The position numbers and the translations under genes were made by a program. Shown piece after piece: positions 1 to 64,000 of a DNA stretch of 64,000 nucleotides. How positions within the stretch are numbered: position 1 is the first letter of the stretch; every line of letters starts with the position of its first letter. Below the pieces are notes generated by a model. The model worked only from the letters and a program-made list of their open reading frames with translations, made no database searches and was not told where the DNA came from. The DNA comes from Armatimonadota bacterium (GTDB lineage: Bacteria > Armatimonadota > Hebobacteria > CAIYQO01), in assembly GCA_020060775.1 (NCBI GenBank), contig JAGUZN010000220.1, forward strand, positions 984 through 64,983, in the 5' to 3' direction.

Positions 1-2
1 AC

Positions 3-101
3 CAGGTAAGTCAGGTCGTAACCGAGTTCCAACGCTTCCTTGAGGGGCAACTCACAACAGATGACCCGGATGCATTGCCGGTGCTGCAGATCGAGAGGTA
101 A
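3..101 (+). CDS. 3' end of an upstream gene (partial; open frame from window start to TAA at 99-101), probably co-transcribed with the following 969-aa gene
   Basis: Open reading frame without stops from position 3 in the frame ending at TAA 99-101; the ATG of the next gene follows 5 nt later. Confidence 0.3.
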   Translation, partial: QVSQVVTEFQRFLEGQLTTDDPDALPVLQIER

Positions 102-106
102 CTCGG

Positions 107-3016
107 ATGATTCAAGCCTGGGTCTTTTCAAAACTGGAACCAGTCAAAGATGACCCGATGGTGGTCGTGCGTGACCCGTTGGGATTGACGGAAGGCATGG
201 AGAACGCATTACATGCCTGGGGTAAAACACACACCTACGCTGTGATCCCTTGTGCGACTAACCTGCTCTTCCGATATAAATATGAAGAAGCACGGGCGGA
301 TGAAACCATTAAGAAAATACTCATCCTTGATCGTACTCCTTTGAGTCGGCGCACACGTCCTGATTATCATCGAGCAGCGGCGCCGTTCTATCCAGATATA
401 TTGGCGCAAACGCGCCCCGAGGCGTGTATCGAACTGGATCTGCGGCAGTTCTTGCGTGAACAAACAAACGATGCGTATTGGCCACAGGAAGTGAATGAGC
501 CACGCCTGGCCCGCCTGCTCATGAAATATCTCGATGGAGCTCTGCGTGCCCATGAGAATCTACGGGCGGCAAGCCCTGATCGTTTCACCGACCAGGATTT
601 AAAAACGATCATCGCTTTTGCGGCTCTCGGTGTACCGGAAGCTGCTTTTAAGAATCTTTCCGCCAGTGAGTATTGGAAGATCGGTCTGCGTGGTCATCAT
701 GAATTGCGCGGGTTGGAGCAGCTCATGCCTGAGATCACCGAGACGATCACCGGCAAACTGAAGAAGGCACCAGCCCCGTTCTGTTGGCTTGCTGATAAAT
801 ATGACCCAGACACGGTGATCCGGGCTTTTTACCTTTCCGTTGTGTTGGCACAGCATGTGACGCACTGGCAAACGCTGCCGGCGAATGTTGATCCGATCTT
901 TGGGCGTATGGGCGGCATCGCCCCCGAGACCTTGCAGGATGCTGCCCCCAAGCTGGTGAGCCTTGATCCGGCACGAGCGCAAAGCGACATTCGCGCGATG
1001 GAAGATAAGTTGACCGTTAAGAATTTGCATTTTCTGCTACTCGAACAGATGCAAATTGAGGCACGGTTCGCTGAGGTGATCGAGAAAGAGCAATACTCGG
1101 AATTATTCCGTTCCCTCTCGCTCATTCTCGCCCTTGATAATCTCTGCTCAACACACCCGACCCAGGAAGCGCAAAAGCGGGTGAGTGAGGCGTTACTGGC
1201 TAAACGTTCACAACGCGCGCTGGTTGACCTTCGCCCTTCAGCGACCTGGAAAATATTACGACAGGCATATCTCCGTGCCGTACGACTTCTCGCCTTGCGT
1301 GGGCAACTTGGCAAATTCGTCAAGGAGCTTGACCAATTGCCGGAAACTACGCAGGTGCTCTATCTGGCGCCCGGTCAAGAAAAAACCGTTGCCTTTCATG
1401 TGAAGCCGGATATTTCACTAGCCACCAATAGTGAGAGAGCTTCAGGGGAGATGCCATGGGCACTTCGGGTGTGCCCGGTATGTTATGAGCGTGGCTTAAT
1501 AGAAGAAATTAGTACGCGATCTGAAAAATTCGGATCGATCCCCGTCTTGGTTAGTTACATATGCGAAAACGGTTGCCAACCACAGAGTGGCGAACGCCTA
1601 CACAACGATCCAGATGACAAAAAGAGAGAGTATTTTAAGAAATATGATGTCGGTAAATTGGCCGAGATAGAAGAAATGGAAATACCATATTGGTATCCGA
1701 GAAATCGCATGATGAATGCCCCTGAAGATCAGGAATGTTGGGGAGTAAAATGGCGCGCTGGAACTAGTAACTTTCGAACTGTCGACGAGTTGTTTACAAA
1801 ACGAAATTTGTGGGCTCTCGCTGTACTCTTCAATGCAGCTTCTCAAGAGCAGACCAGCGATGTGCTTAGGTTTAGACTGGAAGCCATTTTACTAAATTTG
1901 TCTCGTATGCAAGGTAACACTACTGATCCTCGCTTCCCCAATAACATTATTCGAGGGACTTATTATACACCTCAAATTATGCGTGAATACTCAGTTTTGC
2001 CGTGGTATGCCGGTAAGATACGAAATCTAATTGATGGTTATTCTAAATTATACCCTTCATACCAGGGCTTTGGAGAGGTTTGCATTTCTACACAATCTGC
2101 ATGTTCAATGGATGCCATTCCAGATAATTCACTTGATTACATATTCACTGATCCACCGTATGGGGACAAGGTTCAGTATGGAGAACTCAACTTTGTATGG
2201 GAATCATGGATGGGGTGGAATACACTTTGGCATGATGATGAGATCATAATTAATGACGTCCGGGGCAAGACCGAGCTTGATTGGTCTGAAATGATGGAGT
2301 GTGTAATTAAGGAGTGTTACAGAGTCTTAAAGCCTGGTAGATGGCTCACTTTATGCTATCACGACACTTCGGAGGGAACTTGGGCACTTGTCCAGGACCT
2401 GATGAAAAACGCTGGTTTTATAGTGGACGTTTCAGGCAGTACTCTATTTATCGAGACAGAGCAGAAATCGTTCAACCAGCTTACGGCTGATATCGAAGAA
2501 ATGTTCTTTATGGCGCACCGCATCTCAGCGCTAACACACCGGCATCCCAGGAGCCAGATGGCATGCGGTCTCTACTGCATAATGGCAAAAGGCTTGCTGT
2601 ATGGATTGACGCCCGGAGAGGCCTACCGGTTTATGGTCGAACAGGGGCATCGGTGCTACAACGTCACCCCGTTTCAGCAGGAGATGTCCCATTTCGCGCG
2701 CATCCTCTCTGGCGAACTAATCGGTATGCCTATTAACGAGATTGCCTCCAGCGGCTATGTCATACATACGCTGGAGGCCAGTCTGTGGTGCCTGCTCACA
2801 ACAGGCTCATTCGAGGATGCTGTATTGACGGCGGTGAACCTGGGCGACGATACCGATACGACGGGATGCGTTGCCGGCGGGCTTGCTGGCGTGAGTTACG
2901 GAGATCATGCAATTAATGCTACCTGGTTATCAGTTATTGTCCGGTCATCTGATATGCGAGCGCTGTCGCAGCACTTTCTGGCAGTGATACCGCAAGAGAT
3001 CGGTATAGGAGTGTAG
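107..3016 (+). CDS. Large multidomain protein: N-terminal domain of unknown function with a Cys-rich Zn-ribbon (CPVCY...CENGC), an N6_N4-type DNA methyltransferase-like core (DPPY motif IV, then RVLKPGR), and a C-terminal ADP-ribosylglycohydrolase-like region
   Basis: Motif 'SMDAIPDNSLDYIFTDPPYGD' followed by 'CYRVLKPGRW' matches the PF01555-style beta-class MTase layout. C-terminal 'THRHP' and 'NLGDDTDTTGCVAGGLAGVSYG' match the ARH-family signature (GGDTDT.AAIAG.L.G). A canonical FxGxG SAM motif was not found; only a degenerate 'VDVSGST'. Confidence 0.6.
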   Translation: MIQAWVFSKLEPVKDDPMVVVRDPLGLTEGMENALHAWGKTHTYAVIPCATNLLFRYKYEEARADETIKKILILDRTPLSRRTRPDYHRAAAPFYPDILAQTRPEACIELDLRQFLREQTNDAYWPQEVNEPRLARLLMKYLDGALRAHENLRAASPDRFTDQDLKTIIAFAALGVPEAAFKNLSASEYWKIGLRGHHELRGLEQLMPEITETITGKLKKAPAPFCWLADKYDPDTVIRAFYLSVVLAQHVTHWQTLPANVDPIFGRMGGIAPETLQDAAPKLVSLDPARAQSDIRAMEDKLTVKNLHFLLLEQMQIEARFAEVIEKEQYSELFRSLSLILALDNLCSTHPTQEAQKRVSEALLAKRSQRALVDLRPSATWKILRQAYLRAVRLLALRGQLGKFVKELDQLPETTQVLYLAPGQEKTVAFHVKPDISLATNSERASGEMPWALRVCPVCYERGLIEEISTRSEKFGSIPVLVSYICENGCQPQSGERLHNDPDDKKREYFKKYDVGKLAEIEEMEIPYWYPRNRMMNAPEDQECWGVKWRAGTSNFRTVDELFTKRNLWALAVLFNAASQEQTSDVLRFRLEAILLNLSRMQGNTTDPRFPNNIIRGTYYTPQIMREYSVLPWYAGKIRNLIDGYSKLYPSYQGFGEVCISTQSACSMDAIPDNSLDYIFTDPPYGDKVQYGELNFVWESWMGWNTLWHDDEIIINDVRGKTELDWSEMMECVIKECYRVLKPGRWLTLCYHDTSEGTWALVQDLMKNAGFIVDVSGSTLFIETEQKSFNQLTADIEEMFFMAHRISALTHRHPRSQMACGLYCIMAKGLLYGLTPGEAYRFMVEQGHRCYNVTPFQQEMSHFARILSGELIGMPINEIASSGYVIHTLEASLWCLLTTGSFEDAVLTAVNLGDDTDTTGCVAGGLAGVSYGDHAINATWLSVIVRSSDMRALSQHFLAVIPQEIGIGV

Positions 3017-3314
3017 GTCTGCCTCCGTTGATGTGGAACACTCATCGCTCTTATAGCGACAGCTTGCCCTTATTTATCCGTAGGGGGACGTCAATATCAA
3101 TTACTCGCGCTCGAAGACACTGCTCTGCATATGGTTGAAGATAGGCACGAATCGGTCATTTAGCTAATCCGACAGGCACTATAAACGACGTATCCATTGA
3201 TATTGCGGAGTCTCACGAAATCATTGCTGGTTTTGGACCTTAGGCGTATACTTGCTCTGTTGGGCAAGTAGCGTTTGGGTGCAAGCCATAGTAATCGGCT
3301 AATGGCGCTATTCT

Positions 3315-4388
3315 TTGAAAGGCGTGGAGCAGACCGTGGCAAAGTTGTTCATGAACGGCCTACAGCTAATTCTATCTTCCGATAGCTTCACTGCATACGA
3401 GGCAGAAATGCCCGAAGATGGTAGCTTGCGGAAACTGCGCGACCGATATGGCGACGGGTGGTTTTTCCATCGTCAAGGTAATAAGGTATATGGTTTTCCA
3501 CAAGTCGATCGTCCTACCATCCCATTTGGCACGTCCGTAGCATTAAAATGCCAAGAAAACCTTTCTATGCTAGCTGCGGTAGTCGGTGATATTATAGGAC
3601 GACGTCGATTCGGAGGCCAGGTATTATTCCGTCATCGTGGTGCGGAGTTCATCAGTAGTACAAAGGAACTCATCAGTGATGTCGCCAAACAAATGCCGGA
3701 TCTTCCCGACATAGTCAAGTTATTCAAAGCTTATCCACGTTTTACTTTAGAGGCAAAAGTCCTTGAGCTACGCGATGGCGATGGTGGGATCGGGTTATTC
3801 GTTACGTTGGGAAGCAGGTGGCGTATCGAAGCACCTCTCCACGATCTGTTGAGTAAAGGTATTGACCTTCAAGGTATGTACGTCGTTCGAAGGTATCCCG
3901 AGAAAGGCCAGCGGAGGCTTGTTGGTAGAATCTCCTGCATTGATAAAGGAACCGTCAAATTGCTAGAGTCATTCGACGGTACGGCTGAGATTGCGTGCGA
4001 CGACGTGTGGCTTGAAGGGAATAGAGAAAATTTTGCCTATTGCTTGAAGCACTTACTGAAGGCGCGTTACCTATCATTTGAGACTAAGCGTAGGGAAATA
4101 GAAGACCAGTTATTGTCGGGGCCTAAATTTCAGACAACGATACAAAGCATTGCACAGTCATTTACAAATAAGCCTCCCATGCAACTCACTCCTGATCTCC
4201 AGTGCATTGTTGGCGATATGATTTCCGTGAAAAATTTCGGCGGATACTGCACTGTGCGTGCCGCTTCTCCAGTGCAATGTTGCTATGATGCTGCACGGAC
4301 GCAACGGATGGAGTATCCCTGGAAAGGGATCGAAAATTTGGTCCGTTTAGTCGTGACACCTTTACAAGAAAATCACCGACGATACTAG
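3315..4388 (+). CDS. Hypothetical protein, candidate APAZ-like partner of the downstream short Argonaute (no recognizable catalytic motif; first gene of the operon)
   Basis: 357-aa ORF (TTG/ATG start ambiguity at 3315/3351). Stop TAG at 4386-4388 lies 2 nt before the pAgo ATG (tight coupling); an AT-rich promoter-like gap is upstream (3017-3314). The role is inferred from synteny with short-pAgo operons only. Confidence 0.4.
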   Translation: MKGVEQTVAKLFMNGLQLILSSDSFTAYEAEMPEDGSLRKLRDRYGDGWFFHRQGNKVYGFPQVDRPTIPFGTSVALKCQENLSMLAAVVGDIIGRRRFGGQVLFRHRGAEFISSTKELISDVAKQMPDLPDIVKLFKAYPRFTLEAKVLELRDGDGGIGLFVTLGSRWRIEAPLHDLLSKGIDLQGMYVVRRYPEKGQRRLVGRISCIDKGTVKLLESFDGTAEIACDDVWLEGNRENFAYCLKHLLKARYLSFETKRREIEDQLLSGPKFQTTIQSIAQSFTNKPPMQLTPDLQCIVGDMISVKNFGGYCTVRAASPVQCCYDAARTQRMEYPWKGIENLVRLVVTPLQENHRRY

Positions 4389-4390
4389 TT

Positions 4391-5605
4391 GTGTTCCCCG
4401 ATAGTGAACAAGGACCTGTTGAACGATTCCTTCGTTCGTTTCGCGACGGGATATCGTCGTCAGCCTTTGCATCTGGCTTTGTCAGGAACTTTTCTCTCGT
4501 CAACTTAAAGATTGAAAAGGTGCGAGTACCCTGGCTGGGGAAAGGGAGTCAGGCTCCTGCGCAAGCGTATAGAAAGGCGATAGATGATTACTTGGCATCC
4601 GCAGATTCGGTGCCAGATGCTGGGATCGTCATTCTCCTAGACGAACATGCCAAACTTCCCGATGCGGTAAACCCGTATCTACATGCTAAATCATCATTGC
4701 TCACGGCAGGTGTCCCGGTCCAGGAACTACGGGTGCCGACTATCAAGCAAGCTGACACATCGCTTTCCTATACCCTGCGTAACATCGCTCTCGCTCTGTA
4801 TGCAAAAATGGGGGGAACCCCATGGACAGTCGACCAGGATATGACGATCAGCGATGAACTGGTGATTGGCATGGGGAGCTGCGCACTCGCAGAGAGCCGT
4901 TTTATAGAGCGTGAAAGATATGTTGGCATCACTACCGTCTTTCGAGGAGATGGCAGCTACCTACTGGGGAACATCTCCAAAGAATGTCCGTACCGTGAAT
5001 ATCCGCAAGTTCTGGAGAGCGAAACTATATCTGTATTGAATGAAATCAAATATCGGAACGGTTGGCGTCCCGGTGATACCGTGCGGATCATATTTCACAC
5101 CTACAAACCATTAAAAAATATCGAGGTAGAAGCGATTGCTGCCAAGTGTGTGCAAGCTATCAGCGGTGAGCAGAATATCGAGTTTGCATTCCTCACGATT
5201 TCTCATGATCACCCTTTTAGACTTTTTGATATCGACCAGCAAGGTATCAAGGGTACGAAAGGCATCTATGTTCCCCAGAGGGGAATTATTATGCAGCTTG
5301 GACGATACACTAGGTTGCTTTGTACAACAGGACCAGAGTTAGTCAAACGTGAAGGATTGCCTTTGCCAGCACCTCTGCTTGTTCATCTGCATCCTGCATC
5401 AACCTACCGTTCATTAGATTACCTAGCTGAACAAGTATTGAAATTTACTGCGCTCTCGTGGCGTTCGACATTGCCTGCGCCGAAACCAGTAACAATCTTT
5501 TACTCTGACCTGATTGCGCAATTCCTGGGTCGCTTACAGCGTATTCCTGATTGGTCTCCGGCAACTCTAAACGCAAAATTACGTGCGAGTCGGTGGTTTC
5601 TATGA
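4391..5605 (+). CDS. Short prokaryotic Argonaute (MID-PIWI only), predicted catalytically inactive
   Basis: PIWI hallmark 'LYAKMGGTPW'. MID 5'-end-binding-like motif 'YLHAKSSLLTAGVPVQ...IKQ' (Y-K-Q-K spacing). RNase H catalytic positions replaced ('VIGMGS' instead of GxDV, 'IFHTYK' instead of RDG). Size of 404 aa is typical of short pAgos. Confidence 0.7.
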   Translation: MFPDSEQGPVERFLRSFRDGISSSAFASGFVRNFSLVNLKIEKVRVPWLGKGSQAPAQAYRKAIDDYLASADSVPDAGIVILLDEHAKLPDAVNPYLHAKSSLLTAGVPVQELRVPTIKQADTSLSYTLRNIALALYAKMGGTPWTVDQDMTISDELVIGMGSCALAESRFIERERYVGITTVFRGDGSYLLGNISKECPYREYPQVLESETISVLNEIKYRNGWRPGDTVRIIFHTYKPLKNIEVEAIAAKCVQAISGEQNIEFAFLTISHDHPFRLFDIDQQGIKGTKGIYVPQRGIIMQLGRYTRLLCTTGPELVKREGLPLPAPLLVHLHPASTYRSLDYLAEQVLKFTALSWRSTLPAPKPVTIFYSDLIAQFLGRLQRIPDWSPATLNAKLRASRWFL

Positions 5606-6843
5606 CGACGTATTTGTCAGGAGTATATGCTCAGCAACTTAGTACCCTAGCGACACATATCGCTGATGATGCAGTGTGGCCATCTCCGTACGCCGGGTTT
5701 CTTTACTATCTGTGTAACAAATACGATCAGCAGTTTCTGGCACCTTTGATTAACCCTTCACCGCCATGTGTTGAGCTCGGGCGGCTTTACGAGGCACCGA
5801 TTCTTGCATCAGCAGGATATTTATTCGCGCTTAACCATCCTGTAGTTCGTGCAAGTTCCGAAGCTTGGCATATTGGGTTTCAACGGCTTGCTGGGCGCGA
5901 TCCCTTCCCAATTGACCGCCAGTCATTCGTATATCGTCCAATAGAACTGCTTGGTATTACACTTGGAGTGAAGCACTGCCCTAATACTACGCAGGCAGAG
6001 ATTGATTGGCTTATAAATGTGCTACAGAGTGCTGAAAGCCGGCTGAAGAGTGCGTCCTGTTGGCAGTACCTGCTTGGTATGTATGCTTCACGACTACTGG
6101 GTAATTCCTGGGCAAAGCGTTCCTGGGATATTGGGCAATTCCCTGTGGATGACTTGAGCATCGTGGTATGGCTGTGCGCCAATACTCCTGATTTAGCGTT
6201 TGAATTCGGTGTAGACCAATTATACAAGCAAGCAGAGGAATCATTACTGACCCAGTGTGCAAAAACGGAGGTTACCATCCCAGATCCCGCACGTGCTGCA
6301 ATACTCTACTCTAGTCTTGACCGAGCTGTGAGCCGGAGTATTGAATCAGAGCACGAGCGCAATTGGCAAATAGGCCGTGATCAAGCCGATGCCCTCTCAA
6401 TCGTTATCACGTTATGCCGTAGATTTGATTTGTGTGTAAGGCAACTCCAACGTAGGCAGCGAAGTCGCAATCCTTTCACTGTACAAGATGAGTATGATGT
6501 CCAAGACCTGATGCATGCTTTGTTGAAGTTACACTTTGATGATGTTCGTCCCGAGGAGTGGACACCGTCATATGCTGGCAACGCATCACGCGTCGATTTT
6601 TTGCTTAAACGAGAGATGATCGTTGTTGAGGTAAAGATGACTCGCGATAGCCTAGCTCAACGTGAGCTAGCGGACCAATTAATTATTGATAAAGAGCGGT
6701 ATCGATCACATTCTGACTGCCGTATACTGGTGTGTTTTGTTTATGATCCGGAGCATCGCTGCACGAACCCGGCAGCATTGGAGAATGACCTCAGCGAGCA
6801 GATCGGTCTATTTAGGGTTGAAGCAATCGTCTCACCTGCGTAG
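5602..6843 (+). CDS. Protein with a C-terminal PD-(D/E)xK nuclease-like domain (restriction-endonuclease fold); candidate effector of the short pAgo operon
   Basis: ATG at 5602 overlaps the pAgo stop TGA (5603-5605), i.e. ATGA coupling. C-terminal motif 'DEYDVQD...SRVDFLLKREMIVVEVKMTRD' has D-x11-E-V-K spacing. The N-terminal ~300 aa are of unknown function. Confidence 0.5.
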   Translation: MTTYLSGVYAQQLSTLATHIADDAVWPSPYAGFLYYLCNKYDQQFLAPLINPSPPCVELGRLYEAPILASAGYLFALNHPVVRASSEAWHIGFQRLAGRDPFPIDRQSFVYRPIELLGITLGVKHCPNTTQAEIDWLINVLQSAESRLKSASCWQYLLGMYASRLLGNSWAKRSWDIGQFPVDDLSIVVWLCANTPDLAFEFGVDQLYKQAEESLLTQCAKTEVTIPDPARAAILYSSLDRAVSRSIESEHERNWQIGRDQADALSIVITLCRRFDLCVRQLQRRQRSRNPFTVQDEYDVQDLMHALLKLHFDDVRPEEWTPSYAGNASRVDFLLKREMIVVEVKMTRDSLAQRELADQLIIDKERYRSHSDCRILVCFVYDPEHRCTNPAALENDLSEQIGLFRVEAIVSPA

Positions 6844-7290
6844 GTCTGCGGAGCAATGTTATGCAAATGCAATTCGTCGTACATCCGAGAACGTATGAGA
6901 TCAACGGCTATTTCTTTCAAGTGCTGTCATGTTGCGCGTTGACTGATGGGCAGGCAGCTAATGCTGCCATGCATTTTTATCAAACACATAAGCTAAAGAA
7001 GAAAGACAAAGGAAAATTAATTAAAGTCATAACGAGCCCTGATACGGATACTGCAGGAATCTTTGGGTAGCACGGCTACCTATGACTACAGATACGCCAA
7101 CCTAAGTTATGCAACGTGATCTGAAGGAAGCATTCAGCAGTATTACCAGGTTACTCCTACATGAGCGTGAGGAGTATTCATTAGGTCGGTCCAAAGACCG
7201 TGCTGATATTTTAAGCGCAGGGTCTCCAATTCCCTCATGGCAGCCCCTGCGACCATTACCTATGTGGATGGTCCTTCACTTATTTGATAC

Positions 7291-8298
7291 TTACAGATCA
7301 AGCAATGATGCCGAATTCTCTTGAAACAACACCCCCATGCGGATATACCGCTGCACCATCACATTCGACCGATGACCGGTCTGCTGCATGATAGATCGCT
7401 CGTTTGCACCTGCACGGGCGGCGGCGGTGCAGTGGCCGGCGCGCAGGGAGTGACCGCTGTAGCGTTTCGGATCAAGGCCGATCTCTTTCACCATCTTCTT
7501 GATGAGATTGGCGACGGCACGATCCGATAAGCGCTCACTGCAGAGTTTGTCATGACGGTTGATGCCGCGGAAGAGGGCGCCGCCGGTAATCCCGCTGGAT
7601 TCCAGCCAGGATTTCAAGGCACGCACTGGACAGGTTTCTTCATGAGTGCCAAATGGTATGGCGACCCAACGCCCTTCACCTTCTTGATCTGTTTTTGATC
7701 GGCGGAGGCAGATAACGACTCCTTCCTCCCTGAAGGTCAGGTCGGCGACATCAAAGGCGACCAACTCGGAGCGCCGGAAGGCGCCAGCGTATCCCAGGAG
7801 TAGCAGTGCGCGGTCCCGCCGGCCTTTCAATGTCTCTGGTAATACCGCCATGATGCGTCTCATGTCATCGGTCATCAAGGCATCGACCTGGCGGGCGGTG
7901 ACGCCGATCCGCCGGCGAATGCCGCGCATGACGGCCCGCACGGCGGCGTGTTGGGTGGGGGAGGGGTGGCCAGCGTGTTGGTGGATGGCGCTGATGGCGG
8001 CCATATAGCGCGAGAGCGTGCTGTACTTGTGGTCGGTCGTCGCCATCGCCGTCATGTAGCAGGCAATCGTCTCAGGGCTGGCCGGCATCGACGGCAAGTG
8101 GTATTGTTCGCACCAGGCCACGAACTGCTGCCAATCCCGCTCGTAGGCCTCCCGCGTGTGTTGCGAGATACCTTCCTCGATGAACTCCTGGACTTGCTCG
8201 ATCAGTGGAACGAGAAGGGTGTGATCGGGGTGCTGGTTGGCACTGGGCCCGATCCGGGCAGGCAGTGATGCTGGCTGGGTGATGGGAGCCTGATCCAT
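7291..8298 (-). CDS. Tyrosine site-specific recombinase / phage-type integrase
   Basis: C-terminal catalytic region 'HSLRAGHCTAAARAG...TGHRS..MVQRYIR' (R..H..R..Y pattern). It sits at the GC-content transition at the right edge of the lower-GC island. Confidence 0.8.
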   Translation of the reverse strand: MDQAPITQPASLPARIGPSANQHPDHTLLVPLIEQVQEFIEEGISQHTREAYERDWQQFVAWCEQYHLPSMPASPETIACYMTAMATTDHKYSTLSRYMAAISAIHQHAGHPSPTQHAAVRAVMRGIRRRIGVTARQVDALMTDDMRRIMAVLPETLKGRRDRALLLLGYAGAFRRSELVAFDVADLTFREEGVVICLRRSKTDQEGEGRWVAIPFGTHEETCPVRALKSWLESSGITGGALFRGINRHDKLCSERLSDRAVANLIKKMVKEIGLDPKRYSGHSLRAGHCTAAARAGANERSIMQQTGHRSNVMVQRYIRMGVLFQENSASLLDL

Positions 8299-8561
8299 TA
8301 ACTGAGTCTTATCGGAAGCTAGAATAGCTTCGAGCTCAGAATAGAGTCAAGTCGCGCCAGTTCAATCCTAAATGTGTTCCCCCTCGGGCTGTCCCCAGCC
8401 GTCATCCTCTGCATTTTCTACCCGAAATGCCTCTAGGCGAGTACGTTTGGCTACACATTTTGCCCTGGAGGTGCCATGTGTTCACGACAGATCGGTTTCT
8501 AGCTTCCGTTAAGACTCAGATATGAGCTACAACGTGTCTGGTAACACCGGTAGGGGGCAGG

Positions 8562-8927
8562 GTGCGTAATACGTTACTTTTAGTTGGTGGCGGCGAATTA
8601 TCAACGCTCATCTACAAGCCTGCCCTGGAGGACGCCAATTTTCAGGTAATCCTTACGCCTGATGCACGGGTGGCAGTGCAAATGGTCATACAGTACCATG
8701 CTCAAAGTATTCTCATTGATGATTCGATTCAGCCCAGTCAAGCTGAGGAAATCATCACCAATATCCATCAACTCACCCCAACAGTTAAGAGCATTTTGCT
8801 CTGTGATGGCGATAATATCAGTGATAATGCTCTCCAGTACCTGTTTGATGGCATATATCAGAAAAGCTGGCCATTACCAGTTTTAGTCACACTGGTTCGT
8901 TTTCTTCTGTGTCAGCAGGAGTCCTAA
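8562..8927 (+). CDS. Atypical CheY-like receiver-domain protein (degenerate; lacks the canonical acidic pocket)
   Basis: 121-aa ORF with an alternating hydrophobic-strand pattern ('LLLVGGG...ILIDDS...ILLCDGD') in a lower-GC patch; weak similarity only. Confidence 0.25.
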   Translation: MRNTLLLVGGGELSTLIYKPALEDANFQVILTPDARVAVQMVIQYHAQSILIDDSIQPSQAEEIITNIHQLTPTVKSILLCDGDNISDNALQYLFDGIYQKSWPLPVLVTLVRFLLCQQES

Positions 8928-9098
8928 GCAACCCGGCGTTTGCTAGAGTGGAAGAATGGGAAGCTTGACAATCCAAGCTGAAGAGCGTATCGTTTCACCA
9001 TATTAATGCATACCTCAACTATGTCCGAGATGCATATCGCCGTCTGCATTACCTGGGAGACATAACCGTCGCATCCGGGCACGCTGCGCTTTTTTCAC

Positions 9099-9134
9099 CT
9101 CTTCCCGGATGCCGGGAAGGGGTTTTCTTTTTCA
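9099..9134 (+). terminator. Intrinsic terminator-like hairpin (CTTCCCGG-ATG-CCGGGAAG) followed by a T-tract
   Basis: Perfect 8-bp inverted repeat read directly, followed by GGGTTTTCTTTTT. Confidence 0.4.
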
Positions 9135-9939
9135 GGGGGTCCGTTTGATTGCGCTTCGAGGCGATACCCGCTTGTTGCCTTTGGTCTCATGGTGGCAGAC
9201 AGAAATCCATACCGTGTTAAGCGACAAGCTGCAAGCGGTGGTGCTGGGCGGCAGCACGGTGCTTGGCGATTTCCAGCCGGGGTGGAGCGATGTCGATGTC
9301 TGCGTGGTGCTGCGTACGCCGATCACGGAAGCCGAAGGCGCTGTTATCGGACAGGTGCACGACGCCATGCGTGCCCACTTCATCGACGGTGGGCAAGATG
9401 GCTGGCGATCAGGTCAGGCCATTGAAGGTGCCTATATCACCGGCGAGATGTTGCAGTATGGACACGCTGGCACCTGTTACGTCGCCGGCGGTAGCACGCG
9501 CTGGTGGGGTGTGAAAGATCCTATTTCGCCGTTCGACCGCCTGATATATGCCCAACACGGTTGCTGGTTGTTTGGTGAAGAAGTGCCTATTGCCCTGCCA
9601 GATGGAAAGGCTTTGCGGGCACAATCTATCCGCGATTCGCAGGAATTCATAAACCCACCAGCCGGGTGCCTGGAATCCGCCATCTGGCTGGCCGGCATCA
9701 TGCACTGGTTGTCCCGCACGCTGGTCTTCTGGCGGGATGGGGAACTGGTATCCAAAACCGCCGCGCTGGAGCGCGAGGTCGCCGCTGGTAGACCGCTGGC
9801 GAGCGCCTTCATCCTGCCCCTGGCCTTGCGGCGGGAGGGGAGTGCAGCGTGCCGGCAGCATGTTGATGATCTTCGGTATAATTACCAGGCGAATCTTGAT
9901 ACGGCTGTGCAGTCATTGGTCGAAGTCGGACTGCTGTAA
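9109..9939 (+). CDS. Nucleotidyltransferase, aminoglycoside adenylyltransferase (ANT/AadA)-like; true start probably downstream of 9109
   Basis: Pol-beta-type NTase motif 'LGGSTVLGDFQPGWSDVDVCVVL' (GS...SDxD); length is about that of ANT(3'')/(9) enzymes. Confidence 0.55.
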   Translation: MPGRGFLFQGVRLIALRGDTRLLPLVSWWQTEIHTVLSDKLQAVVLGGSTVLGDFQPGWSDVDVCVVLRTPITEAEGAVIGQVHDAMRAHFIDGGQDGWRSGQAIEGAYITGEMLQYGHAGTCYVAGGSTRWWGVKDPISPFDRLIYAQHGCWLFGEEVPIALPDGKALRAQSIRDSQEFINPPAGCLESAIWLAGIMHWLSRTLVFWRDGELVSKTAALEREVAAGRPLASAFILPLALRREGSAACRQHVDDLRYNYQANLDTAVQSLVEVGLL

Positions 9940-9951
9940 TAGGGAGGCTAT

Positions 9952-10497
9952 ATGTCCGGATGGATCGAGACTATGAGCAACGTGCAACTGCTACACCCGA
10001 CCACTGATATTGAGCCGGAATACCGGGCGTTCATCGCCGAATTTATCGAGCAGCAGGAGCCAGAGATGTTTTATCGTCTGCCGGGAGACGACTTCGCTGA
10101 ATTCGTGGCGCAGTTGCACCGAGAGGCGCGAGGCGAGGGGCTGCCGGACTGGGCCGTGCCGCAAAATACCCTCTGGGCGGTGCGCGACGCACGGCTGGTT
10201 GGCGTGTTGAAGCTGCGCCATCGCCTCACCCCGGCGCTAGAGAGCCGTGGCGGGCACATCGGCTACTTCGTGCGTCCCTCGGCGCGCGGGCGCGGAATTG
10301 CCACCCGCATGCTGGCGATGGCGCTCGACAAGGCACGAGCCCTTGGCCTCACCCGCGTGCTACTCACCTGCGACATTGACAACCATGCCTCAGCCCGCGT
10401 AATGGTGAAGAACGGCGGCGTGCGCACCACCGACAGCGCGGACCCCGGCACCGGGTTGCCGCTGGCGCGATATTGGATCGATTTGGAGACAAGATGA
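9952..10497 (+). CDS. GNAT family N-acetyltransferase
   Basis: 'GYFVRPSARGRGIATRMLAMAL...LTCDIDNHASARVMVKNGG' matches the acetyl-CoA binding motif A region. Confidence 0.7.
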   Translation: MSGWIETMSNVQLLHPTTDIEPEYRAFIAEFIEQQEPEMFYRLPGDDFAEFVAQLHREARGEGLPDWAVPQNTLWAVRDARLVGVLKLRHRLTPALESRGGHIGYFVRPSARGRGIATRMLAMALDKARALGLTRVLLTCDIDNHASARVMVKNGGVRTTDSADPGTGLPLARYWIDLETR

Positions 10498-11126
10498 CGC
10501 AGACCCACTCGGCCATCCGCTGCACCCTCTTCGACTTCGCCGGCACGCTCAGCCCCACGCCGTACTTCTGGCCGCTGGGGGCCGACTTTTGCGCGGTGGT
10601 GACGGAGGCCATCTTTACCGGGGAGAACAAGGTACGCTGGGCCAGCCAGTGGTGCCGCGGTCAGCTCACTTCGTTGGATATCGCGAATTATCTCTCCGGG
10701 TTGACCGGTCTGTCGCCGGAACGCATCCTTACCGCATTAGACGAGGGCTGTGCCAAACTGCAGTTGCATCCGGCTATCTGGCGTTTTGCACAGGCTCAGC
10801 GGGCGCAGGGACGGCGTACTGCGCTGGTGACAATCAACATGGACGTCTTCACCCGCGTCGTCGCCCCCGCGCACGGCTTTAACCGGGTGTTCGATGTGGT
10901 GGTGAACTCGGCGGACTACGGCACGGAGGAGAAGAACGCGCTGTGCGAGATTGCCTTCGGTCAGTTGGATGGCTGCACCTTCGAGAACAGCCTGCTTATC
11001 GATGATATGCCAAAGTGTCTGGACGCCTTTCGGGCATGCGGGGGGATGGCGTACCAGTATACGACGGATGAGGCGTTTGCAGAATGGGCGCAAACTCTGG
11101 AGGAGAGTGGATATGTCCTGGCCTAA
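10494..11126 (+). CDS. HAD-superfamily hydrolase
   Basis: ATGA overlap with the preceding GNAT stop; N-terminal 'TLFDFAGTL' (DxxGT motif I). Confidence 0.55.
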   Translation: MTQTHSAIRCTLFDFAGTLSPTPYFWPLGADFCAVVTEAIFTGENKVRWASQWCRGQLTSLDIANYLSGLTGLSPERILTALDEGCAKLQLHPAIWRFAQAQRAQGRRTALVTINMDVFTRVVAPAHGFNRVFDVVVNSADYGTEEKNALCEIAFGQLDGCTFENSLLIDDMPKCLDAFRACGGMAYQYTTDEAFAEWAQTLEESGYVLA

Positions 11127-11805
11127 AGCACTATTGCTGGATTTCTACGGGACGGTGGTACTGGATGACGATGCAGCGTTGACCGCTATTTGTGAAAAAG
11201 TGGCCTTGGTTGCCGCGCAGGACGTGTCAGCCAAAGACGTCGCCTCCTACTGGTGGAGGCAGTTTACCGAACTCTTCCAACAAAGTCACGGTGACGAATT
11301 TCGAACGCAAGTGGAACTCGACATTCTCTCCCTCGAGCGGGTACTGGACCATTTCTGTGCACCACTTGATGCCAAGGCGCTAATCTCACCGCTCTTTACG
11401 TACTGGGAAACACCGGAAATGTGGCCGGAAGCGCGTGAAGTATTAGAGCAATGTGATCTGCCAATTTGCCTGGTCTCGAACATCGACAATGCAGAACTCG
11501 CTATCGCGCTACAGAGGAACAATCTCACCTTTCAGTATATCGTCACCAGCGAGGATTGCCGCGCCTACAAGCCGCATCCGGCGCCTTTTATGCGCGCGCT
11601 GGAATTACTCGGATTGGAGCCACACGAGTTATTGCATGTAGGCGATTCGTTGACCAGTGACGTGCGGGGCGCACAGGCGCTGGGCATTCCGACGTTATGG
11701 ATTAACCGGACGGGGCGAAAGCTTCCGGAAGATTGTTCGCCTGAATATGTTGCGACTGATCTATATGGCCTACTTTCGGTATGCGTAACGGCGGTAACGC
11801 CATGA
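11113..11805 (+). CDS. HAD-superfamily hydrolase (haloacid dehalogenase-like)
   Basis: 'LLLDFYGTVV' motif I and 'LHVGDSLTSDVRGAQALGIPTLWIN' motif IV region. Confidence 0.6.
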   Translation: MSWPKALLLDFYGTVVLDDDAALTAICEKVALVAAQDVSAKDVASYWWRQFTELFQQSHGDEFRTQVELDILSLERVLDHFCAPLDAKALISPLFTYWETPEMWPEAREVLEQCDLPICLVSNIDNAELAIALQRNNLTFQYIVTSEDCRAYKPHPAPFMRALELLGLEPHELLHVGDSLTSDVRGAQALGIPTLWINRTGRKLPEDCSPEYVATDLYGLLSVCVTAVTP

Positions 11806-12647
11806 AGGTTGAACGGTTTGATGATCCTCACGCCTTTTGCGACCGGGTGCTCCCCCTGTTGCTGCGGCATGAGGCCGAGAACAACCTGATGATCAGCGTC
11901 GCTCTGCGCCTGGCAGACGGCACCGGCACGTGGGGTGATGCCCCACCCGTGCTGTATGCGGTGGAAGATGCCGGACAGATGATAGCTGCAGCGCTGCAGA
12001 CACCGCCGCATTACCTGCAACTGACGCGGATGGGGGAAGATGCGCTTGCGTGTCTCGTTGATGCGTTACGGGCTGGCAATCATGCACTGCCGGGCGTGTT
12101 GGGGCCCGTCGGGGTGGTAGAGACATTCGCAAAGCGCTGGGCAGATGGCCGTGAGCTACAGGCACAGGTTGAGAAAGGTATGGGCATCTACCAGTTGGAG
12201 CGTGTGGTACCGCCGGCGCATCCTGGCGGGCTACAGGCGTTAGCAACCGAAGACGATATCCCCCTGCTGCTGGAATGGCTGCGAGATTTCTTCCACGACA
12301 CCGGGCTCCCGGAGCAGGAGAACGAAGCGCTCATACGCAAGGCGCTGTCTGATGAACGCTTTTTTCTCTGGCAAGCTCCTGCCCCCGTCTCGCTGGCGGC
12401 CTGCTGCGGCCCGACGCCGCACGGCATGCGCATCAACTCCGTCTATACCCCGCCGGAGCAGCGGGGCAAGGGCTATGCCTCCGCCAACGTCGCCGCGCTC
12501 AGCCAGCACCTGCTGGACAACGGCTGCCTGTTCTGTTATCTGTTTACTGATCTCGACAACCCGACCTCGAACAGCATCTACCAGAAGATCGGGTACCGGC
12601 GGGTGTGCGAGTTTACGTCGGTGCGGTTTACCGATGTGCAGGGGTAA
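11802..12647 (+). CDS. GNAT family acetyltransferase (C-terminal acetyltransferase domain)
   Basis: ATGA overlap with the preceding stop; 'TPPEQRGKGYASANVAAL...IYQKIGYRRV' GNAT core. Confidence 0.5.
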   Translation: MKVERFDDPHAFCDRVLPLLLRHEAENNLMISVALRLADGTGTWGDAPPVLYAVEDAGQMIAAALQTPPHYLQLTRMGEDALACLVDALRAGNHALPGVLGPVGVVETFAKRWADGRELQAQVEKGMGIYQLERVVPPAHPGGLQALATEDDIPLLLEWLRDFFHDTGLPEQENEALIRKALSDERFFLWQAPAPVSLAACCGPTPHGMRINSVYTPPEQRGKGYASANVAALSQHLLDNGCLFCYLFTDLDNPTSNSIYQKIGYRRVCEFTSVRFTDVQG

Positions 12648-12677
12648 CGGATATTGCTTATCCCATCACGGGAAAGA

Positions 12678-14564
12678 ATGTGTGATATGGAACGCTTCGC
12701 CCCGTATACCGAGAACATCCTTCGCATTGACCCGGCGCATCATGCGAAAGCTGCCTTGATTACGACCGGGAACCTGGACAACGCGTACCAGGAATACCGC
12801 CGTGATATTCAGCGGCGGACGCTCTGGTTGTGCCAGCACGGCCAGTGCGAACCCCGGTTCTTCGCTGGGGATGACGCTCATGCGCCGGCATGGGCGCCGT
12901 CTGATCGGTGGGTCGCCTATCTCTGCCGGGCGTCCGGCACGACACAACTCTGGGTCGCCCAGTCTGATGGTACGCAACCTCGTCAAGTGACAGCCTGGAT
13001 GCCGGACGAGGATAATGCGTTTCAAGGGGCACTGATCCTATGGACCCCCGATGAGCGCAGCATGGTCTTCACATCATCTACAGGAGATGGCATCCGTATC
13101 ACGGGGGTGGCGGTATCTGGTCGCGATCCATTTGTCGTTGCCGAACTCCCGTCACCGCAAGGCCATTTGTTGGGATGGGACCTCGATGCCACGCGATGCC
13201 TGGTCTCGACGAGAACGAGTATCGTGTCTCTCGCAGTCAAAAGCGGCACCTGCGAGACACGGTGCGCAGAACAGCATGATCATGCCTGGCTCGATCATGC
13301 TGGTGATCTCTGGCTTACCCGGATCATGGATCATGAACTCCATGTTGGCCTGGTTGCCGATGCCGGAATATGCGCATGGCAATGGACATTGCCATTTGAT
13401 ACGGTGGTCGACAACATCTATGCGTTCGATGCGCAACGGCGCGTGGTCTACCTGCTGCGCCATGCAGGAATGATGCGTCAGTTACTGGCATGGCACTTAC
13501 CCACGGGAGTCGTACGTGATTGCACGCCACCTGACACCGTGGTTGCGGCAGAATGTGAACGAGTTCCATCGCCAGCGATATACAGCAACGCTTGCTGGTT
13601 TTTCGCATCGACCTCAGTGCATGCGGCGGAAGTCTACCGCGTGACCCCTGACAGTGTCCCCATGAGAATGACCAGCCGGGTACCACAGATTCAGCCCGCC
13701 ACTCTGCCGGAAAGTCGGCGCATCACCTGGCAGAGTGCGGGGTGGGAGATCGAAGGCATCCTCGTGCTGCCGACCACCCAGCAGGAAGCTGCACCACCGT
13801 ACCCCACTGTCGTGTATTTGCACGGGGGGCCGGAACTTGAGGTGCAATATGCCTTTGAGACGCTGGCCAATCGTCGCGGGCAAAGTGCTGCGTATGACCT
13901 GGCCGCCGCAGGATTTGCCGTACTGTTGCCAAACGTCCGGGGCAGCCGCGGATACGGACGGGCTTTCATGGCCGAACTGGGAGATTACCACCTGTTTGAT
14001 CAGCCGTTCGCCGATGTCATGGCGGGGGTCGATACCTTGGTCGCTTCCGGGATTGCCGACCCGGCACGGTTGGGCATTTATGGATTCAGCTACGGCGCGG
14101 AGCTGGCCCTCTGGGCTATCGGTCACACCTCGCGCTTTGCCGGGGCTGTGGGTATCTGTGGGCGGTATGATCAGGAGCATCTTGCGCGCTGTTCCGGTGC
14201 CCCGTTTCACACCCTGAACGCGACACGATTAGGGGCCGCGGACCCCCAGGAGGTCTGGCAGAAGCCAGAGCTCTGGCAGCACCTGTCACCAATGCACCAT
14301 ATCGATAAGATACAAACGCCCGTGTTGTTAGTGGAAACAGCGGCGGAACGGCGTCCTGGCACGGAAGCGCAACCGCTACTGTCGGCGCTCCTGCAGCAGG
14401 GGGTCGAGTCGCACCTGCGGTATTATCCCGAGGCGTTTCATGGTGGAGGATGGCATCTCGGTTATCAGGAAGACTACTCGCGACGGTTGGTCGCCTGGTT
14501 CCGGCATATCCTGCTGGGGGAAGCATTGCCCGCAAGGTTTAGCGTGCAACAAGAGGGTATGTAA
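12678..14564 (+). CDS. S9 family serine peptidase (prolyl oligopeptidase / acylaminoacyl-peptidase-like) with N-terminal beta-propeller
   Basis: 'VVYLHGGPE' followed by the catalytic 'GFSYGAELALWA' GxSxG motif; N-terminal TolB-like repeats. Confidence 0.75.
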   Translation: MCDMERFAPYTENILRIDPAHHAKAALITTGNLDNAYQEYRRDIQRRTLWLCQHGQCEPRFFAGDDAHAPAWAPSDRWVAYLCRASGTTQLWVAQSDGTQPRQVTAWMPDEDNAFQGALILWTPDERSMVFTSSTGDGIRITGVAVSGRDPFVVAELPSPQGHLLGWDLDATRCLVSTRTSIVSLAVKSGTCETRCAEQHDHAWLDHAGDLWLTRIMDHELHVGLVADAGICAWQWTLPFDTVVDNIYAFDAQRRVVYLLRHAGMMRQLLAWHLPTGVVRDCTPPDTVVAAECERVPSPAIYSNACWFFASTSVHAAEVYRVTPDSVPMRMTSRVPQIQPATLPESRRITWQSAGWEIEGILVLPTTQQEAAPPYPTVVYLHGGPELEVQYAFETLANRRGQSAAYDLAAAGFAVLLPNVRGSRGYGRAFMAELGDYHLFDQPFADVMAGVDTLVASGIADPARLGIYGFSYGAELALWAIGHTSRFAGAVGICGRYDQEHLARCSGAPFHTLNATRLGAADPQEVWQKPELWQHLSPMHHIDKIQTPVLLVETAAERRPGTEAQPLLSALLQQGVESHLRYYPEAFHGGGWHLGYQEDYSRRLVAWFRHILLGEALPARFSVQQEGM

Positions 14565-14642
14565 TGGCCTAGATAAGCGGTATGGCTCTCACCACATCGT
14601 GACGGGCCGGGTACAAGCATACCCGGCCCCCCCGATGACAGG

Positions 14643-15896
14643 TTACACCATCCGCACCAGCTTCCGCTGCTGGTTATCCCAACGCCATTCGGCTTGAGTA
14701 CCGTACAGGTGGACACCACCGAGCCAACGGTCGATGCCGTTGAGGGTGATCCAATCGGCCTGACCACGCATGACAGCTTCACCGTCGGAGGTAAGGGTAT
14801 ATGTTGTCTGAGTAATTGGCCAATCGCAGCGCGGAAGATCATGCGCGTGTTCGAGTCCACTGATAGTCAGAAGCGGATATTCGCGCGAAGCTAGCGGCTC
14901 GAGTTGATCAAATAGGTAGGAGAGACCGAAATAGGCAGGTTGCTCGAGGTCTGAGAGCCGGTGGAATATCTGATCATAACGATGATACCCATTGGCGACC
15001 AGTTCGAGGATCTCCTGCTCCATGCGATTCACCCCGTTTAGCAACGTGGGAAAGCGTTCCAGATGCTTCAGCAGCGCTGGGGCTAGATACGGGAGTGCAG
15101 AAGTGTCACCAGCAAGCACATGCTCAATCGAGGTCGGGTCCGCCGAACGGTAAGCCTGCCATGCTGCGACACCCAGGGTTGTTTGCACAGCGGACACCGG
15201 CTGTCGCTGCGGCAGCAAGCCGGCCAACTGCTCGTTGGATAGCTCACCCAGGCCATGGAAGACAGGTTTGCCCGGGTACTCGCCAATGCAGATGAGGCTG
15301 AGGGTAGTTCTGCCAAGCGTCTGGCGAGAGAACCAATCGAGTTGGCGGCAGAGCACGACCTGGTCGTATAAGCATGCGTCAAACCAGAGCACCACTTCCT
15401 GATACTCGGGAAACTCGGCTAATCGCCGGTCCATGTTCTGCAATGCCTGGATCGCCTGTGCGGGTGTCGGGAAGATTTCGGTGAGTTGCTGGGCACGCAA
15501 TTCCAGCCACTGCTGCTCCGTAACCCCGGAGGGAGTCGGCCCCTCGATCAGCGGGTCCAGCCAAGTCATGACGGTGCCAGGCACTCGGCTCTCGCGCAGA
15601 ACCAAGGCGGGCAGTTCGATGCAGAAGACGTGGAGATATCGCCGGGGGTCTTCCTGTTCGACATACTGCTTCAACGCACGCCAACTGGTGAAACCATAAT
15701 CTTGTGCAAGCGCAAATTGCATCTCCGTGAGTGTGACATCGGCTGATAGGATCTCATCCGGTGAGGCTGATGTAAATCGATGGAGATGCCGCAACACCGT
15801 ACAGACGGTCTGATCGCCCTGCTGGTGCGCGCGGAGGAGTGACTTGGCCTGCTTTTTGAGGTTTTCCAAGCTAGGCCGTGAAGGTAAGCTGGTCAT
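14643..15896 (-). CDS. Hypothetical protein (DUF1835/DUF3658-like); start chosen at the AGGAGG-preceded ATG
   Basis: Long minus-strand ORF; strong RBS 'AAAGGAGGTCATATG' at 15896-15910 (reverse strand). Confidence 0.4.
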   Translation of the reverse strand: MTSLPSRPSLENLKKQAKSLLRAHQQGDQTVCTVLRHLHRFTSASPDEILSADVTLTEMQFALAQDYGFTSWRALKQYVEQEDPRRYLHVFCIELPALVLRESRVPGTVMTWLDPLIEGPTPSGVTEQQWLELRAQQLTEIFPTPAQAIQALQNMDRRLAEFPEYQEVVLWFDACLYDQVVLCRQLDWFSRQTLGRTTLSLICIGEYPGKPVFHGLGELSNEQLAGLLPQRQPVSAVQTTLGVAAWQAYRSADPTSIEHVLAGDTSALPYLAPALLKHLERFPTLLNGVNRMEQEILELVANGYHRYDQIFHRLSDLEQPAYFGLSYLFDQLEPLASREYPLLTISGLEHAHDLPRCDWPITQTTYTLTSDGEAVMRGQADWITLNGIDRWLGGVHLYGTQAEWRWDNQQRKLVRMV

Positions 15897-16095
15897 ATGA
15901 CCTCCTTTCAACATTTGCCTGGCGTCTGCAATCACAGGCTGAAAGAAGGTGTCTTCATTCAGGGAACACGCATGGCAGGCTTGGCCCTTTCCGCAGACTG
16001 GAGGTGCCCATGACACACCTCTGTGGAGTATAATCAGTTGAACAGGTGCTGTCAACGGCAAGCGACAGCCGACAGCCTTTTCGAGGGAAGACCCG

Positions 16096-16941
16096 ATGCA
16101 CGCAGTGACTTATCACATCGCTCCGCCAAGCTGGACACACGAAGACCCGAATCCCTTCACTGCCGACGGCAGCTACGGGCCGGGTTGGAGCTGCTTTCGC
16201 ATTCGTGAGGAGACAGATAGCCGTGGGTGGAATGGTCGAGGAACAAACGGCCTTTTTGCCTATGTGGTGGGTCGCGGATGGAAGCGCAATCTGGCCGCTG
16301 ATCTGGCTGACTTCATCCGCTATGAATCCATCTACGGGCGGCAGTGCATCATCAGCGTGCCGGCAGATATGGGGTGCACCTTCGTCGAGCGAGCATTGGC
16401 TGAGACGCCGGACTGGTCGGTGGTGCGCCCGGATGACCCGAAATGGCTGGTGCATTCCACCACCGTACAGGGGTGGGCGGCCATTCAAGCCTGCGGCGAG
16501 TTGCGTGCGCAGGCCCGCTTGCGCCGAGAAGGTGTCGTCATGCCCAACCTGGGCGGCGACTGGCTGGGAGAGCCGGCGGATTACGCCGACTACATCATCC
16601 TGGCGACCGCTGGCGCCATGGCTCCCGAGTTCGTAGTGGCTTCCCGCAACGCCAACCGACTGCACACCGAACCGGACACCCCCTACACGCCGGGAGCGCG
16701 TCTCTTCTTCGACGGGCACCAGATGATTCGCGACGGCTTGATCGTCCGCGACGGCCTGCATGGGGCCAAGGTATACGACCATCTGCCACTCGATCCCTAC
16801 TTGGTCGCTGCGGTGACGTCACACGACCTTGACCCCGAGGGGGAAGTCACCGCCTGGACGCCAAAGTCATTCTGCTTAGCGGCGCTGGAATATTTTTCGT
16901 CGGTTGTGGGGGAGCCAGTGCCGTATGAGCATTGGGCGTGA
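16096..16941 (+). CDS. Hypothetical protein
   Basis: 281-aa ORF with GC-typical codon usage and no recognized motif. Confidence 0.3.
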   Translation: MHAVTYHIAPPSWTHEDPNPFTADGSYGPGWSCFRIREETDSRGWNGRGTNGLFAYVVGRGWKRNLAADLADFIRYESIYGRQCIISVPADMGCTFVERALAETPDWSVVRPDDPKWLVHSTTVQGWAAIQACGELRAQARLRREGVVMPNLGGDWLGEPADYADYIILATAGAMAPEFVVASRNANRLHTEPDTPYTPGARLFFDGHQMIRDGLIVRDGLHGAKVYDHLPLDPYLVAAVTSHDLDPEGEVTAWTPKSFCLAALEYFSSVVGEPVPYEHWA

Positions 16942-16962
16942 TATTGAAGGCGGAGAGATCGC

Positions 16963-18009
16963 ATGCGGCAGACACCCTTCACACAGGAACAATGGGCCGA
17001 CATCCTGCAGCGAGTGGTGGGATGGACCGATACCCGCGTGACAACGATTGACGTATTACGGGGGCAACACCCGCCGTATACGTGTCGGCTGTCGCTCGTC
17101 GGGAGTCAGGCACCATGTCCGATCATTGCCAAGGTCGCCGTTCCCTATGGCCCGCGACCGGCGGATGTGGAAGGCCTGCTCCATGCGTGGTTGCTCGCCG
17201 TAGGGGCGCCGTTGCCGCGGCTGTTGTGGCATGGCATGATTGCTAATGACATGGCGCTGGTGTTGCTCGACGATCTCGCCATAACGCACCGACTGCACAC
17301 CCACGAACACCTGTGGTCGCCGGACGAGATACGCGCCGTAATGTCGGCCACGGCGCAATTCCATGCCGCCGGGATGCGCTTGCCTCTTGCGCAGCTGCGC
17401 CACCGGCATCCCTGGCTCGTGCCGGCCTCCTCGATATGGAGCTCCTGGTTGCCGGATATTTGCGCGCGCGCATCACGGCCGCCGTTACGGGTCACCGACC
17501 CCCATTCCCTGGAAGCGTTGCAGCGGCTGCATGACTGGATGCAGCGGTATCGCACACCACTCACTGCATGGGAAACGATCATCCATGCGGACATCTTTTG
17601 GGGCAATGTGGCACTCTATGATACGGTTGATGGTGTGCAGGCCACCCTCCTCGATCTCGGTTCGGCATCGATTGGACTTCCTCAGTATGACGCCGTTTAT
17701 CTCAGGCTGCGTGGTGGTTTCCCCACTGATGCCGGCGATGACATCTGGCCACACAGTGATCGCTGGTATGAAGACGTGCTGCGTCCGCTGCTCCCAGCGC
17801 GACACACGGATGGGCCGTCCTGGGACGTGGCACAGGCTGTTGCCGAGGTGCAAATGAATCTGGAATGGCATGCCCATATTATCGCACTGCTCGATAAAGG
17901 CGATCAGGCCACCCTACAAGACCGGGATCTCCTCGCCAGGCAAGTGCGCGGCCCGTTATTCGGTGAGACATTCATACACCTGTGCCAGCGACTTTTTACA
18001 TTTGTATAA
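16963..18009 (+). CDS. Phosphotransferase enzyme family protein (aminoglycoside/choline kinase-like, APH fold)
   Basis: Brenner/catalytic-loop-like 'IIHADIFWGNVAL' and 'LLDLGSASIGLPQYD' (HxDxxxxN ... D motif). Confidence 0.55.
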   Translation: MRQTPFTQEQWADILQRVVGWTDTRVTTIDVLRGQHPPYTCRLSLVGSQAPCPIIAKVAVPYGPRPADVEGLLHAWLLAVGAPLPRLLWHGMIANDMALVLLDDLAITHRLHTHEHLWSPDEIRAVMSATAQFHAAGMRLPLAQLRHRHPWLVPASSIWSSWLPDICARASRPPLRVTDPHSLEALQRLHDWMQRYRTPLTAWETIIHADIFWGNVALYDTVDGVQATLLDLGSASIGLPQYDAVYLRLRGGFPTDAGDDIWPHSDRWYEDVLRPLLPARHTDGPSWDVAQAVAEVQMNLEWHAHIIALLDKGDQATLQDRDLLARQVRGPLFGETFIHLCQRLFTFV

Positions 18010-18136
18010 TGCGAGATTGAGAGCATGATGTCGTGAATCTCACGCAGAGTTGCGGGAGACGAAGCGAGAGCGGGAACGATAAAGACTTGTGTCCTGCGTC
18101 ATGGTTATTACGCGATCATGCTCTCGAATGCCAGGG

Positions 18137-20668
18137 CTAAATCACCACATTCACCACTCTTCCCAATACTACAATGACCTTCGCCGGCTCTCTGTCTGCC
18201 AGTGAGTATTGCACCTTCGGGCTGGCCAGCGCCAGGACCCTCACCGTGTCTTCATCGGCATCCGCCGGCACGGTCAGGCGGTCACGGACTTTGCCGTTGA
18301 CCTGGATGACCAGTATCACCTCCTCAACGCTGGCGACCGTTGCGTCTGGTGTTGGCCAGGGGTGGCGGTACAGAAAGCCCATCTGCCTCAGGCCCTCCCA
18401 CATCTCGTCGGCGATATGCGGCGCGAAAGGGGAGAGCAGCACCACCAGGTGCTCGATGGCCTCATCCAAGGCGGCAGAGCGCTGTCTATCCGGCAGGCGT
18501 TGGGACACTTCATACATCGCGTTAACCCATTCCATCAACGCCGCCAAGGCGGTGTTAAAACGGAAACTCTCCAGGTCTTCGGTGACTTTGGCGATGGTCT
18601 GGTGGGTTTTTCGGCGCAATGCCATCTCATCACCCTGCGCTTGGGCAATGCTTGTGCGCCAGACGGTGGCGTCAAAGCCCTCCGCGTGCCGGGCGACTAG
18701 CCGCCACACGCGTGCCAGAAAGCGTGCCGCACCGCGGATGCCCTCCTCGCTCCACAGCACCGTCTCCTCGAAGGGCGCGACGAACAGCTCATAGATGCGC
18801 AGCGCGTCGGCGCCGTACTGCGCGGCCATCTCGTCGGGGGTGACCACGTTGCCGTAGCTCTTGCTCATCTTCACCCAGCGCCACACCCACTGCTCCTCGG
18901 GAATGGTCGCACGCTCCTCCGGGCGCAATACCTTCCAATTCTCGATGGCGTCTTCGCCGCCCACCGTGCGGCCTGGCGTGCGCGTCAGCATCATGCCCTG
19001 GTTGCGCAGGGTGGTGAAGGGCTCGGTGAAGCCCACCAGGCCGGCATCATACAGCACCTTGGTCCAGAAGCGCGCATACAGCAGATGCATCACCGCATGC
19101 TCGGCGCCGCCCACGTACAGATCCACCGGCAGCCAGGCATCCACCGCTTCTCGTGAGAATGGTGCCTCTGTATTGTGTGGGTCTGCGAAACGCAGAAAGT
19201 ACCATGAGGAGCAGGCGAAGCCACCCATGGTATCCGTCTCGCGCCGTGCCGGACCGCCGCAGGTGGGGCAGGTCGTCTCGACGAACTCCGGGATACCCGC
19301 CAACGGTGATTCTCCGGTGCCAGTCGGCTGATACTGCTCAACCTCGGGCAGCAGCACGGGTAACTGGTCTTCGGGTACCGGCACCTCGCCGCACTGCGGG
19401 CAATGGATGATCGGAATGGGCGCTCCCCAGTAGCGCTGCCGGGAGATCAGCCAGTCGCGTAATTTGTAGGTGACCACCCCGCGGCCCAGCCCGCGTTCGT
19501 CCAACCAGCGAATGCTCTGCTGCACCAGTGCGGATGCCTCCGGTTCACCGGAGAAAGGGCCGGCGACGGTCATGCCGTCAGCATACACCGGTATCATGGG
19601 TAGGCCATAGGTCTCTGCAAACGCTGCATCGCGTGCATCATGCGCCGGTACCGCCATGATGGCGCCAGTGCCGTAGCCCATCACCACGTAATCGGCGATC
19701 CAGATGGGGATGAGGTCGCCGGTGGCCGGGTTGACGGCAGACGCGCCGGTCCACACCCCCGTCTTCTGCCGACCTTCCGCCAGCCGGTCGATTTCGCTGT
19801 GGCCCCGGGCATGGGCGATGTAGGCATCGACTTCTCTACGCTGGGTATCCGTGGTGATCTCGGCGACCAGCGGGTGCTCGGGCGCCAGCACGACAAAGGT
19901 GGCGCCCCACAGCGTATCCGGGCGTGTGGTGAAGACGCGCAAGGGTTCCGAGCGACCGACCACCGGGAAGGCGATCTCCGCGCCCTCACTGCGCCCAATC
20001 CAGTTCCGCTGCATCGCCTTGATGCCCTCCGGCCAGTCCAGGGTCTCCAGGTCGGCTAGCAGCCGGTCGGCATAGGCGGTGATGCGGAAGAACCACTGGG
20101 GCAGTTGCCGCTGTTCGATAGGCGTGTCACAGCGCCAGCAGCGGCCGTTTACCACTTCTTCATTAGCCAGCACCGTGCGATCCTGCGGGCACCAGTTCAC
20201 CGGCGCCTGCGCGCGATACGCCAACCCCATCCGATATAACAGCAGGAAAATCCATTGCGTCCAGCGGTAATACGACGGGTCGCTGGAGTTGACTTCTCTC
20301 GACCAGTCGTACGCCAGGCCGATCAGGTCCATCTGGTGGCGATAATTTGCGGCGAACTCCTGCACCATCGGTTGTGGGTGGCGCTGCAGGCGGATGGCTT
20401 CATTCTCTGCCGGCTGACCAAAGGCATCCCAGCCCATCGGATGCAGCACGTTGAACCCGCACATCGCTTTGTAGCGCAGGAAGGCATCGGTGGGCACGTA
20501 GTTCTTGAAATGCCCCACGGAAAGCCCCGCCCCGCTGGGGTAGGGGAAGAACTCCAGCCCATAATACTTCGGTCGGTCGTGGCATAATTCGGCTTCGAAC
20601 AGCCGCGCCTCGCGCCAGCGCTGCTGCCATTTTCGTTCTATCACTTGAAATTCATATCTTTCCAGCAT
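18137..20668 (-). CDS. leuS: Leucine--tRNA ligase
   Basis: Class I aaRS signatures HMGH-like and 'VKMSKSYGNVV' (KMSKS); CP1 editing domain; ~840-870 aa. The ORF track begins at GTG 20752, but the ATG preceded by GGAGGAGG (about 20668) is the more likely start. Confidence 0.9.
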   Translation of the reverse strand: MLERYEFQVIERKWQQRWREARLFEAELCHDRPKYYGLEFFPYPSGAGLSVGHFKNYVPTDAFLRYKAMCGFNVLHPMGWDAFGQPAENEAIRLQRHPQPMVQEFAANYRHQMDLIGLAYDWSREVNSSDPSYYRWTQWIFLLLYRMGLAYRAQAPVNWCPQDRTVLANEEVVNGRCWRCDTPIEQRQLPQWFFRITAYADRLLADLETLDWPEGIKAMQRNWIGRSEGAEIAFPVVGRSEPLRVFTTRPDTLWGATFVVLAPEHPLVAEITTDTQRREVDAYIAHARGHSEIDRLAEGRQKTGVWTGASAVNPATGDLIPIWIADYVVMGYGTGAIMAVPAHDARDAAFAETYGLPMIPVYADGMTVAGPFSGEPEASALVQQSIRWLDERGLGRGVVTYKLRDWLISRQRYWGAPIPIIHCPQCGEVPVPEDQLPVLLPEVEQYQPTGTGESPLAGIPEFVETTCPTCGGPARRETDTMGGFACSSWYFLRFADPHNTEAPFSREAVDAWLPVDLYVGGAEHAVMHLLYARFWTKVLYDAGLVGFTEPFTTLRNQGMMLTRTPGRTVGGEDAIENWKVLRPEERATIPEEQWVWRWVKMSKSYGNVVTPDEMAAQYGADALRIYELFVAPFEETVLWSEEGIRGAARFLARVWRLVARHAEGFDATVWRTSIAQAQGDEMALRRKTHQTIAKVTEDLESFRFNTALAALMEWVNAMYEVSQRLPDRQRSAALDEAIEHLVVLLSPFAPHIADEMWEGLRQMGFLYRHPWPTPDATVASVEEVILVIQVNGKVRDRLTVPADADEDTVRVLALASPKVQYSLADREPAKVIVVLGRVVNVVI

Positions 20669-20845
20669 ATCGCCTCCTCCAGATACAAAAAGCCCAGGGG
20701 CAAATGCCTCTGGGCCTGGTCGCTTCGCTATTGGGCTGTTTTCTCGCGTCACCCAGCAGCAAACCGCCCAGACCCCTTGGTAAGAAGGAGTCCGGTCGTC
20801 TGCAGGCTAAGCTGGATGAACAGGATGCGCATAGATTGCTCCGTT
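20669..20845 (-). promoter_or_regulatory. leuS 5' leader: sigma70-like promoter (TGGACA-16-TTATAAT) and an intrinsic terminator/attenuator hairpin just upstream of the start codon; candidate T-box leader
   Basis: On the reverse strand, TTATAAT at about 20837-20843; a GCCCAGAGGC/GCCCCTGGGC hairpin plus UUUUU at about 20685-20716; a partial T-box-like 'GGGTGACGCG' lies between them. Confidence 0.35.
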
Positions 20846-21034
20846 GACCGATTATAACGAAACAGGGGGAGACTGTCCATCACTACATCGGCCAGGTCTG
20901 TGCACTTGCCATTCATTAACTATCATTACCACTATTTATCATTGATACTTACGAATGCCATTGACGGATACTTTTGGGAGGGATATCGTGTGAGTGGAGC
21001 ACCGGTGATACTCCGGTACAAGAGGAGGGCGATC

Positions 21035-22504
21035 ATGAGCACTGAGATGGTTACAGCGGAGCAGGAATTGCTCTCACTCGAAGACGCCGCCGAGTTCTTA
21101 TGTGTGAGCAAGTCGACGATGTATCGGTTGCTCGATCAACGCAAGCTGACCGGCATGAAGGCGGGGAAGCAGTGGCGGTTTCGCAAAGAAGACCTTCTTG
21201 CGTATATGCAGCGCGGGCCTGCCGCTCAGGCGCTGGCCAAAGTGCCCATGCCGGTGCTGGATACCGAACTGGATTTCCTTGGAACGGAGTTGGCAAAGGC
21301 GGGCACCGAACCCGCGGCCTGCGATTATCCGATGCTGGAAGATGAAGCGGGAAGAATCACCCAGTATCTCCGCCGGCTCGTCTGGCTGCTGCATACGCTG
21401 CGTGGAAGCGATATCCATCTGAACCCCATCTGGCAGGCTGATGGCGCGGCCGTGCAACTCGTCCTGCGCGTTGATGGCGCGCTACGAGAGATTCGTCGCT
21501 TGCCATTCGTCATGTACGACGCGCTAGTGCTGGAATGGAAACGTCAGGCAGAGCTGCCGATCGAGGATACGCATCACCCGCATGAGGGACGCTCACAATT
21601 CGTCTTCGGAGAGATCATGCTTTCTCACCGCGTCGCCACGGTGTCGACCATTTATGGTGAAAAGGTCTCGGTGCGTCCTCTCCCGACTACCATCCCCACG
21701 CTGCAGGTGCTGGGCATCGACGACACACCGTTAGTGGCGTTGAGCAAGCGCCAGCGTGGATTGCTCATCTTTGCCGGTCCCACCGGCTCGGGCAAAGCCA
21801 CCACCATGTCGGCGTTCGTGCAGGAGATTCTCACCCATGGCCCCCGCAACATCATGACCGTGGTTGATCCGGTCGAGTATATCTTCATGCACGGCGTCAC
21901 CCATCTGAATCTGGCGCAGATGACGCCGGTCGAGGGACTGCGCGCCGTGTTGTACCACGATCCGGATGTCGTCATGCTCGGCGAGCTGCGGGACGATCCT
22001 GAACTTGCACAGCAGGCGATATGGACGGCGGAAACCGGTCATCTCGTCCTCACCTGCCAGCATGCCAGCGATCCTGTCGAACTGCTATACGAGATGCTCG
22101 CTATGGGCGTGAAGCGCGCCCTTTTCGCCAACAATCTGATCGGCGTGGTCTATCAACAGCTTGCCCCCAAGCTTTGCGCGCAATGCCGTATACCGGCCAC
22201 GCCGGAACCGGACACTCTGGAGAAGATGCGCCAGGCAGCGCGAGCGGGTGGGTATACGCTGCCGGAGGACGCGGTGTTTTACCAGCAGACGGGTTGCCCA
22301 TCGTGCGGCGGCCGTGTCGCCTTGCATGAGTTCATCCTCTTTACCCCCGAGGTGCGCCAGGCCTTTCTGCAGTGCGCCTCGAAAGAGGAATTTACGAAAG
22401 AGCTACGCGCGCAAGGACTGCTATCCTTCTTCGCGGCGCAGGTGCAACAGGCTGTATCGGGTAAAATCTCGCTGGAGACGCTACAGCGCTATATGCCGTA
22501 CTGA
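21035..22504 (+). CDS. GspE/PilB-family secretion ATPase fused to an N-terminal excisionase-type HTH domain, with C-terminal Zn-binding CxxC pairs
   Basis: Walker A 'FAGPTGSGKATT'; N-terminal 'LSLEDAAEFLCVSKSTMYRLLDQRKL'; 'CAQCRIP...CPSCGG'. ATG 21035 is preceded by AGAGGAGGG. Confidence 0.65.
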   Translation: MSTEMVTAEQELLSLEDAAEFLCVSKSTMYRLLDQRKLTGMKAGKQWRFRKEDLLAYMQRGPAAQALAKVPMPVLDTELDFLGTELAKAGTEPAACDYPMLEDEAGRITQYLRRLVWLLHTLRGSDIHLNPIWQADGAAVQLVLRVDGALREIRRLPFVMYDALVLEWKRQAELPIEDTHHPHEGRSQFVFGEIMLSHRVATVSTIYGEKVSVRPLPTTIPTLQVLGIDDTPLVALSKRQRGLLIFAGPTGSGKATTMSAFVQEILTHGPRNIMTVVDPVEYIFMHGVTHLNLAQMTPVEGLRAVLYHDPDVVMLGELRDDPELAQQAIWTAETGHLVLTCQHASDPVELLYEMLAMGVKRALFANNLIGVVYQQLAPKLCAQCRIPATPEPDTLEKMRQAARAGGYTLPEDAVFYQQTGCPSCGGRVALHEFILFTPEVRQAFLQCASKEEFTKELRAQGLLSFFAAQVQQAVSGKISLETLQRYMPY

Positions 22505-22709
22505 GGTTGGCGCCTGCTATAGAGAACTATTGCCAATATGAGGAACCGGTATTGAGCCCGCTTGTGATGGCGATTGCTCGAGCCAAACGTTGACACCTGC
22601 CGCTTGCCTCACTATACTGCGCATATGCTGTTCATTAATCCGGTCATCGAACATACCTTCCGTCTGTACGCGTGGGCTCCATAGCCGTCGTGCCGGGATG
22701 TATTGTATT

Positions 22710-22742
22710 CGCTTTCTCACCCCTCCCGGTACTCGGGAGGGG
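22710..22742 (+). terminator. Intrinsic terminator-like hairpin (CCCCTCCCGG-TACT-CGGGAGGGG) followed by a T-tract
   Basis: Perfect 10-bp inverted repeat followed by TTTTCGCTTT, read directly. Confidence 0.4.
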
Positions 22743-22769
22743 TTTTCGCTTTACCAGGAGGGCAACGCC

Positions 22770-23606
22770 ATGGCAACCATAAAATATGATCCCCAATGGG
22801 TGCGTGACTTCTACGATGCCTACGGCATGCAGGAGTGGGAACGGTTTGACCGTCATCCCATGCTGCGCATCGCCTTCGCCATCCATCAGCACTACCTGCG
22901 GCAGTATCTGCAGCCGGGACAGCATATATTGGAGATCGGCGCGGGCGCCGGGCGCTTTACCCAGGTGCTGGCAGAGATGGGCATGCGGGTGACCGTGGCC
23001 GATATCTCACCGATCCAATTGGCGTTGAACCGGCAGCAGGCCGACACGCATGGCTTTGCGTCGGCAGTTGACCAGTGGGTCGAGTGTGATGCCTGCGATC
23101 TGCGCGGACAGTTTGCCGACAAGGCTTTCGACGCGGTGGTCGCCTATGGCGGCCTGCTCAGCTACGTCTTCGATCAGGCCGGCTTGGTGCTGACCGAGTT
23201 GCAGCGCGTGGTGATGCCGGGTGGTCCCATCTTTCTGGAAGTAATGAGCCTGTGGGGGGCGATCCATTGCTATCTGCCGCCGGTGTTGTCCATCGACCCG
23301 GCGGTGAACCGCCAGATCGTCGCCCGCGGTGATCTGGACCGGGAGTTGGCGATTTCCACGCACTATTGCCACATGTATCGTGCCAAGGAGTTCCGGCAAC
23401 TGATTGAGGAGTGCGGACTGACCATCGAGGTCATGAGCGCCAGCAATGCGCTCTCCACCAACTGGGAAGAGCAACTTCGCACCATCCATGAAGACAGCCC
23501 TGCCTGGCAGCACCTGCTGGAAATGGAACTGGAAGCCTGCCGCGAGCCGGGGTGTCTGGACATGGGCACGCATTTGATTGCGGTGTGCCGGAGGAGCACG
23601 ACATGA
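22770..23606 (+). CDS. Class I SAM-dependent methyltransferase
   Basis: Motif I 'ILEIGAGAGRFTQVLAEMGMRVTVADIS'; ATG 22770 preceded by CAGGAGGG. Confidence 0.7.
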   Translation: MATIKYDPQWVRDFYDAYGMQEWERFDRHPMLRIAFAIHQHYLRQYLQPGQHILEIGAGAGRFTQVLAEMGMRVTVADISPIQLALNRQQADTHGFASAVDQWVECDACDLRGQFADKAFDAVVAYGGLLSYVFDQAGLVLTELQRVVMPGGPIFLEVMSLWGAIHCYLPPVLSIDPAVNRQIVARGDLDRELAISTHYCHMYRAKEFRQLIEECGLTIEVMSASNALSTNWEEQLRTIHEDSPAWQHLLEMELEACREPGCLDMGTHLIAVCRRSTT

Positions 23607-24004
23607 ATGAACAGACTATTCCTGTGCCAACCCTCGCAGAGATGCGCGCACTGGAAGAAAGCCTACTGAAGCCTGATCTGCGCTCGTCACCAGAGGTGCT
23701 TCAGCGGATGCTGGCAGATGATTTTCTGGAGTTTGGTGCGTCGGGCCGTTCCTATGATAAACAACAGGTGATTGCAGGCCTACTCAATCAGGTCGAAGAA
23801 GAGTTTGTTATCGATGACTTCTGCATACGGCACTTGGCTCCGGGGGTGATATTAACGACATATCGGGTGACGCGTCGGCGTAACCCGTCTCATGTAGCGC
23901 CATACTCTTTGCGCAGCTCGGTCTGGAAATACCTGCTGGGGCACTGGCAAATGCTCTTTCATCAAGGCACGCCAACTGATCTGTCTACCAATGAGCATGG
24001 ATAA
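23603..24004 (+). CDS. Small protein, DUF4440 / NTF2-like fold candidate
   Basis: ATGA overlap with the upstream MTase stop; ~133 aa. Confidence 0.35.
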   Translation: MNEQTIPVPTLAEMRALEESLLKPDLRSSPEVLQRMLADDFLEFGASGRSYDKQQVIAGLLNQVEEEFVIDDFCIRHLAPGVILTTYRVTRRRNPSHVAPYSLRSSVWKYLLGHWQMLFHQGTPTDLSTNEHG

Positions 24005-24025
24005 CGACAGCATGGCACCTGCAGT

Positions 24026-24931
24026 ATGCCAGAAGGCAGGGTCGTAATGAAAGAGATGAAGACGTTACACTGCCAACATTGGTCCTCGCGTGCGCGCCTC
24101 GACGCTCTCCTCCAGCGGCTCATCGCCTGCTTGCCAGGAGTGCCGGGCTTTCGGACCTTGTCGCTCTTCGGCTCGGTGGCGGAAGGGCGGGCCGACGGCT
24201 ACTCGGATATCGATATGATCCTGACCACCGACGATTTGCCGGCGGCGCAGCATGCCGTGCTTGATGTGTTGGAAGCGGGTGTCGGGCCGGTGGAGAGTTG
24301 CTGGGCCATCGCGCTGCGCCCGGATGAGTGGAATCCGACGATCATCTTCTCGGAGGAGGGCTATTACCACAAGCTCGACCTCGGGCTGGTGGCATCGACC
24401 GCCGTCACCCCTACTATCCCACCGGAGCAAACCACCGTGTTGGTGACACAACCGGTGGGGCATCAACGCGCTTCGGCACCGGAGAGCACGGCCTATCTGC
24501 CGCCATACGGCTCGGTCGGACATTTCTTGCTCGGGCAATTGCTTGGCGGCAACCGCTATTGTAAAGCGCGCAAGCGCGGGCAGCCGCTCACCTGCTACCG
24601 CTTCGTCTCCGCCGCGGCGGACTGGTGCCTGCGTGCCCTGCATGTGCGCTTAACTGGCAAAGTAATGTGGCAGGGCAAGCTGTCCACGGAGGAATACGCC
24701 GTCCTGGGTGGCCTTGATACCGGTGGCCGGGGCCGCACCATCCTCGCCGCCTTGGACTACTCGACCCCGGAGAAGATGGATCAGTCGCTCTGCGGCATCT
24801 TCCGGCACCTGTACGAACTCTGCGGGGAGATATCTGCCATGCAGAGCGAAGTATTACCGGTCGGCATGTTCGAGCGCATGCTGGATTTTATGAGGACTGA
24901 GTTGGACATTGCAGAAGGACACCAACCATGA
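24026..24931 (+). CDS. Nucleotidyltransferase-domain protein (pol-beta-like NTase)
   Basis: 'LSLFGSVAEGRADGYSDIDMILT' GS...DxD motif. Confidence 0.5.
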   Translation: MPEGRVVMKEMKTLHCQHWSSRARLDALLQRLIACLPGVPGFRTLSLFGSVAEGRADGYSDIDMILTTDDLPAAQHAVLDVLEAGVGPVESCWAIALRPDEWNPTIIFSEEGYYHKLDLGLVASTAVTPTIPPEQTTVLVTQPVGHQRASAPESTAYLPPYGSVGHFLLGQLLGGNRYCKARKRGQPLTCYRFVSAAADWCLRALHVRLTGKVMWQGKLSTEEYAVLGGLDTGGRGRTILAALDYSTPEKMDQSLCGIFRHLYELCGEISAMQSEVLPVGMFERMLDFMRTELDIAEGHQP

Positions 24932-25749
24932 CGAATGTCGCCGACTTCTACACCCAGGGTGCCGCCCGTGAATGGGAACGTCTGGAGCAGGCACCGTATC
25001 AGCACCTGGAATTCCAGGTGACCCTGCACTTCCTGCGCAAGCACCTGCCGCCGGAGGGCGTGATCCTCGACGCCGGTGGCGGGCCGGGGCGGTATGCGCT
25101 GGCGCTTAGCCGCGAAGGGCGTGAGGTTGTGCTGTGCGACCTGGCGCCGGGCAATATCGCCCTGGCACGGGAGCAGTTCACTGGGGAACCTGAAGCGGTG
25201 CGTGCCCGGCTGCGCGAGGCACAGGTGGCGGATATTCGTGCCCTACCGTATGCGGACAGCACGTATACCGCCGTGCTCTGCCTGGGTGGGCCGCTGTCGC
25301 ATCTGCCTGATCCAATGGATCGCGAGCAGGCGGTGCGGGAACTGGTGCGCGTGGCCGCGCCCGGCGGGCTGGTGGTGCTGACCGGCATCGGCGCCCTGGC
25401 GGTGTTGCGCACCATCATCATGATCTGTCCGCACGAACTGGTCGACGGCTCGCTGGACACCTTTTCCAATGACGGCAACTCCCCCGGCCCAGGCGGCATG
25501 CTCTGGCACTGGTTCCGTGCGGCAGAGTTGCGAGAACTGGCGGAGTCGGCCGGTTTGACCACCCTGGAGATGGCCGGCTGCCAGGGACTCTCCACCGGCC
25601 TGGAGGAGGCAACAAACCGACTCGCGGCGAACGAAGAGCAATGGCAGCGCTGGCTCGATATCCTGCTGGCCACCGCCACCGAGCCGCCGGTGGTCGATAT
25701 GGCGGAGCATCTGCTGTATGTTGGGCGCAAGGAGGGGATACGTGAATGA
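24928..25749 (+). CDS. Class I SAM-dependent methyltransferase
   Basis: 'VILDAGGGPGRYALALSREGREVVLCDLAPGNI'; ATGA overlap with the upstream stop. Confidence 0.7.
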   Translation: MTNVADFYTQGAAREWERLEQAPYQHLEFQVTLHFLRKHLPPEGVILDAGGGPGRYALALSREGREVVLCDLAPGNIALAREQFTGEPEAVRARLREAQVADIRALPYADSTYTAVLCLGGPLSHLPDPMDREQAVRELVRVAAPGGLVVLTGIGALAVLRTIIMICPHELVDGSLDTFSNDGNSPGPGGMLWHWFRAAELRELAESAGLTTLEMAGCQGLSTGLEEATNRLAANEEQWQRWLDILLATATEPPVVDMAEHLLYVGRKEGIRE

Positions 25750-26573
25750 CGCACCAGCAGACCCCGACGATGCTTCGCGCAGCCATGGTCAGTTATCCTG
25801 TCGCTCTCGGTGATGTCGATGCCAATCGGCGGGTGATTGAGACGACATTGGCCGCGCATGATGGCATCGACCTGTTCGTCTTCCCCGAACTCTGCCTGTG
25901 CGGAAACCTGCCGCCAACCATTGAGGCGATGAGCCGTGTTGCTGAGGCCGTGCCAGCCGGACCATCCGCCCAGCACATGATCGCACTGGCACAACGCTAT
26001 CAGACCGTGCTCTGTGCCGGTATTATCGAGGTGGAGGACGGTGCGTATTATGCCACGCACTTCCTCTGTGGGCCACAGGGCTATCTCGGGAAGCAACGGA
26101 AACTGTTTCCCTCGCGCGGGGTGCCGCATACCGGAGATCTCTCCGGCGGGCGAAATGTCACCCAGATAGAGCTCTTTGGCGTGGGGTGTGCTATCCTCGC
26201 CTGTGCAGACTGGATGCTGCCGGAAGGGCCTTACCTGGCGAGTCTACAGGACGTGGCACTCATCCTTGCCCCGACAGACAGGTATGAATCATCACGGATG
26301 GACCTGCTCTGCCAAATCGGTCAGGCGCGGGTATTCGACAGTCACGCCTGCCTGGCTGTCGCCTTCGGGCGTGACGCGTCCTGTCACGACGACGCGCCCA
26401 CTGGTCTGGTCGTCCATGCGGATAGCACCGTACAGATGGAAGCCTGTGCCGACTCCGCTGTGCAGGTCATGGTATCCGAGTTGTGCCTTCAGCCTCCCCT
26501 GCACCGGTGGGGGAGGCCTGTTGATCGGGTGACGACCGTTTGGGAGGTTATAGGAGGATCACATGATCGATGA
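25746..26573 (+). CDS. Carbon-nitrogen hydrolase (nitrilase superfamily)
   Basis: Catalytic-triad context 'LFVFPELCLCG' (Glu) and 'LACADWMLPE' (Cys); ATGA overlap. Confidence 0.6.
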   Translation: MTHQQTPTMLRAAMVSYPVALGDVDANRRVIETTLAAHDGIDLFVFPELCLCGNLPPTIEAMSRVAEAVPAGPSAQHMIALAQRYQTVLCAGIIEVEDGAYYATHFLCGPQGYLGKQRKLFPSRGVPHTGDLSGGRNVTQIELFGVGCAILACADWMLPEGPYLASLQDVALILAPTDRYESSRMDLLCQIGQARVFDSHACLAVAFGRDASCHDDAPTGLVVHADSTVQMEACADSAVQVMVSELCLQPPLHRWGRPVDRVTTVWEVIGGSHDR

Positions 26574-27351
26574 CATCGCTGCCGTGAACCGCGAACGCTG
26601 GAATGCCATGGCCAGCGCCAAGGTGATGTTCTCACGACCGTTCTTCGACTTCACCCGAGAAGAGGCGGCTGCCTACATCCACTGCGATACCATGCTCGGT
26701 GATGTGGCAGGCAAAGACGTGCTGTGCCTGGCGAGTGGGGGCGGACAGGATTCGGCGGCGTTCGGTTTGCTGGGGGCCAGTGTCACGGTATTCGATCTGT
26801 CCGACGTGCAATTGTCTCGTGATCAGGATGCCGCCCGATCTCATGGCTACACGGTGCAGACCGTGCAAGGCGACATGCGCGACCTGTCCGCCTTCACAGC
26901 GAACACCTTCGACATTGTCTGGCAGCCCTATTCCATCAATTACAGCCCGACGGTCGAGCCGGTGATCGCCGAAGTGGCCCGCGTGCTGAAGCCCGGCGGC
27001 ATCTATCACCTGGCCTTCGCCAATCCGTTCGCGCTGGCGATGGACAACGGTTGGGACGGTAACGGCTATCCCCTGCGCGACCTGTATCGAGACGGCGAGG
27101 ACATTACACGGTTCTTCCCCATCTGGGAACTGGAGCAGGAGGACGGTACGGTTGTGACCGTCGAGCGCCCGCACGAATTCCGCCATACGCTGAGCACCAT
27201 GTTCAATACGCTCGCCCGGCAGGGGTTCCAGTTCATGCAGATGTCAGAATGGGTGCGTCCGGATATCGACCCGGAGCAGGGCTCCTGGGCCCATTTCACC
27301 CAGTGTTGCCCGCCGTATCTGCAGACGTTCTGGCGGTGGGGTGGTTCGTAA
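26563..27351 (+). CDS. Class I SAM-dependent methyltransferase
   Basis: 'DVLCLASGGGQDSAAFGLLGASVTVFDLSDVQL'; 'RVLKPGGIYHLAF' motif post-II. Confidence 0.65.
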   Translation: MIDDIAAVNRERWNAMASAKVMFSRPFFDFTREEAAAYIHCDTMLGDVAGKDVLCLASGGGQDSAAFGLLGASVTVFDLSDVQLSRDQDAARSHGYTVQTVQGDMRDLSAFTANTFDIVWQPYSINYSPTVEPVIAEVARVLKPGGIYHLAFANPFALAMDNGWDGNGYPLRDLYRDGEDITRFFPIWELEQEDGTVVTVERPHEFRHTLSTMFNTLARQGFQFMQMSEWVRPDIDPEQGSWAHFTQCCPPYLQTFWRWGGS

Positions 27352-27504
27352 GTGCACGTCTGCTGCAGGTCGAAGTCGTAACCGGGTGCTTCGATGTCGA
27401 TTGCGCATGTGGCTGAGCATGCTTGAATATTGAATCTACACATGATGTCCCTGCCGCGCAACGATGCCGGCATGTGCTGACCTGATGCCGTCAGCATCTT
27501 TCGT

Positions 27505-29088
27505 ATGGAGGTGGATGACATGATGACACGCATTACACTGGTGCTGCTCCTGCTGGTCAGTCTCGTCGTCACGGTGCAGGCACAGGCACCGTTGAAGACC
27601 GAGGTATTGCATTGGCCGGAGGGGAAAGCCGCGGCGGTGGCGTTGACGTTCGACGACAATGTGCTCAGTCAACTCACCACTGCGATTCCGGAGTTGGAGA
27701 AACACGGCTACCGCGGCACCTTTTTCATCGTGGCACAATGGCTGGATCTCCCGGCGTCCGAGGAAGGGCTGGCGGTACAATGGCAGCAGGTGGCCCGGCG
27801 CGGGCATGAGATCGGCTGCCATACCTACTCGCACGCCTTTTTGACATCACTGCCCGAGGAAGCCCTTCAACGGCAAATCCAGGACGCAAAAGGAATCATT
27901 GAGCACTGGATCGGCGAGGGAAACTGCCGGATGTTCCGCGCGCCTTCGGCTACGAGTCCTGCGGCAGAGAAGCTGATCCGCGAACTCTTCCCGCTGAACG
28001 CCGTGAACCTGGGGCGGGACGACAAGGTGATTTGTACCGTGCCGCGCACCTATGGGGACGTCAAACGACAGATCGACCAGACGATCGCCGACCGCGGCAT
28101 CTATCTGCCCATCTGGCACGGCGTCGGGGCTGATTTCACGAAGATCTCCACCGAAGATTTCCAGCACGTGCTGCAGTATCTGGACGAGCGGCGTGCGGTT
28201 GTGTGGGTGGCCACCATGAGCGAGGTGGCACGCTATGTCGGCTTGCGCCAGCAGGCCGTGGTCTCATCGGAGGGGGGCATCCACCTGGTGCTGCCGCCGG
28301 GGATGGACATCAAACGGTTCAATGTGCCGTTGTGGCTGCGCACGACGGTACCGGCCGAGTGGACAACGGTCTGCCTGCGGCGCGGGCTGTCATGTGCCGT
28401 GGTTCCGACGGTAGCCGCGCCAGGGGGGCGCATAATTGATTACCTGGTGGCACCGGGCGAGACCTGGTCCATCGAACGCTATACCCCCATTGACACGACG
28501 GCGCTTAAGCTGACAAATGTCGCAACCGCATCGTTCGACACCCCGGAAACGCTCAAGACATGGACGGTGATCAGCGGGAAGGCGCAGGTTGCGGATGGAG
28601 TGGTGCGCCTGGAGAATGGCAGTGGTCTGCTGCTCAACGATTTACAGTTGGCGGATGGGCAACTGCGCGGTCGGTTCCGGTTGACTGATGATCCCGCGCT
28701 GCGGAAATATGCCTGCTGGGCCGGCCTGCTCTTCCGCGTGCGCGCCGTCTGGCCGGCGAACGGCTATACGGGACTATTTTACGAACTGGCGAACCAACCC
28801 GAATACAGCGATTTCCGTCCCAATCGGGTGTTGCTCTGGCAGCAATTAGGCTACAAAGAGCCGACGTGGCCCAACCGGCTCTGCGGTTCGGGAGCATCGG
28901 AACAGCCTTCCGGCGCCTGGCACACCTTCGAAGTCACCATCCAGGGTGACCGGCTGCGCTATTTGGTTGACGGCAAGCTCGTCTTCCACCTCGCGGGCCT
29001 GGACCCGGCCGCGGGCCAAGTAGGCCTACGGGCGATGAACTCGGCAGTAGAATTCGACGATATTGTCGTCTCGCGCATCGAGCCATAA
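27505..29088 (+). CDS. Secreted polysaccharide deacetylase (NodB homology domain) with C-terminal DUF1080/LamG-like beta-sandwich
   Basis: Signal peptide 'MMTRITLVLLLLVSLVVTVQAQA'; 'ALTFDDN' and 'HEIGCHTYSH' NodB motifs; C-terminal 'GDRLRYLVDGKLVFHL...AVEFDDIVV'. Confidence 0.6.
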   Translation: MEVDDMMTRITLVLLLLVSLVVTVQAQAPLKTEVLHWPEGKAAAVALTFDDNVLSQLTTAIPELEKHGYRGTFFIVAQWLDLPASEEGLAVQWQQVARRGHEIGCHTYSHAFLTSLPEEALQRQIQDAKGIIEHWIGEGNCRMFRAPSATSPAAEKLIRELFPLNAVNLGRDDKVICTVPRTYGDVKRQIDQTIADRGIYLPIWHGVGADFTKISTEDFQHVLQYLDERRAVVWVATMSEVARYVGLRQQAVVSSEGGIHLVLPPGMDIKRFNVPLWLRTTVPAEWTTVCLRRGLSCAVVPTVAAPGGRIIDYLVAPGETWSIERYTPIDTTALKLTNVATASFDTPETLKTWTVISGKAQVADGVVRLENGSGLLLNDLQLADGQLRGRFRLTDDPALRKYACWAGLLFRVRAVWPANGYTGLFYELANQPEYSDFRPNRVLLWQQLGYKEPTWPNRLCGSGASEQPSGAWHTFEVTIQGDRLRYLVDGKLVFHLAGLDPAAGQVGLRAMNSAVEFDDIVVSRIEP

Positions 29089-29174
29089 CATGCCTGGAGG
29101 ATGAATATCGCGCCAGCGCCGGAGTCGGCGATTACACGGGGTGATGATGTGTTATTTTTTCTCGATATGGCGGA

Positions 29175-30008
29175 GTGCAACAAGCAGCGGGGAGATCAGC
29201 AGTGACCGAACATATCAACGCCAACATCGACCGCTTCAGCGGCTTTGCCGATTGCTATGACCGGTATCGCCCGCAGCCGCCGGCGGTGATTCCGGAGATC
29301 CTCGCGCAACTGCTGGGTGATCCGATGCCGACGCTGGTGGTCGACCTGGGCAGCGGCACGGGGCTCTCGACGCGCATCTGGGCCGGCAAGGCGCGGGAGG
29401 TGATCGGCATTGAGCCGAATGCTGACATGCGCCGGGTGGCGAAGGCGCAGACGCCGCCGGATGCCGGCATCCGGTACCAAAATGGCCTCTCGACGCAGAT
29501 GCACGTGCCGGATGCGAGCGCCGACATCATCTGCTGCTCGCAGGCCTTCCACTGGATGGCGCCGGAACCCACCCTCGCCGAAGTGGCGCGCGTGCTGCAT
29601 CCAGGTGGGGTATTCGCCGCCATCGACTGCGATTGGCCGCCGACGCTGCATTGGCAGGCGGAACAGGCTTATCGCGCCCTGATGCACCAGGTGGGCATGC
29701 TTGAGCACCAGCACGGCATCTACCACACGGTGAAGAAGTGGCCGAAAGATCGCCACCTCGCCAATATCCAGGCCAGCGGCCATTTCCGGTATACGAACGA
29801 AGTGATCGTTCATCATGTCGAGTCCGGCAATACCGACCGCCTCATCGGCCTGGCACTCAGTCAGGGAGGGGTAGAAGGCTTGCTGAAGCTTGGCCTGACA
29901 GAAGAGGAGATCGGCCTGACCGCCTTCCGCGCTACGGTGTATGCCTTGTTAGGCGACACCCCCTGTCCCTGGTATTTCGGGTACCGTGTGCGGTTAGGGG
30001 TGAGGTAG
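29175..30008 (+). CDS. Class I SAM-dependent methyltransferase
   Basis: 'LVVDLGSGTGLSTRIWAGKAREVIGIEPNADM' motif I; 'RVLHPGGVFAAI'. Confidence 0.65.
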   Translation: MQQAAGRSAVTEHINANIDRFSGFADCYDRYRPQPPAVIPEILAQLLGDPMPTLVVDLGSGTGLSTRIWAGKAREVIGIEPNADMRRVAKAQTPPDAGIRYQNGLSTQMHVPDASADIICCSQAFHWMAPEPTLAEVARVLHPGGVFAAIDCDWPPTLHWQAEQAYRALMHQVGMLEHQHGIYHTVKKWPKDRHLANIQASGHFRYTNEVIVHHVESGNTDRLIGLALSQGGVEGLLKLGLTEEEIGLTAFRATVYALLGDTPCPWYFGYRVRLGVR

Positions 30009-30301
30009 AGATATCTGGCATGTTGAATCAGGCAGACGATAATCGAAGAGTGACGCTCGGAAATTTTCATCGCTACGGCCACTTCCCACGCCGTCAAGTG
30101 ACCGCGTGATTCACGCAGGAGTACGATAGTGATGAGACGGTAGCCATGTCGTGATATCCCAGGTGGCAGGGATACAATATATGTGCGGTATCGTGCACTT
30201 AACAGAAATTGAGCTCGTCTTGCCAACTCTCATGTCTCTATTGACAGATTGAGCTGCATGATGCAATATCATATGCGAAAGTCCCCGCTACACTGGGTTA
30301 T

Positions 30302-31093
30302 TTGCATATGAGAGTGTCAACTGCAAGTGAATATGTGCGCACACTCCTCCAACGTGGCCGCTATACCTTCAGCCGCGATGAAGCCGAAGCCGCGCTGGGG
30401 AGTCCGCGTGCGACGATGAAGGCGTTACACCGGCTCGAAAACCAGGGATGGCTGGTCTCACCGAGCCAGTGCTTCTACGTCATCCAGGACCCCCTGCATC
30501 AAGTTGCCGGGTTACCTGTCGAATGGTTCCTGGATGATTGGGCGCGACACCTCGGCGTGAAGTATTATGTCGGACTGCTCACCGCGGCGATGTATCATGG
30601 CGCCGCCCATCAAAAGCCGCAGCAGTTTCAGGTGATCGTCGACCGGCAACTCAGACCGGTGGTTCGCGGTCCGTATCATATTCACTTCTTTTATAAGAAG
30701 CGCATTGCTGATGCCGCCTGGGAGACGCGGCAGTCACCTGCCGGCTACTACCGGATCAGCACCCCGGAAATGACCGCCTACGATCTCCTGCGGTATCCGA
30801 AGGCGTGCCCGACCCGTGATATGGCGGCCACCATCCTTGCGGAACTCGGCGAGATGATCCTGGACGACCGTTTGGCAGATCTCCTGGAGCAGGAAGCAGA
30901 GATTGCCACCCTCCAACGGCTGGGGTGGATGCTGGATGCGGTCGGCTGGTCAGCGAAGACCGAGGCGTTGGCCAGTGCATTACACTCCCATCGTCGGCTC
31001 TGGCAACCCTTGCGGCCTGATCTTCCAGCCGATGGCCCTCGCGACCCACGCTGGCGCATCATCGTGAATGAAACGATTGAGGTTGAGATATGA
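30302..31093 (+). CDS. abiEi: AbiEi-family antitoxin / transcriptional regulator (type IV toxin-antitoxin)
   Basis: N-terminal wHTH-like region, ~260 aa, ATGA-coupled to a downstream AbiEii-type nucleotidyltransferase; family assignment rests on this pairing. Confidence 0.55.
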   Translation: MHMRVSTASEYVRTLLQRGRYTFSRDEAEAALGSPRATMKALHRLENQGWLVSPSQCFYVIQDPLHQVAGLPVEWFLDDWARHLGVKYYVGLLTAAMYHGAAHQKPQQFQVIVDRQLRPVVRGPYHIHFFYKKRIADAAWETRQSPAGYYRISTPEMTAYDLLRYPKACPTRDMAATILAELGEMILDDRLADLLEQEAEIATLQRLGWMLDAVGWSAKTEALASALHSHRRLWQPLRPDLPADGPRDPRWRIIVNETIEVEI

Positions 31094-31917
31094 TCCCCGA
31101 GGCATTTCTCGCCGAGTGGCGAGTCACCAGCGCACCATGGCAGCAACTGGCCATGGTCGAACAGGACCTGGTCATCAGCCGGGCACTCCTGAATATCTAC
31201 GACGATGACTACCTCCGGGACCGATTGGCCTTTCGTGGAGGGACCGCGCTCTACAAGCTCTACCTGGTGCCGCCGGCACGGTATTCCGAAGACATTGATC
31301 TGGTGCAAATCAACGCCGAGCCCATTCGCGAGACCGTCGTTCACCTGCAAGCGGCACTCGACCCCTGGCTGGGGCAGCCGCGGTATACCGCAACCGCACA
31401 ATCGGTCAAACTGCTCTATCGCTTCGCGGCAGAAGCGACGCCAGGTCTGCAGCAGCGCCTGAAGATCGAGATCAATACGCGGGAGCACCTTCCGGCATTT
31501 GGCTTGGTCAATAGACCGTTCACTGTGCAATCCCGATGGGTCGACGGCACGGTTATGATCCCCACTTATGCCATCGATGAACTACTGGGCACGAAGCTGC
31601 GCGCGCTCTATCAACGCAAGAAAGGCCGTGATCTCTTTGACGTGGATTATGCCATGCGGCAAGGGGAGGTCGATGGGCAACGGGTGCTCACAGCCTTCAT
31701 GCATTATGTGTCTCGGCAGGGATTGCGCATCACCACCGGGCAGTACCAGGCCAACCTGCGGGAGAAGATGACGGACCCCCGGTTCGGCGCCGACATTGCC
31801 CCACTGCTGCGTGATGGGATTGCCTTCTCACTCGATGAGGCATTAGCCCGAGTGGAGGAGCAGTTCCTGCGTCACCTTGACGCCGCCTGGTCACAGGTGG
31901 CGGAGCCTGTCCCGTAA
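31090..31917 (+). CDS. abiEii: AbiEii/AbiGii-family nucleotidyltransferase toxin
   Basis: 'AFRGGTALYKLY...RYSEDIDLV' NTase motif and 'LLGTKLRALYQRKKGRDLFD' characteristic of this family. Confidence 0.7.
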   Translation: MIPEAFLAEWRVTSAPWQQLAMVEQDLVISRALLNIYDDDYLRDRLAFRGGTALYKLYLVPPARYSEDIDLVQINAEPIRETVVHLQAALDPWLGQPRYTATAQSVKLLYRFAAEATPGLQQRLKIEINTREHLPAFGLVNRPFTVQSRWVDGTVMIPTYAIDELLGTKLRALYQRKKGRDLFDVDYAMRQGEVDGQRVLTAFMHYVSRQGLRITTGQYQANLREKMTDPRFGADIAPLLRDGIAFSLDEALARVEEQFLRHLDAAWSQVAEPVP

Positions 31918-31919
31918 GA

Positions 31920-32900
31920 TCAGCAGCCATGTTGTTGCTGGTAACAGCCACTTAACGGAAGCCAGCCATTAACACCACTGGGATCGAGCACGAAGGCGAC
32001 CGCGTCGGTGCTGGTAAATACCCAGAGCCACCAGCGCAATTTCGTCTTGTCGTTGAAGTGGAGCCACCACGTTTCATCCGCGTGCCAGTGGTCGGCCATA
32101 CGCAGATGGAGGAGGGTGGCATCATAGAGCGACGGAGCAGCGCGCCGACGGTGTCTTGCACCCTGAAGAGTGTGCTGGAGGCGAAGCGCACGCCGCAACA
32201 CAGGGTCAGTGCGTACAGTTAGCGGTAGACGGTTGGCCGTGGAGGAATTTGTTGACGACCAGGTGCGCAATGGCGCCGGTTCGGGATGAGTTTCGGCGGC
32301 GCAAGCGCGGGCAATTGCACCGTGGAGCCCGGCAGGTGGTACTTTCGCCGCATATGGATGACGCGCCGTATCCTGGCCTCCCCGTTTGAGGTTGGTGGCG
32401 TCTTTCGTGCCAGCGGTGGTGAGTAGTACTTCCCAAAGATGGGGCATTGGCGTGCCTCCTCGGGGAGGTTATGGAGCACCTCGCTGGGCGGCAACTATTG
32501 GTAGAGCCGACAGCCATGGCCGGGAGTGCCGTGCCGTTGCCCGCTCTGACCATGCGGCGCGTCGGTGGGCGCATCAGCCGACGGGATTGGCTGGAGTCGG
32601 GGGCGTCTGCGGCGGCACCGCGGAGGCTCTGCTCGGATTTTCGCCAAACAGCATCGTCTATTATTGCGGATGAGGGCATATTGCTTGGCGACCATCTCGC
32701 GCAAGGCGGCGTTGTCGGAGAGCAACTGTTCGACGGTCTCCTGCAGCGAGACGACGGTGGTCTCCAGCGTCTGGAGGCGCGCCAGCAGGGACGCGATGTC
32801 ATAGGCGGTGGGTGCAATGGACATTCCTCTCCAGATTCACGAGAGGAGAGACACAGTCCTTTCAGAGAAGGCACCTTTCAGAGAAGGCGCTTGACGTGCA
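31920..32900 (-). pseudogene. Degraded transposase remnant (IS66-family-like), frameshifted
   Basis: Overlapping minus-strand ORF pieces with 'DETWW...WWLWVF...AFVLDPS' and an N-terminal coiled-coil fragment; no single intact frame. Confidence 0.3.
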
Positions 32901-33086
32901 GGGGGGGGCAGTATTATGATGGTATCGGTGAACTCATCTGAAAGGGAAAGGGGTTCACCGAATACTTATCTTCACGAATTCACGGTCGACCTGTGTGGTG
33001 CGAAGGCTCATCTAGAATTCCCGTGATGCGACAACGTGCTCCTGCGTGGCAATATCCGCCTCACAGGTCTCGAGAACAGTTGGCGT

Positions 33087-33335
33087 TCACGGGCACTTGG
33101 GTAAGTGCGTAATCGGGTCGAATAGGACACGACCTTTCTTGCGTTGATACAAGGCGCGTAGTTTGCTCACAAGCAATTCTTCCAGTGAGAAGTTGATGAC
33201 GGAGACGTTATCCTGTACCCATCGCGAGTCGACGGCAAATGGTCTAGCAGCCTGTTGCACAACCACGGCCGATTTTCTGTCAACCGACAGAGCGCAAGCC
33301 GATGATTGCACTGAAATGGCTGTTAAGATGAACAT
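33087..33335 (-). pseudogene. Fragment of a second abiEii-like toxin gene
   Basis: Encodes 'EELLVSKLRALYQRKKGRVLFD', a near-identical match to 'DELLGTKLRALYQRKKGRDLFD' of the intact AbiEii at 31090-31917, but only ~80 codons and on the opposite strand. Confidence 0.5.
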
Positions 33336-33659
33336 CTCGGTTTGGTAAGGTTGGACCCTGTTACGTTATTGAGCTCGAATGCTTACCTGTAGACCAAGGG
33401 CACGTCCTTGCTCAACAGGCTGCTAGGCACCAGCACGGTCTGTTCAATATGCGCACGGGTAATCGTCCCCTTGGAGAAGTGACGGTATACCCATGCGCGC
33501 TTTTCATTCCCGCTCGGTCAGGTGAGTCACGGCGTCCAGCCGGCCCGGCACTATATGGGGGAGCCGAGCCTTATGGCTTATAATCGGTTGTGGACGTGGC
33601 AATGAGAATACGATCAGTACCGATACCACTATTTTGGGGGAAGGAAGGAATCCGCTGCT

Positions 33660-35342
33660 TTGCACCAAATACACTATTTGTGTGCCATCATGCCGATTAG
33701 GACTGATAATATGAGTTTGTCAACAAAAACTCCTCAAAATCCAGATCTGGCAAATCCTAGCAGTTGCCATTCCAGTTTAGGACCCCTTAGGCTGCCGCAG
33801 TCATTTTATGGCGATGCGTTCACGACGTTTCTATATGGAGCGGCGATATGCTGTATCGTTACGAAGGTCGATGCTGGTTATTCATGGTCTAATTTCGGTC
33901 TGTTGGCAATCATCTATATATTTTTTGATTGGGTTAGCAGAATTCTTTTACCATCATGTTTGCCCAATGACGACTTAGCTGTGAGAAATCGCATATACTT
34001 GAATGTGCTAAAAGCACTACTGGAAGCTGCAGGTTTATACTTGCTTACCGCTTTCCTTCTATCTGTTTTCACAACACCATTATACGGGTTATTTGCAGGA
34101 TTTTTGATCGTCAATTTATTGTGGAATTTGTTGTTGTTGTATATTATGGGTGGCCTTGGATGGAGGGACTTACAAGATGTTTGTTTTAAAGGTAATGGAA
34201 TGGATAACGAAGCTATAGCATTACATTCGTCGACCATTACGGAAATCGAAGCTCTAATAGAGAAGGCTGATATCTCTACTGACAATGCAAACACTAGTAG
34301 TCAAGTCATAAAAACGTATAATAATCACATAAAGCTTCGTAGTAGTATCAATTCAATAGGCGCAATCTACCGGATGCTCATACAATTGTTCGCATTTCAT
34401 GTTCGATATGGATATGTAGTTATTGTAATATTTGTTGCCAAGATGCTATTGGAGAGTACAACGAATACTTGGGGAAGTTTTCTGTTGAAAAAAACATATT
34501 TTTCTGTAGTGCTTGATTTCGCACAAGTCACAACAATGCACATAAGCATTTTTTGTGATAATGGCTATTTGGATGAGATATTTCTTACTGTATTAATATT
34601 AATACTTTGTGGTTTTGTTTTACGCTCTGTTAATATCAGTAATGTTTTTCAGAGTGATTGGTGGAAAAGTTACATTGCTAGTATTAAAGATAAAAACTAT
34701 GAAATGCTTGTCCCGTGGATGAAGATAATATGCAGTGTACCACTTTTCTTTGCTTGTTTGTACATATTATATATAATATGTTTTGTTGTATACACTTATT
34801 ACCCGCAGTTGTTCGCAGGTATTGATAGTGAAGGTGTAGGCATTGGCTTCCCAATCTTACTTTTTATTTATATTTTGTTGTTTTTCATACCTTTCTTATT
34901 TTTTAAATACGCACAACTTAATAAAATTATGAAAAAATCAATTGCTTCAAATGGAGATAACCATAAGAATCACGCCTCTATTTCTTGCTCATGCCCTCCT
35001 TCCAAAATCCAAGGAGAGGAGGAGAATAAAGCGATTGTCATTGAGAATTTACGATTTCAACAGGCTTGTAGAAATGGGTCATTATCACTTTATATCATTC
35101 TATTACTACTTTACTTCGCGTTGCCGATAAAAGACTTTGCAATATTTATTGCATTCCAGCAGGCCTGTGTTACGCTATTCCTATGTATCGCCGTATCTTG
35201 TCCACTTGAACAGAGAGATGAACCTATTGGCAACTTATGTCGAATGAACTCCCCGAGACCGACTTCGTGCCCTCCAAATATTAACGACGGGCTTGATGAT
35301 ACAACATCAGTGACGCCGAAAGAACAGGTAACAAGTTCATAG
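33660..35342 (+). CDS. Multi-pass integral membrane protein of unknown function (strongly AT-rich gene)
   Basis: 560-aa ORF with many hydrophobic segments; local GC content is far below the surrounding DNA. Confidence 0.5.
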   Translation: MHQIHYLCAIMPIRTDNMSLSTKTPQNPDLANPSSCHSSLGPLRLPQSFYGDAFTTFLYGAAICCIVTKVDAGYSWSNFGLLAIIYIFFDWVSRILLPSCLPNDDLAVRNRIYLNVLKALLEAAGLYLLTAFLLSVFTTPLYGLFAGFLIVNLLWNLLLLYIMGGLGWRDLQDVCFKGNGMDNEAIALHSSTITEIEALIEKADISTDNANTSSQVIKTYNNHIKLRSSINSIGAIYRMLIQLFAFHVRYGYVVIVIFVAKMLLESTTNTWGSFLLKKTYFSVVLDFAQVTTMHISIFCDNGYLDEIFLTVLILILCGFVLRSVNISNVFQSDWWKSYIASIKDKNYEMLVPWMKIICSVPLFFACLYILYIICFVVYTYYPQLFAGIDSEGVGIGFPILLFIYILLFFIPFLFFKYAQLNKIMKKSIASNGDNHKNHASISCSCPPSKIQGEEENKAIVIENLRFQQACRNGSLSLYIILLLLYFALPIKDFAIFIAFQQACVTLFLCIAVSCPLEQRDEPIGNLCRMNSPRPTSCPPNINDGLDDTTSVTPKEQVTSS

Positions 35343-35384
35343 TTAATGGTATATAAGTGATCATCAGATTGGAGTGACCAAGCG

Positions 35385-36842
35385 ATGTCTATGATTGATC
35401 TAGTCATAATAGGAGTTTATTTGATGGCGTTGTTCTGCTGGGCTATTTATATTGGCCTGCGAGAAAACGCCCAAGATTTTTTGGTTTTCTCGCGGCGTGC
35501 TCCTTTTGTGCTGGTATTGTTTTCTATTGTAGCTACCTGGGTTGGCGTTGGCACGACCGTAGTGACAGCGGCATCGGCATACGAATCCGGTATCTCACTA
35601 GGATTGATCGCCTGCCTTGGGGGCGTGTTGGGGTCTATCGGTGCCGCAATCTTTGCCCCTCGTCTGAAAGCGTTTGGAGACCGTTTCAACGCGCATACCA
35701 TCGGAGACTTCTTCCTGATCCGGTATTCAAACGGTGGACGCTTGATGGCTGGTGCACTGATAACAATCGTCTATTCACTGCTGACCGCCGCGCAACTCGT
35801 AGGGCTTGCAACGCTCTTGAAGGTTTGGACTGGGCTTCCTGTGGAGGTCGTCATCATTTTTGCTGCGTTTTCCACCGTAGCCTATACGGCGTTCGCTGGG
35901 ATCAAAAGCGATTTTTATACCGACATCATACATTTTATAGTTATGGCAATTGTTCTCTTTGTTATCCTATTGCCATTGACACTGGATAAAATTGGCGGAT
36001 TACATGGATTGCTGCGATTACCTCATACTTATTTCGATCCCTTCTCCTACGGAGGGCCAGCTCTATTCATCGCTGGAATGATCTTTGGCGCAGGCAGTGT
36101 TTTCGTGACCATGGAGCTTTGGCAACGCGTCTACGCATCAACAACCGGACGTGCCGCACGTATCTCGCTTGCAGTTGCCATCCTTCTTATCGTTCTCTTT
36201 TACGCGGTATCCACTGTGTTGGGTATGTCAGCAAAGCTACTATTACCGAATCTGCCGAATCGTGATTTTGCCTTGTTTGCGATGATGAAAGAGTATTTAC
36301 CTACAGGTATGCTGGGGCTAGGGATGTCAGGATTCATGGCGATTATTCTGTCTACCTTAAACTCAACACTGATGGTAACCTCTGCGACCTTCACCAAGGA
36401 TTTCTGGTGTGGAGCTCTTAATAAATCCGCTGATGACCAAAAGGCATTGTTATCTGTGGGCCGAATTTCTACATTTGTGAGCGGAGCTATTGGTCTGGGG
36501 ATTGCCTTGATACTACCTGATCTGGTTGCCTTAAGTGTCAATGGCATGTTCATGTTGCTGATCATCCTTCCAGCCATCGCTGGGGGATTCTTCTGGCGAC
36601 GTGCTACTGCCACGGCTGCAACGCTTTCCGTCTTCGCAGGAGCGCTTGTGACAGTGATTTTCTTGAAAATCGATGCTGGTATCGCGTTTGTGCCTGGTTT
36701 TCTCACAAGCCTTCTAGTTTTCGTTATTGGCTCTCTTGTCACTGAGCACTCTATAGAAGAAAATATTGGAGTTGTTTCTATGTGGCGAGGGAAAGCGGAA
36801 ATCCCGTCGATGCATGAAGGAGATGTTCATGACTTACGTTAA
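35385..36842 (+). CDS. Sodium:solute symporter family (SSS) transporter
   Basis: N-terminus 'LVIIGVYLMALFCWAIYIGL...DFLVFSRRAPFVLV...ATWVGVGTTV' typical of SSS/PutP-like permeases; ~13 TM segments. Confidence 0.65.
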   Translation: MSMIDLVIIGVYLMALFCWAIYIGLRENAQDFLVFSRRAPFVLVLFSIVATWVGVGTTVVTAASAYESGISLGLIACLGGVLGSIGAAIFAPRLKAFGDRFNAHTIGDFFLIRYSNGGRLMAGALITIVYSLLTAAQLVGLATLLKVWTGLPVEVVIIFAAFSTVAYTAFAGIKSDFYTDIIHFIVMAIVLFVILLPLTLDKIGGLHGLLRLPHTYFDPFSYGGPALFIAGMIFGAGSVFVTMELWQRVYASTTGRAARISLAVAILLIVLFYAVSTVLGMSAKLLLPNLPNRDFALFAMMKEYLPTGMLGLGMSGFMAIILSTLNSTLMVTSATFTKDFWCGALNKSADDQKALLSVGRISTFVSGAIGLGIALILPDLVALSVNGMFMLLIILPAIAGGFFWRRATATAATLSVFAGALVTVIFLKIDAGIAFVPGFLTSLLVFVIGSLVTEHSIEENIGVVSMWRGKAEIPSMHEGDVHDLR

Positions 36843-37932
36843 TACTGTGGAGCAAGTAAGCGATAAGCTGATGGCTGCTACCGATTCTGCGAATTGTTCT
36901 GCGATGTCAGCCTTACTCCACCAGGTGTGCCAATCGCTTCAAGAGTCTGACGCATCATTCTTGCGTCATTGGTATAATAGTCGGCTTACACGCGCCTGCG
37001 AAAACCCTATGCTTGGCGAAAAAGCCGTTACCATCTTCGCAGATTTGCTAGGAATTACCGTCGAGACGGCACAATGCGTTGAGAAGCCATGGATGCTTCT
37101 ATACATCCATGCACTCTTATTAGATGACATGATTGATTATATCCCTAGAGAAGAATCAAAAAAAGTTCAATCATTATGCAGCGCTTTCGATAGGGAACAC
37201 AATAAAGTATGTGAGCTGCTATTGAATGAAAATTTTGTGGTGTATTCACATCACCATCAGCGCTTCAATGCTGAAGCATGGGCAGCTATAACTTACGAGA
37301 TTGAATGGTCAAAAGGAACTAGATTCACATCACATAATGAAGCGCCACGTCAGCAAGGCCTCAAAGCCGCTCTCGCAAAGTCGTGTGCTACCATGCTTAT
37401 GCTTGCTGAACGTGGTATACCTCTTTCATCAGAACAGGAAGAGGGCATTATTACATTATGCGAAGGTATTCAACTTCTAGACGATTTTGCTGATATGACA
37501 GAAGATTATATGCAAGGACGTATGAATAGGTTGTTGAATACAACATATCGATGGATAAGGAGAAATCTGCCATGCATAGATATAGCTTATCTGGGCAAAT
37601 ACCAGCTACTCGTCTCTGCGATTCTTTCTTCTGCGATTACCTGCACATGGATTGATGCGGCAAATCGATATGAGCAGACATTGCAGATATTTAAACCCTC
37701 TAGTGAGTGCTGGACTGCTCAATATTTTTTGCAACAATCAGTGGAATGTCGACTATGCAGCACTGCATTAACTGATTTACTCACGCAAAATCGTTGCCTG
37801 TTGGATCAACTCATCACAGCTCTGAGTGTGAACGAAGAAGAATTAGCGTGTAAGTTAACAACCGGATGCCTAGCCGGTTTATGGCAAGATATTCGCTATA
37901 TTATTGGGACAGGACCAAAAGCAAGTAATTGA
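36829..37932 (+). CDS. Isoprenoid synthase fold protein (polyprenyl synthetase / class I terpene synthase-like) with two Asp-rich motifs
   Basis: 'HALLLDDMIDY' (DDxxD) and ~125 aa later 'GIQLLDDFADMTED' (second DDxxD preceded by a G..Q-like context). Start placed at ATG 36829, overlapping the symporter stop. Confidence 0.4.
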   Translation: MTYVNTVEQVSDKLMAATDSANCSAMSALLHQVCQSLQESDASFLRHWYNSRLTRACENPMLGEKAVTIFADLLGITVETAQCVEKPWMLLYIHALLLDDMIDYIPREESKKVQSLCSAFDREHNKVCELLLNENFVVYSHHHQRFNAEAWAAITYEIEWSKGTRFTSHNEAPRQQGLKAALAKSCATMLMLAERGIPLSSEQEEGIITLCEGIQLLDDFADMTEDYMQGRMNRLLNTTYRWIRRNLPCIDIAYLGKYQLLVSAILSSAITCTWIDAANRYEQTLQIFKPSSECWTAQYFLQQSVECRLCSTALTDLLTQNRCLLDQLITALSVNEEELACKLTTGCLAGLWQDIRYIIGTGPKASN

Positions 37933-38321
37933 CCGTGGGCAATTCCATCATCGCCTGGGCAATATAGACACTTTTTTCTGAATTAGGTGACAGTATGGGC
38001 AAACTGAAGTGTTCTCAGGAGGCGCGTTTTTTCTTCCGGCATTTTGCCCGGCGTCGTCGCATCTCCTCATAATCGGGTAACGCGTATGCCGGTTCTTCCC
38101 CCTGTGCCCTGGCAGCTTTAGCGACTTGGCACCTGAGTACCCCACGTGCGAAGATATCGACGAGTTCCGCCAGGCGGGCCTCGGGGGTCATCTTGGTCGG
38201 GTCGATGGTGGTATTGAACATGGGACACACCCCTTTCATGAACGTATGACGGACAATACCTCAACATCGGCTGACATGGGAAGGGGATGGCGGAAGATTG
38301 TTTTTGAGGATAACGTAGGAT

Positions 38322-39686
38322 ATTTTTCGCACTTTCACCGAGGGGTTGCGGTGTAGCCCTTTCGCTGAGTAGAGTGTAAGCGCCAACTTACCATACTCAC
38401 GAAAGGGACTACACACGATGAACACTACGACAATCACTGGTGAGAGTCAAGCCCAAGCCGGGCTGGTGACGATCAATGAGGGGGAGCTGCGGGCGCATCT
38501 CGACCAGATCGTCACCGGCGCGGTGGAAGAGACGCTGAACCAATTGCTTGACGCGGAAGCGGAGGCGTTGTGCCAGGCGCGACGCTATGAGCGGACGGCG
38601 ACGCGGCAAGATACGCGGGCCGGGCATTACGCGCGTAAGCTCCAGACGCGGGCGGGCGAGGTGACGCTGAAGGTGCCGAAACTGCGGCAGCTGACCTTTG
38701 AGACGGCGATCATCGAGCGCTACCAGCGCCGGGAAGCCTCGGTGGAAGAGGCGCTGATCGAGATGTACCTCGCCGGGGTGAGCGTCCGGCGGGTGGAAGA
38801 CATCACCGAGGCGCTGTGGGGCACGAAGGTGAGCGCCTCGACGGTGAGTGACTTGAATCAGAAGCTCTACCTGCGCCTGGACGACTGGTTGGCCCGTCCG
38901 TTGACCGGGGACTTTGCCTACGTCTATCTGGACGGGCTCTGGCTGAAGAAGAGTTGGGGCGGCGAGGTGCAGACGGTCTCGGTGCTGGTGGCGGTGGGGG
39001 TGAGCGCCGACGGCTACCGGGAGATCCTGGGAGTCGCCGAAGGCATGAAGGAGGATACCGCAAGTTGGCGGGACTTCCTGCGGGGGATGAGGGCGCGGGG
39101 ATTGCAGGGTATCCGGCTGGTGGTCTCCGATTGCTGCCTGGGGCTGGTGGAGGCGCTGGGCGAGGTCTTCCCCGAGGCTGCTTGGCAGCGGTGCGTGGTG
39201 CACTTCTACCGCAATGTGCTGGGACAGGTGCCGCGGGGTAAGAGCCGGGAGGTGGCGACGATGCTGAAGGCGATTCATGCCCAGGAGGATCGCACGGCTG
39301 CCCTGCAGAAAGCAGAGGATGTCGCCGGGAAACTCCGGGGGCTGAAGCTGGAGAAGGCGGCCAAGGTGCTCCAAGCGGGCATCGCCGATACGCTGGCGTA
39401 CTATGCCTTCCCGAGTGAGCACTGGCGGAGTCTGCGTACGAATAATCCGTTGGAACGACTGAATCGAGAGATCCGTCGGCGGACCCGCGTGGTGGGCTGT
39501 TTCCCCGATGGCCGCTCGGCGGTGATGCTGGTGACCGCGCGCCTGCGGTATCTGGCCAGTAAAGACTGGGGGACCAAGCGGTATTTGAACATGCAACGCC
39601 TCTGGGACGCGGCGCCTTCCGGGGAGGAGGGCGCGTAGCGCGGAGGACAATCAGGCGCTCATACTCTACAAAAAGTGCGAAAAACT
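38322..39686 (+). mobile_element. IS256-family insertion sequence (about 1.36 kb) with imperfect terminal inverted repeats
   Basis: Left end 'TTTTTCGCACTTT' (38324-38336) versus right end 'AAAGTGCGAAAAAC' (39673-39686), inner 'GAGTAGAGTGTAAGCGCC' / 'GGCGCTCATACTCTAC'; contains an intact mutator-type transposase. Confidence 0.65.
38418..39638 (+). CDS. IS256-family (mutator-type) transposase
   Basis: 406 aa; 'IEMYLAGVSVRRVEDITEALWG...YVYLDGLWLK...REVFPEAAWQRCVVHFYRNVL' is characteristic of Transposase_mut. Confidence 0.85.
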   Translation: MNTTTITGESQAQAGLVTINEGELRAHLDQIVTGAVEETLNQLLDAEAEALCQARRYERTATRQDTRAGHYARKLQTRAGEVTLKVPKLRQLTFETAIIERYQRREASVEEALIEMYLAGVSVRRVEDITEALWGTKVSASTVSDLNQKLYLRLDDWLARPLTGDFAYVYLDGLWLKKSWGGEVQTVSVLVAVGVSADGYREILGVAEGMKEDTASWRDFLRGMRARGLQGIRLVVSDCCLGLVEALGEVFPEAAWQRCVVHFYRNVLGQVPRGKSREVATMLKAIHAQEDRTAALQKAEDVAGKLRGLKLEKAAKVLQAGIADTLAYYAFPSEHWRSLRTNNPLERLNREIRRRTRVVGCFPDGRSAVMLVTARLRYLASKDWGTKRYLNMQRLWDAAPSGEEGA

Positions 39687-39916
39687 CTGGACACTACCTT
39701 TTTGAGGTGGTTTTCGCTGGTCGTGGGGGAGGGGGGAACGGAAATATAACCGAGAGAGGAACATGGCAAAGAACATGTACGGTAAACCCGGAACTGACCG
39801 CCAAAAGAGGAACAATTTTATACTCAGCGGCTTGATGTGTTAATCGGCGTTTCGGGGTTAGGCCCCTGCGGAGCCACACCCCTTTCGCCAGCCAACTGCT
39901 TATAGCATTAGGTTAA

Positions 39917-39948
39917 CCGACCGTCGGAGATCATCCGGCGGTTTTTTC
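39917..39948 (+). terminator. Terminator-like hairpin plus T-tract in the non-coding region downstream of IS256
   Basis: 'CCGACCGTCGGAGATCATCCGGCGGTTTTTT' read directly. Confidence 0.3.
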
Positions 39949-40242
39949 GTGTTTGTGAGCACGAATTCTCTCTCGGCGAGAGATTTCAGGTACTTACCTT
40001 AGCACTACACGCGCCCCCCATCGCCACCCCATCTCTCCGAAATTGCCCACTTCTCTCTGCCGCTCTGAGAGGTTCTCTCTGTCCGGTTAACAGCATGCGG
40101 AAATGATTTTCAAAATGCGGAAAAAGTGTATACCGGGGTGGAAAAGTTGTAAAACAAGGGTGGAGAAACTGCTGACTGTTGAGTCATCGACGATGTCTAC
40201 TGTCCTACTTAAGCATATGCGTATTTTGGGAGAAGGGGTGAC

Positions 40243-41010
40243 ATGGGATGGAAGCGAAAGTATAATGATCTTATCGTGAAATCACCTACCTTGTTGAGGT
40301 ATTATGCTTCATCGAAGGGTATATCAATGTCACCAACTATTGGGCATCATTCAGAATTACCGCTTACGACCGAGCAAGTATTAGCGCTGACGCGCATAGT
40401 GTTTCTCGATCCAGTCGACCCTGTGCCGTGCGACTTGATTTTCATTTTCGGTGGAACGCATCCTGGGGCGTGGGAGGCAGGAGCCGAAGCTTACTTTAAC
40501 GGATTAGGGCAGCAAATCTTTGTGGTTGGCGGTATTCCCCGAAATCCGAAAGCACCGCATGTTTCCTGGACGGGCGAGGACCGCTTCGTCCCTAATTGCC
40601 GGCGAATTGCGACTAATCTGATTCGCCTTGGTGTCCCAGAACATGTCATCAGTTGCGACGAGCGTCCATTGAATTCCTACGAAGAGGCAATGTGCCTCCG
40701 TGCATTCATTGGTACTCACCCGGAAATCGTCAGTGTGCTCTTTATCTCAAAAGGCTGGGGAATCGGTCGGCAATTTCGTACGTTACACCACAACCTGCCT
40801 GGTGACATTGTATTGGTGCCATACCCCTTTGAAACTAACCTTGGTGAGGGTGAAGCTGTCACACGGGAAAATTGGGCTGACAGCCCACAGGGTAGAGCGA
40901 TGGTTATTGCAGAATACAACCGCATACTAACTTATGGAAAACAGGGCGGTCTCACACCGTTGGCGTCTCCGGTTGTTGGGTTAGAAGACATAAGACTATC
41001 GCATCTGTAG
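40243..41010 (+). CDS. DUF218 (YdcF/SanA/ElyC-like) domain protein
   Basis: 'DLIFIFGGTHPGAWEAGAEAYFNGLGQQIFVVGGIP' resembles the DUF218 core; moderate-GC gene. Confidence 0.45.
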   Translation: MGWKRKYNDLIVKSPTLLRYYASSKGISMSPTIGHHSELPLTTEQVLALTRIVFLDPVDPVPCDLIFIFGGTHPGAWEAGAEAYFNGLGQQIFVVGGIPRNPKAPHVSWTGEDRFVPNCRRIATNLIRLGVPEHVISCDERPLNSYEEAMCLRAFIGTHPEIVSVLFISKGWGIGRQFRTLHHNLPGDIVLVPYPFETNLGEGEAVTRENWADSPQGRAMVIAEYNRILTYGKQGGLTPLASPVVGLEDIRLSHL

Positions 41011-41657
41011 ATACACCCCAATTCCGTACAGGTTAGATGGTGATAGAATGGTACAAGCTTGATACCTGATGCGATATGTTGCCACTGCTGCCGTTGCATT
41101 GCCCAGTCTGGGATCATGGCAATCCGTCGCAACTCCTTTTCGCTCATCGGGTCTTTCCCGTGCTGCATCGGTAGCTCTGTCAGTTGCTCCTGAATCTCCG
41201 GTGCCAGGAATTTCAGCGTGAGAATCTGCGCGACCCGTGCTCGCGACATCTGTGCCAGCCGGGCGATCTCCGCATAGTCCTTTACGGCGCCTTGCGCGAT
41301 CAAGTCATCAAAGTGATGCGCCAGCGCCAGCACGCGCGCTACGCGGGGTATGCGTCCGACGGGCTGGGGCTTCTCGCCTTGTCGCAATACCTTCCGTCCC
41401 TTTGCTTGTGTGGCGAAATGCACAGTGTATTCCATGCGGAGTGGGGTCTCGGTGCTCATAGCTTATGCCTCCTCAATGTGTTGTGCGGCCAGTTGTTGGG
41501 CGCTGGTCATCTCATCGTATAATGCGGCGATGCCGGTGGGGCGGAAGGTGATGCCGATCTTCCCGGTGCTCGCGGTGAAGTCGATCTGCTCAATGAGCAA
41601 ACGCAGGATGCGTGCGCGCTCGACGCGGTAGAGGACATCCCAGACCGGATCGAACAA
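40932..41657 (-). pseudogene. Hypothetical HTH-containing DNA-binding protein, apparently split by an in-frame stop into 64-aa and 175-aa pieces
   Basis: Two consecutive minus-strand ORFs (41657-41463, 41459-40932) separated by a single stop; 'RIPRVARVLALAHHFDDLIAQGAVKDYAEIARLAQMSRARVAQIL' is HTH-like; a repeat array lies immediately upstream. Confidence 0.3.
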
Positions 41658-41679
41658 TTCCAGCGCGGCGCGGAAGTCC

Positions 41680-41790
41680 GTAATACGGTGACACGTAATA
41701 CGGTGACAGGTTAGTAATACTGTGACAGGTTATGTATTTCGCGTAATACGGTGACAGGTTATGTATTTCGCAATAATAGCTAACCTGTCA
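41680..41790. repeat. Iteron-like array: four tandem direct copies of GTAATAC(G/T)GTGACAGGTTA (two extended by TGTATTTCGC) plus one inverted copy (TAACCTGTCA)
   Basis: Read directly: ...GTAATACGGTGACACGTAATACGGTGACAGGTTAGTAATACTGTGACAGGTTATGTATTTCGCGTAATACGGTGACAGGTTATGTATTTCGCAATAATAGCTAACCTGTCA. Confidence 0.65.
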
Positions 41791-41907
41791 TCGTATTCTA
41801 TGGCGACGCGAATTATGTAAGTTCTCGACCTTTAATGTTATGGTATGCCTCGACGATATAGAGATGATGGTTGACATGAGAGAAGAGAAAAGCGTATATC
41901 TTCTTGT

Positions 41908-42699
41908 TTGGCCGTGACCGAATCTATTCACACCATGAGGAGATTTCCCGAAATGGACATTCCCCGGATCTTCAATATCACTGAAAGCGCTCACCGCATC
42001 CATAACCCGTTTACACCCGACAAGCTCGCTAGGCTCGGCGAGGCGCTGCGTCTGGAAAGGGGGACCCGCGTGCTCGACCTCGGCAGCGGTTCGGGGGAGA
42101 TGCTGTGCACCTGGGCACGTGATCACGGAGTCATCGGCACCGGCATCGACATGAGCCAATTGTTCACGGAGCACGCGAAAATCCGCGCTAAAGAACTCGG
42201 CGTCGCCGATCAAGTCCAGTTCATCCATGACGATGCTGCCGGCTACGTCGCCGACGAAAAGGTCGATGTGGCAGCCTGTGTCGGCGCCACGTGGATCGGC
42301 GGTGGAGTCCCCGGCACGATCGAGCTGCTGGCACAGAGCCTCAGCACCGGAGGGATCATCCTCATCGGCGAGCCCTACTGGCGGCAGTTACCGCCGACGG
42401 ACGATGTTGTCAAAGGGTGTCATGCCCATTCAATCTCCGACTATCTCATACTGCCTGAACTACTCGCGTCGTTCGGCCGCCTTGGCTATGATGTCGTGGA
42501 AATGGTGCTGGCTGACCAGGATGCCTGGGACAGATACGAGGCGGCCAAATGGCTCACCATGCGCCGATGGCTTGATGCCAATCCCGACGATGAGCTCGCG
42601 AACGATGTCCGAGTCCAACTGACCTCGGAACCTGAGCGCTACGCCACGTACACGCGTGAATATATGGGCTGGGGCGTGTTCGCACTGATGGCGCGGTGA
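41908..42699 (+). CDS. Class I SAM-dependent methyltransferase
   Basis: 'RVLDLGSGSGEMLCTWARDHGVIGTGIDMS' motif I. Confidence 0.6.
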   Translation: MAVTESIHTMRRFPEMDIPRIFNITESAHRIHNPFTPDKLARLGEALRLERGTRVLDLGSGSGEMLCTWARDHGVIGTGIDMSQLFTEHAKIRAKELGVADQVQFIHDDAAGYVADEKVDVAACVGATWIGGGVPGTIELLAQSLSTGGIILIGEPYWRQLPPTDDVVKGCHAHSISDYLILPELLASFGRLGYDVVEMVLADQDAWDRYEAAKWLTMRRWLDANPDDELANDVRVQLTSEPERYATYTREYMGWGVFALMAR

Positions 42700-42762
42700 T
42701 GCGTTGTGGCATCCAGCGGGTTGTCACTGACACCGCGTCCTGACTATAACCGGAGGGTAGCT

Positions 42763-43404
42763 ATGCCGAACGTTGTCATTTTTGGAGCGAATGGGCTGAC
42801 TGGCCAGCAGCTCATCACACAGATGCTGGCCAAGGGGTGGAGCGTCACGGGAGCCGTACGTCGGCCGGAAACGCTGGAAGCCTTTGGCTCGCAGATTACT
42901 GTCAAGCAGATCGCTTTTAATAACGATGACAGTATTCGGAGTGCCGTCTCCGGACAGGATGTCGTCGTTTCTGCACTTGGATCTGGAGGACTCCGCGAGT
43001 CAGCGCGACCCACCAATCTATATAGCACGTCGATCAAAGCAATCACCAACGCCATGCTGGAGCAACGTATCTCTCGCGTGTATACGATCTCTTCCGGGGG
43101 CGTCGAGTATGATGCGGGTGCCCCCTGGTACTTCCGAGCTTTGCTTAGGCCGTACTTGATTAACAACTACCTCGACATGATGAAGATGGAGACGATCCTC
43201 GAAGAATCCCCATCGCTGATCGAGTGGACTATTGTCCGTCCAACTTATCTGCTGGATGGCCCGTCCAGACAGTATCTGGTGAGCGACCGGACACTTGGTA
43301 CAGGGTCATTCAAAATTCACCGGGTGGACGTGGCAGCCTTTATTATCCAGGATATCGAACGCGGGGAATGGATCCGTAAGCATCCCGTGCTTGGATACCC
43401 GTGA
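42763..43404 (+). CDS. NAD(P)-binding Rossmann protein (NmrA/atypical SDR-like)
   Basis: 'MPNVVIFGANGLTGQQLITQMLAKGWSVTGAVRRPE' GxxGxxG at the N-terminus; ATG preceded by GGAGGG. Confidence 0.55.
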   Translation: MPNVVIFGANGLTGQQLITQMLAKGWSVTGAVRRPETLEAFGSQITVKQIAFNNDDSIRSAVSGQDVVVSALGSGGLRESARPTNLYSTSIKAITNAMLEQRISRVYTISSGGVEYDAGAPWYFRALLRPYLINNYLDMMKMETILEESPSLIEWTIVRPTYLLDGPSRQYLVSDRTLGTGSFKIHRVDVAAFIIQDIERGEWIRKHPVLGYP

Positions 43405-43608
43405 TCTTCATTGGGAAATGCTTGCATCAGCGAGTGGCTGTGACAGCGGATGGTCGGAGCGTTTTCGCATGCATGCTCGATTAGGACCCTGATACCGTTG
43501 CCGCCAAGCGAGAGACCCTATTCTCTACAATCTGAATACTGATCAGGTTAACTGCCGACGCGGGCAAGGTGTGGAACGATGGTGGTTTTAGGTGACCCCA
43601 GTGTCCTA

Positions 43609-43788
43609 AAAACTGTTTTGAAAGTCTCTATCCGGTCTCGCTTGATCTTTTCGCGGCGGTCCCTGCCGGGCCTCCTCACCCTATCGGCCCTGGATAGTAC
43701 CTCGTCGTCCCGGCAGGGACCGCCGCGAACATCTACGGCGCGATCCGCGAACAGATCCTTTCAAAACAATTTCTAAGATATGCGAGAA
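43609..43788. repeat. Copy 1 of a ~175-nt nested-hairpin intergenic repeat element (MITE-like or structured ncRNA)
   Basis: Matches 62202-62375 at ~80% identity with compensatory substitutions in the inner stem (GCGGTCCCTGCCGGG/CCCGGCAGGGACCGC versus CCAGTCCGTATCGGG/CCCGATACGGACGG) and a conserved loop CTCCTCACCCTATCGG. Confidence 0.6.
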
Positions 43789-44151
43789 GAGCCCCGAGCA
43801 GTTGGATGTCAAGACGATTTTCAGCGGCAGGTCTCTTGGACATGTTATCGGCAATGATGGGCGGCGAGTTGCGGCCGTGGAGATCTGGTCGAAATATGGC
43901 GATTTGGTCGGGAAGAGGTGCGAGAGATGCGCTCACGAGCCCGGCGCAATATGCCCCTTCCACTCTTTCGTGCAATCAATCATGTCATTTCATCGATGCC
44001 ACCTACTTGACAGGGAAGAGGGATCGTGATTCAATATAAGTGTAGTTTACACCTATGGGTGAGTAACATCACGTTCGACAAGACGTGAATGCCCTGCCCA
44101 GCCATGTAGAGCATTCCAGACGGATTCGGCTGGAATGGAAAGGAGCAGACA

Positions 44152-44484
44152 ATGCCAGGTGGAGATGGAACAGGCCCAGCGGGAGTGGGCCCGATGACGG
44201 GGCGAGGAGCCGGCTACTGCGCCGGCGCCGGTGTTGCGGGAAGCGCATCGCTGATCCCCGGTCGCGGACGCGGCATGGGGCTTGGCCGGGGTTTCGGTCG
44301 TGGCGTGTGTCGCGGTCTCGGATGGATTGGCGTCCTTGCGGCCGGCGGCTTGCTCGCTCGCACATTGTTCGGTTCGGCATCGAGAGCCGATGAAAAGGCC
44401 CTGTTGACCGAACAGGCCAGGAATATGGAAGGCGCGCTCGCCAATATCAAGCAGCGCCTGAGTGAACTTGACAAAGACGAGTGA
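44152..44484 (+). CDS. DUF5320-like small glycine/arginine-rich protein with C-terminal coiled coil
   Basis: 'MPGGDGTGPAGVGPMTGRGAGYC...GRGRGMGLGRGFGRG...EKALLTEQARNMEGALANIKQRLSEL' matches the DUF5320 architecture; AGGAG RBS. Confidence 0.5.
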   Translation: MPGGDGTGPAGVGPMTGRGAGYCAGAGVAGSASLIPGRGRGMGLGRGFGRGVCRGLGWIGVLAAGGLLARTLFGSASRADEKALLTEQARNMEGALANIKQRLSELDKDE

Positions 44485-44526
44485 TCCCCGTGCTGCCTGA
44501 CCGGCAGTTCTGGCTGGTCAGGCAGC

Positions 44527-45393
44527 GTGACACCAGGAGTGCCAGTTATGCGCATCGCCATCGCCAGCGGGAAAGGCGGCACCGGAAAGACCACGGTGGC
44601 CGTCAATCTTGCGCGCATCCTCTGCCGCCGGGAGGCGGTGCAATACGTGGATTGCGATGTCGAGGAACCTAATGGTCATCTTTTCCTCACGCCGTCGATC
44701 ACGCAGACGGCACCGGTGACGATCCCTGTCCCCGACGTGCGCGACGATCGCTGTACGCATTGTGGGGCGTGCAGTCAACTCTGCCAGTATCATGCCATCG
44801 CCGTGCTCAATCACATGACGCTGGTGTTCCCGGAGCTCTGTCACGGCTGCGGCGGGTGCGCCCGCGTCTGCCCGGAGCAGGCCATCAGCGAGGTGGGGCG
44901 TCCCATCGGGGTTGTCGAACGTGGGATGGCCGGCAGCGTGGCGTTTGTGCACGGGCGGCTGAATGTGGGCGAAGCGATGAGCCCGCCGCTGATACGGGCG
45001 GTGCAGGCGTTGGCGGACCCACAGGCGACCGTCATTCTCGATGCGCCGCCGGGTACCTCCTGTCCGGTCATCGCCGCGATTCGCCCGAGCGACGCGGTGG
45101 TGCTGGTCACCGAGCCGACCGCCTTCGGTCTGCATGACCTGACGCTGGCGGTGGAGATGGTGCGCGTGCTCTCTCGTCCCATGGGTGTGGTGCTCAACCG
45201 CGCGGATATGGGTGATGACCGTGTCGAGCAGTTTTGCGCGCGGGAAGGCATTCCCATTTGGGGGCGCATTCCGCATGACCGGCGGATTGCCGAGGCCTAC
45301 TCGCGAGGGGAGATCGCCGTTGATGTCCTTCCGGACACCATACCCTTTTTTGCGGCCGTTATCGATGCCATCCGAAGTGAGGTGCCGGCATGA
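44527..45393 (+). CDS. MinD/ParA-superfamily P-loop ATPase with inserted 2x[4Fe-4S] ferredoxin domain (COG1149-like)
   Basis: Deviant Walker A 'ASGKGGTGKTTVA'; 'CTHCGACSQLCQYHAI' and 'CHGCGGCARVCPEQAI' cluster motifs. Confidence 0.7.
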   Translation: MTPGVPVMRIAIASGKGGTGKTTVAVNLARILCRREAVQYVDCDVEEPNGHLFLTPSITQTAPVTIPVPDVRDDRCTHCGACSQLCQYHAIAVLNHMTLVFPELCHGCGGCARVCPEQAISEVGRPIGVVERGMAGSVAFVHGRLNVGEAMSPPLIRAVQALADPQATVILDAPPGTSCPVIAAIRPSDAVVLVTEPTAFGLHDLTLAVEMVRVLSRPMGVVLNRADMGDDRVEQFCAREGIPIWGRIPHDRRIAEAYSRGEIAVDVLPDTIPFFAAVIDAIRSEVPA

Positions 45394-46298
45394 GAGAGAT
45401 TGTGATCATCAGCGGCAAGGGGGGCACGGGGAAAACGAGCGTGACGGCAGCCTTTGCCAGTATAGCCCCACGTGCTGTGCTGGTGGACTGCGATGTCGAT
45501 GCCGCCGACCTGCACCTCATTCTCACCCCCACCGTGCAGGAGACGCATGAATTTTATGGCGGCAACACCGCACGCATCGCACAGGAGCGTTGCCGGCGGT
45601 GCGGGATATGCGTTGACGTGTGCCGCTTCGGCGCGGTCTTCACTGACTCTCGTGAGACTGACGATGATCGAGCTGCGGTGTACGCGATCGATCCGATCGC
45701 CTGTGAGGGGTGCGGTGTCTGTGCACATCTGTGTCCCCATCAGGCCATTGCCTTTACCGAGGCCCTCAACGGCCACTGGTTCCACTCTGACACCCGCATG
45801 GGCCCCATGGTGCATGCGCGGCTGGGCGTGGCGGAAGAGAACTCGGGAAAGCTGGTGACGCTCATTCGGCGTGAAGCGCGCGCCCTGGCCGAGGCCCAGG
45901 GGCATGATCTGATCCTGGTGGACGGCCCGCCGGGCATCGGGTGTCCGGTGATCGCTTCACTGTCAGGCGCCGATCACGTGGTGATTGTGACCGAGCCGAC
46001 GGTTTCCGGCAGTCACGATATGGCACGCGTGGTCTCGCTGGCTGCACACTTCAACGTGCCGGCCAGCGTCATCATCAATAAAGCGGATCTCAATCGGGAT
46101 AAAGCCGCGGAGATTGTGCACTATGCACTGGCGCACCGGATCGGCGTACTGGGTGAGATTCCGTATGATTCGGTGATCACGCGCGCGCAACTCGCCGGCC
46201 TCAGTGTGATCGAGTATGGCGATAATCCGGCGAGTGATGCATTGCGCACGATCTGGAGCCGGCTGCAGCAGCATATGGCAACAGAATGTGTTCGATGA
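45390..46298 (+). CDS. Second MinD/ParA-superfamily ATPase with inserted 4Fe-4S ferredoxin domain (paralog of the upstream gene)
   Basis: 'ISGKGGTGKTSVTAA'; 'CRRCGICVDVCRFGAV' and 'CEGCGVCAHLCPHQAI'; ATGA-coupled to the upstream gene. Confidence 0.7.
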   Translation: MREIVIISGKGGTGKTSVTAAFASIAPRAVLVDCDVDAADLHLILTPTVQETHEFYGGNTARIAQERCRRCGICVDVCRFGAVFTDSRETDDDRAAVYAIDPIACEGCGVCAHLCPHQAIAFTEALNGHWFHSDTRMGPMVHARLGVAEENSGKLVTLIRREARALAEAQGHDLILVDGPPGIGCPVIASLSGADHVVIVTEPTVSGSHDMARVVSLAAHFNVPASVIINKADLNRDKAAEIVHYALAHRIGVLGEIPYDSVITRAQLAGLSVIEYGDNPASDALRTIWSRLQQHMATECVR

Positions 46299-46386
46299 GG
46301 AATTTGCCGCACGGATTGGCATGCAGGCAGGGTATCTGACGTCGGTGATCGGGTAGTCCCTCTGGCCATCAGCCCTCTGGGTGGGC

Positions 46387-46773
46387 TTACTGCACCGCCC
46401 GCACATCATCGACAAACGCGGCCATGGCCTGGGAGAGCTTTTCGAGGACCACGCTCCACTCGCGGAGATGTTCGTCGCCACTCTCGGTCAATCGATAGAC
46501 ATGGCGCGCGGGACCACTGCCGCTCACATCCCACTCGGAAACCACATGGCCATTCATCTCGAGTTGTTTCAGCGTGCGGTAGAGCGCGGCCCGTTCGATC
46601 TCGGCGTCCGTGAGCGCATGCTCATTCAGCGCCGTCGCCAATTCGTAGCCATACGACGGACCATGTTTCTTGAGCAACAGGAGCACGACCGGCTCAACGA
46701 ACCGGTAGAGATTTCCCATCGCGCAGGTGCATGGACGATCGGCGCCATGACGATGACACTGGCCTCTTGGCAT
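46387..46773 (-). CDS. PadR-family transcriptional regulator
   Basis: 'LLKKHGPSYGYELATAL...LYRTLKQLEMNGHVVSEW...RHVYRLTESG' winged-helix PadR signature. Confidence 0.65.
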   Translation of the reverse strand: MPRGQCHRHGADRPCTCAMGNLYRFVEPVVLLLLKKHGPSYGYELATALNEHALTDAEIERAALYRTLKQLEMNGHVVSEWDVSGSGPARHVYRLTESGDEHLREWSVVLEKLSQAMAAFVDDVRAVQ

Positions 46774-46905
46774 AGAATAATTTCTCCCTATGTGTGAAAT
46801 GCGGATATAGACAATAATTATACCATGCCACGCCGGCCTTGTCGCATCGGGCGGTGGGTAGAGCTTGTTTGATTTCGCACCTGCAATCTGTCGTGTAGTA
46901 CCCGC

Positions 46906-47334
46906 CTACCAGTGCCCGGCAACATCCGCTGACGCAGCCGGTTGCAGCGTTCCAGCGTGATACGCCGCTAACGCATCTTCGGCGGTACCACTGGCGCCCA
47001 GGTAGACAGTCACTCCGGCTGCCTGCAAGACGCGAAAGGCTTTCGGGCCGCAATGGGGAGCCAGTACCGCCGATACTCCCTCGCGTACGAGCGTCTCTGA
47101 CGATTGAATGCCGGCACCCTGCACGGCCTGCAGGTTCGGGGTGTTCTCCACCGCCTGCCAGGCGCCGGTTTCCGTGTCAAACAGGAGAAACCAGGGAGCA
47201 CGGCCAAAACGGGCGTCAATCATGGCGGTGGGTGTATTACCAACGGTCGGGATGGCGATCTTCACGGTGTATCCTCCGTACGCAAATGCGTTGTGCATAT
47301 AGGTGTAAAGTACACCATATTCTCCGTGAAACAA
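46906..47334 (-). CDS. Dinitrogenase FeMo-cofactor-binding-like (NifX/NafY/NifB C-terminal family, COG1433) protein; true start likely the internal GTG/ATG
   Basis: 'KIAIPTVGN...RFGRAPWFLLFDTETGAWQAVEN...GAGIQSSETLVREGVSAVLAPHCGPKAF' matches PF02579 topology. Confidence 0.5.
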   Translation of the reverse strand: MFHGEYGVLYTYMHNAFAYGGYTVKIAIPTVGNTPTAMIDARFGRAPWFLLFDTETGAWQAVENTPNLQAVQGAGIQSSETLVREGVSAVLAPHCGPKAFRVLQAAGVTVYLGASGTAEDALAAYHAGTLQPAASADVAGHW

Positions 47335-47445
47335 CCCGTTCTGTCAATAGACGTGCAACATGGCGGGAAAGAGCGCAGGGGGAGAAGGCAGCCTCTCCCC
47401 CTGCAGTGTGAGCATCGCGGCATCCGCGGACTCTGCCACCGGCCG

Positions 47446-47943
47446 TTATGCGGCTTTGCGGTTGATGCTCTCTTGGGCAAGGCTGGTCAGCAGTTCATCG
47501 GTCTGCGATTCTTGCTGCAGTGTCGTTTGCAGCAAATCGGCGACATCGTTGCGGCCGAGCGTGCGGGCATACGTGCGCAGCGTGCCATAGCTGGAGATCT
47601 CGTAATGTTCGACCTTTTGGGCTGCGGCGATCAGGGCGGCATCAATGGCGGCGGCGTTGCCCTTGGCCTTCAGCACTTTCTCGCCGTCACGCAGGATGCC
47701 CTTCATTCCTTTGCACTCTTCTTCCGTCGGCGTGATGCCGAGCATCGTAAAGACCTGGTGCAGGCGATTGATCTGATCGTGTGTTTGTTTCAGATGCGCC
47801 TCGAACTTGGCTTTCAGGCGCGGTGAGGAGGCGTGATCGATCATCTCCGGCATGACCTTCACGATCTGTTGCTCGGCGTCGAGTATATCATTGAGTTCCG
47901 TGACGAATACATCGTGCAGGGAATCGAGCGATTGGTGGCTCAT
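47446..47943 (-). CDS. Ferritin-like DUF892 (YciE/YciF-type) protein
   Basis: Four-helix pattern 'DVFVTELNDILDAEQQIVKVMPEM...HLKQTHDQINRLHQVFTMLG...KVEHYEISSYGTL' typical of DUF892. Confidence 0.5.
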   Translation of the reverse strand: MSHQSLDSLHDVFVTELNDILDAEQQIVKVMPEMIDHASSPRLKAKFEAHLKQTHDQINRLHQVFTMLGITPTEEECKGMKGILRDGEKVLKAKGNAAAIDAALIAAAQKVEHYEISSYGTLRTYARTLGRNDVADLLQTTLQQESQTDELLTSLAQESINRKAA

Positions 47944-48111
47944 AGCGCATCACTCCTTTGCGTACATGCCATCCCGCAATTTCCCACAATTGGTAGCTGC
48001 GGCGATGTCTGCAGGTTCTGTACCCGGCCCGTCGCGACGTAAATTACGGGAGGTGTGCGCGCCACCTCACAGCCGTCGCCGGCACGCATCGTGTACAGCC
48101 GTGGAGTGATA

Positions 48112-49836
48112 TCAGCGTGACAACACGGCCTGTGTCGGGTTGATCGGTGGACGTACGACCCAATCCGTGTCAGGAACGACGTGAAAGAGCCGATTCAGTT
48201 CGCTGAAACCTTCGAGGCAAGCGGGCGTGGGTGCGCCCCCGTTGGTTTTTAACTCGCTGTCCATCATCGCCCGTATGTAGAGGATGCGCCAGCGCCATGA
48301 GGCGCGCACCGACTCCGACAGTAGGCGATCGATATGCTGCATTGCAGCGAAGGCATCCTCGGCTCCGGGGTCGGGCTGAGGCGCGAGGCCTTGCGAGGGG
48401 AACCAGGGAAGCTTCACACCATCCAATTTTCCCGGCCACCAGCGGAAATGATGATTCTGCTCAAGGGTGTATATAACTGAACGCACATCAGCAACAGCTT
48501 CCGGTGAGAAGTAGTATGCGATGTACTCTCCTAGAATCTCGTCCACGGTGGCGTCCGGGTTCCAGTAGAGTTGCGTCCAGAGCACCTTGTTGATATCTTC
48601 GAAGATGCCTTCCGAATAGGGGAACCCCCCGGCGAGGGCATCACTCACGCGAATCCATTCACGATGAAAACGCTTGGGCTGCGGATTGGCGCCAAAGCCG
48701 CCCCAGGGAAACATGCCCCACATGCTGATTTCGGGGAAGCCCACAACCGGCAACCCGAGGGCTGCCCCTTCATGAACGGGAACCTGCTGCTCATCAGGGA
48801 AGAAATGCTCCATAAGGAGCCCATCCACTAATTCCGGTCGCTCCTGCAGGATACGGGCCACGTCACGCCATTCTGCCTGGTTGAAATACCAGGTCGACAG
48901 GATGACCTTGACTCCGGGCAACTTGCGGCGAGCGAGACTGCTCACGGATTCGACACAGCGCATGAATCCGTTGGAACCCCAGGGACGGCACTGTTCGCAG
49001 CCGCATCCTCCCTGGTCGTACGGCCAAATGCCAATATGGCTCGGTTCGACCTCGCGCGCCCAATCGAATTCATCGCCGAGCACCTGCAGAATGTAGTCCA
49101 TGCCGCTGGGAGTGGATGGGCATACCGCCACATCGTAATAGCCGCCACGTTTCGCGGTGGCGTCAGCACGAAGCTCAAGCGGACTATTCGCATACGCCTC
49201 ATTGCCCACGGCGAGCAACATGGTGTCCAATCCGAGCCGTCTGGCTGCCGCCAGCATCTGCCGGAGGCGCTCGCGAAACGCGACGGCTTCGGGGTGATCG
49301 CTGTGCTCGAAATGGTGCATATCGTACCAGACGGCCAGCGTATTCATCCCCCACAGGGCGAGTTCTTCGATGTAACGAATAACCTCATCGATGGGCGCGG
49401 TCTGATAGAAGTTGTAGTAATGTGTCGCAAAGTAGATGCCCCGCAATTTTTTTACCGGTTTGGAAGCGCCGCGCCAGTCGCCCGGGGTGAAGACGCCGGG
49501 GGCAAAGCGCGATGTGCGAAGAAACTTGCCGATGCCGTACAGCACGCCGCGCGCGTCACCGCCAGCGATGCGAACCGTCTCGCATGGGCCATCCTCGATC
49601 GCATACCCCTCAGCATCCAGTTCGGGTAGGATGGATAACTCAATGGTGCAGCTGTGATTGTCAGCACAGCGCACGACTGTGCCGCAGCGTGCAGCGACCT
49701 GCCGGTGAAGCAGATCGGCAAGCGCCTGCAGCAACGGCGACGCATCTGCCGGGACGATGACCCGGATATCCGGTGCATCGGTTGAATATTCTTGCATACT
49801 CATACCACTCCTTGCGTGTATAGTTGCGATGTCCAC
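48112..49836 (-). CDS. Putative glycoside hydrolase-like TIM-barrel protein with Cys-rich 'CGCEQC' motif (function uncertain)
   Basis: 574-aa ORF; 'GMNTLAVWYDMHHFE', 'LLAVGNEAYANS', 'IWPYDQGGCGCEQCRPWG'; family not assignable by eye. Confidence 0.3.
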   Translation of the reverse strand: MDIATIHARSGMSMQEYSTDAPDIRVIVPADASPLLQALADLLHRQVAARCGTVVRCADNHSCTIELSILPELDAEGYAIEDGPCETVRIAGGDARGVLYGIGKFLRTSRFAPGVFTPGDWRGASKPVKKLRGIYFATHYYNFYQTAPIDEVIRYIEELALWGMNTLAVWYDMHHFEHSDHPEAVAFRERLRQMLAAARRLGLDTMLLAVGNEAYANSPLELRADATAKRGGYYDVAVCPSTPSGMDYILQVLGDEFDWAREVEPSHIGIWPYDQGGCGCEQCRPWGSNGFMRCVESVSSLARRKLPGVKVILSTWYFNQAEWRDVARILQERPELVDGLLMEHFFPDEQQVPVHEGAALGLPVVGFPEISMWGMFPWGGFGANPQPKRFHREWIRVSDALAGGFPYSEGIFEDINKVLWTQLYWNPDATVDEILGEYIAYYFSPEAVADVRSVIYTLEQNHHFRWWPGKLDGVKLPWFPSQGLAPQPDPGAEDAFAAMQHIDRLLSESVRASWRWRILYIRAMMDSELKTNGGAPTPACLEGFSELNRLFHVVPDTDWVVRPPINPTQAVLSR

Positions 49837-50894
49837 TTCACGCAGTGATCCAGTAACTGTTCGCCCTCATCGCGGCTGGCGCACCAGACCTGCAGCATCA
49901 GCAATGCTGGATCCAGCGAACGCACCAGTGGCTCGACATTGGACAGCGGCACATCGATGTGGACAATTTTCCCCGCGGCCTGAATGTGCTGATACATCTC
50001 CAGGTGCGCTGGCCCATTCGGCGGTTCGCTCGGCGTGGGTATGTACTGGATCACCCTGAGATACGGCAACGACAACAGGCGGGGCAAGTGTTGCCGGGCA
50101 TCGCCGCCATCCAGGTGATACCACAATGCTGAAAACGCCTCGGCATACACCTCGAGTTCCGGTAACACAAACTGGTCGAACTGCTCTGGGGAGAGCATGC
50201 AGGAGACATCCGATTGCGTGACTTTGAATGGTTCGGGCGCCCAAAAACGCATCCATCCAGCATTGCCGTACCAGTAGTGGTGTCCTGCTTCGCGCATGAA
50301 CGCCTGCAACTCATGCTGCACTTGCGCTTGGTCCCGTGCTCCGGTAACCACGGCCTCAGCCATCCACTCGGGATGATCCATCAACCCGAGCATGAAGGCT
50401 TCTGTGCCCATATGCATCGACAACAAGTCGCTGGCAGGCAGCCCGACGGGTTGGCCGAGAAGAAAATTATCTTCGGCGGCCATGGCGCACAGCGCCCGCA
50501 ACAGCGTGCGGTATCGGTGCATCCAGGGGCTGTCCGGGTCGTGCCGAAACGGTGATGGCCGAGAGAAGTCGACCTCCTGCGTGGCAAACCAGATCGTATC
50601 CGGCGCGAATTGCGGCGTGCCGCCCAGGCAGGCCATCCAATTCGCCATCGTCAAACAGGACGGCGCGGCCTCGCCCCCCCACCAGGTCGTCTCCAATTTG
50701 TGGCGAAAGGCGGGGAGCAGGTACTCAGGATCAAGCCAGCGCGCTTCATCATCGGCCGGCTCAGGCACAGCCAATGGACGCATTGTCGGCTGTGGAGCCA
50801 TGACCGCCATGCATGGGCGGTCCAGCCGCTCGCCGTGCCAGAGGGCGGTCAACCGATACTGTGCCTCCGGCCAATCTGCTTTGTACTGCATCAC
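49800..50894 (-). CDS. Hypothetical protein (possibly uroporphyrinogen-decarboxylase-fold)
   Basis: 364-aa ORF, no firm motif. Confidence 0.25.
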   Translation of the reverse strand: MMQYKADWPEAQYRLTALWHGERLDRPCMAVMAPQPTMRPLAVPEPADDEARWLDPEYLLPAFRHKLETTWWGGEAAPSCLTMANWMACLGGTPQFAPDTIWFATQEVDFSRPSPFRHDPDSPWMHRYRTLLRALCAMAAEDNFLLGQPVGLPASDLLSMHMGTEAFMLGLMDHPEWMAEAVVTGARDQAQVQHELQAFMREAGHHYWYGNAGWMRFWAPEPFKVTQSDVSCMLSPEQFDQFVLPELEVYAEAFSALWYHLDGGDARQHLPRLLSLPYLRVIQYIPTPSEPPNGPAHLEMYQHIQAAGKIVHIDVPLSNVEPLVRSLDPALLMLQVWCASRDEGEQLLDHCVKWTSQLYTQGVV

Positions 50895-51096
50895 ATACCC
50901 TTTATCACAGCGGTAACTGTGAAGTGAGAATCACATTGCTACGTTGGTGAAATTCATCGCCGGCAACCTTGTGAAAATATCGCTACTCGTTTTACAGCAT
51001 GGAAATGAGTACGATGGGTGTGCGGCTATTGATCTCTACAGCCGAACAGGCGATAATCACGAACATCGTTCCCCCGGGCCTGGAAGGAGACCGCAG

Positions 51097-52389
51097 ATGG
51101 CCAACCTCCATATTCGTAATGTCACCGCCGTCATCATGGACGAGCACCATACCATCCTGGAACAGGCCGCCATCGTCACGGATGGGGCGCATATACATTT
51201 TGTCGGTCCACTGGCGCAAGCTCCCGACCCCGCTGCGGATGATGCCGTTATCGATGCCGATGGCATGGTGGCCATCCCCGGGCTGATCAATGCCCATACG
51301 CACCTGGCGATGACGCTCTTCCGGGGGGCGGCTGACGACCTCCCGCTGATGACCTGGCTGCAGGAGAAGATCTGGCCGGTCGAGGCGCATATCACCCGTG
51401 ACGATGTCTACTGGGCCTCGCTGCTGGGCATTGCCGAGATGCTGCGCGCCGGCGTCACCACCTTCAACGACATGTATTGGCATGTCGAAGCGGTGGCCGA
51501 TGCCGTGCGCGAAAGCGGCATCCGCGCCGGCCTGTCGGCCGTGGTCATCGGCGTGGTGCCGCACGCTGAGGCATTGCTGCACGAGGCCGAGGCGCGCGTG
51601 CAAGCGTTTATTGCTGAAGGCCATCCGCGCATCGTGCCCTTCTTTGGCCCGCATGCGCCCTATACGGTGCCGGAAGCGATGATGCGCAAGATTGTTGCGT
51701 TGGCGCACACGTACGGCGTGCGTATGCACACCCACCTGTCGGAAACTGCCGGAGAAGTGGAGTCGAGCCGGAATCTGAGCGGGATGACCCCCATTGCGCT
51801 CATGGACGCCTATGAACTGTTTACCAGGCCAACCACCGTGGCGCATGGCGTGCATGCCACCGACCACGACATTGCCGTGCTGGCGCATCGCGGCGTTGGG
51901 GTGGCGCACTGCCCCAGCAGCAACATGAAGCTCGGCTCGGGCATTGCTCCGGTGCCGGACATGTTGCGGGCCGGCATTGCCGTTGGCCTGGGCACCGACG
52001 GCGCCGGCAGCAATAACACCCTCGATGTGCTGCGCGAGGTGCGGCAGGCGGCGTTGCTGCACAAGGTTGGGGGTGATGCCACCGCCGTGCGTGCAGCAAC
52101 CGCGTTGGCCATGGCCACGCGGCAAGGTGCCGCCGCCATGCACCTGGAGCACCTTGGCATGCTGGCGCCCGGCTACCTCGCTGATATCGCCCTGCTCGAT
52201 TTCCAACAACCGCACCTCACGCCCGGCGGTCGCGTGGTGTCGCATCTGGCCTATGCCGCATACGCCGGCGATGTTGATACCGTGATTGTGCATGGGAAGG
52301 TGTTGATGCGTGGGCGGCAATTCGCTACGCTGGATATAGAGCGTATCCGGGCGCGCGTGCGCGAGAGTGCCGATCGATTGTTTTCGTGA
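51097..52389 (+). CDS. mtaD: Amidohydrolase of the ATZ/TRZ family, 5-methylthioadenosine/S-adenosylhomocysteine deaminase-like
   Basis: 'AIPGLINAHTHLAMTLFRGAADDLPLMTWLQEKIWPVEA' and 'HTHLSET', 'GLGTDGAGSNN'; ATG preceded by GGAAGGAGA. Confidence 0.65.
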   Translation: MANLHIRNVTAVIMDEHHTILEQAAIVTDGAHIHFVGPLAQAPDPAADDAVIDADGMVAIPGLINAHTHLAMTLFRGAADDLPLMTWLQEKIWPVEAHITRDDVYWASLLGIAEMLRAGVTTFNDMYWHVEAVADAVRESGIRAGLSAVVIGVVPHAEALLHEAEARVQAFIAEGHPRIVPFFGPHAPYTVPEAMMRKIVALAHTYGVRMHTHLSETAGEVESSRNLSGMTPIALMDAYELFTRPTTVAHGVHATDHDIAVLAHRGVGVAHCPSSNMKLGSGIAPVPDMLRAGIAVGLGTDGAGSNNTLDVLREVRQAALLHKVGGDATAVRAATALAMATRQGAAAMHLEHLGMLAPGYLADIALLDFQQPHLTPGGRVVSHLAYAAYAGDVDTVIVHGKVLMRGRQFATLDIERIRARVRESADRLFS

Positions 52390-52441
52390 GAGGTACAGCC
52401 AACACCGTGCTGCGCGCTGCGGACGGAAAGGAACCCCTGTC

Positions 52442-53278
52442 ATGAAGCTGGCCTTCAGCACCTTGGGTTGTCCAGCGTGGACGCTGGCGCAAGTCATCGA
52501 GGCGGCGCAGCGCGATGGCTACGACGGTGTCGAGTTTCGCGGGCTGCGGGAGACGATTGAACTCACCGAAGCTCCCGACTTTTCCCCTGCCCACATCGCT
52601 GATACGCGCGCTCGCCTGGCGGATGCCGGCGTGGCGGTGGCGTGTGTGTCCACCGGACTGCGCGTGGTGTCGGCGACGACCACGCGCATCGACCGCCATA
52701 CCCTGGTCGAGCATGCCCGCCGTTATGTCGACCTGGCGAAAGAGGTCAACGCGCCCTACATTCGCCTGTTTTGCGGCGAGGTGCCGGAGCATCACCCGCG
52801 CGCCATCGCCCTGGAACAGGCCGTGGATGCTCTGCAGCAGATCGGTGACTTTGCGCAGGGGCGTGAGGTCATCGCCCTGTTGGAGACGCACGACGCCTTT
52901 GTGAGCAGCGGCGAGCTCATGGACCTGCTTCGCCTCACCCATCATCCTGCGGTGCAGGTCCTCTGGGATATCCATCATCCCTACCGCCTGGCCGGTGAGA
53001 CGATTGCCCAGACCATGCGCAACCTGCACGGTCATATCCGCAGCACCCATGTGAAAGACTCGGTGTTGCATGAGGATGGGGAACAGTACACCTTTGTGCC
53101 GGTAGGGCAGGGGGATGTGCCGATCCCCGCGGCCCTGCGCGTGCTGCACGACACCGGATACGACGGTTACCTCACCTTCGAGTGGGAACAGCGCTGGCAC
53201 CCCCACCTCGCCGCGCCCGAGATCGTCTTCCCGCAGTATGTCCGGCAGATGCGCGCCTGGCTCGCGGAACTGCAGTAG
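52442..53278 (+). CDS. Sugar phosphate isomerase/epimerase (xylose isomerase-like TIM barrel)
   Basis: 'MKLAFSTLGCPAWTLAQVIEAAQRDGYDGVEFRG' typical N-terminus of this family. Confidence 0.6.
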   Translation: MKLAFSTLGCPAWTLAQVIEAAQRDGYDGVEFRGLRETIELTEAPDFSPAHIADTRARLADAGVAVACVSTGLRVVSATTTRIDRHTLVEHARRYVDLAKEVNAPYIRLFCGEVPEHHPRAIALEQAVDALQQIGDFAQGREVIALLETHDAFVSSGELMDLLRLTHHPAVQVLWDIHHPYRLAGETIAQTMRNLHGHIRSTHVKDSVLHEDGEQYTFVPVGQGDVPIPAALRVLHDTGYDGYLTFEWEQRWHPHLAAPEIVFPQYVRQMRAWLAELQ

Positions 53279-53410
53279 ACCGGATGATGGCACACGCCAG
53301 GCCCCGCGCTTTCCGCATCTCGGTGGGGCGGGGCCTGGCGGTTGCAGTCATCCGCCCCCAACTCCCCCTGCCTGCGGAATTTGCACAGCTTAACCGCCAT
53401 CCCCGCCGTT

Positions 53411-53480
53411 CTCAAGAAAAGTGTCGTAAAGCTGCACATATTCCCTTGACAAGAGGTGCAACACTGGAGGCGATCACTGT
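53411..53480 (+). promoter_or_regulatory. Conserved upstream region (TCAAGAAA..TGCACATAT..CCTTGACA-N17-GGCGATCA) duplicated in front of paralog A; second copy at 54797-54868 in front of paralog B
   Basis: Direct comparison of the two upstream regions: a shared TTGACA -35-like box, conserved downstream block, and identical RBS context AAGGAGGATCTCCC(T)ATG. Confidence 0.35.
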
Positions 53481-53595
53481 CCACGCTGTCGTTTCGCCGG
53501 TCATGTACCTGGTCGCGCGGGGATCGGTTACACACAGCGTGCGCTCGGTGAACATACGAGAACACTGTCACAGGGAACAAAAGGAGGATCTCCCT

Positions 53596-54630
53596 ATGCT
53601 TAGGATGATGGCCGTTCTCGCGGTGGGGGGCGCGATGCTCATCAGCAGCCTCGCGTACGCTGCCCCGAGGGAGCTTTCGAGTGGTGACCTGGACACCGTC
53701 GCGGCTGGTGCGTACATCGACCAGTTCATTCCGACGATGCCGAATTCCGTGAATACCAATGCCGAATTCGCCTATGGCGACATTGCCGAAGCCGTGGGCG
53801 GCGCGGCGATCGTGGGTGATGCCAACGAAGTGACGTTGGCCGGCGCGACATGCGATGGCATTGCCGTGATTGGTAATGACAACATTACCGCTGACAACTC
53901 CAATGTGGTGGACGACGGCGCCGAGGTGGCGATCGCCGGCAATCACAACTCTGCCCTGCGCATCGATCAGGAAGATGCCGTGGCTGCGCTGGTGATTGGC
54001 CCCAATGCCACGTTCGATATCACCTTCAACGATGTTGAAGGCCTGATCGACGACGGTTCCGCCGTCGTCATCGGCGACAATAACCTGGTGGACGTGTACA
54101 TGGATGACACGGACGTCTATGGCACCATTGGCGGTAATTTCAGCCTTGTCGATACGAATACGGCAACTGCGACGATTGCGCAAACCAATACCGCCAACGC
54201 GAGTGGCGAAAGCAGTGCCGATATCACGCAGGCCAACATCGCCAACATCACCATCAACCAGAATGGCGATAACGACGATGCCTATGGCGTCATTGCGAAG
54301 GAAGCCAAGGTCGATCACGCCTTCAACGTGGATGAGCTCTACGTTGACGTGTCAGCGGATATCTGTGGTTCCTTCAACAAGGAAGACACCGCGATTAGCA
54401 TCTGCGGGCAGAATGGCGTATCCACCAATGTGAACGGCAATGCGGCCGGCCTGCAGGAAATCGGCTCATTGCTCAACACCACGAACGCCGCTGCCTCCGG
54501 CACCGGCGCGTTGGCCGATAACGGCTCGAGCATCTCGGCTGATGCCTTTGCGGACACCGCCGCCACCCAGATCGTGTTGAACGGCGTGTGCGTGGGGATC
54601 GGCATCTTCGTCGATGGTGGTGCTCGATAG
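53596..54630 (+). CDS. Secreted Asp/Asn/Gly/Thr-rich protein, paralog A, with double-glycine-leader-like motif (LSSGDLDTVAAG) after an N-terminal hydrophobic segment
   Basis: N-terminus 'MLRMMAVLAVGGAMLISSLAYAAPRELSSGDLDTVAAG'; shares blocks 'AVIGNDN', 'VAIAG', 'YGVIAKEA', 'NGVCVGIGIFVDGG' with paralog B. Confidence 0.55.
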   Translation: MLRMMAVLAVGGAMLISSLAYAAPRELSSGDLDTVAAGAYIDQFIPTMPNSVNTNAEFAYGDIAEAVGGAAIVGDANEVTLAGATCDGIAVIGNDNITADNSNVVDDGAEVAIAGNHNSALRIDQEDAVAALVIGPNATFDITFNDVEGLIDDGSAVVIGDNNLVDVYMDDTDVYGTIGGNFSLVDTNTATATIAQTNTANASGESSADITQANIANITINQNGDNDDAYGVIAKEAKVDHAFNVDELYVDVSADICGSFNKEDTAISICGQNGVSTNVNGNAAGLQEIGSLLNTTNAAASGTGALADNGSSISADAFADTAATQIVLNGVCVGIGIFVDGGAR

Positions 54631-54969
54631 ACCATCGCGGCTGATAACAGGTGAAACCAGGTGTGCGCACCCCGGGCATGCAATGGCTCGGGGTGCGTTG
54701 CTTAGTGTTGATACCCTGCGGAGCCCCGGAAGAGGGAGTGGATGAGAAAGTTGACAGATGCTCGGTTTTGCACAGGTTCTCCACCAGACGGCTTGTTCGT
54801 CAAGAAAGTGACGCCACTCCTGCACATATCTCCTTGACAATCGGTGTGATACTGAGGGCGATCATCGTACCGCCAACCCGCATGGCTGGTCGGGGTACTT
54901 CCCGCGCGACGACCCAGACAGGGACGCCGGAACGGTGAGACTATCACTGGGAAGTAAGGAGGATCTCCC

Positions 54970-55857
54970 ATGAAGACGAATGTGGGCGCGTTGCTGGTGG
55001 CAGGGCTTTTCCTCTGCAGCAGCATCGCAATCGCCGCACCGAAAGCACTTTCGAGTGCCGAGCTGGATGGCGTGGCGGCCGGGTTTGGTAACTGGGCCCC
55101 CCCGTCGACGAACAATACCCCGCAAAACATCCCCTTTATGGTGACCGAGGATGTCGCGGTGGCTGAACTCGGTGGACTGGCGATTGACGGTAACGAGAAC
55201 GAATACAAAGAGGCCTTTGCATCTGAAGATGCTATTGCCGTGATCGGCAATGACAACGAGACGATCGATGGCAGCAATTTCGTTGATGGTGATGGTGACT
55301 GCGAGATTGCCATCGCCGGCGAGATGAACGAAGCCATCTCGATCGAGCAGGATGCCGACTTCGCGCTGGTGGCCGGTGAGAACCTGTCGCTGAACGCGAC
55401 CTATAACGAAATCGGCAGTGTGGACGAGTCGGCGGTCGTGCTCGGCACCAACAATCACGTGACGGTGACGCAGGACGACACCTATATCGATGGTTTCATC
55501 GGCAACGGTGGCTACGGTGTGATTGCCAAGGAAGCCTGTGTCGTAGATTCCTTCAACACCAGCATCGTCGAGACCTATGTCACGGTGACCATTGAAGATT
55601 CGTTCAACTGCATTTCCAACACCCTGGACATCTCCGGCCAGAACAACATGACCGCGCTGGTGAATGCCAATACGTTGGGCGATCAGTACATCGGCGTGGC
55701 CGTGAACGTGACTAACGCGGCTGCGACCTCGAGTGCGCCTGGTCCGTCGGCGCCGGTGGTGGCGACCGCGCAAACGGCGGTTACCCAGGTTGTGGTCAAC
55801 GGCTCCTGCTTCTTCGGCATCGGAGTCATTGATCTCTTCCCTGGTAATGGCGGTTAA
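54970..55857 (+). CDS. Secreted paralog B with the same leader-like motif (LSSAELDGVAAG)
   Basis: N-terminus 'MKTNVGALLVAGLFLCSSIAIAAPKALSSAELDGVAAG'; conserved blocks shared with paralog A; C-terminus 'VVVNGSCFFGIGVIDLFPGNGG'. Confidence 0.55.
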   Translation: MKTNVGALLVAGLFLCSSIAIAAPKALSSAELDGVAAGFGNWAPPSTNNTPQNIPFMVTEDVAVAELGGLAIDGNENEYKEAFASEDAIAVIGNDNETIDGSNFVDGDGDCEIAIAGEMNEAISIEQDADFALVAGENLSLNATYNEIGSVDESAVVLGTNNHVTVTQDDTYIDGFIGNGGYGVIAKEACVVDSFNTSIVETYVTVTIEDSFNCISNTLDISGQNNMTALVNANTLGDQYIGVAVNVTNAAATSSAPGPSAPVVATAQTAVTQVVVNGSCFFGIGVIDLFPGNGG

Positions 55858-55950
55858 GTCGCCGCAGTCGGTTCGAACGCAAGGCGGAAGGCTTTGTCGT
55901 TCGTCTGCACGGGGGCCGGGCTCACCCGGCCCCCACCGAGATAGGAGGGA

Positions 55951-56484
55951 GTGATGACCACGAAGATTCTGCGATGGATGCTGCTCGGTGTCCTGAGCAT
56001 CCTGTGCATCAGCATCGTGGCTGCGGCGACTCCCCGCCCGTTGGCCGACCACCAGTTGGATGACGTGTACGCTGCGGGGTTCGATGTACAGGTCGATTTT
56101 AACATGGATGTTGCGGCGGAACGGCCGGAATCGGTCATTTTGCTATCCGGCGATCAACAAGCGTTGGAGTCGCTCGCCGGTCAGGGGATCACCCTGACGC
56201 GCACCATGGGCGGCGGGCGCAACACCGCCGGGCTCGACCCGAACGGCACCTATGTGCCGAATTTGCAAAACCTGACCAATAACACGATCAATCTCTCTGG
56301 AAACGCGTTGCAGAACGCGACGAGCCTGCTCAACATTTTTGCGTTGGAAGGCGATGTCGCGGTCGGTCTGAACCTGAACGTGGTGGTAAACCCGGTGAAC
56401 AGTCCGGTGAATGTGTCACAAATGAACCTAAACTGGGGCACACTCAATCTTTCGAATGCGTTGCCGACATTCGCTTCCCCGTGA
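55951..56484 (+). CDS. Secreted paralog C (shorter, Asn/Leu-rich) with related leader-like motif (LADHQLDDVYAAG)
   Basis: N-terminus 'MMTTKILRWMLLGVLSILCISIVAAATPRPLADHQLDDVYAAG'. Confidence 0.45.
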   Translation: MMTTKILRWMLLGVLSILCISIVAAATPRPLADHQLDDVYAAGFDVQVDFNMDVAAERPESVILLSGDQQALESLAGQGITLTRTMGGGRNTAGLDPNGTYVPNLQNLTNNTINLSGNALQNATSLLNIFALEGDVAVGLNLNVVVNPVNSPVNVSQMNLNWGTLNLSNALPTFASP

Positions 56485-56524
56485 AACGAGTAGACTAGAG
56501 GAGAAGCGTAACCCCGGAGGACGT

Positions 56525-57247
56525 ATGCGAAAGTTGAACCATCTGGTCACGATGACCGTGTTGGTATGGTGGGTTCTACTGCGAACCTCACCCGCGCTCG
56601 CGGGTGAGGTTCGCGTCCCCACCTCATCGTTTGGCGCCGGCATTTCGGTGAGCGTTGAGGTGAAGAGCATCAAAGAGATGCGCGAGGACGAGATGGTGCT
56701 GCAGCGGCTGGACTACAGTTGCGGGTCAGCCGCCCTCTCCACGATGTTCACGTCCTACCTGCACCAGGCCTACACGGAGGAGGAGATCATCGACTTTCTC
56801 CTGCAGAGCGGCAATATGCAAAAGTTTCTGGCGCGCAAAGGGTTTTCCATGCTTGACCTGAAACGCTTTGCGGAAGCGCATGGGGTCAAGGCGATCGGCT
56901 ATGAACTGGACCTGGAGAGCCTGGCAGAACTGAACCAGCCGGTGCTCATCCCGCTCTTCCGCAAAGCACAGGATATGCGTCACTTTGTGATCTTCCGTGG
57001 CATGCATGATGGCCGTGTCTTCCTGGCAGACCCGGCGGTGGGGCGTACGGTTATTCCCGTTGCGCAGTTTGAAGAGGAATGGACGCCGCGCGTCGGCATG
57101 GTCTTCCAGCGCCCGGGCTGGCCGACATGCGACGTGCATGCGCTGGCGGTTGAGGATCGCGATCGCATTTATCTGGATACCGAGCAAGTACGCGCCTTGA
57201 TTACCAATACCGTGGCGGACGTCTTCCACCAGGCGAATGAGTTTTAA
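56525..57247 (+). CDS. Secreted papain-like C39-family (double-glycine leader) peptidase domain protein, standalone
   Basis: Signal peptide; 'LQRLDYSCGSAALSTMF' catalytic-Cys context of C39/C39-like peptidases; downstream His-containing region 'MRHFVIFRGMHDGRVFLADP'. Confidence 0.55.
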   Translation: MRKLNHLVTMTVLVWWVLLRTSPALAGEVRVPTSSFGAGISVSVEVKSIKEMREDEMVLQRLDYSCGSAALSTMFTSYLHQAYTEEEIIDFLLQSGNMQKFLARKGFSMLDLKRFAEAHGVKAIGYELDLESLAELNQPVLIPLFRKAQDMRHFVIFRGMHDGRVFLADPAVGRTVIPVAQFEEEWTPRVGMVFQRPGWPTCDVHALAVEDRDRIYLDTEQVRALITNTVADVFHQANEF

Positions 57248-57363
57248 ATTTACCGTGTGAACCGTCAACATATACCGATGGCATCCCACTGTGATGGGAT
57301 CGGCAGTCGAGAGAAAACGATCGAAGAGTGATTAAAAACACGAGCTGAGAGGAGAAGATATCC

Positions 57364-58458
57364 GTGCGTATCACACCGGTTTTTGTTGCAGTGCTGGCAG
57401 CGCTGTGGTGCTGCCTGATGTCTGCCGCTACGGCACAGGTCACGCAATTACCCGGCATTCCTGCGGAAACCAGCCCGTTGCCCGTGGAAGACACGGCACC
57501 TGCCCCCCTACCCACCGGCGAGGGAGAGGACGAGGTGGCGCCACCGCCGGCCGAAGAGGCGGCGTTACCCTCGCAGGTACGGCGGGCGGACCTGATGATC
57601 AAGCGCGGCGAAGCTGAGTTGGAATGGCGCGTGTCCTACTCGCATTTCTCCTCCAACACCCTGTTTATCGATGGCGTGGCCATGTTGCCGATCATGGTTA
57701 TCGGCAATGTGGCGGTCGAACGCGTGCGGCGCGACCTGATCATCACGTCGGCGGCGGTGCGCTACGGGTTGCAGGACAATCTGGAGGGCGAGGTTCGCCT
57801 CCCCTTCCGCTACCAGTTCGAACGCCGGGCTGTTCCCGATGCCTCGCCCCCGCAGGAAGATACGCTCAACGGCTTCGGCCTGGGTGATATCGAAGGGGCA
57901 CTGTATTACCAACTTCCCAAGACACCGCAGAGCACCGTGCGGTGGATCGTCAGCGCCGGGGTGAAAACCGCTACCGGCAAGGATATCTTCGAAATCGATA
58001 CCAACGAGGAAGTCCCACTGGGCTCGGGGTTCTGGAGTTCGAAGTTCGGCATCACCGGCATGAAGATCGCCGATCCCGCCGCGATCTACTGGAACGCGGG
58101 CTTCACCTATAACTGGCTGCGGGAGAATATCCGCATCGTCTCGACAGATCAGACGACCGGCGACACCGTAGTCAGTTACGTCAATATCAAACCGGGCAAC
58201 ACTATCGATTTCGGCGGCGGCGTGGCCTATGCGCTGAATCCCAAACTCTCCCTCAACATGGGCGTGTCCGCCAGCTTTAGCGGTTCGACCACCTCAAACG
58301 ACCGGCGCGTGCCCAACACCGCGGTGACCAGCGCCACCCTCCGGTTAGGGGCGGTGTGGGTAGGGGAAGTCCTGCCGGTTGATCTCTCGCTCGGCATCGG
58401 GCTCACGGAAGACTCTCCGGACTTCACGCTCGAATTCCGTCAGAACTATCGATTTTGA
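57364..58458 (+). CDS. Putative outer-membrane beta-barrel protein (transporter-like) with signal peptide and C-terminal aromatic residue
   Basis: Signal peptide 'VRITPVFVAVLAALWCCLMSAATAQ'; Pro/Glu-rich linker; alternating amphipathic strands; ends '...LEFRQNYRF'. Confidence 0.45.
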   Translation: MRITPVFVAVLAALWCCLMSAATAQVTQLPGIPAETSPLPVEDTAPAPLPTGEGEDEVAPPPAEEAALPSQVRRADLMIKRGEAELEWRVSYSHFSSNTLFIDGVAMLPIMVIGNVAVERVRRDLIITSAAVRYGLQDNLEGEVRLPFRYQFERRAVPDASPPQEDTLNGFGLGDIEGALYYQLPKTPQSTVRWIVSAGVKTATGKDIFEIDTNEEVPLGSGFWSSKFGITGMKIADPAAIYWNAGFTYNWLRENIRIVSTDQTTGDTVVSYVNIKPGNTIDFGGGVAYALNPKLSLNMGVSASFSGSTTSNDRRVPNTAVTSATLRLGAVWVGEVLPVDLSLGIGLTEDSPDFTLEFRQNYRF

Positions 58459-58567
58459 GCATGCCGGCAGCAGCCCGGATATCAATGGTACGGTATGGTT
58501 GAGTGGGGGAGGGCATGCCATGCATCCTTCCCCCCGCATCTTCTGACCGCTCGAATCTCGCCTGACC

Positions 58568-58596
58568 TTGCCAGAACCGGCGTTGATCCGTATACT
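58568..58596 (+). promoter_or_regulatory. Sigma70-like promoter for smc (TTGCCA-17-TATACT)
   Basis: Read directly, about 35 nt upstream of the smc ATG. Confidence 0.35.
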
Positions 58597-58631
58597 GTGG
58601 GCATTCCGGCATCCCCGCCTGACGACCGCCC

Positions 58632-61600
58632 ATGTTTCTCAAACGATTAGAGTTGTACGGATTCAAAACCTTTGCCGACCGCACCGAGCTGGAACTGGGT
58701 CCCGGCATCACGGCGATCGTGGGCCCCAATGGCTCAGGCAAAAGCAATATCAGCGATGCCATCCTCTGGGTGCTCGGCGAGCAAAGCACCAAAGCCCTGC
58801 GCAGCGCGCGGTCGACCGATGTCATCTTCAAGGGGTCGGAGTCGCGCAAGGCGCTGGGCATGGCCGAGGTCAACCTCACGCTCGACAACGAGCACGGCGA
58901 TCTCCCCATCGATTATAACGAGGTCACCGTCACCCGCTGCGTCTTCCGCTCCGGCGAGTCCGAGTACCTGATCAACCGCACCCCGGTGCGCCTGCGCGAT
59001 GTCCATGAACTGTTTATGGACACCGGCATCGGCAAGCACTCGTATTCCATCATCAGCCAGGGTGAAGTGGATGCCGTGCTTTCTTCGCGCTCGGAAGACC
59101 GTCGCGCGCTCTTTGAAGAGGTGGCGGGCATCACGAAGTACAAGCACCGCAAAAAGGAAGCCCTGCGCAAGCTCGAGCAAACACAGCAGAACCTGTTGCG
59201 CGTGAGCGATATCATCAACGAACTGGAATCACAGCTCGAGCCCATGGCCGCGCAATCGGAAAAAGCCAGGCAGTATCAGGTGCTCAACGCCGAACTCACC
59301 GACCTCCACCTTTCGCTGGTCGTCGCACAGTACCAGGGGTTGCAGGGCAGCCTGGCGCGTTCGCGCGAACGGGAAGCCGAACTGCACCAGGAACTCGAGC
59401 AGTTGCGCCATACCCTGCAGCAGGCTGAAGTGAAAGAGACGACCTTGCGCGCCGCGTTGCAGCAACTCGAGGACGAGTTGGAGGAACGGCGCGGCGTGGA
59501 GAATCGCCTGGCGGCAGCCGTGCAGGGCACGGAGAGCAAGCTTGCGTTGCTCAAACAACAGGAAGATGTCGCGCGTAAAGAGTGTGAACGCATTGAGCGC
59601 GAACGCGGCGAGGGCGAGCAACAGGCCGAAGCGCTGCAGTGCGAAATTGACACCGCCGAGCAGGAGCAGGCGCGTTTGCAGGAGATCATCGCCGGCCTCG
59701 AGGGGGAAATCGCCGCGGCGGATGATACGCTGAAAGAGGCCACTGCCGCGGTGGAAGCGGTCGCGCAACAACTCCATGAGCGGCGCGGCGCTTACCTCGA
59801 CGCCCTTGACCAGGTGGCGAAAGTGCGCAATGAACTGGCGCGCCTGGATTCGATGCTGAAAACCTCAGACGGGCGTTTGACGCGCATTGCCGAGGAACGT
59901 CGTGAAGTCGACGGCAAACTCGCTGCCCGGCGAGCAGAGAAGCAGACCGCCGATGCCCGCGTCCACGCGTGTAAAACCGCGCGCGAGTCCCTCATCGCCA
60001 GGCGTAATGAAGTGAATGCTGCCCGCCAGGCTGCCGTGGAACAGCAGGCAGAAGCGCGACAGCAGGAACATCGCCTGCGCGAAGGATTGGCCGGCTTGCG
60101 CGAGCGCCAGCGCACCCTGCAGGAATTGGAAGATTCGCTGGAAGGTTACTTTCCCGGCGTACGCGCGGTGATGGCGGCCGCACAGTCGGGCACGTTGGCC
60201 GGCTGGTATGCGCCGGTTACCGAATTGATCAATGTGCCCGCCGAGCTGGAGACGGCCGCGGAAGTCGCGCTCGGCGCGAATTTACAAGACGTGGTGACCG
60301 ATGGCGAGCAATCCGCGAAAGCGGCGATTTCCCTGCTGAAGCGCGCCAACGCGGGGCGCGCGACGTTCCTGCCGATGGATCTGATCTCCCCCGCTCCCCG
60401 GGCGACCGTGCCGGACATGGATGGCGTACTCGGTCTGTTCATGGATTTAGTGGGCTACGACCACCAGCATGAGCGCGTGGTGCAGCATATTATGGGGCGC
60501 GTGATCGTCGCGCGTGATCTGGATGCCGCGCTCGCCGCCGCCAAATCGCCGCACGCCAGCGGGTGGAATCGCATCGTCACGCTGGAAGGCGAGGTTGTCC
60601 ATCCCTCGCGCGCCATGACCGGTGGTTCGAAGGGACGGGGCAGCGGGCTGCTCACGCGCAAACGCGAACTGCAGGAACTCACCGAGCAACTGGAGACGCT
60701 GGAGCGCAAAGCGCAACAGGCGCACACGCGATATCAGGAGATTACCGCCGAGCTGCAGCGCCTGGAGGGCGAGGTGGTCCGCGTTGCCAAGCAGAGCGAA
60801 CAGGCGGCAGCGCAGCAAGCGGAGGCCGAACGCGCGGTGGCGACCGTGCAGCGCGACGTGCAGGCGCTGGATGAACGCCTCGGCGCTCTCGATGAAGAGA
60901 CCGCGTGGATCACGCGGGAGGTGGAGGAAACCCGCGCCGACCATCAGCGCTTGCTCGAGTCGCTGGCCGAAACCGAGGGACGCCAACGCGAGGCCGAGCA
61001 GGCCATTGCCGAGGCGGAGGGGACACTGGCGGCAGAACAGCGCGAGCGCGATACGGTGACCGAGCGGTTTGCCGCGCTGCGCTTAACACTGACCGAAGTG
61101 CGCGGACAGTGGCAAACCCAGCAGGCGGCAGCACGTCGGGCATCGGAGCAACGCGAAGCCCTGCACCAGCGGCTGCAGCAGCATGACAGCACGACCGCGC
61201 GGTTAGCCGAGGAGATCGCCCAACTGTGCGCGAAGCACACCGACGCCGCGGCTGAACTCGAGCGCCAGCGCGCTGCCCTGCAGAAAAGCGGGACGGATCT
61301 GGAGGGGGCGCGGGGACGGCGCACCGCCATGCTCGAGGCCATCGCCGCCAGCCTGGAAGCGCAGAAGGCCCTGCGCGAACAGGTGGAGGGCTGCCAGGAC
61401 CGCGTGCACCGCACGGATTTGCGCACCACGCAGATCGAGACGGAGCTCGGCTTCCTGGAGACGCAGTTCTTCGAGGATTACCGCCTCACCACCGAACAGG
61501 CGATTGTCCGCGCGAAACCGGTGGAACACCGCGGCGTGGCCATCGCCCGCATGAAGGAATTGCAGGCCGCCGTCGATGAGTTGGGCACCGTCAATTTGGG

Positions 61601-62204
61601 GGCCATCGAGGAGTACGACCGCATCTGCGAGCGCTTATCCTTTCTCACCGCCCAGCGCACTGATCTGGAAGAAGGGCGCGCCAGCCTGCTGAAGGTGATT
61701 GTCGAGATCGACACGACGTGCAAGGAAAAATTCCTCGAGGCCTTTGCCGCGATCGCCCGCGAGTTTCAGGACCTGTTTGCGCAACTCTTCGGCGGCGGCA
61801 CGACGCAACTCACCCTGGAAGACCCGGCGAACGTGTTGGAGAGCGGCATCGAGATTCATGTCACCATCCCGGGAAAGCGCAATCAGCATCTCCTGCAGCT
61901 CTCCGGGGGGGAGCGGGCGCTCACTGCGCTGGCGTTGCTGTTTGCCATGTTGCGCGTGAAGCCCAGCCCCTTCGTGGTGCTCGACGAGATCGACGCGCCT
62001 CTCGACGAAGCCAATGTCGGGCGCTATTGCGATGTACTGCTCGGCTTCACCGACCGCACCCAGTTCCTGGTGGTGACCCACAACAAGGGCACCATGGAGG
62101 CTGCCGACGTCCTGTACGGCGTCACCATGGAAAAGGCCGGGGTGTCCAAGATCATCGGCGTCCGCCTGTCCGACGGCCAGCAGACCCTGCCCGTCACTGC
62201 CTAA
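58632..62204 (+). CDS. smc: Chromosome segregation protein SMC
   Basis: N-terminal Walker A 'IVGPNGSGKSNISDAILWVLGEQS'; long coiled coils; hinge; C-terminal 'LSGGERALTALALLFA...FVVLDEIDAPLDEANV' signature and Walker B. Confidence 0.9.
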   Translation: MFLKRLELYGFKTFADRTELELGPGITAIVGPNGSGKSNISDAILWVLGEQSTKALRSARSTDVIFKGSESRKALGMAEVNLTLDNEHGDLPIDYNEVTVTRCVFRSGESEYLINRTPVRLRDVHELFMDTGIGKHSYSIISQGEVDAVLSSRSEDRRALFEEVAGITKYKHRKKEALRKLEQTQQNLLRVSDIINELESQLEPMAAQSEKARQYQVLNAELTDLHLSLVVAQYQGLQGSLARSREREAELHQELEQLRHTLQQAEVKETTLRAALQQLEDELEERRGVENRLAAAVQGTESKLALLKQQEDVARKECERIERERGEGEQQAEALQCEIDTAEQEQARLQEIIAGLEGEIAAADDTLKEATAAVEAVAQQLHERRGAYLDALDQVAKVRNELARLDSMLKTSDGRLTRIAEERREVDGKLAARRAEKQTADARVHACKTARESLIARRNEVNAARQAAVEQQAEARQQEHRLREGLAGLRERQRTLQELEDSLEGYFPGVRAVMAAAQSGTLAGWYAPVTELINVPAELETAAEVALGANLQDVVTDGEQSAKAAISLLKRANAGRATFLPMDLISPAPRATVPDMDGVLGLFMDLVGYDHQHERVVQHIMGRVIVARDLDAALAAAKSPHASGWNRIVTLEGEVVHPSRAMTGGSKGRGSGLLTRKRELQELTEQLETLERKAQQAHTRYQEITAELQRLEGEVVRVAKQSEQAAAQQAEAERAVATVQRDVQALDERLGALDEETAWITREVEETRADHQRLLESLAETEGRQREAEQAIAEAEGTLAAEQRERDTVTERFAALRLTLTEVRGQWQTQQAAARRASEQREALHQRLQQHDSTTARLAEEIAQLCAKHTDAAAELERQRAALQKSGTDLEGARGRRTAMLEAIAASLEAQKALREQVEGCQDRVHRTDLRTTQIETELGFLETQFFEDYRLTTEQAIVRAKPVEHRGVAIARMKELQAAVDELGTVNLGAIEEYDRICERLSFLTAQRTDLEEGRASLLKVIVEIDTTCKEKFLEAFAAIAREFQDLFAQLFGGGTTQLTLEDPANVLESGIEIHVTIPGKRNQHLLQLSGGERALTALALLFAMLRVKPSPFVVLDEIDAPLDEANVGRYCDVLLGFTDRTQFLVVTHNKGTMEAADVLYGVTMEKAGVSKIIGVRLSDGQQTLPVTA

Positions 62205-62375
62205 GAAACTGTTATGAACGTCTCTGTCCGGTCTCGCGTGATCTGTTCGCGCCAGTCCGTATCGGGACTCCTCACCCTATCGGTCTTGGAGAGTACCTCG
62301 GCGTCCCGATACGGACGGCTACGAACATCCACGGCGCGATCCGCGAACAGATCCTTTCACAACAATTTCTAACAC
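62202..62375. repeat. Copy 2 of the ~175-nt nested-hairpin repeat element, immediately after the smc stop
   Basis: See copy 1 (43609-43788); identical outer arms (...GATCTGTTCGCG.../...CGCGAACAGATCCTTTCA.AACAATTTCTAA) and co-varying inner stem. Confidence 0.6.
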
Positions 62376-62427
62376 AGAGGCGCCGCTCAACGCGACGCCT
62401 CAGAATCATTCCGCCTGCCGCAGCGCC

Positions 62428-63282
62428 CTATACCCGCGCGCCAGCCACCCGCTCGTAGAGCGCCATGAAGCGCCGCCCGTACTCGAGGTAGCTGTCGAAG
62501 AGCAACTGCTCGCGCTCCTCGCCACCGATGTCGCCGGTATGCACCACTGCAGCGATATGCGGTTCGATCGAATACCCGCCGTCATAGCCGTGCTCGAGCA
62601 GGATGCGCACCGAGTCCTCTACGCGGCAACTGCCCTCGCCCGGGTAGGTGAAGATCGGCTTGTGGTCCTCACTCATGTAACCGTCCTTGATGTGGACATG
62701 CACGACGTGATCGATTACTTTACGCAGGTAGTCCTGGGCATCCTGTTGGTGGATGAAGGTATTTCCGGTATCGAACACCAGCTTCAGCGCCGGGCTGTCC
62801 ACCCGCTCCAGCAGTTCCAGCGTGTTCTCCGGCGATTCGCCACCCCAGCCGGTGCAGTTTTCGTGCAGCAGGGTGATGCCGCCATCTTCCGCCATTGTCG
62901 CCAGTTCGCGAATGCGGCGCACCGCTTCATCGCGCCAGGCCTCATCGGACAAGCCATCGTTCTCGAACGACATGATGCGGATGAATGACGTGCCGCTGCG
63001 CTGCATGCGCGGGATCGCCTGGCGCAACTCGTTGACATCCCGTGCGAAATCACCGCTGATCTTGCGGCTCCAGTTCGCCAGCGCTGAGGCAAAGCAGCAG
63101 ATGGTCATCCCGGCTTCCTCGATGGCCTCGAGCGCACGGTCGAAGGTGGCGTCATCGACCAGTGTCGCATTCGTGCCTTCGATCAAACGCAGTTCCAGTT
63201 GTTGCCAGCCCAGTGCCTTGTGCGCGGCGATTTGCTGCGCGACTTTACCGCCGGCTTCATCGGAAATCCCAGTGAAATACAT
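62428..63282 (-). CDS. Sugar phosphate isomerase/epimerase (xylose isomerase-like TIM barrel)
   Basis: Family-typical blocks 'GWQQLELR', 'ITLLHENCTGWGG', 'VHVHIKDG'. Confidence 0.6.
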   Translation of the reverse strand: MYFTGISDEAGGKVAQQIAAHKALGWQQLELRLIEGTNATLVDDATFDRALEAIEEAGMTICCFASALANWSRKISGDFARDVNELRQAIPRMQRSGTSFIRIMSFENDGLSDEAWRDEAVRRIRELATMAEDGGITLLHENCTGWGGESPENTLELLERVDSPALKLVFDTGNTFIHQQDAQDYLRKVIDHVVHVHIKDGYMSEDHKPIFTYPGEGSCRVEDSVRILLEHGYDGGYSIEPHIAAVVHTGDIGGEEREQLLFDSYLEYGRRFMALYERVAGARV

Positions 63283-63382
63283 GGTTGCACTCCTTGAATG
63301 TGCGGGTGACAGTGTTATCCAGTGTGTATGGTTTGACGAGGCAGTAACGCATTCCTGCCCCAGATGGATAAAGTGGAATGCG

Positions 63383-63772
63383 TTAGTCGACCAATACGCT
63401 GATCAGCAGGATGATGCCGAGCATGACGACAATCATGCTCGACAGGACGACGGCGGTGACGATGCGGGTAAAGGTGCGCAACTGCTGTGCGATGGAGTCG
63501 GCGCGCTCGCGGCACTCGACCAATACGGCCGCCGGAACCATGCGCAACGCCAGCGCAATGCCCACGGGCACGATCACCAGGTCATCGAGGTAGCCGAGTA
63601 GGGGAAGCGAATCGGGGATGAGATCGATCGGACTGAGGAGGTAGGCGAGCACCAACAGCACTACCGCCCGGGCTTTCCATGGCGTCTGCTGATGCCGGAA
63701 CGCCAGGTACAACGTGGCGCTCTCACGATTCAGTCGGTGCGCCCAGGTGCGCCACCCTTTCCACGAGGCCAT
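63383..63772 (-). CDS. DUF1232 (YkvA-like) small membrane protein
   Basis: 'YLLSPIDLIPDSLPLLGYLDDLVIV' is the DUF1232 hallmark. Confidence 0.55.
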   Translation of the reverse strand: MASWKGWRTWAHRLNRESATLYLAFRHQQTPWKARAVVLLVLAYLLSPIDLIPDSLPLLGYLDDLVIVPVGIALALRMVPAAVLVECRERADSIAQQLRTFTRIVTAVVLSSMIVVMLGIILLISVLVD

Positions 63773-63775
63773 ACT

Positions 63776-64000
63776 TCAATACCCCAACGCTTGCAGGCGT
63801 TCCAACGTGAGCCCACCGGATGACTCCCGGGCGGTGAGCAGTCGGTCGATATAGCGGGCGAGGAGATCGACTTCGATATTCACACGGTCACCCACAGCAC
63901 GCAGGCTCAGCGTGGTCGCCTGCAAGGTGTGGCGGATCAGCGATACGGCGAAGGTCTCTGCGGTCACCGATACCACCGTCAAGCTGATGCCGTCCACGGC
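63776..64000 (-). CDS. ribE: Riboflavin synthase (alpha subunit), C-terminal part; gene continues beyond the window end
   Basis: 'DGISLTVVSV...VSLIRHTLQATTLS...GDRVNIEVD' lumazine-binding repeat of riboflavin synthase. Confidence 0.55.
   Translation of the reverse strand, partial: AVDGISLTVVSVTAETFAVSLIRHTLQATTLSLRAVGDRVNIEVDLLARYIDRLLTARESSGGLTLERLQALGY

Follow-up and report, generated by a model that had tools for sequence, protein, structure and literature searches.

Dispersed ~165-nt palindromic repeats in an Armatimonadota genome are probably a non-autonomous DNA transposon (MITE)

Bacterial MITEs lie in intergenic DNA, often just past genes, and form long hairpins once they are transcribed (PMC3184786). 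The Correia/NEMIS elements of Neisseria, the RUP elements of Streptococcus pneumoniae and the ERIC/IRU elements of enterobacteria are all non-coding and shorter than 200 bp, with terminal inverted repeats and short AT-rich duplications (PMC3184786). As far as it is described in the same review, the bcr1 element of the Bacillus cereus group is a dispersed and transcribed sequence of ~155 bp that is flanked by short direct repeats of 5 bp, occurs in many copies and strains, has measured transcripts, and keeps a long double-stranded structure through compensatory changes (PMC3184786, citing Klevan 2007 and Kristoffersen 2011). REPINs and REP sequences, which are mobilised by RAYT proteins, are dispersed extragenic palindromes whose hairpins are also kept by paired changes. 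REPINs consist of two short REP units, are linked to a RAYT gene and make no target duplication. Among the transposases of the DDE type, those of the IS5 group produce a 4-bp YTAR duplication, those of the IS1031 and ISL2 groups and of the eukaryotic PIF/Harbinger elements produce TNA or TAA/TTA, and those of IS630 produce TA.

Here we describe a repeat that occurs twice in 64,000 nt of a contig from an Armatimonadota bacterium (hereafter the window). We consider it probable that the two repeats are copies of a ~165-nt non-autonomous DNA transposon (MITE). The properties by which bacterial MITEs are defined, i.e. a hairpin unit with terminal inverted repeats that reach its ends, AT-rich direct flanks, a lack of coding content and dispersed, diverged copies, are all found in this element (PMC3184786). 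It resembles Correia/NEMIS, RUP and ERIC/IRU in these respects and in its location, but has no sequence similarity to any of them, and its flanks are CTAA or TAA rather than TA. Moreover, only three copies are known, as opposed to tens to hundreds in other bacterial MITEs, and its host is an uncultured Armatimonadota lineage. With bcr1, as portrayed in that review, it shares size, short direct-repeat flanks and compensatory changes, whereas the many copies and the measured transcripts of bcr1 stand against three copies known from sequence. The target preference of the IS5 family matches the CTAA/TTAG or TAA flanks of the element; the likeness is one of flanks only. The element has no transposase gene, and its terminal sequence begins with GAAAYTGTT. 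Dispersal and paired changes also recall REPINs, although the twin REP units, the RAYT gene and the insertion without target duplication were not seen here.

The two copies, A and B, align throughout with an offset of 18596 nt and no gap, and 43599-43776 and 62195-62372 are 84% identical. A blastn comparison gave 86% identity over 172 nt (E 8e-54), which bears out the sequence-only reading that a repeat of ~175 nt is present twice in 64 kb; every sequence string quoted in that reading was found in the copies. In the pairwise alignment homology ended sharply at both edges. Flanks included, copy A occupies 43606-43776 on the + strand (CTAA at 43606-43609, body at 43610-43772, CTAA at 43773-43776), so that it does not extend to 43788, where its end had been placed before. 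Copy B occupies 62201-62372 on the + strand (CTAA at 62201-62204, body at 62205-62368, CTAA at 62369-62372). At its left end copy B has one extra G relative to copy A. The left junctions therefore differ by one base, and the duplication can be read as 4 bp (CTAA) or as 3 bp (TAA; 43607-43609 and 43774-43776 on the + strand in copy A). The body of the element measures 163-165 nt and has no recognisable coding content; the sole open reading frame that runs through it encodes 52-65 aa in an Arg/Ser-rich frame. A third copy was absent from the 64-kb window according to sensitive blastn (7-nt words), nhmmer and an unfiltered covariance-model search.

Each copy forms one long, imperfect palindrome, in which two arms, ~66 and ~70 nt in length, enclose an asymmetric centre of ~34 nt (CTCCTCACCCTATCGG...GTACCTCG). 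In both copies the two arms are ~80% complementary to each other over their full length, and the right arm contains a short internal duplication, with CCGCGAACA present twice. Inverted symmetry starts at the first base of homology, and the extreme ends read GAAAYTGTTNTGAAAG. The left end reads (G)AAACTGTTTTGAAAG, and reverse-complementing the right end gives AAATTGTTTTGAAAG; in copy A the two agree at 14 of 15 positions. The left terminal inverted repeat of copy A (AAACTGTTTTGAAAGTCTCTATCCG; 43610-43634, + strand) pairs with the right one (CGAACAGATCCTTTCAAAACAATTT; 43748-43772, + strand), which lies within the stretch that is most conserved between the copies; a run of 29 nt that is identical in A and B covers this region. 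An inverted-repeat search returned the terminal arms of copy A as 31-nt arms with 77% complementarity.

Further inward, the 5' arm of the inner stem of copy A (43650-43670, + strand) is hypervariable and holds the compensated changes described below. It is complementary to the 3' arm (43709-43729, + strand) at all 21 positions. The corresponding arms of copy B (62244-62271 and 62300-62327, both + strand) pair with each other except for one bulged A. Hence, the perfect inner-stem complementarity that had been claimed for both copies holds in copy A, but in copy B it amounts to 82% over 28 nt when aligned without gaps, with the single bulge appearing in the fold. Between the inner arms of copy A lies a central unpaired region (CTCCTCACCCTATCGGCCCTGGATAGTACCTCGTCG; 43671-43708, + strand) that contains a 5-bp sub-hairpin, CTATC/GATAG. 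The predicted RNA folds were very stable on the + strand (-83.4 kcal/mol in copy A and -75.0 kcal/mol in copy B) as well as on the - strand (-98.8 and -92.8 kcal/mol), and folding the + strand as DNA gave -47.3 and -42.5 kcal/mol, respectively. Fold z-scores ranged from -7 to -11 for RNA or DNA, and none of 200 shuffled sequences was equally stable. The nested hairpin proposed from the sequence is thus confirmed, in the form of one long hairpin per copy.

Direct repeats of CTAA (or TAA) are present at all four junctions, exactly where inverted symmetry ends. The tetranucleotide CTAA/TTAG has a frequency of only 1.7 per kb in the window. As the four flanks of A and B are all identical, a target duplication is not strictly separable from the element's own sequence. 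The duplicated unit corresponds exactly to the hairpin, with homology ending at the hairpin base.

The genomic contexts of the two copies have nothing in common. Copy B is located between two convergent genes, smc (58632-62204, + strand; 1190 aa) and a gene for a xylose-isomerase-like TIM barrel (62428-63282, - strand) whose end lies 55 nt past the copy. The TAA stop codon of smc (62202-62204) lies in the left CTAA of copy B, so that the smc reading frame is left intact. Copy A abuts no stop codon: it is situated ~200 nt past 42706-43404, the gene of an NAD(P)H-binding protein, and a DUF5320 gene lies downstream of it. Accordingly, the claim that each copy directly follows a gene stop is right for copy B, but not for copy A, where the nearest convincing open reading frame ends at 43404. 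Directly downstream of copy A, a trio of genes (44152-46298, + strand) encodes the DUF5320 protein and then two P-loop proteins of the MinD/ParA type, which contain 4Fe-4S ferredoxin inserts. The two copies are separated by core chromosome, smc among its genes, and the gene order of a C39 peptidase gene and smc is common to relatives. The copies therefore mark neither a segmental duplication nor the boundary of an island; attL and attR sites of an island were rejected as an explanation, because the copies are only 84% identical and core chromosome including smc lies between them. The SMC protein has one database entry with 100% identity, and the next entries are from named Armatimonadota MAGs with at most 69% identity, which implies that this is a lineage sampled once.

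Copies A and B differ in 25 of 170 alignment columns (numbered as the position minus 43606). These differences are unevenly spread, with 12 in the 38 columns of the inner stem, 4 in the 37 columns of the central region and 9 in the 98 columns of the outer arms. Variability in the inner stem is roughly threefold that of the remaining columns (12/38 vs 13/132; Fisher P = 0.003). In contrast, the centre did not differ from the outer arms (4/37 vs 9/98; P = 0.75). The loop, previously described as conserved, is therefore no more conserved than the outer arms, and it is the inner stem that stands out, as variable.

Three pairs of the inner stem have changed on both sides while pairing was kept, namely 57/110 (C-G to G-C), 59/108 (G-C to A-T) and 60/107 (C-G to T-A). 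Reading the - strand adds a fourth such pair, located in the outer stem, which has changed from U-A to G-U. We simulated 25 random substitutions on the structure of either copy, and obtained equally many compensated pairs by chance with P = 0.011-0.014 for the + strand and ~0.001 for the - strand. The compensatory changes that had been noticed in the inner stem are thus borne out, and the compensation between A and B is genuine, with a statistical weight that is moderate with two sequences. In A and B, five G-U pairs occur on the - strand and one on the + strand.

The compensated changes are clustered on both arms of the inner stem, where CTGC has become GTAT opposite a change from GCAG to ATAC. 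Template switching within a quasipalindrome, in which one arm is copied from the other, yields multi-base, mirror-symmetric clusters of seemingly compensatory changes in a single event that needs no selection (PMC8794818, PMC7202029). Because template switching gives the same pattern as covariation, compensation alone does not establish selection on an RNA. The argument from covariation to selection on RNA structure is consequently weaker than it had seemed, given the few copies and the fit of the clustered changes to template switching. Simple neutral decay of a MITE, however, does not predict the excess variability of the inner stem. This excess is our main reason for keeping alive, at a low probability, the view that the structure is under selection.

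A third copy was found through its translation. Only one frame, on the + strand, is open through both copies, and we searched a profile of the two aligned 55-aa peptides against 1.84 billion representative proteins. The single match was P0241, a protein of 217 aa (E 4e-19) that aligned with all 55 profile positions. It stems from one other NCBI contig of 10,785 nt, has no Pfam domain and is rich in Arg. Most likely, P0241 is a spurious open reading frame that was called across another copy of the element.

Since this copy is known as a translation, we read its bases only where the genetic code fixes them. Compared with A and B, its terminal repeats show two further double changes in which pairing is kept, 14/156 (G-C to Y-G) and 16/154 (A-T to C-G). 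Again the changes in the outer arms are clustered, from TGAAA to TYACN opposite a change from TTTCA to TGTGA. The inner stem of the third copy is a mixture of A-like and B-like states, and its pair 57/110 is G-Y and still pairs. Pair 34/133 is a determined G-T, i.e. a wobble pair on the + strand and a mismatch on the - strand, which is opposite to the bias in A and B. These opposite wobble biases imply that no single transcribed strand is indicated. One point against a MITE is that the element is preceded in this copy by a Val codon (GTN) instead of TAA; only under favourable codons are the flanks readable as approximately (G)TAG and TTAG. The known dispersed copies thus comprise two in DNA, 18.6 kb apart in unrelated contexts, and one in translated form on another contig.

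Other searches for further copies gave no additional member. A 20-mer from the conserved right arm had four matches in species-representative genomes, all of them chance matches of 20-25 nt in unrelated phyla. With an 18-mer, a pattern that proved too short, all of the at least 120 matches listed among metagenome contigs (including L071 and L076) were chance matches in coding DNA. Scans of viral contigs and blastn against plasmids and phages revealed no copy. A concatenated six-frame peptide query against an index of 5.8 billion proteins returned nothing, but this search was unreliable as it should have caught P0241. No copy was detected by blastn, nhmmer or a covariance model in ~96 kb from relatives, which comprised smc neighbourhoods (at most 69% identity) and contigs that encode an IS256 transposase with 92% identity. 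Most of what the covariance model picks up is generic hairpins. In the smc neighbourhood of the nearest relative (69% SMC identity), which is not alignable as DNA, the element is absent.

We also searched for known RNA and regulatory signals. Rfam gave no match in the whole window at the gathering thresholds, and at an E-value threshold it gave only noise, with miRNA precursors, VA RNA and snoRNA at 13-21 bits and thus well short of the gathering scores. Neither copy was associated with a sigma-70-type promoter or an intrinsic terminator; the one site that resembles a terminator (62380-62393) is beyond the element, beside the downstream gene. These searches gave no support to the proposal of a structured small RNA or of a hairpin functioning as a terminator. 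The suggestion that CCUCC in the loop acts as an anti-Shine-Dalgarno sequence likewise found no support. A small open reading frame driven by GGAGG in the - strand loop was rejected, as no start codon follows the GGAGG.

Several alternatives to a MITE were weighed against these data. The repeat could be a structured non-coding RNA present in several copies, be it an sRNA or an element that acts in cis within 3' UTRs, with selection for RNA folding as the main cause of the conserved architecture, whether or not the sequence was once a MITE. Such an RNA would account for the excess of pairing-preserving changes over chance on both strands, and for a loop and outer arms that are conserved while the inner stem varies with its pairing kept. 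The G-U pairs of A and B, mostly on the - strand, and the 15-18 kcal/mol greater stability of that strand would fit as well, and copy B, between convergent genes, could be included in either transcript. This explanation nevertheless leaves the terminal direct CTAA repeats unexplained. Homology that stops at the hairpin base leaves no common upstream or downstream control region, the contexts of A and B are unrelated, and neither Rfam nor the promoter and terminator searches gave a signal. Furthermore, the G-T pair at 34/133 in the third copy favours the opposite strand, and the clustered, multi-base and mirror-symmetric changes are as expected from template switching without selection (PMC8794818). 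We therefore regard a structured RNA as unlikely, albeit worth keeping in view. It is rather unlikely, too, that the hairpin itself is what is selected, be it as a structured RNA or as a single-stranded DNA intermediate, with an inner stem that changes only by compensation and a centre and outer arms that are constrained in sequence. If so, the element would be a domesticated or structure-dependent mobile RNA/DNA module in a phylum that has hardly been sampled. It might stabilise 3' ends, serve as a target of RNase III or be a transposition substrate that is recognised by its hairpin and still duplicates its targets.

A single-stranded DNA route would also be offered by a Y1/HUH transposase, with the palindrome moved either as a REPIN by a RAYT or as a palindrome-associated derivative of IS200/IS605. 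The hairpin would then be the recognition structure, which directly explains the preserved pairing; single strands of the whole element are indeed predicted to fold as DNA into a stable hairpin (-47 and -42 kcal/mol; z -9 and -7), and compensated changes maintain both its inner and its outer stem. Stem-loops with compensatory changes are known from REP and IS605-type elements (PMC3184786, PMC2775950). Those elements, however, have neither a target duplication nor inverted repeats that span the unit, whereas here the inverted ends are bounded by direct CTAA. REP units are ~20-40 nt long and usually very numerous, as opposed to a single palindrome of ~165 nt in two copies per 64 kb, and Pfam scans of the open reading frames in the window contained no Y1 transposase gene. 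Altogether, we consider mobilisation by a Y1/HUH enzyme improbable. Far less probable still is an integron attC-like site, or another target of a site-specific recombinase after a cassette open reading frame. It is brought to mind by the imperfect palindrome directly after a stop codon in copy B, by an inner stem whose structure is better conserved than its sequence, and by a tyrosine recombinase gene in the window (7291-8298). Sites of the attC type read 5' RYYYAAC ... GTTRRRY 3', usually measure 57-141 nt and occur in cassette arrays that adjoin intI. In our element the order of the motifs is reversed on either strand, the 5' arm containing GTT and the 3' arm AAC, and its ~165-170 nt exceed the usual length. 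There is no cassette array, and the recombinase gene is 35 kb away; copy B is preceded by the housekeeping gene smc rather than by a cassette, while copy A follows no open reading frame. A retron, an IS110 bridge RNA and an omega-RNA were rejected as candidates, as no partner gene adjoins either copy.

The two options that the sequence-only reading had left side by side, a functional RNA and a MITE-like element, thus fared differently: the MITE fits the anatomy and is the better option, whereas the inference of a functional RNA was not supported. For the MITE we propose the following course of events. The CTAA or TAA flanks would be target-site duplications left by a DDE transposase with a preference for YTAR or TAA as target, supplied in trans from a gene elsewhere in the genome. 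Such AT-rich targets would be rare in a genome with 57% GC, and this would direct landings to stop codons and intergenic DNA. Copy B would have inserted exactly on the TAA of smc, with the duplication regenerating the stop codon. Template switching in the quasipalindrome would be the most economical way to maintain the complementarity of the arms, possibly in combination with selection for the hairpin. Read-through transcripts of neighbouring genes would gain a 3' stem-loop (-75 to -99 kcal/mol), which might hinder exonucleases or attract RNase III; we regard any such effect on neighbouring transcripts as a by-product.

Judged by the flanks only, the parent would be a DDE transposase of the IS5/Harbinger type and, less well, of IS630. 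A parent transposase with matching ends was not found in the window, and Pfam scans of its large open reading frames showed no transposase of the IS5, IS630 or Y1 type. The only insertion sequence of the window is an intact member of the IS256 family (38310-39699) with a Mutator-type transposase (38418-39638; E 1e-114) and a 9-bp direct repeat, TTTTTGAGG, at both ends. It was rejected as the parent, as its ends and its 9-bp duplication are unlike those of the repeat. Transposases of the IS256 family with 91-94% identity to it are present on short contigs of other metagenomes, including 'bacterium ADurb.Bin429'.

A comparable structure was seen in an Armatimonadota relative with 68% SMC identity (L128; JGI 3300031463, Ga0272448_1000520). 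At 17228-17384 of that locus lies a nested palindrome of ~150 nt that contains four copies of GGGGACAGTCCCC and is bordered on both sides by direct TTAG, the reverse complement of CTAA. Its architecture is the same as that of our element and its sequence is unrelated; one copy was seen.

The window holds several other features of mobile or defence character. A region at 3315-6843 (+ strand) encodes a short prokaryotic Argonaute (4391-5605; 404 aa) with a Piwi domain (E 4e-17). Its neighbours are a 357-aa open reading frame without Pfam match and a 430-aa protein with a C-terminal endonuclease domain of the DpnII/MboI type (E 2e-51). Together these genes resemble a defence module in which a short pAgo is paired with a nuclease. 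Both copies of the repeat carry three GATC sites at conserved arm positions (43645-43757 in copy A and 62241-62353 in copy B), and the DpnII/MboI domain encoded in the same window is of the GATC type. The tyrosine recombinase gene mentioned above (phage integrase family; - strand) adjoins a pair of 26-nt inverted repeats (8299-8522; TAACTGAGTCTTATCGGAAGCTAGAA and TTCTAGCTTCCGTTAAGACTCAGATA) that are 92% complementary and 172 nt apart; they may represent either a site of recombination or one end of a mobile element. At 30302-31917 (+ strand) we found genes for an AbiEi antitoxin and an AbiEii nucleotidyltransferase toxin, a type IV toxin-antitoxin or abortive-infection module. Inverted repeats of 24 nt that begin with CTAGCAGCCTGTTG and are 135 nt apart (33244-33426) occupy intergenic DNA upstream of a gene at 33660; this is possibly a second small palindromic element, with one copy in the window. 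Finally, an AT-rich cluster at 41695-41797 (GC ~0.37), upstream of a methyltransferase gene, contains AATACGGTGACAGGTTA three times in direct and once in inverted orientation, and looks like an operator or an iteron array.

These results have consequences beyond the locus itself. Gene callers may create spurious open reading frames over elements of this kind, as P0241 exemplifies. Compensatory-looking changes in DNA palindromes are predicted alike by template switching and by selection on RNA, and hairpin covariation in a palindromic repeat should therefore not count as proof of an RNA gene. Most likely, the repeat is a new example of a familiar type of element rather than a new type of RNA gene. 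If this assignment is correct, it would be a previously undescribed family of MITEs from an uncultured lineage of Armatimonadota, of which the nearest relative sampled reaches only 69% identity in SMC, and copy B would provide a small case of an element that landed on a TAA stop codon and regenerated the stop.

Follow-up and report, generated by a model that had tools for sequence, protein, structure and literature searches.

A FapD/FapF-type locus in an Armatimonadota bacterium with cargo proteins that carry a predicted double-glycine-type propeptide

In the Fap export system, FapD is a periplasmic C39 peptidase whose catalytic cysteine is needed for secretion through the outer-membrane channel FapF (PMC5557850). 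Its substrate is stated to be undetermined, and the Fap proteins to have no canonical C39 recognition sequence; an alternative proposal is that it cleaves FapF (PMC5557850, PMC6173800). In mass spectrometry of FapE the first ~70 residues were not covered by any peptide (PMC5557850), and fapD-fapF pairs have already been reported in other phyla (PMC6173800). Other C39 peptidases process double-glycine leaders. ComA and LahT recognize the pattern Leu-12, Glu-8, Leu-7, Val-4, upstream of residues -2/-1 that are given as GG, GA or GS; in a co-crystal with LahT150 the leader is helical and docks Leu-12, Leu-7 and Val-4 in a hydrophobic groove (PMC6363468).

Here we analyze a window of 64,000 nucleotides, one contiguous stretch of DNA from an Armatimonadota bacterium. 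Its + strand carries five genes, encoding cargo proteins A, B and C, a C39 peptidase and a FapF-like channel, in that order (Table 1). To judge from sequence, they form one operon of the same kind as the Pseudomonas Fap and Acinetobacter Fil export systems. A preliminary description of this DNA drew the module from 53411 to 57247; the contents are as described, but the functional unit continues to 58458 and includes the channel gene. The system class, which was left unnamed there, is the already known FapD/FapF (FilB/FilC) type. The same order, one to four large cargo genes followed by C, the peptidase and the FapF-like gene, is found again in six other Armatimonadota loci, and across these seven loci nothing else is kept around the conserved four-gene block.

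Table 1. Positions of the genes and upstream elements, counted from the first nucleotide of the window.
Feature	Length	Coordinates	Strand	Details
Upstream element of gene A		53411..53483	+	TTGACA 53446-53451; extended -10-like TGCAACACT 53457-53465
Cargo A	344 aa	53596..54630	+	Signal peptide residues 1-22 (53596-53661); predicted propeptide APRELSSGDLDTVAAG 53662-53709
Upstream element, copy 2, before gene B		54797..54871 (about)	+	TTGACA 54834-54839; TGTGATACT 54845-54853
Cargo B	295 aa	54970..55857	+	Signal peptide residues 1-22; predicted propeptide APKALSSAELDGVAAG 55036-55083
Cargo C	176 aa	55954..56484	+	Signal peptide; tag LADHQLDDVYAAG 56041-56079
Periplasmic C39 cysteine peptidase (predicted)	240 aa	56525..57247	+	Pfam Peptidase_C39 E=4.5e-20
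FapF/FilC-like outer-membrane channel (predicted)	364 aa	57364..58458	+	PDB FapF 5o65 E=5e-21, residues 75-363

The peptidase gene likely begins with the ATG at 56525, which follows a GGAGGA ribosome-binding site, rather than at the start of the open reading frame at 56456. The protein has a signal peptide of its own (approximately residues 1–26) and a C-terminal extension of ~50 residues ending in Phe, and it has no ABC-transporter part, in agreement with the preliminary description of a standalone enzyme. A profile search places it in Peptidase_C39 (PF03412) at 72.3 bits against a cut-off of 22. The catalytic Cys66 (56720-56722) aligns with the active-site CG of LahT150 (PDB 6mpz, E=8e-6). 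Together with Gln60, His153 (56981-56983) and Asp169 it is invariant among 27 homologues, so the Cys/His dyad, on which the earlier assignment hinged, is intact. The best NCBIfam matches are FilB (2e-35; 1.4e-35 in direct comparison) and FapD (1.6e-28), both under their cut-offs. The score against the FapD equivalog model (NF058616) is 99.5 bits with a cut-off of 330, which is why we consider the peptidase to be, on sequence, a homologue of FapD rather than an orthologue. Against FilB (NF050078) it scores 122.5 bits with a cut-off of 475, compared to 544.5 for the genuine A. baumannii FilB.

The barrel-like protein noted downstream of the peptidase proves to be a homologue of FapF. Behind its signal peptide lie a linker of ~50 residues rich in Pro and Glu, then a plug-helix region and the barrel. 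NCBIfam profiles detect FapF at 1.4e-28, over profile positions 120–420 only, and FilC at 7e-18; the Pfam match is Phenol_MetA_deg (23.1 bits), and direct comparison with Aeromonas FapF gives 6e-25. The periplasmic coiled coil of FapF is absent from this channel, whose N-terminal 50 residues are Pro/Glu-rich and not heptad-like, and the score of 99.8 bits lies well below the FapF equivalog cut-off of 700. In a set of 80 loci, 73 channel-homologue open reading frames are found beside the peptidase. FapF-type channels are trimeric 12-stranded barrels that export protein, and homology to FapF suggests that the channel functions in protein export. The scores of both proteins are far under the equivalog cut-offs for FapD, FilB, FapF and FilC, so that function is being carried over a large distance. 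Their homology to FapD/FapF and FilB/FilC, both of which export large fibre proteins, supports the original proposal of an export and processing module for large secreted proteins.

The cargo proteins had been described as three paralogues, a label only partly justified. A and B are clearly related (47% identity, E ~1e-42), but what C has in common with them is limited to the signal peptide and the motif that follows, here called the tag (hhalign probability 96%), plus a weak Asn-rich segment of 35 residues (E=0.004). The mature part of A is 306 residues long, acidic and rich in Ala, Asp, Asn and Gly, with a pI of ~4 and 1.6% Lys+Arg; B ends in a conserved domain of ~130 residues; and in C the tag is followed by GFDVQVDF and then by an Asn/Leu-rich mature part. 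The composition of the cargo (pI ~4, 1–2% Lys+Arg) fits export in an unfolded state. No Pfam or NCBIfam model matches A, B or C at E<=0.1. The cargo family is new, without an entry in either database, and rare, with 33 representatives in 1.84 billion proteins. AlphaFold predicts the tag as a short helix, and its predictions for the cargo are too poor to tell the assembled form. The C gene is the immediate 5' neighbour of the peptidase gene in all related loci, and because of this constant position we suggest that C is probably a minor, initiating or anchoring subunit. Its orthologues (L002, L082–L086) retain L-D-x-V-Y/F-A-A-G-F.

The tag lies immediately behind a hydrophobic segment, as first described, 26–29 residues past the start codon; the segment ends in AYA, AIA or AAA. 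It reads LSSGDLDTVAAG in A (53674-53709) and LSSAELDGVAAG in B (55048-55083), and together with C gives the pattern L-S/A-x-x-E/D/Q-L-D-x-V-(x)-A-A/G-G, beginning ~5 residues past the AxA end of the signal peptide. In a six-frame translation of the whole window the strict pattern occurs at these three places and no other. Its register is that of double-glycine leaders (hydrophobic at -12, acidic at -8, Leu at -7, Val/Ile at -4, small residues at -2/-1), and all three proteins have L-12, E/D/Q-8, L-7 and V-4. The leader-type Gly-Gly, or its variants GA and GS, is not found at -2/-1, where A and B have A-G and C has A-A, then G. Signal peptidase I sites, assigned from the -3/-1 rule alone, fall at the AxA upstream of the tag; thus the arrangement named beforehand as an argument against processing, with such a site downstream of the motif, does not apply.

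To what extent the tag is conserved can be seen in 35 distinct N-termini of the family. Leu occupies -12 in 34, Leu or Met -7 in all 35, Asp -6 in 32, and Val or Ile -4 and A-2 with G-1 in all 35. These counts are partly by construction, since the pattern that gathered the sequences preset residue classes at -12, -11, -8, -7, -6 and -4 and fixed A-2/G-1. A-17, A-16 and P-15 are also near-invariant, though absent from the collecting pattern. From +1 on conservation collapses, the most frequent residue occurring in at most 15 of the 35. Conservation that ends at -1/+1 reads as the signature of a recognition peptide that is removed. The tag is carried by 28 of the 33 family representatives; among the others are two fragments that lack the N-terminus, two full-length proteins that have a signal peptide but no tag, and one weak match. 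In the related locus L086 an upstream protein of 1448 residues also has no tag. Considering this protein and the two full-length tagless members, the tag is not strictly required for each neighbouring protein.

It is unlikely that the tag is instead an uncleaved targeting or docking signal, bound by the C39 protein or the channel while the proteolytic target lies elsewhere, for example in the channel linker. Type 1 secretion systems include C39-like domains that bind substrates and do not cut them, and FapF was once suggested as a target of FapD (PMC5557850); the long disordered linker of the channel and the AG or AA at -2/-1, in place of GG, would suit such a role. However, the non-cutting domains have no catalytic Cys, whereas the Gln/Cys/His/Asp set is invariant here. 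An end of conservation exactly at -1/+1 is expected for a scissile bond, and a pure docking helix would have no need of an invariant A and G at -2/-1.

Tags of this kind are found beside homologous peptidases in other genomes. Across the 80 loci, open reading frames with a signal peptide and a tag make up 19 of 407 near the peptidase versus 7 of 3069 elsewhere (odds ratio 21, p=4e-13). RGG-type tags with hydrophobic residues at -12/-7/-4 occur in 51 of the 80 loci, and G-G is present at the tag end in related proteobacterial loci. One related tag gives a weak match to a cyanobacterial bacteriocin family (E=0.005, under the cut-off). The tags sit on unrelated proteins, small RGG-tag proteobacterial proteins and DUF6160/FilA-like proteins, specifically adjoining homologous peptidases. 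This distribution bears on a quite improbable reading, in which the tag is an initial structural element of the mature proteins, for example a folding or polymerisation helix or cap, has nothing to do with the neighbouring peptidase, and resembles a leader by coincidence. The AlphaFold helix is consistent with such an element, as is a semi-conserved hydrophobic-x-Asp-aromatic-hydrophobic stretch past the tag in some family members. A structural role does not account for the same tag on C, for whose mature part homology to A and B cannot be demonstrated, nor for tags on unrelated proteins next to the peptidase; three matches in a window where 0.04 are expected by chance (composition and 200 shuffles) also speak against coincidence.

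The di-alanine of A, B and C calls to mind another protease. LapG, a transglutaminase-like periplasmic enzyme, cuts the adhesin LapA at the di-alanine of a T/P-A-A-G/V motif. Either V-A-A-G or Y-A-A-G occurs in each of A, B and C, and a LapG-type protease could in principle release a surface adhesin here in the same way. We consider this very improbable: the conserved block of the seven loci contains the C39 peptidase and no second protease gene, most family members have S/T/V-A-G rather than A-A-G, and the cargo enters by Sec and not by a type 1 system.

Comparison with the Fap system shows the same architecture with different cargo. In both, the gene for a standalone C39 peptidase that is exported by Sec and has all its catalytic residues adjoins one for a FapF-homologous barrel; upstream in the operon are the cargo genes, with a small tagged protein encoded beside the peptidase. 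The two kinds of cargo are alike in being acidic and rich in Asn, Gly and Ala, and FapE of a Fap-type operon in Aeromonas caviae (L088) has a leader-like L-A-D-G-E-L-A-H-L-R-G behind its signal peptide. On the other hand, homologues of FapA, FapB, FapC and FapE are absent here (the NCBIfam FapB/C/E models do detect the Aeromonas proteins); the cargo is unrelated and lacks the FapC Asn/Gln-rich repeat. Every cargo protein here carries the tag, whereas the Fap proteins are reported without a canonical C39 sequence. The channel differs as described above, and the phylum is Armatimonadota. The Fil system shares the gene order cargo, peptidase, channel, and its FilC is homologous to the channel. 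In a true Fil operon, FilA has M-Q-S-M-D-D-A-A-L-S-A-A-T-G behind its signal peptide, in the position and style of the tag. However, the Fil tag ends T-G-Q and not A-G, equivalents of FilD/E/F are absent here, and A, B and C match neither FilA nor its N-terminal domain DUF6160, models that do detect deltaproteobacterial neighbours of homologous peptidases.

With the leaders cut by ComA, LahT and PCAT1 the locus shares the peptidase family, the catalytic residues and the leader register. The leader here is internal, behind a Sec signal peptide, rather than at the extreme N-terminus; cleavage is predicted in the periplasm instead of on the cytoplasmic side of a transporter; and AG or AA replaces GG. 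An export locus for bacteriocins or RiPPs, with double-glycine-leader peptides cut by a peptidase-containing ABC transporter, would explain the leader-like motif and the weak bacteriocin-family match mentioned above, but is contradicted by the gene content and is almost certainly not what is encoded. The cargo proteins are large (176–344 residues) and have Sec signal peptides, the peptidase is a C39 domain without a transporter part, and no ABC-transporter, immunity or modification genes are seen in the locus or in the Pfam-annotated related loci. Curli (type VIII; CsgA/CsgB through CsgG) resemble the proposed system in logic only: the subunits are exported by Sec, stay unfolded in the periplasm, cross the outer membrane through a channel of their own and polymerise outside the cell, with a minor subunit as nucleator; there is no sequence relationship, and curli have no protease step.

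Genes A and B also share the duplicated upstream region and the identical ribosome-binding site (AAGGAGGATCTCCC) originally reported. The copies are alike over ~70 nt, with 80% identity in a 45-nt core, and the element of gene A lies ~115–130 nt 5' of the start codon. Its aligned blocks are conserved ahead of the large paralogues in four other Armatimonadota loci. There is no Rfam match, and a sigma-70 scan of the gene A element called no promoter; the element is probably a promoter or regulatory site. A second repeat (71 nt, 72% identity) falls within the A and B coding regions for the signal peptide and tag.

Based on these observations, we think it probable that the locus encodes a FapD/FapF (FilB/FilC)-type two-step secretion and assembly system in which a propeptide is removed by the C39 peptidase. 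We infer propeptide cleavage, and all steps past Sec export, from sequence. A, B and C would reach the periplasm via Sec and be cut by signal peptidase I after AxA. Each periplasmic intermediate would then begin with a 16-residue propeptide, A-P-x-x-L-S-x-x-E/Q/D-L-D-x-V-x-A-G, in the geometry of a double-glycine leader. The peptidase may grip the propeptide helix via Leu-12, Leu-7 and Val-4 and, to judge from homology and the conservation pattern, cut A and B after A-G and C, probably, after A-A. By homology with Fap, cleavage would be coupled to, or license, transit through the FapF-like channel of a cargo that is unfolded, very acidic and poor in Lys and Arg. Outside the cell A and B probably form fibres or a surface matrix, with C, in the operon position of FapE beside the peptidase, as a minor or initiating subunit.

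The C39 recognition sequence is unmistakable here and in the related loci, present on every cargo protein and sharply bounded in conservation, and the tagged cargo thus points to the substrate of FapD-class periplasmic proteases. More tentatively, a double-glycine-type propeptide behind a Sec signal peptide could be the general two-step label of all FapD/FapF-type (FilB/FilC-type) systems across at least three phyla, a reading that we find quite possible without calling it probable. The C39 peptidase would then trim the cargo, possibly baring an N-terminal beta-strand for threading or polymerisation, and the substrates of FapD-class peptidases would be FapE in Fap, FilA in Fil and all of the cargo here. 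In little-studied phyla such as Armatimonadota, secreted surface or fibre proteins could be sought by a rule that the locus suggests, namely a signal peptide followed by L-x-x-x-E-L-x-x-V-x-small-G in a gene adjoining a C39/FapF pair. This rule circumscribes a cargo family that is new and described by no current database; if the label is general, it would also provide a simple means to recognize new secreted fibre proteins in uncultured bacteria.

The studied region of the window contains five co-directional genes on the + strand: three candidate cargo genes (A, B and C), a C39 peptidase gene and a gene for a FapF-like outer-membrane channel. The start of the mechanically called peptidase ORF, at 56456, would overlap C. 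The N-termini of all five proteins contain one or two basic residues, a hydrophobic stretch of 14–20 residues and an AxA-type end (AYA, AIA, AAA, ALA, ATA), and none has a lipobox. By the −3/−1 rule, they are predicted to be Sec signal peptides. In six related loci (L002 and L082–L086), the gene order is one to four large cargo genes (311–1448 aa), a C orthologue of ~178 aa, the C39 peptidase and the FapF-like channel. The genes flanking the locus in the window, for an amidohydrolase and an AP_endonuc_2 protein upstream and SMC downstream, are common to several of the six. The nearest peptidase homologues, 50–57% identical, come from Armatimonadota metagenome-assembled genomes. A release module of the LapG type was considered and rejected, as a second protease gene is absent from the conserved gene block; this reading fits the data less well and is very improbable.

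Genes of the five-gene locus, with positions in the window
Gene	Position	Strand	Product	Remark
A	53596-54630	+	344 aa	
B	54970-55857	+	295 aa	
C	55954-56484	+	176 aa	GTG one codon upstream is a possible alternative start
C39 peptidase	56525-57247	+	240 aa	Start taken at the ATG behind a GGAGGA site
Outer-membrane protein (channel)	57364-58458	+	364 aa	

Following the AxA ends, A, B and C read AP-R-E-LSSGDLDTVAAG, AP-K-A-LSSAELDGVAAG and TP-R-P-LADHQLDDVYAAG, respectively. The preliminary description had noted here a motif resembling a double-glycine leader (the tag, whose positions we count back from the predicted cut), and it is borne out: in a six-frame translation of the whole 64-kb window, a strict form of the pattern matches three times only, in A, B and C, compared with 0.04 matches expected by chance from amino-acid composition and 200 shuffles. 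Thus, the tag is a real feature and not a chance match. In A and B the register is L(−12)-S-S-x-E/D(−8)-L(−7)-D-x-V(−4)-A-A(−2)-G(−1), and the tag of C falls in the same register if the cut is placed after A-A. The leader consensus of ComA is Leu(−12)-x3-Glu(−8)-Leu(−7) ahead of a double Gly (PMC6363468). Searching isolated leader peptides against NCBIfam gave no match for the window's own tags; a related tag gave one sub-threshold match, to a cyanobacterial bacteriocin family.

Neither Pfam nor NCBIfam has a family that matches A, B or C. The initial description of all three as paralogues holds for A and B (47% identity, phmmer E ~1e-42), but C has in common with them only the signal peptide and tag (BLASTP E=3e-4, hhalign 96% probability) and, beyond the tag, an Asn-rich stretch of 35 residues with weak similarity (hhalign E=0.004 at 9% probability). 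On this evidence, C is best described as a differently built protein bearing the same address label. The tag is therefore portable, in the sense that C carries it although its mature part is not demonstrably related to A or B.

A word-indexed homologue search with B returned only B itself and one short contig, and when the A/B profile was run exhaustively with HMMER against 1.84 billion cluster representatives, only 33 were matched. The tag is carried by 28 of the 33; the remainder includes two fragments lacking the N-terminus, two proteins with a signal peptide and no tag (P0141 and P0150) and one weak match. Across 35 distinct family N-termini, L−12 is present in 34, L/M−7 in 35, D−6 in 32, and V/I−4, A−2 and G−1 in 35, counts that are partly by construction because the pattern used to collect these N-termini already demanded such residue classes at those positions. 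A−17, A−16 and P−15, which the pattern did not impose, are nearly invariant, and from +1 onward the commonest residue occurs in at most 15 of the 35. Family members are built of three parts: the conserved signal peptide and tag, a middle region very variable in length and sequence, and a conserved C-terminal domain of ~130 residues (…YGVIAxEAxVxDSFN…DSFNxxxNTLxISGQ…NLNVTxA…). The mature parts of A and B, composed largely of Ala, Asp, Asn, Gly, Ile, Val and Thr, are strongly acidic (pI ~4, Lys+Arg 1–2%). AlphaFold2 models of B and C are of low confidence (mean pLDDT 48 from 22 sequences and 44 from 7 sequences, respectively), and in them the tag alone is modelled as a short helix. That the tag is a structural element fits the data less well, and we consider this doubtful.

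In many family members, positions +2 to +9, just past the predicted cut, form a semi-conserved stretch, hydrophobic-x-Asp-aromatic-hydrophobic-hydrophobic-Gly (for example SVFDYVFG, GIMDWFLPG and YIDQFIPT; one instance lies at 53713-53736 of the window), and C orthologues begin with GFDVQVDF. With hydrophobic residues at alternate positions, these segments may be N-terminal beta-strands that become exposed on cleavage. In L086, the sole large upstream protein (1448 aa, 5018-9364) has a signal peptide and lacks the tag, and the adjoining C orthologue carries the variant L-M-D-G-E-L-E-Q-V-Y-A-A-G.

The peptidase belongs to the C39 family (72.3 bits in Pfam, where the cut-off is 22). Its best matches in NCBIfam are FilB (2e-35) and FapD (1.6e-28), both far below the equivalog cut-offs; these are the two periplasmic, standalone C39 peptidases that have names. 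Gln60, Cys66, His153 and Asp169 show no variation when the peptidase is aligned with 26 homologues drawn from several phyla, and Cys66 falls opposite the active-site Cys in the protease domain of LahT150 (PDB 6mpz). The channel matches the crystallised barrel and plug of FapF over residues 75–363 (E=5e-21), and in NCBIfam it matches FapF (1.4e-28) and FilC (7e-18). Past its C39 domain, the peptidase has an extension of ~50 residues (about 190–240; window 57097-57247) that always ends in an aromatic residue, …NEF or …HEY in the Armatimonadota homologues and …DLF in many from Proteobacteria. A C-terminal Phe is unusual in a soluble periplasmic enzyme, and here it might serve to dock the peptidase onto the channel.

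Tagged proteins also accompany homologous peptidases in other lineages. The peptidase profile retrieved 80 genome loci, and a FapF-like gene accompanies the peptidase almost everywhere in them (73 matches). On the same strand near the peptidase, 19 of 407 ORFs have a leader-like motif behind a hydrophobic segment; elsewhere the figure is 7 of 3069 (odds ratio 21, p=4e-13). Small proteins encoded beside the peptidase have the motif V/L(−12)-S/D-x-x-E/Q(−8)-L(−7)-D-x-M/L(−4)-R-G-G and then Phe in 51 loci, most of them from Beta- and Gammaproteobacteria. Deltaproteobacterial loci encode DUF6160/FilA-like proteins with a signal peptide and L/M-x-D-x-E-L-x-x-V/I-S/T-G/A. The N-terminus of true FilA reads …ANAMA|MQSMDDAALSAATGQDGINIG, and that of Aeromonas FapE …PLLA|APDPLAHLSDHFAPELADGELAHLRGRYV. 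Taken together, the register, the conservation profile, the portability and this co-occurrence make the tag look like a cleaved recognition peptide. The main rival, that the tag is an uncut docking signal and the peptidase acts on another component, we regard as unlikely.

In the proteobacterial loci L008–L081 (~56), two small, distantly related secreted proteins of 110–250 aa are encoded on either side of the peptidase gene, at about −1.1 kb and +0 to +60 nt relative to it. Both bear a tag of the form …L-x-x-x-R-G-G 20–45 residues past the signal peptide and have an IQNSxxNxxIQN motif in common, and neither matched a Pfam or NCBIfam family; in many cases the FapF-like gene is convergent, not co-directional. 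Profile comparison detected no homology between mature C and these RGG-tag proteins, and profiles of the latter did not detect Aeromonas FapE. We therefore describe C and the RGG-tag proteins only as positional analogues of FapE and claim no orthology. In the Aeromonas caviae Fap-type operon (L088), an ORF that looks transposase-like by eye lies directly upstream (2586-3728 and 4176-4682 cover this ORF and the FapB-like ORF). No signal peptide is present at the start of the FapB-like ORF, and the 5′ end of the operon may therefore be disrupted; what remains of the N-terminus of this ORF, L-G-A-Q-A-L-S-N-I-R-G-S, is leader-like.

We propose that the cargo is exported by Sec and, judging from its sequence, cleaved by signal peptidase I after residue 22. 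The periplasmic intermediate would then start with a 16-residue propeptide, APxxLSxxELDxVxAG. The C39 peptidase would bind it and cut after A-G, as suggested by the known specificity of the family, the intact active site and the conservation boundary; the peptide APKALSSAELDGVAAGFGNWAPPS is a candidate substrate. By homology with Fap, the unfolded acidic cargo would leave through the FapF-like channel. More speculatively, on grounds of analogy and gene order, the cargo may assemble outside the cell into fibres or a matrix in which C is a minor or initiating subunit. We think this model, taken as a whole, is probably correct.

The preliminary description had also reported that A and B share upstream DNA and an identical ribosome-binding site; both are confirmed, the shared DNA at 53411-53483 and 54797-54871 and the binding site as AAGGAGGATCTCCC. 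In the window and in L082–L085, every large cargo gene is preceded by a conserved block of ~100 nt, 110–200 nt before its start codon, with the consensus CACCATAG..GCTTG..CAAGAAAGTG.CGG.GAACCTG.ACAT…TG..A.ACT…GCG.TCATCGG. The block contains TGnnAnACT, which has the look of an extended −10 promoter, and implies a putative separate promoter and long 5′ leader for each paralogue. A sigma-70 and terminator scan of the region gave nothing above shuffles, and no Rfam family matched in the region, including this block. Elsewhere in the window, a Mutator/IS256-family transposase gene (38418-39638, +; Pfam Transposase_mut, E=1e-114) adjoins a low-GC stretch at about 33600-38000 (GC 0.40–0.45 compared with ~0.60 elsewhere) encoding a sodium:solute symporter and including two ORFs without a family match. 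The stretch and the transposase are possibly a horizontally acquired insert.

Compared directly, the peptidase matches FilB of the A. baumannii Fil operon (L087) at 1.4e-35 and FapD of L088 at 1.8e-25, and the channel matches FapF of L088 at 6e-25 and FilC of L087 at 4e-18. Judged by these values, the locus is a third lineage of the Fap/Fil-type machine, orthologous to neither. Its machinery is homologous to theirs and would work alike, but it counts as a member of neither system: peptidase and channel score below the equivalog cut-offs, homologues of FapA/B/C/E and FilA/D/E/F are absent, and the channel, unlike FapF, lacks a coiled coil. With bacteriocin exporters the locus shares the peptidase family and the leader geometry, but it differs in compartment, preceding Sec signal, cargo size and AG/AA rather than GG ends. 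A bacteriocin locus was rejected for want of an ABC transporter and because the proteins are large and Sec-dependent; it fits the data less well and is extremely improbable.

Pseudomonas FapD is periplasmic, and FapC is not secreted through FapF, a trimeric channel, unless FapD has its catalytic Cys; the authors described the FapD substrate as "yet to be determined" and remarked that a canonical C39 sequence is missing from the Fap proteins (PMC5557850). In the literature searched, we found no later paper settling the FapD substrate and none describing double-glycine tags behind Sec signal peptides. Every cargo protein of the present locus has an unambiguous C39 recognition sequence, which offers a direct and cheap test of what FapD-class peptidases cut.
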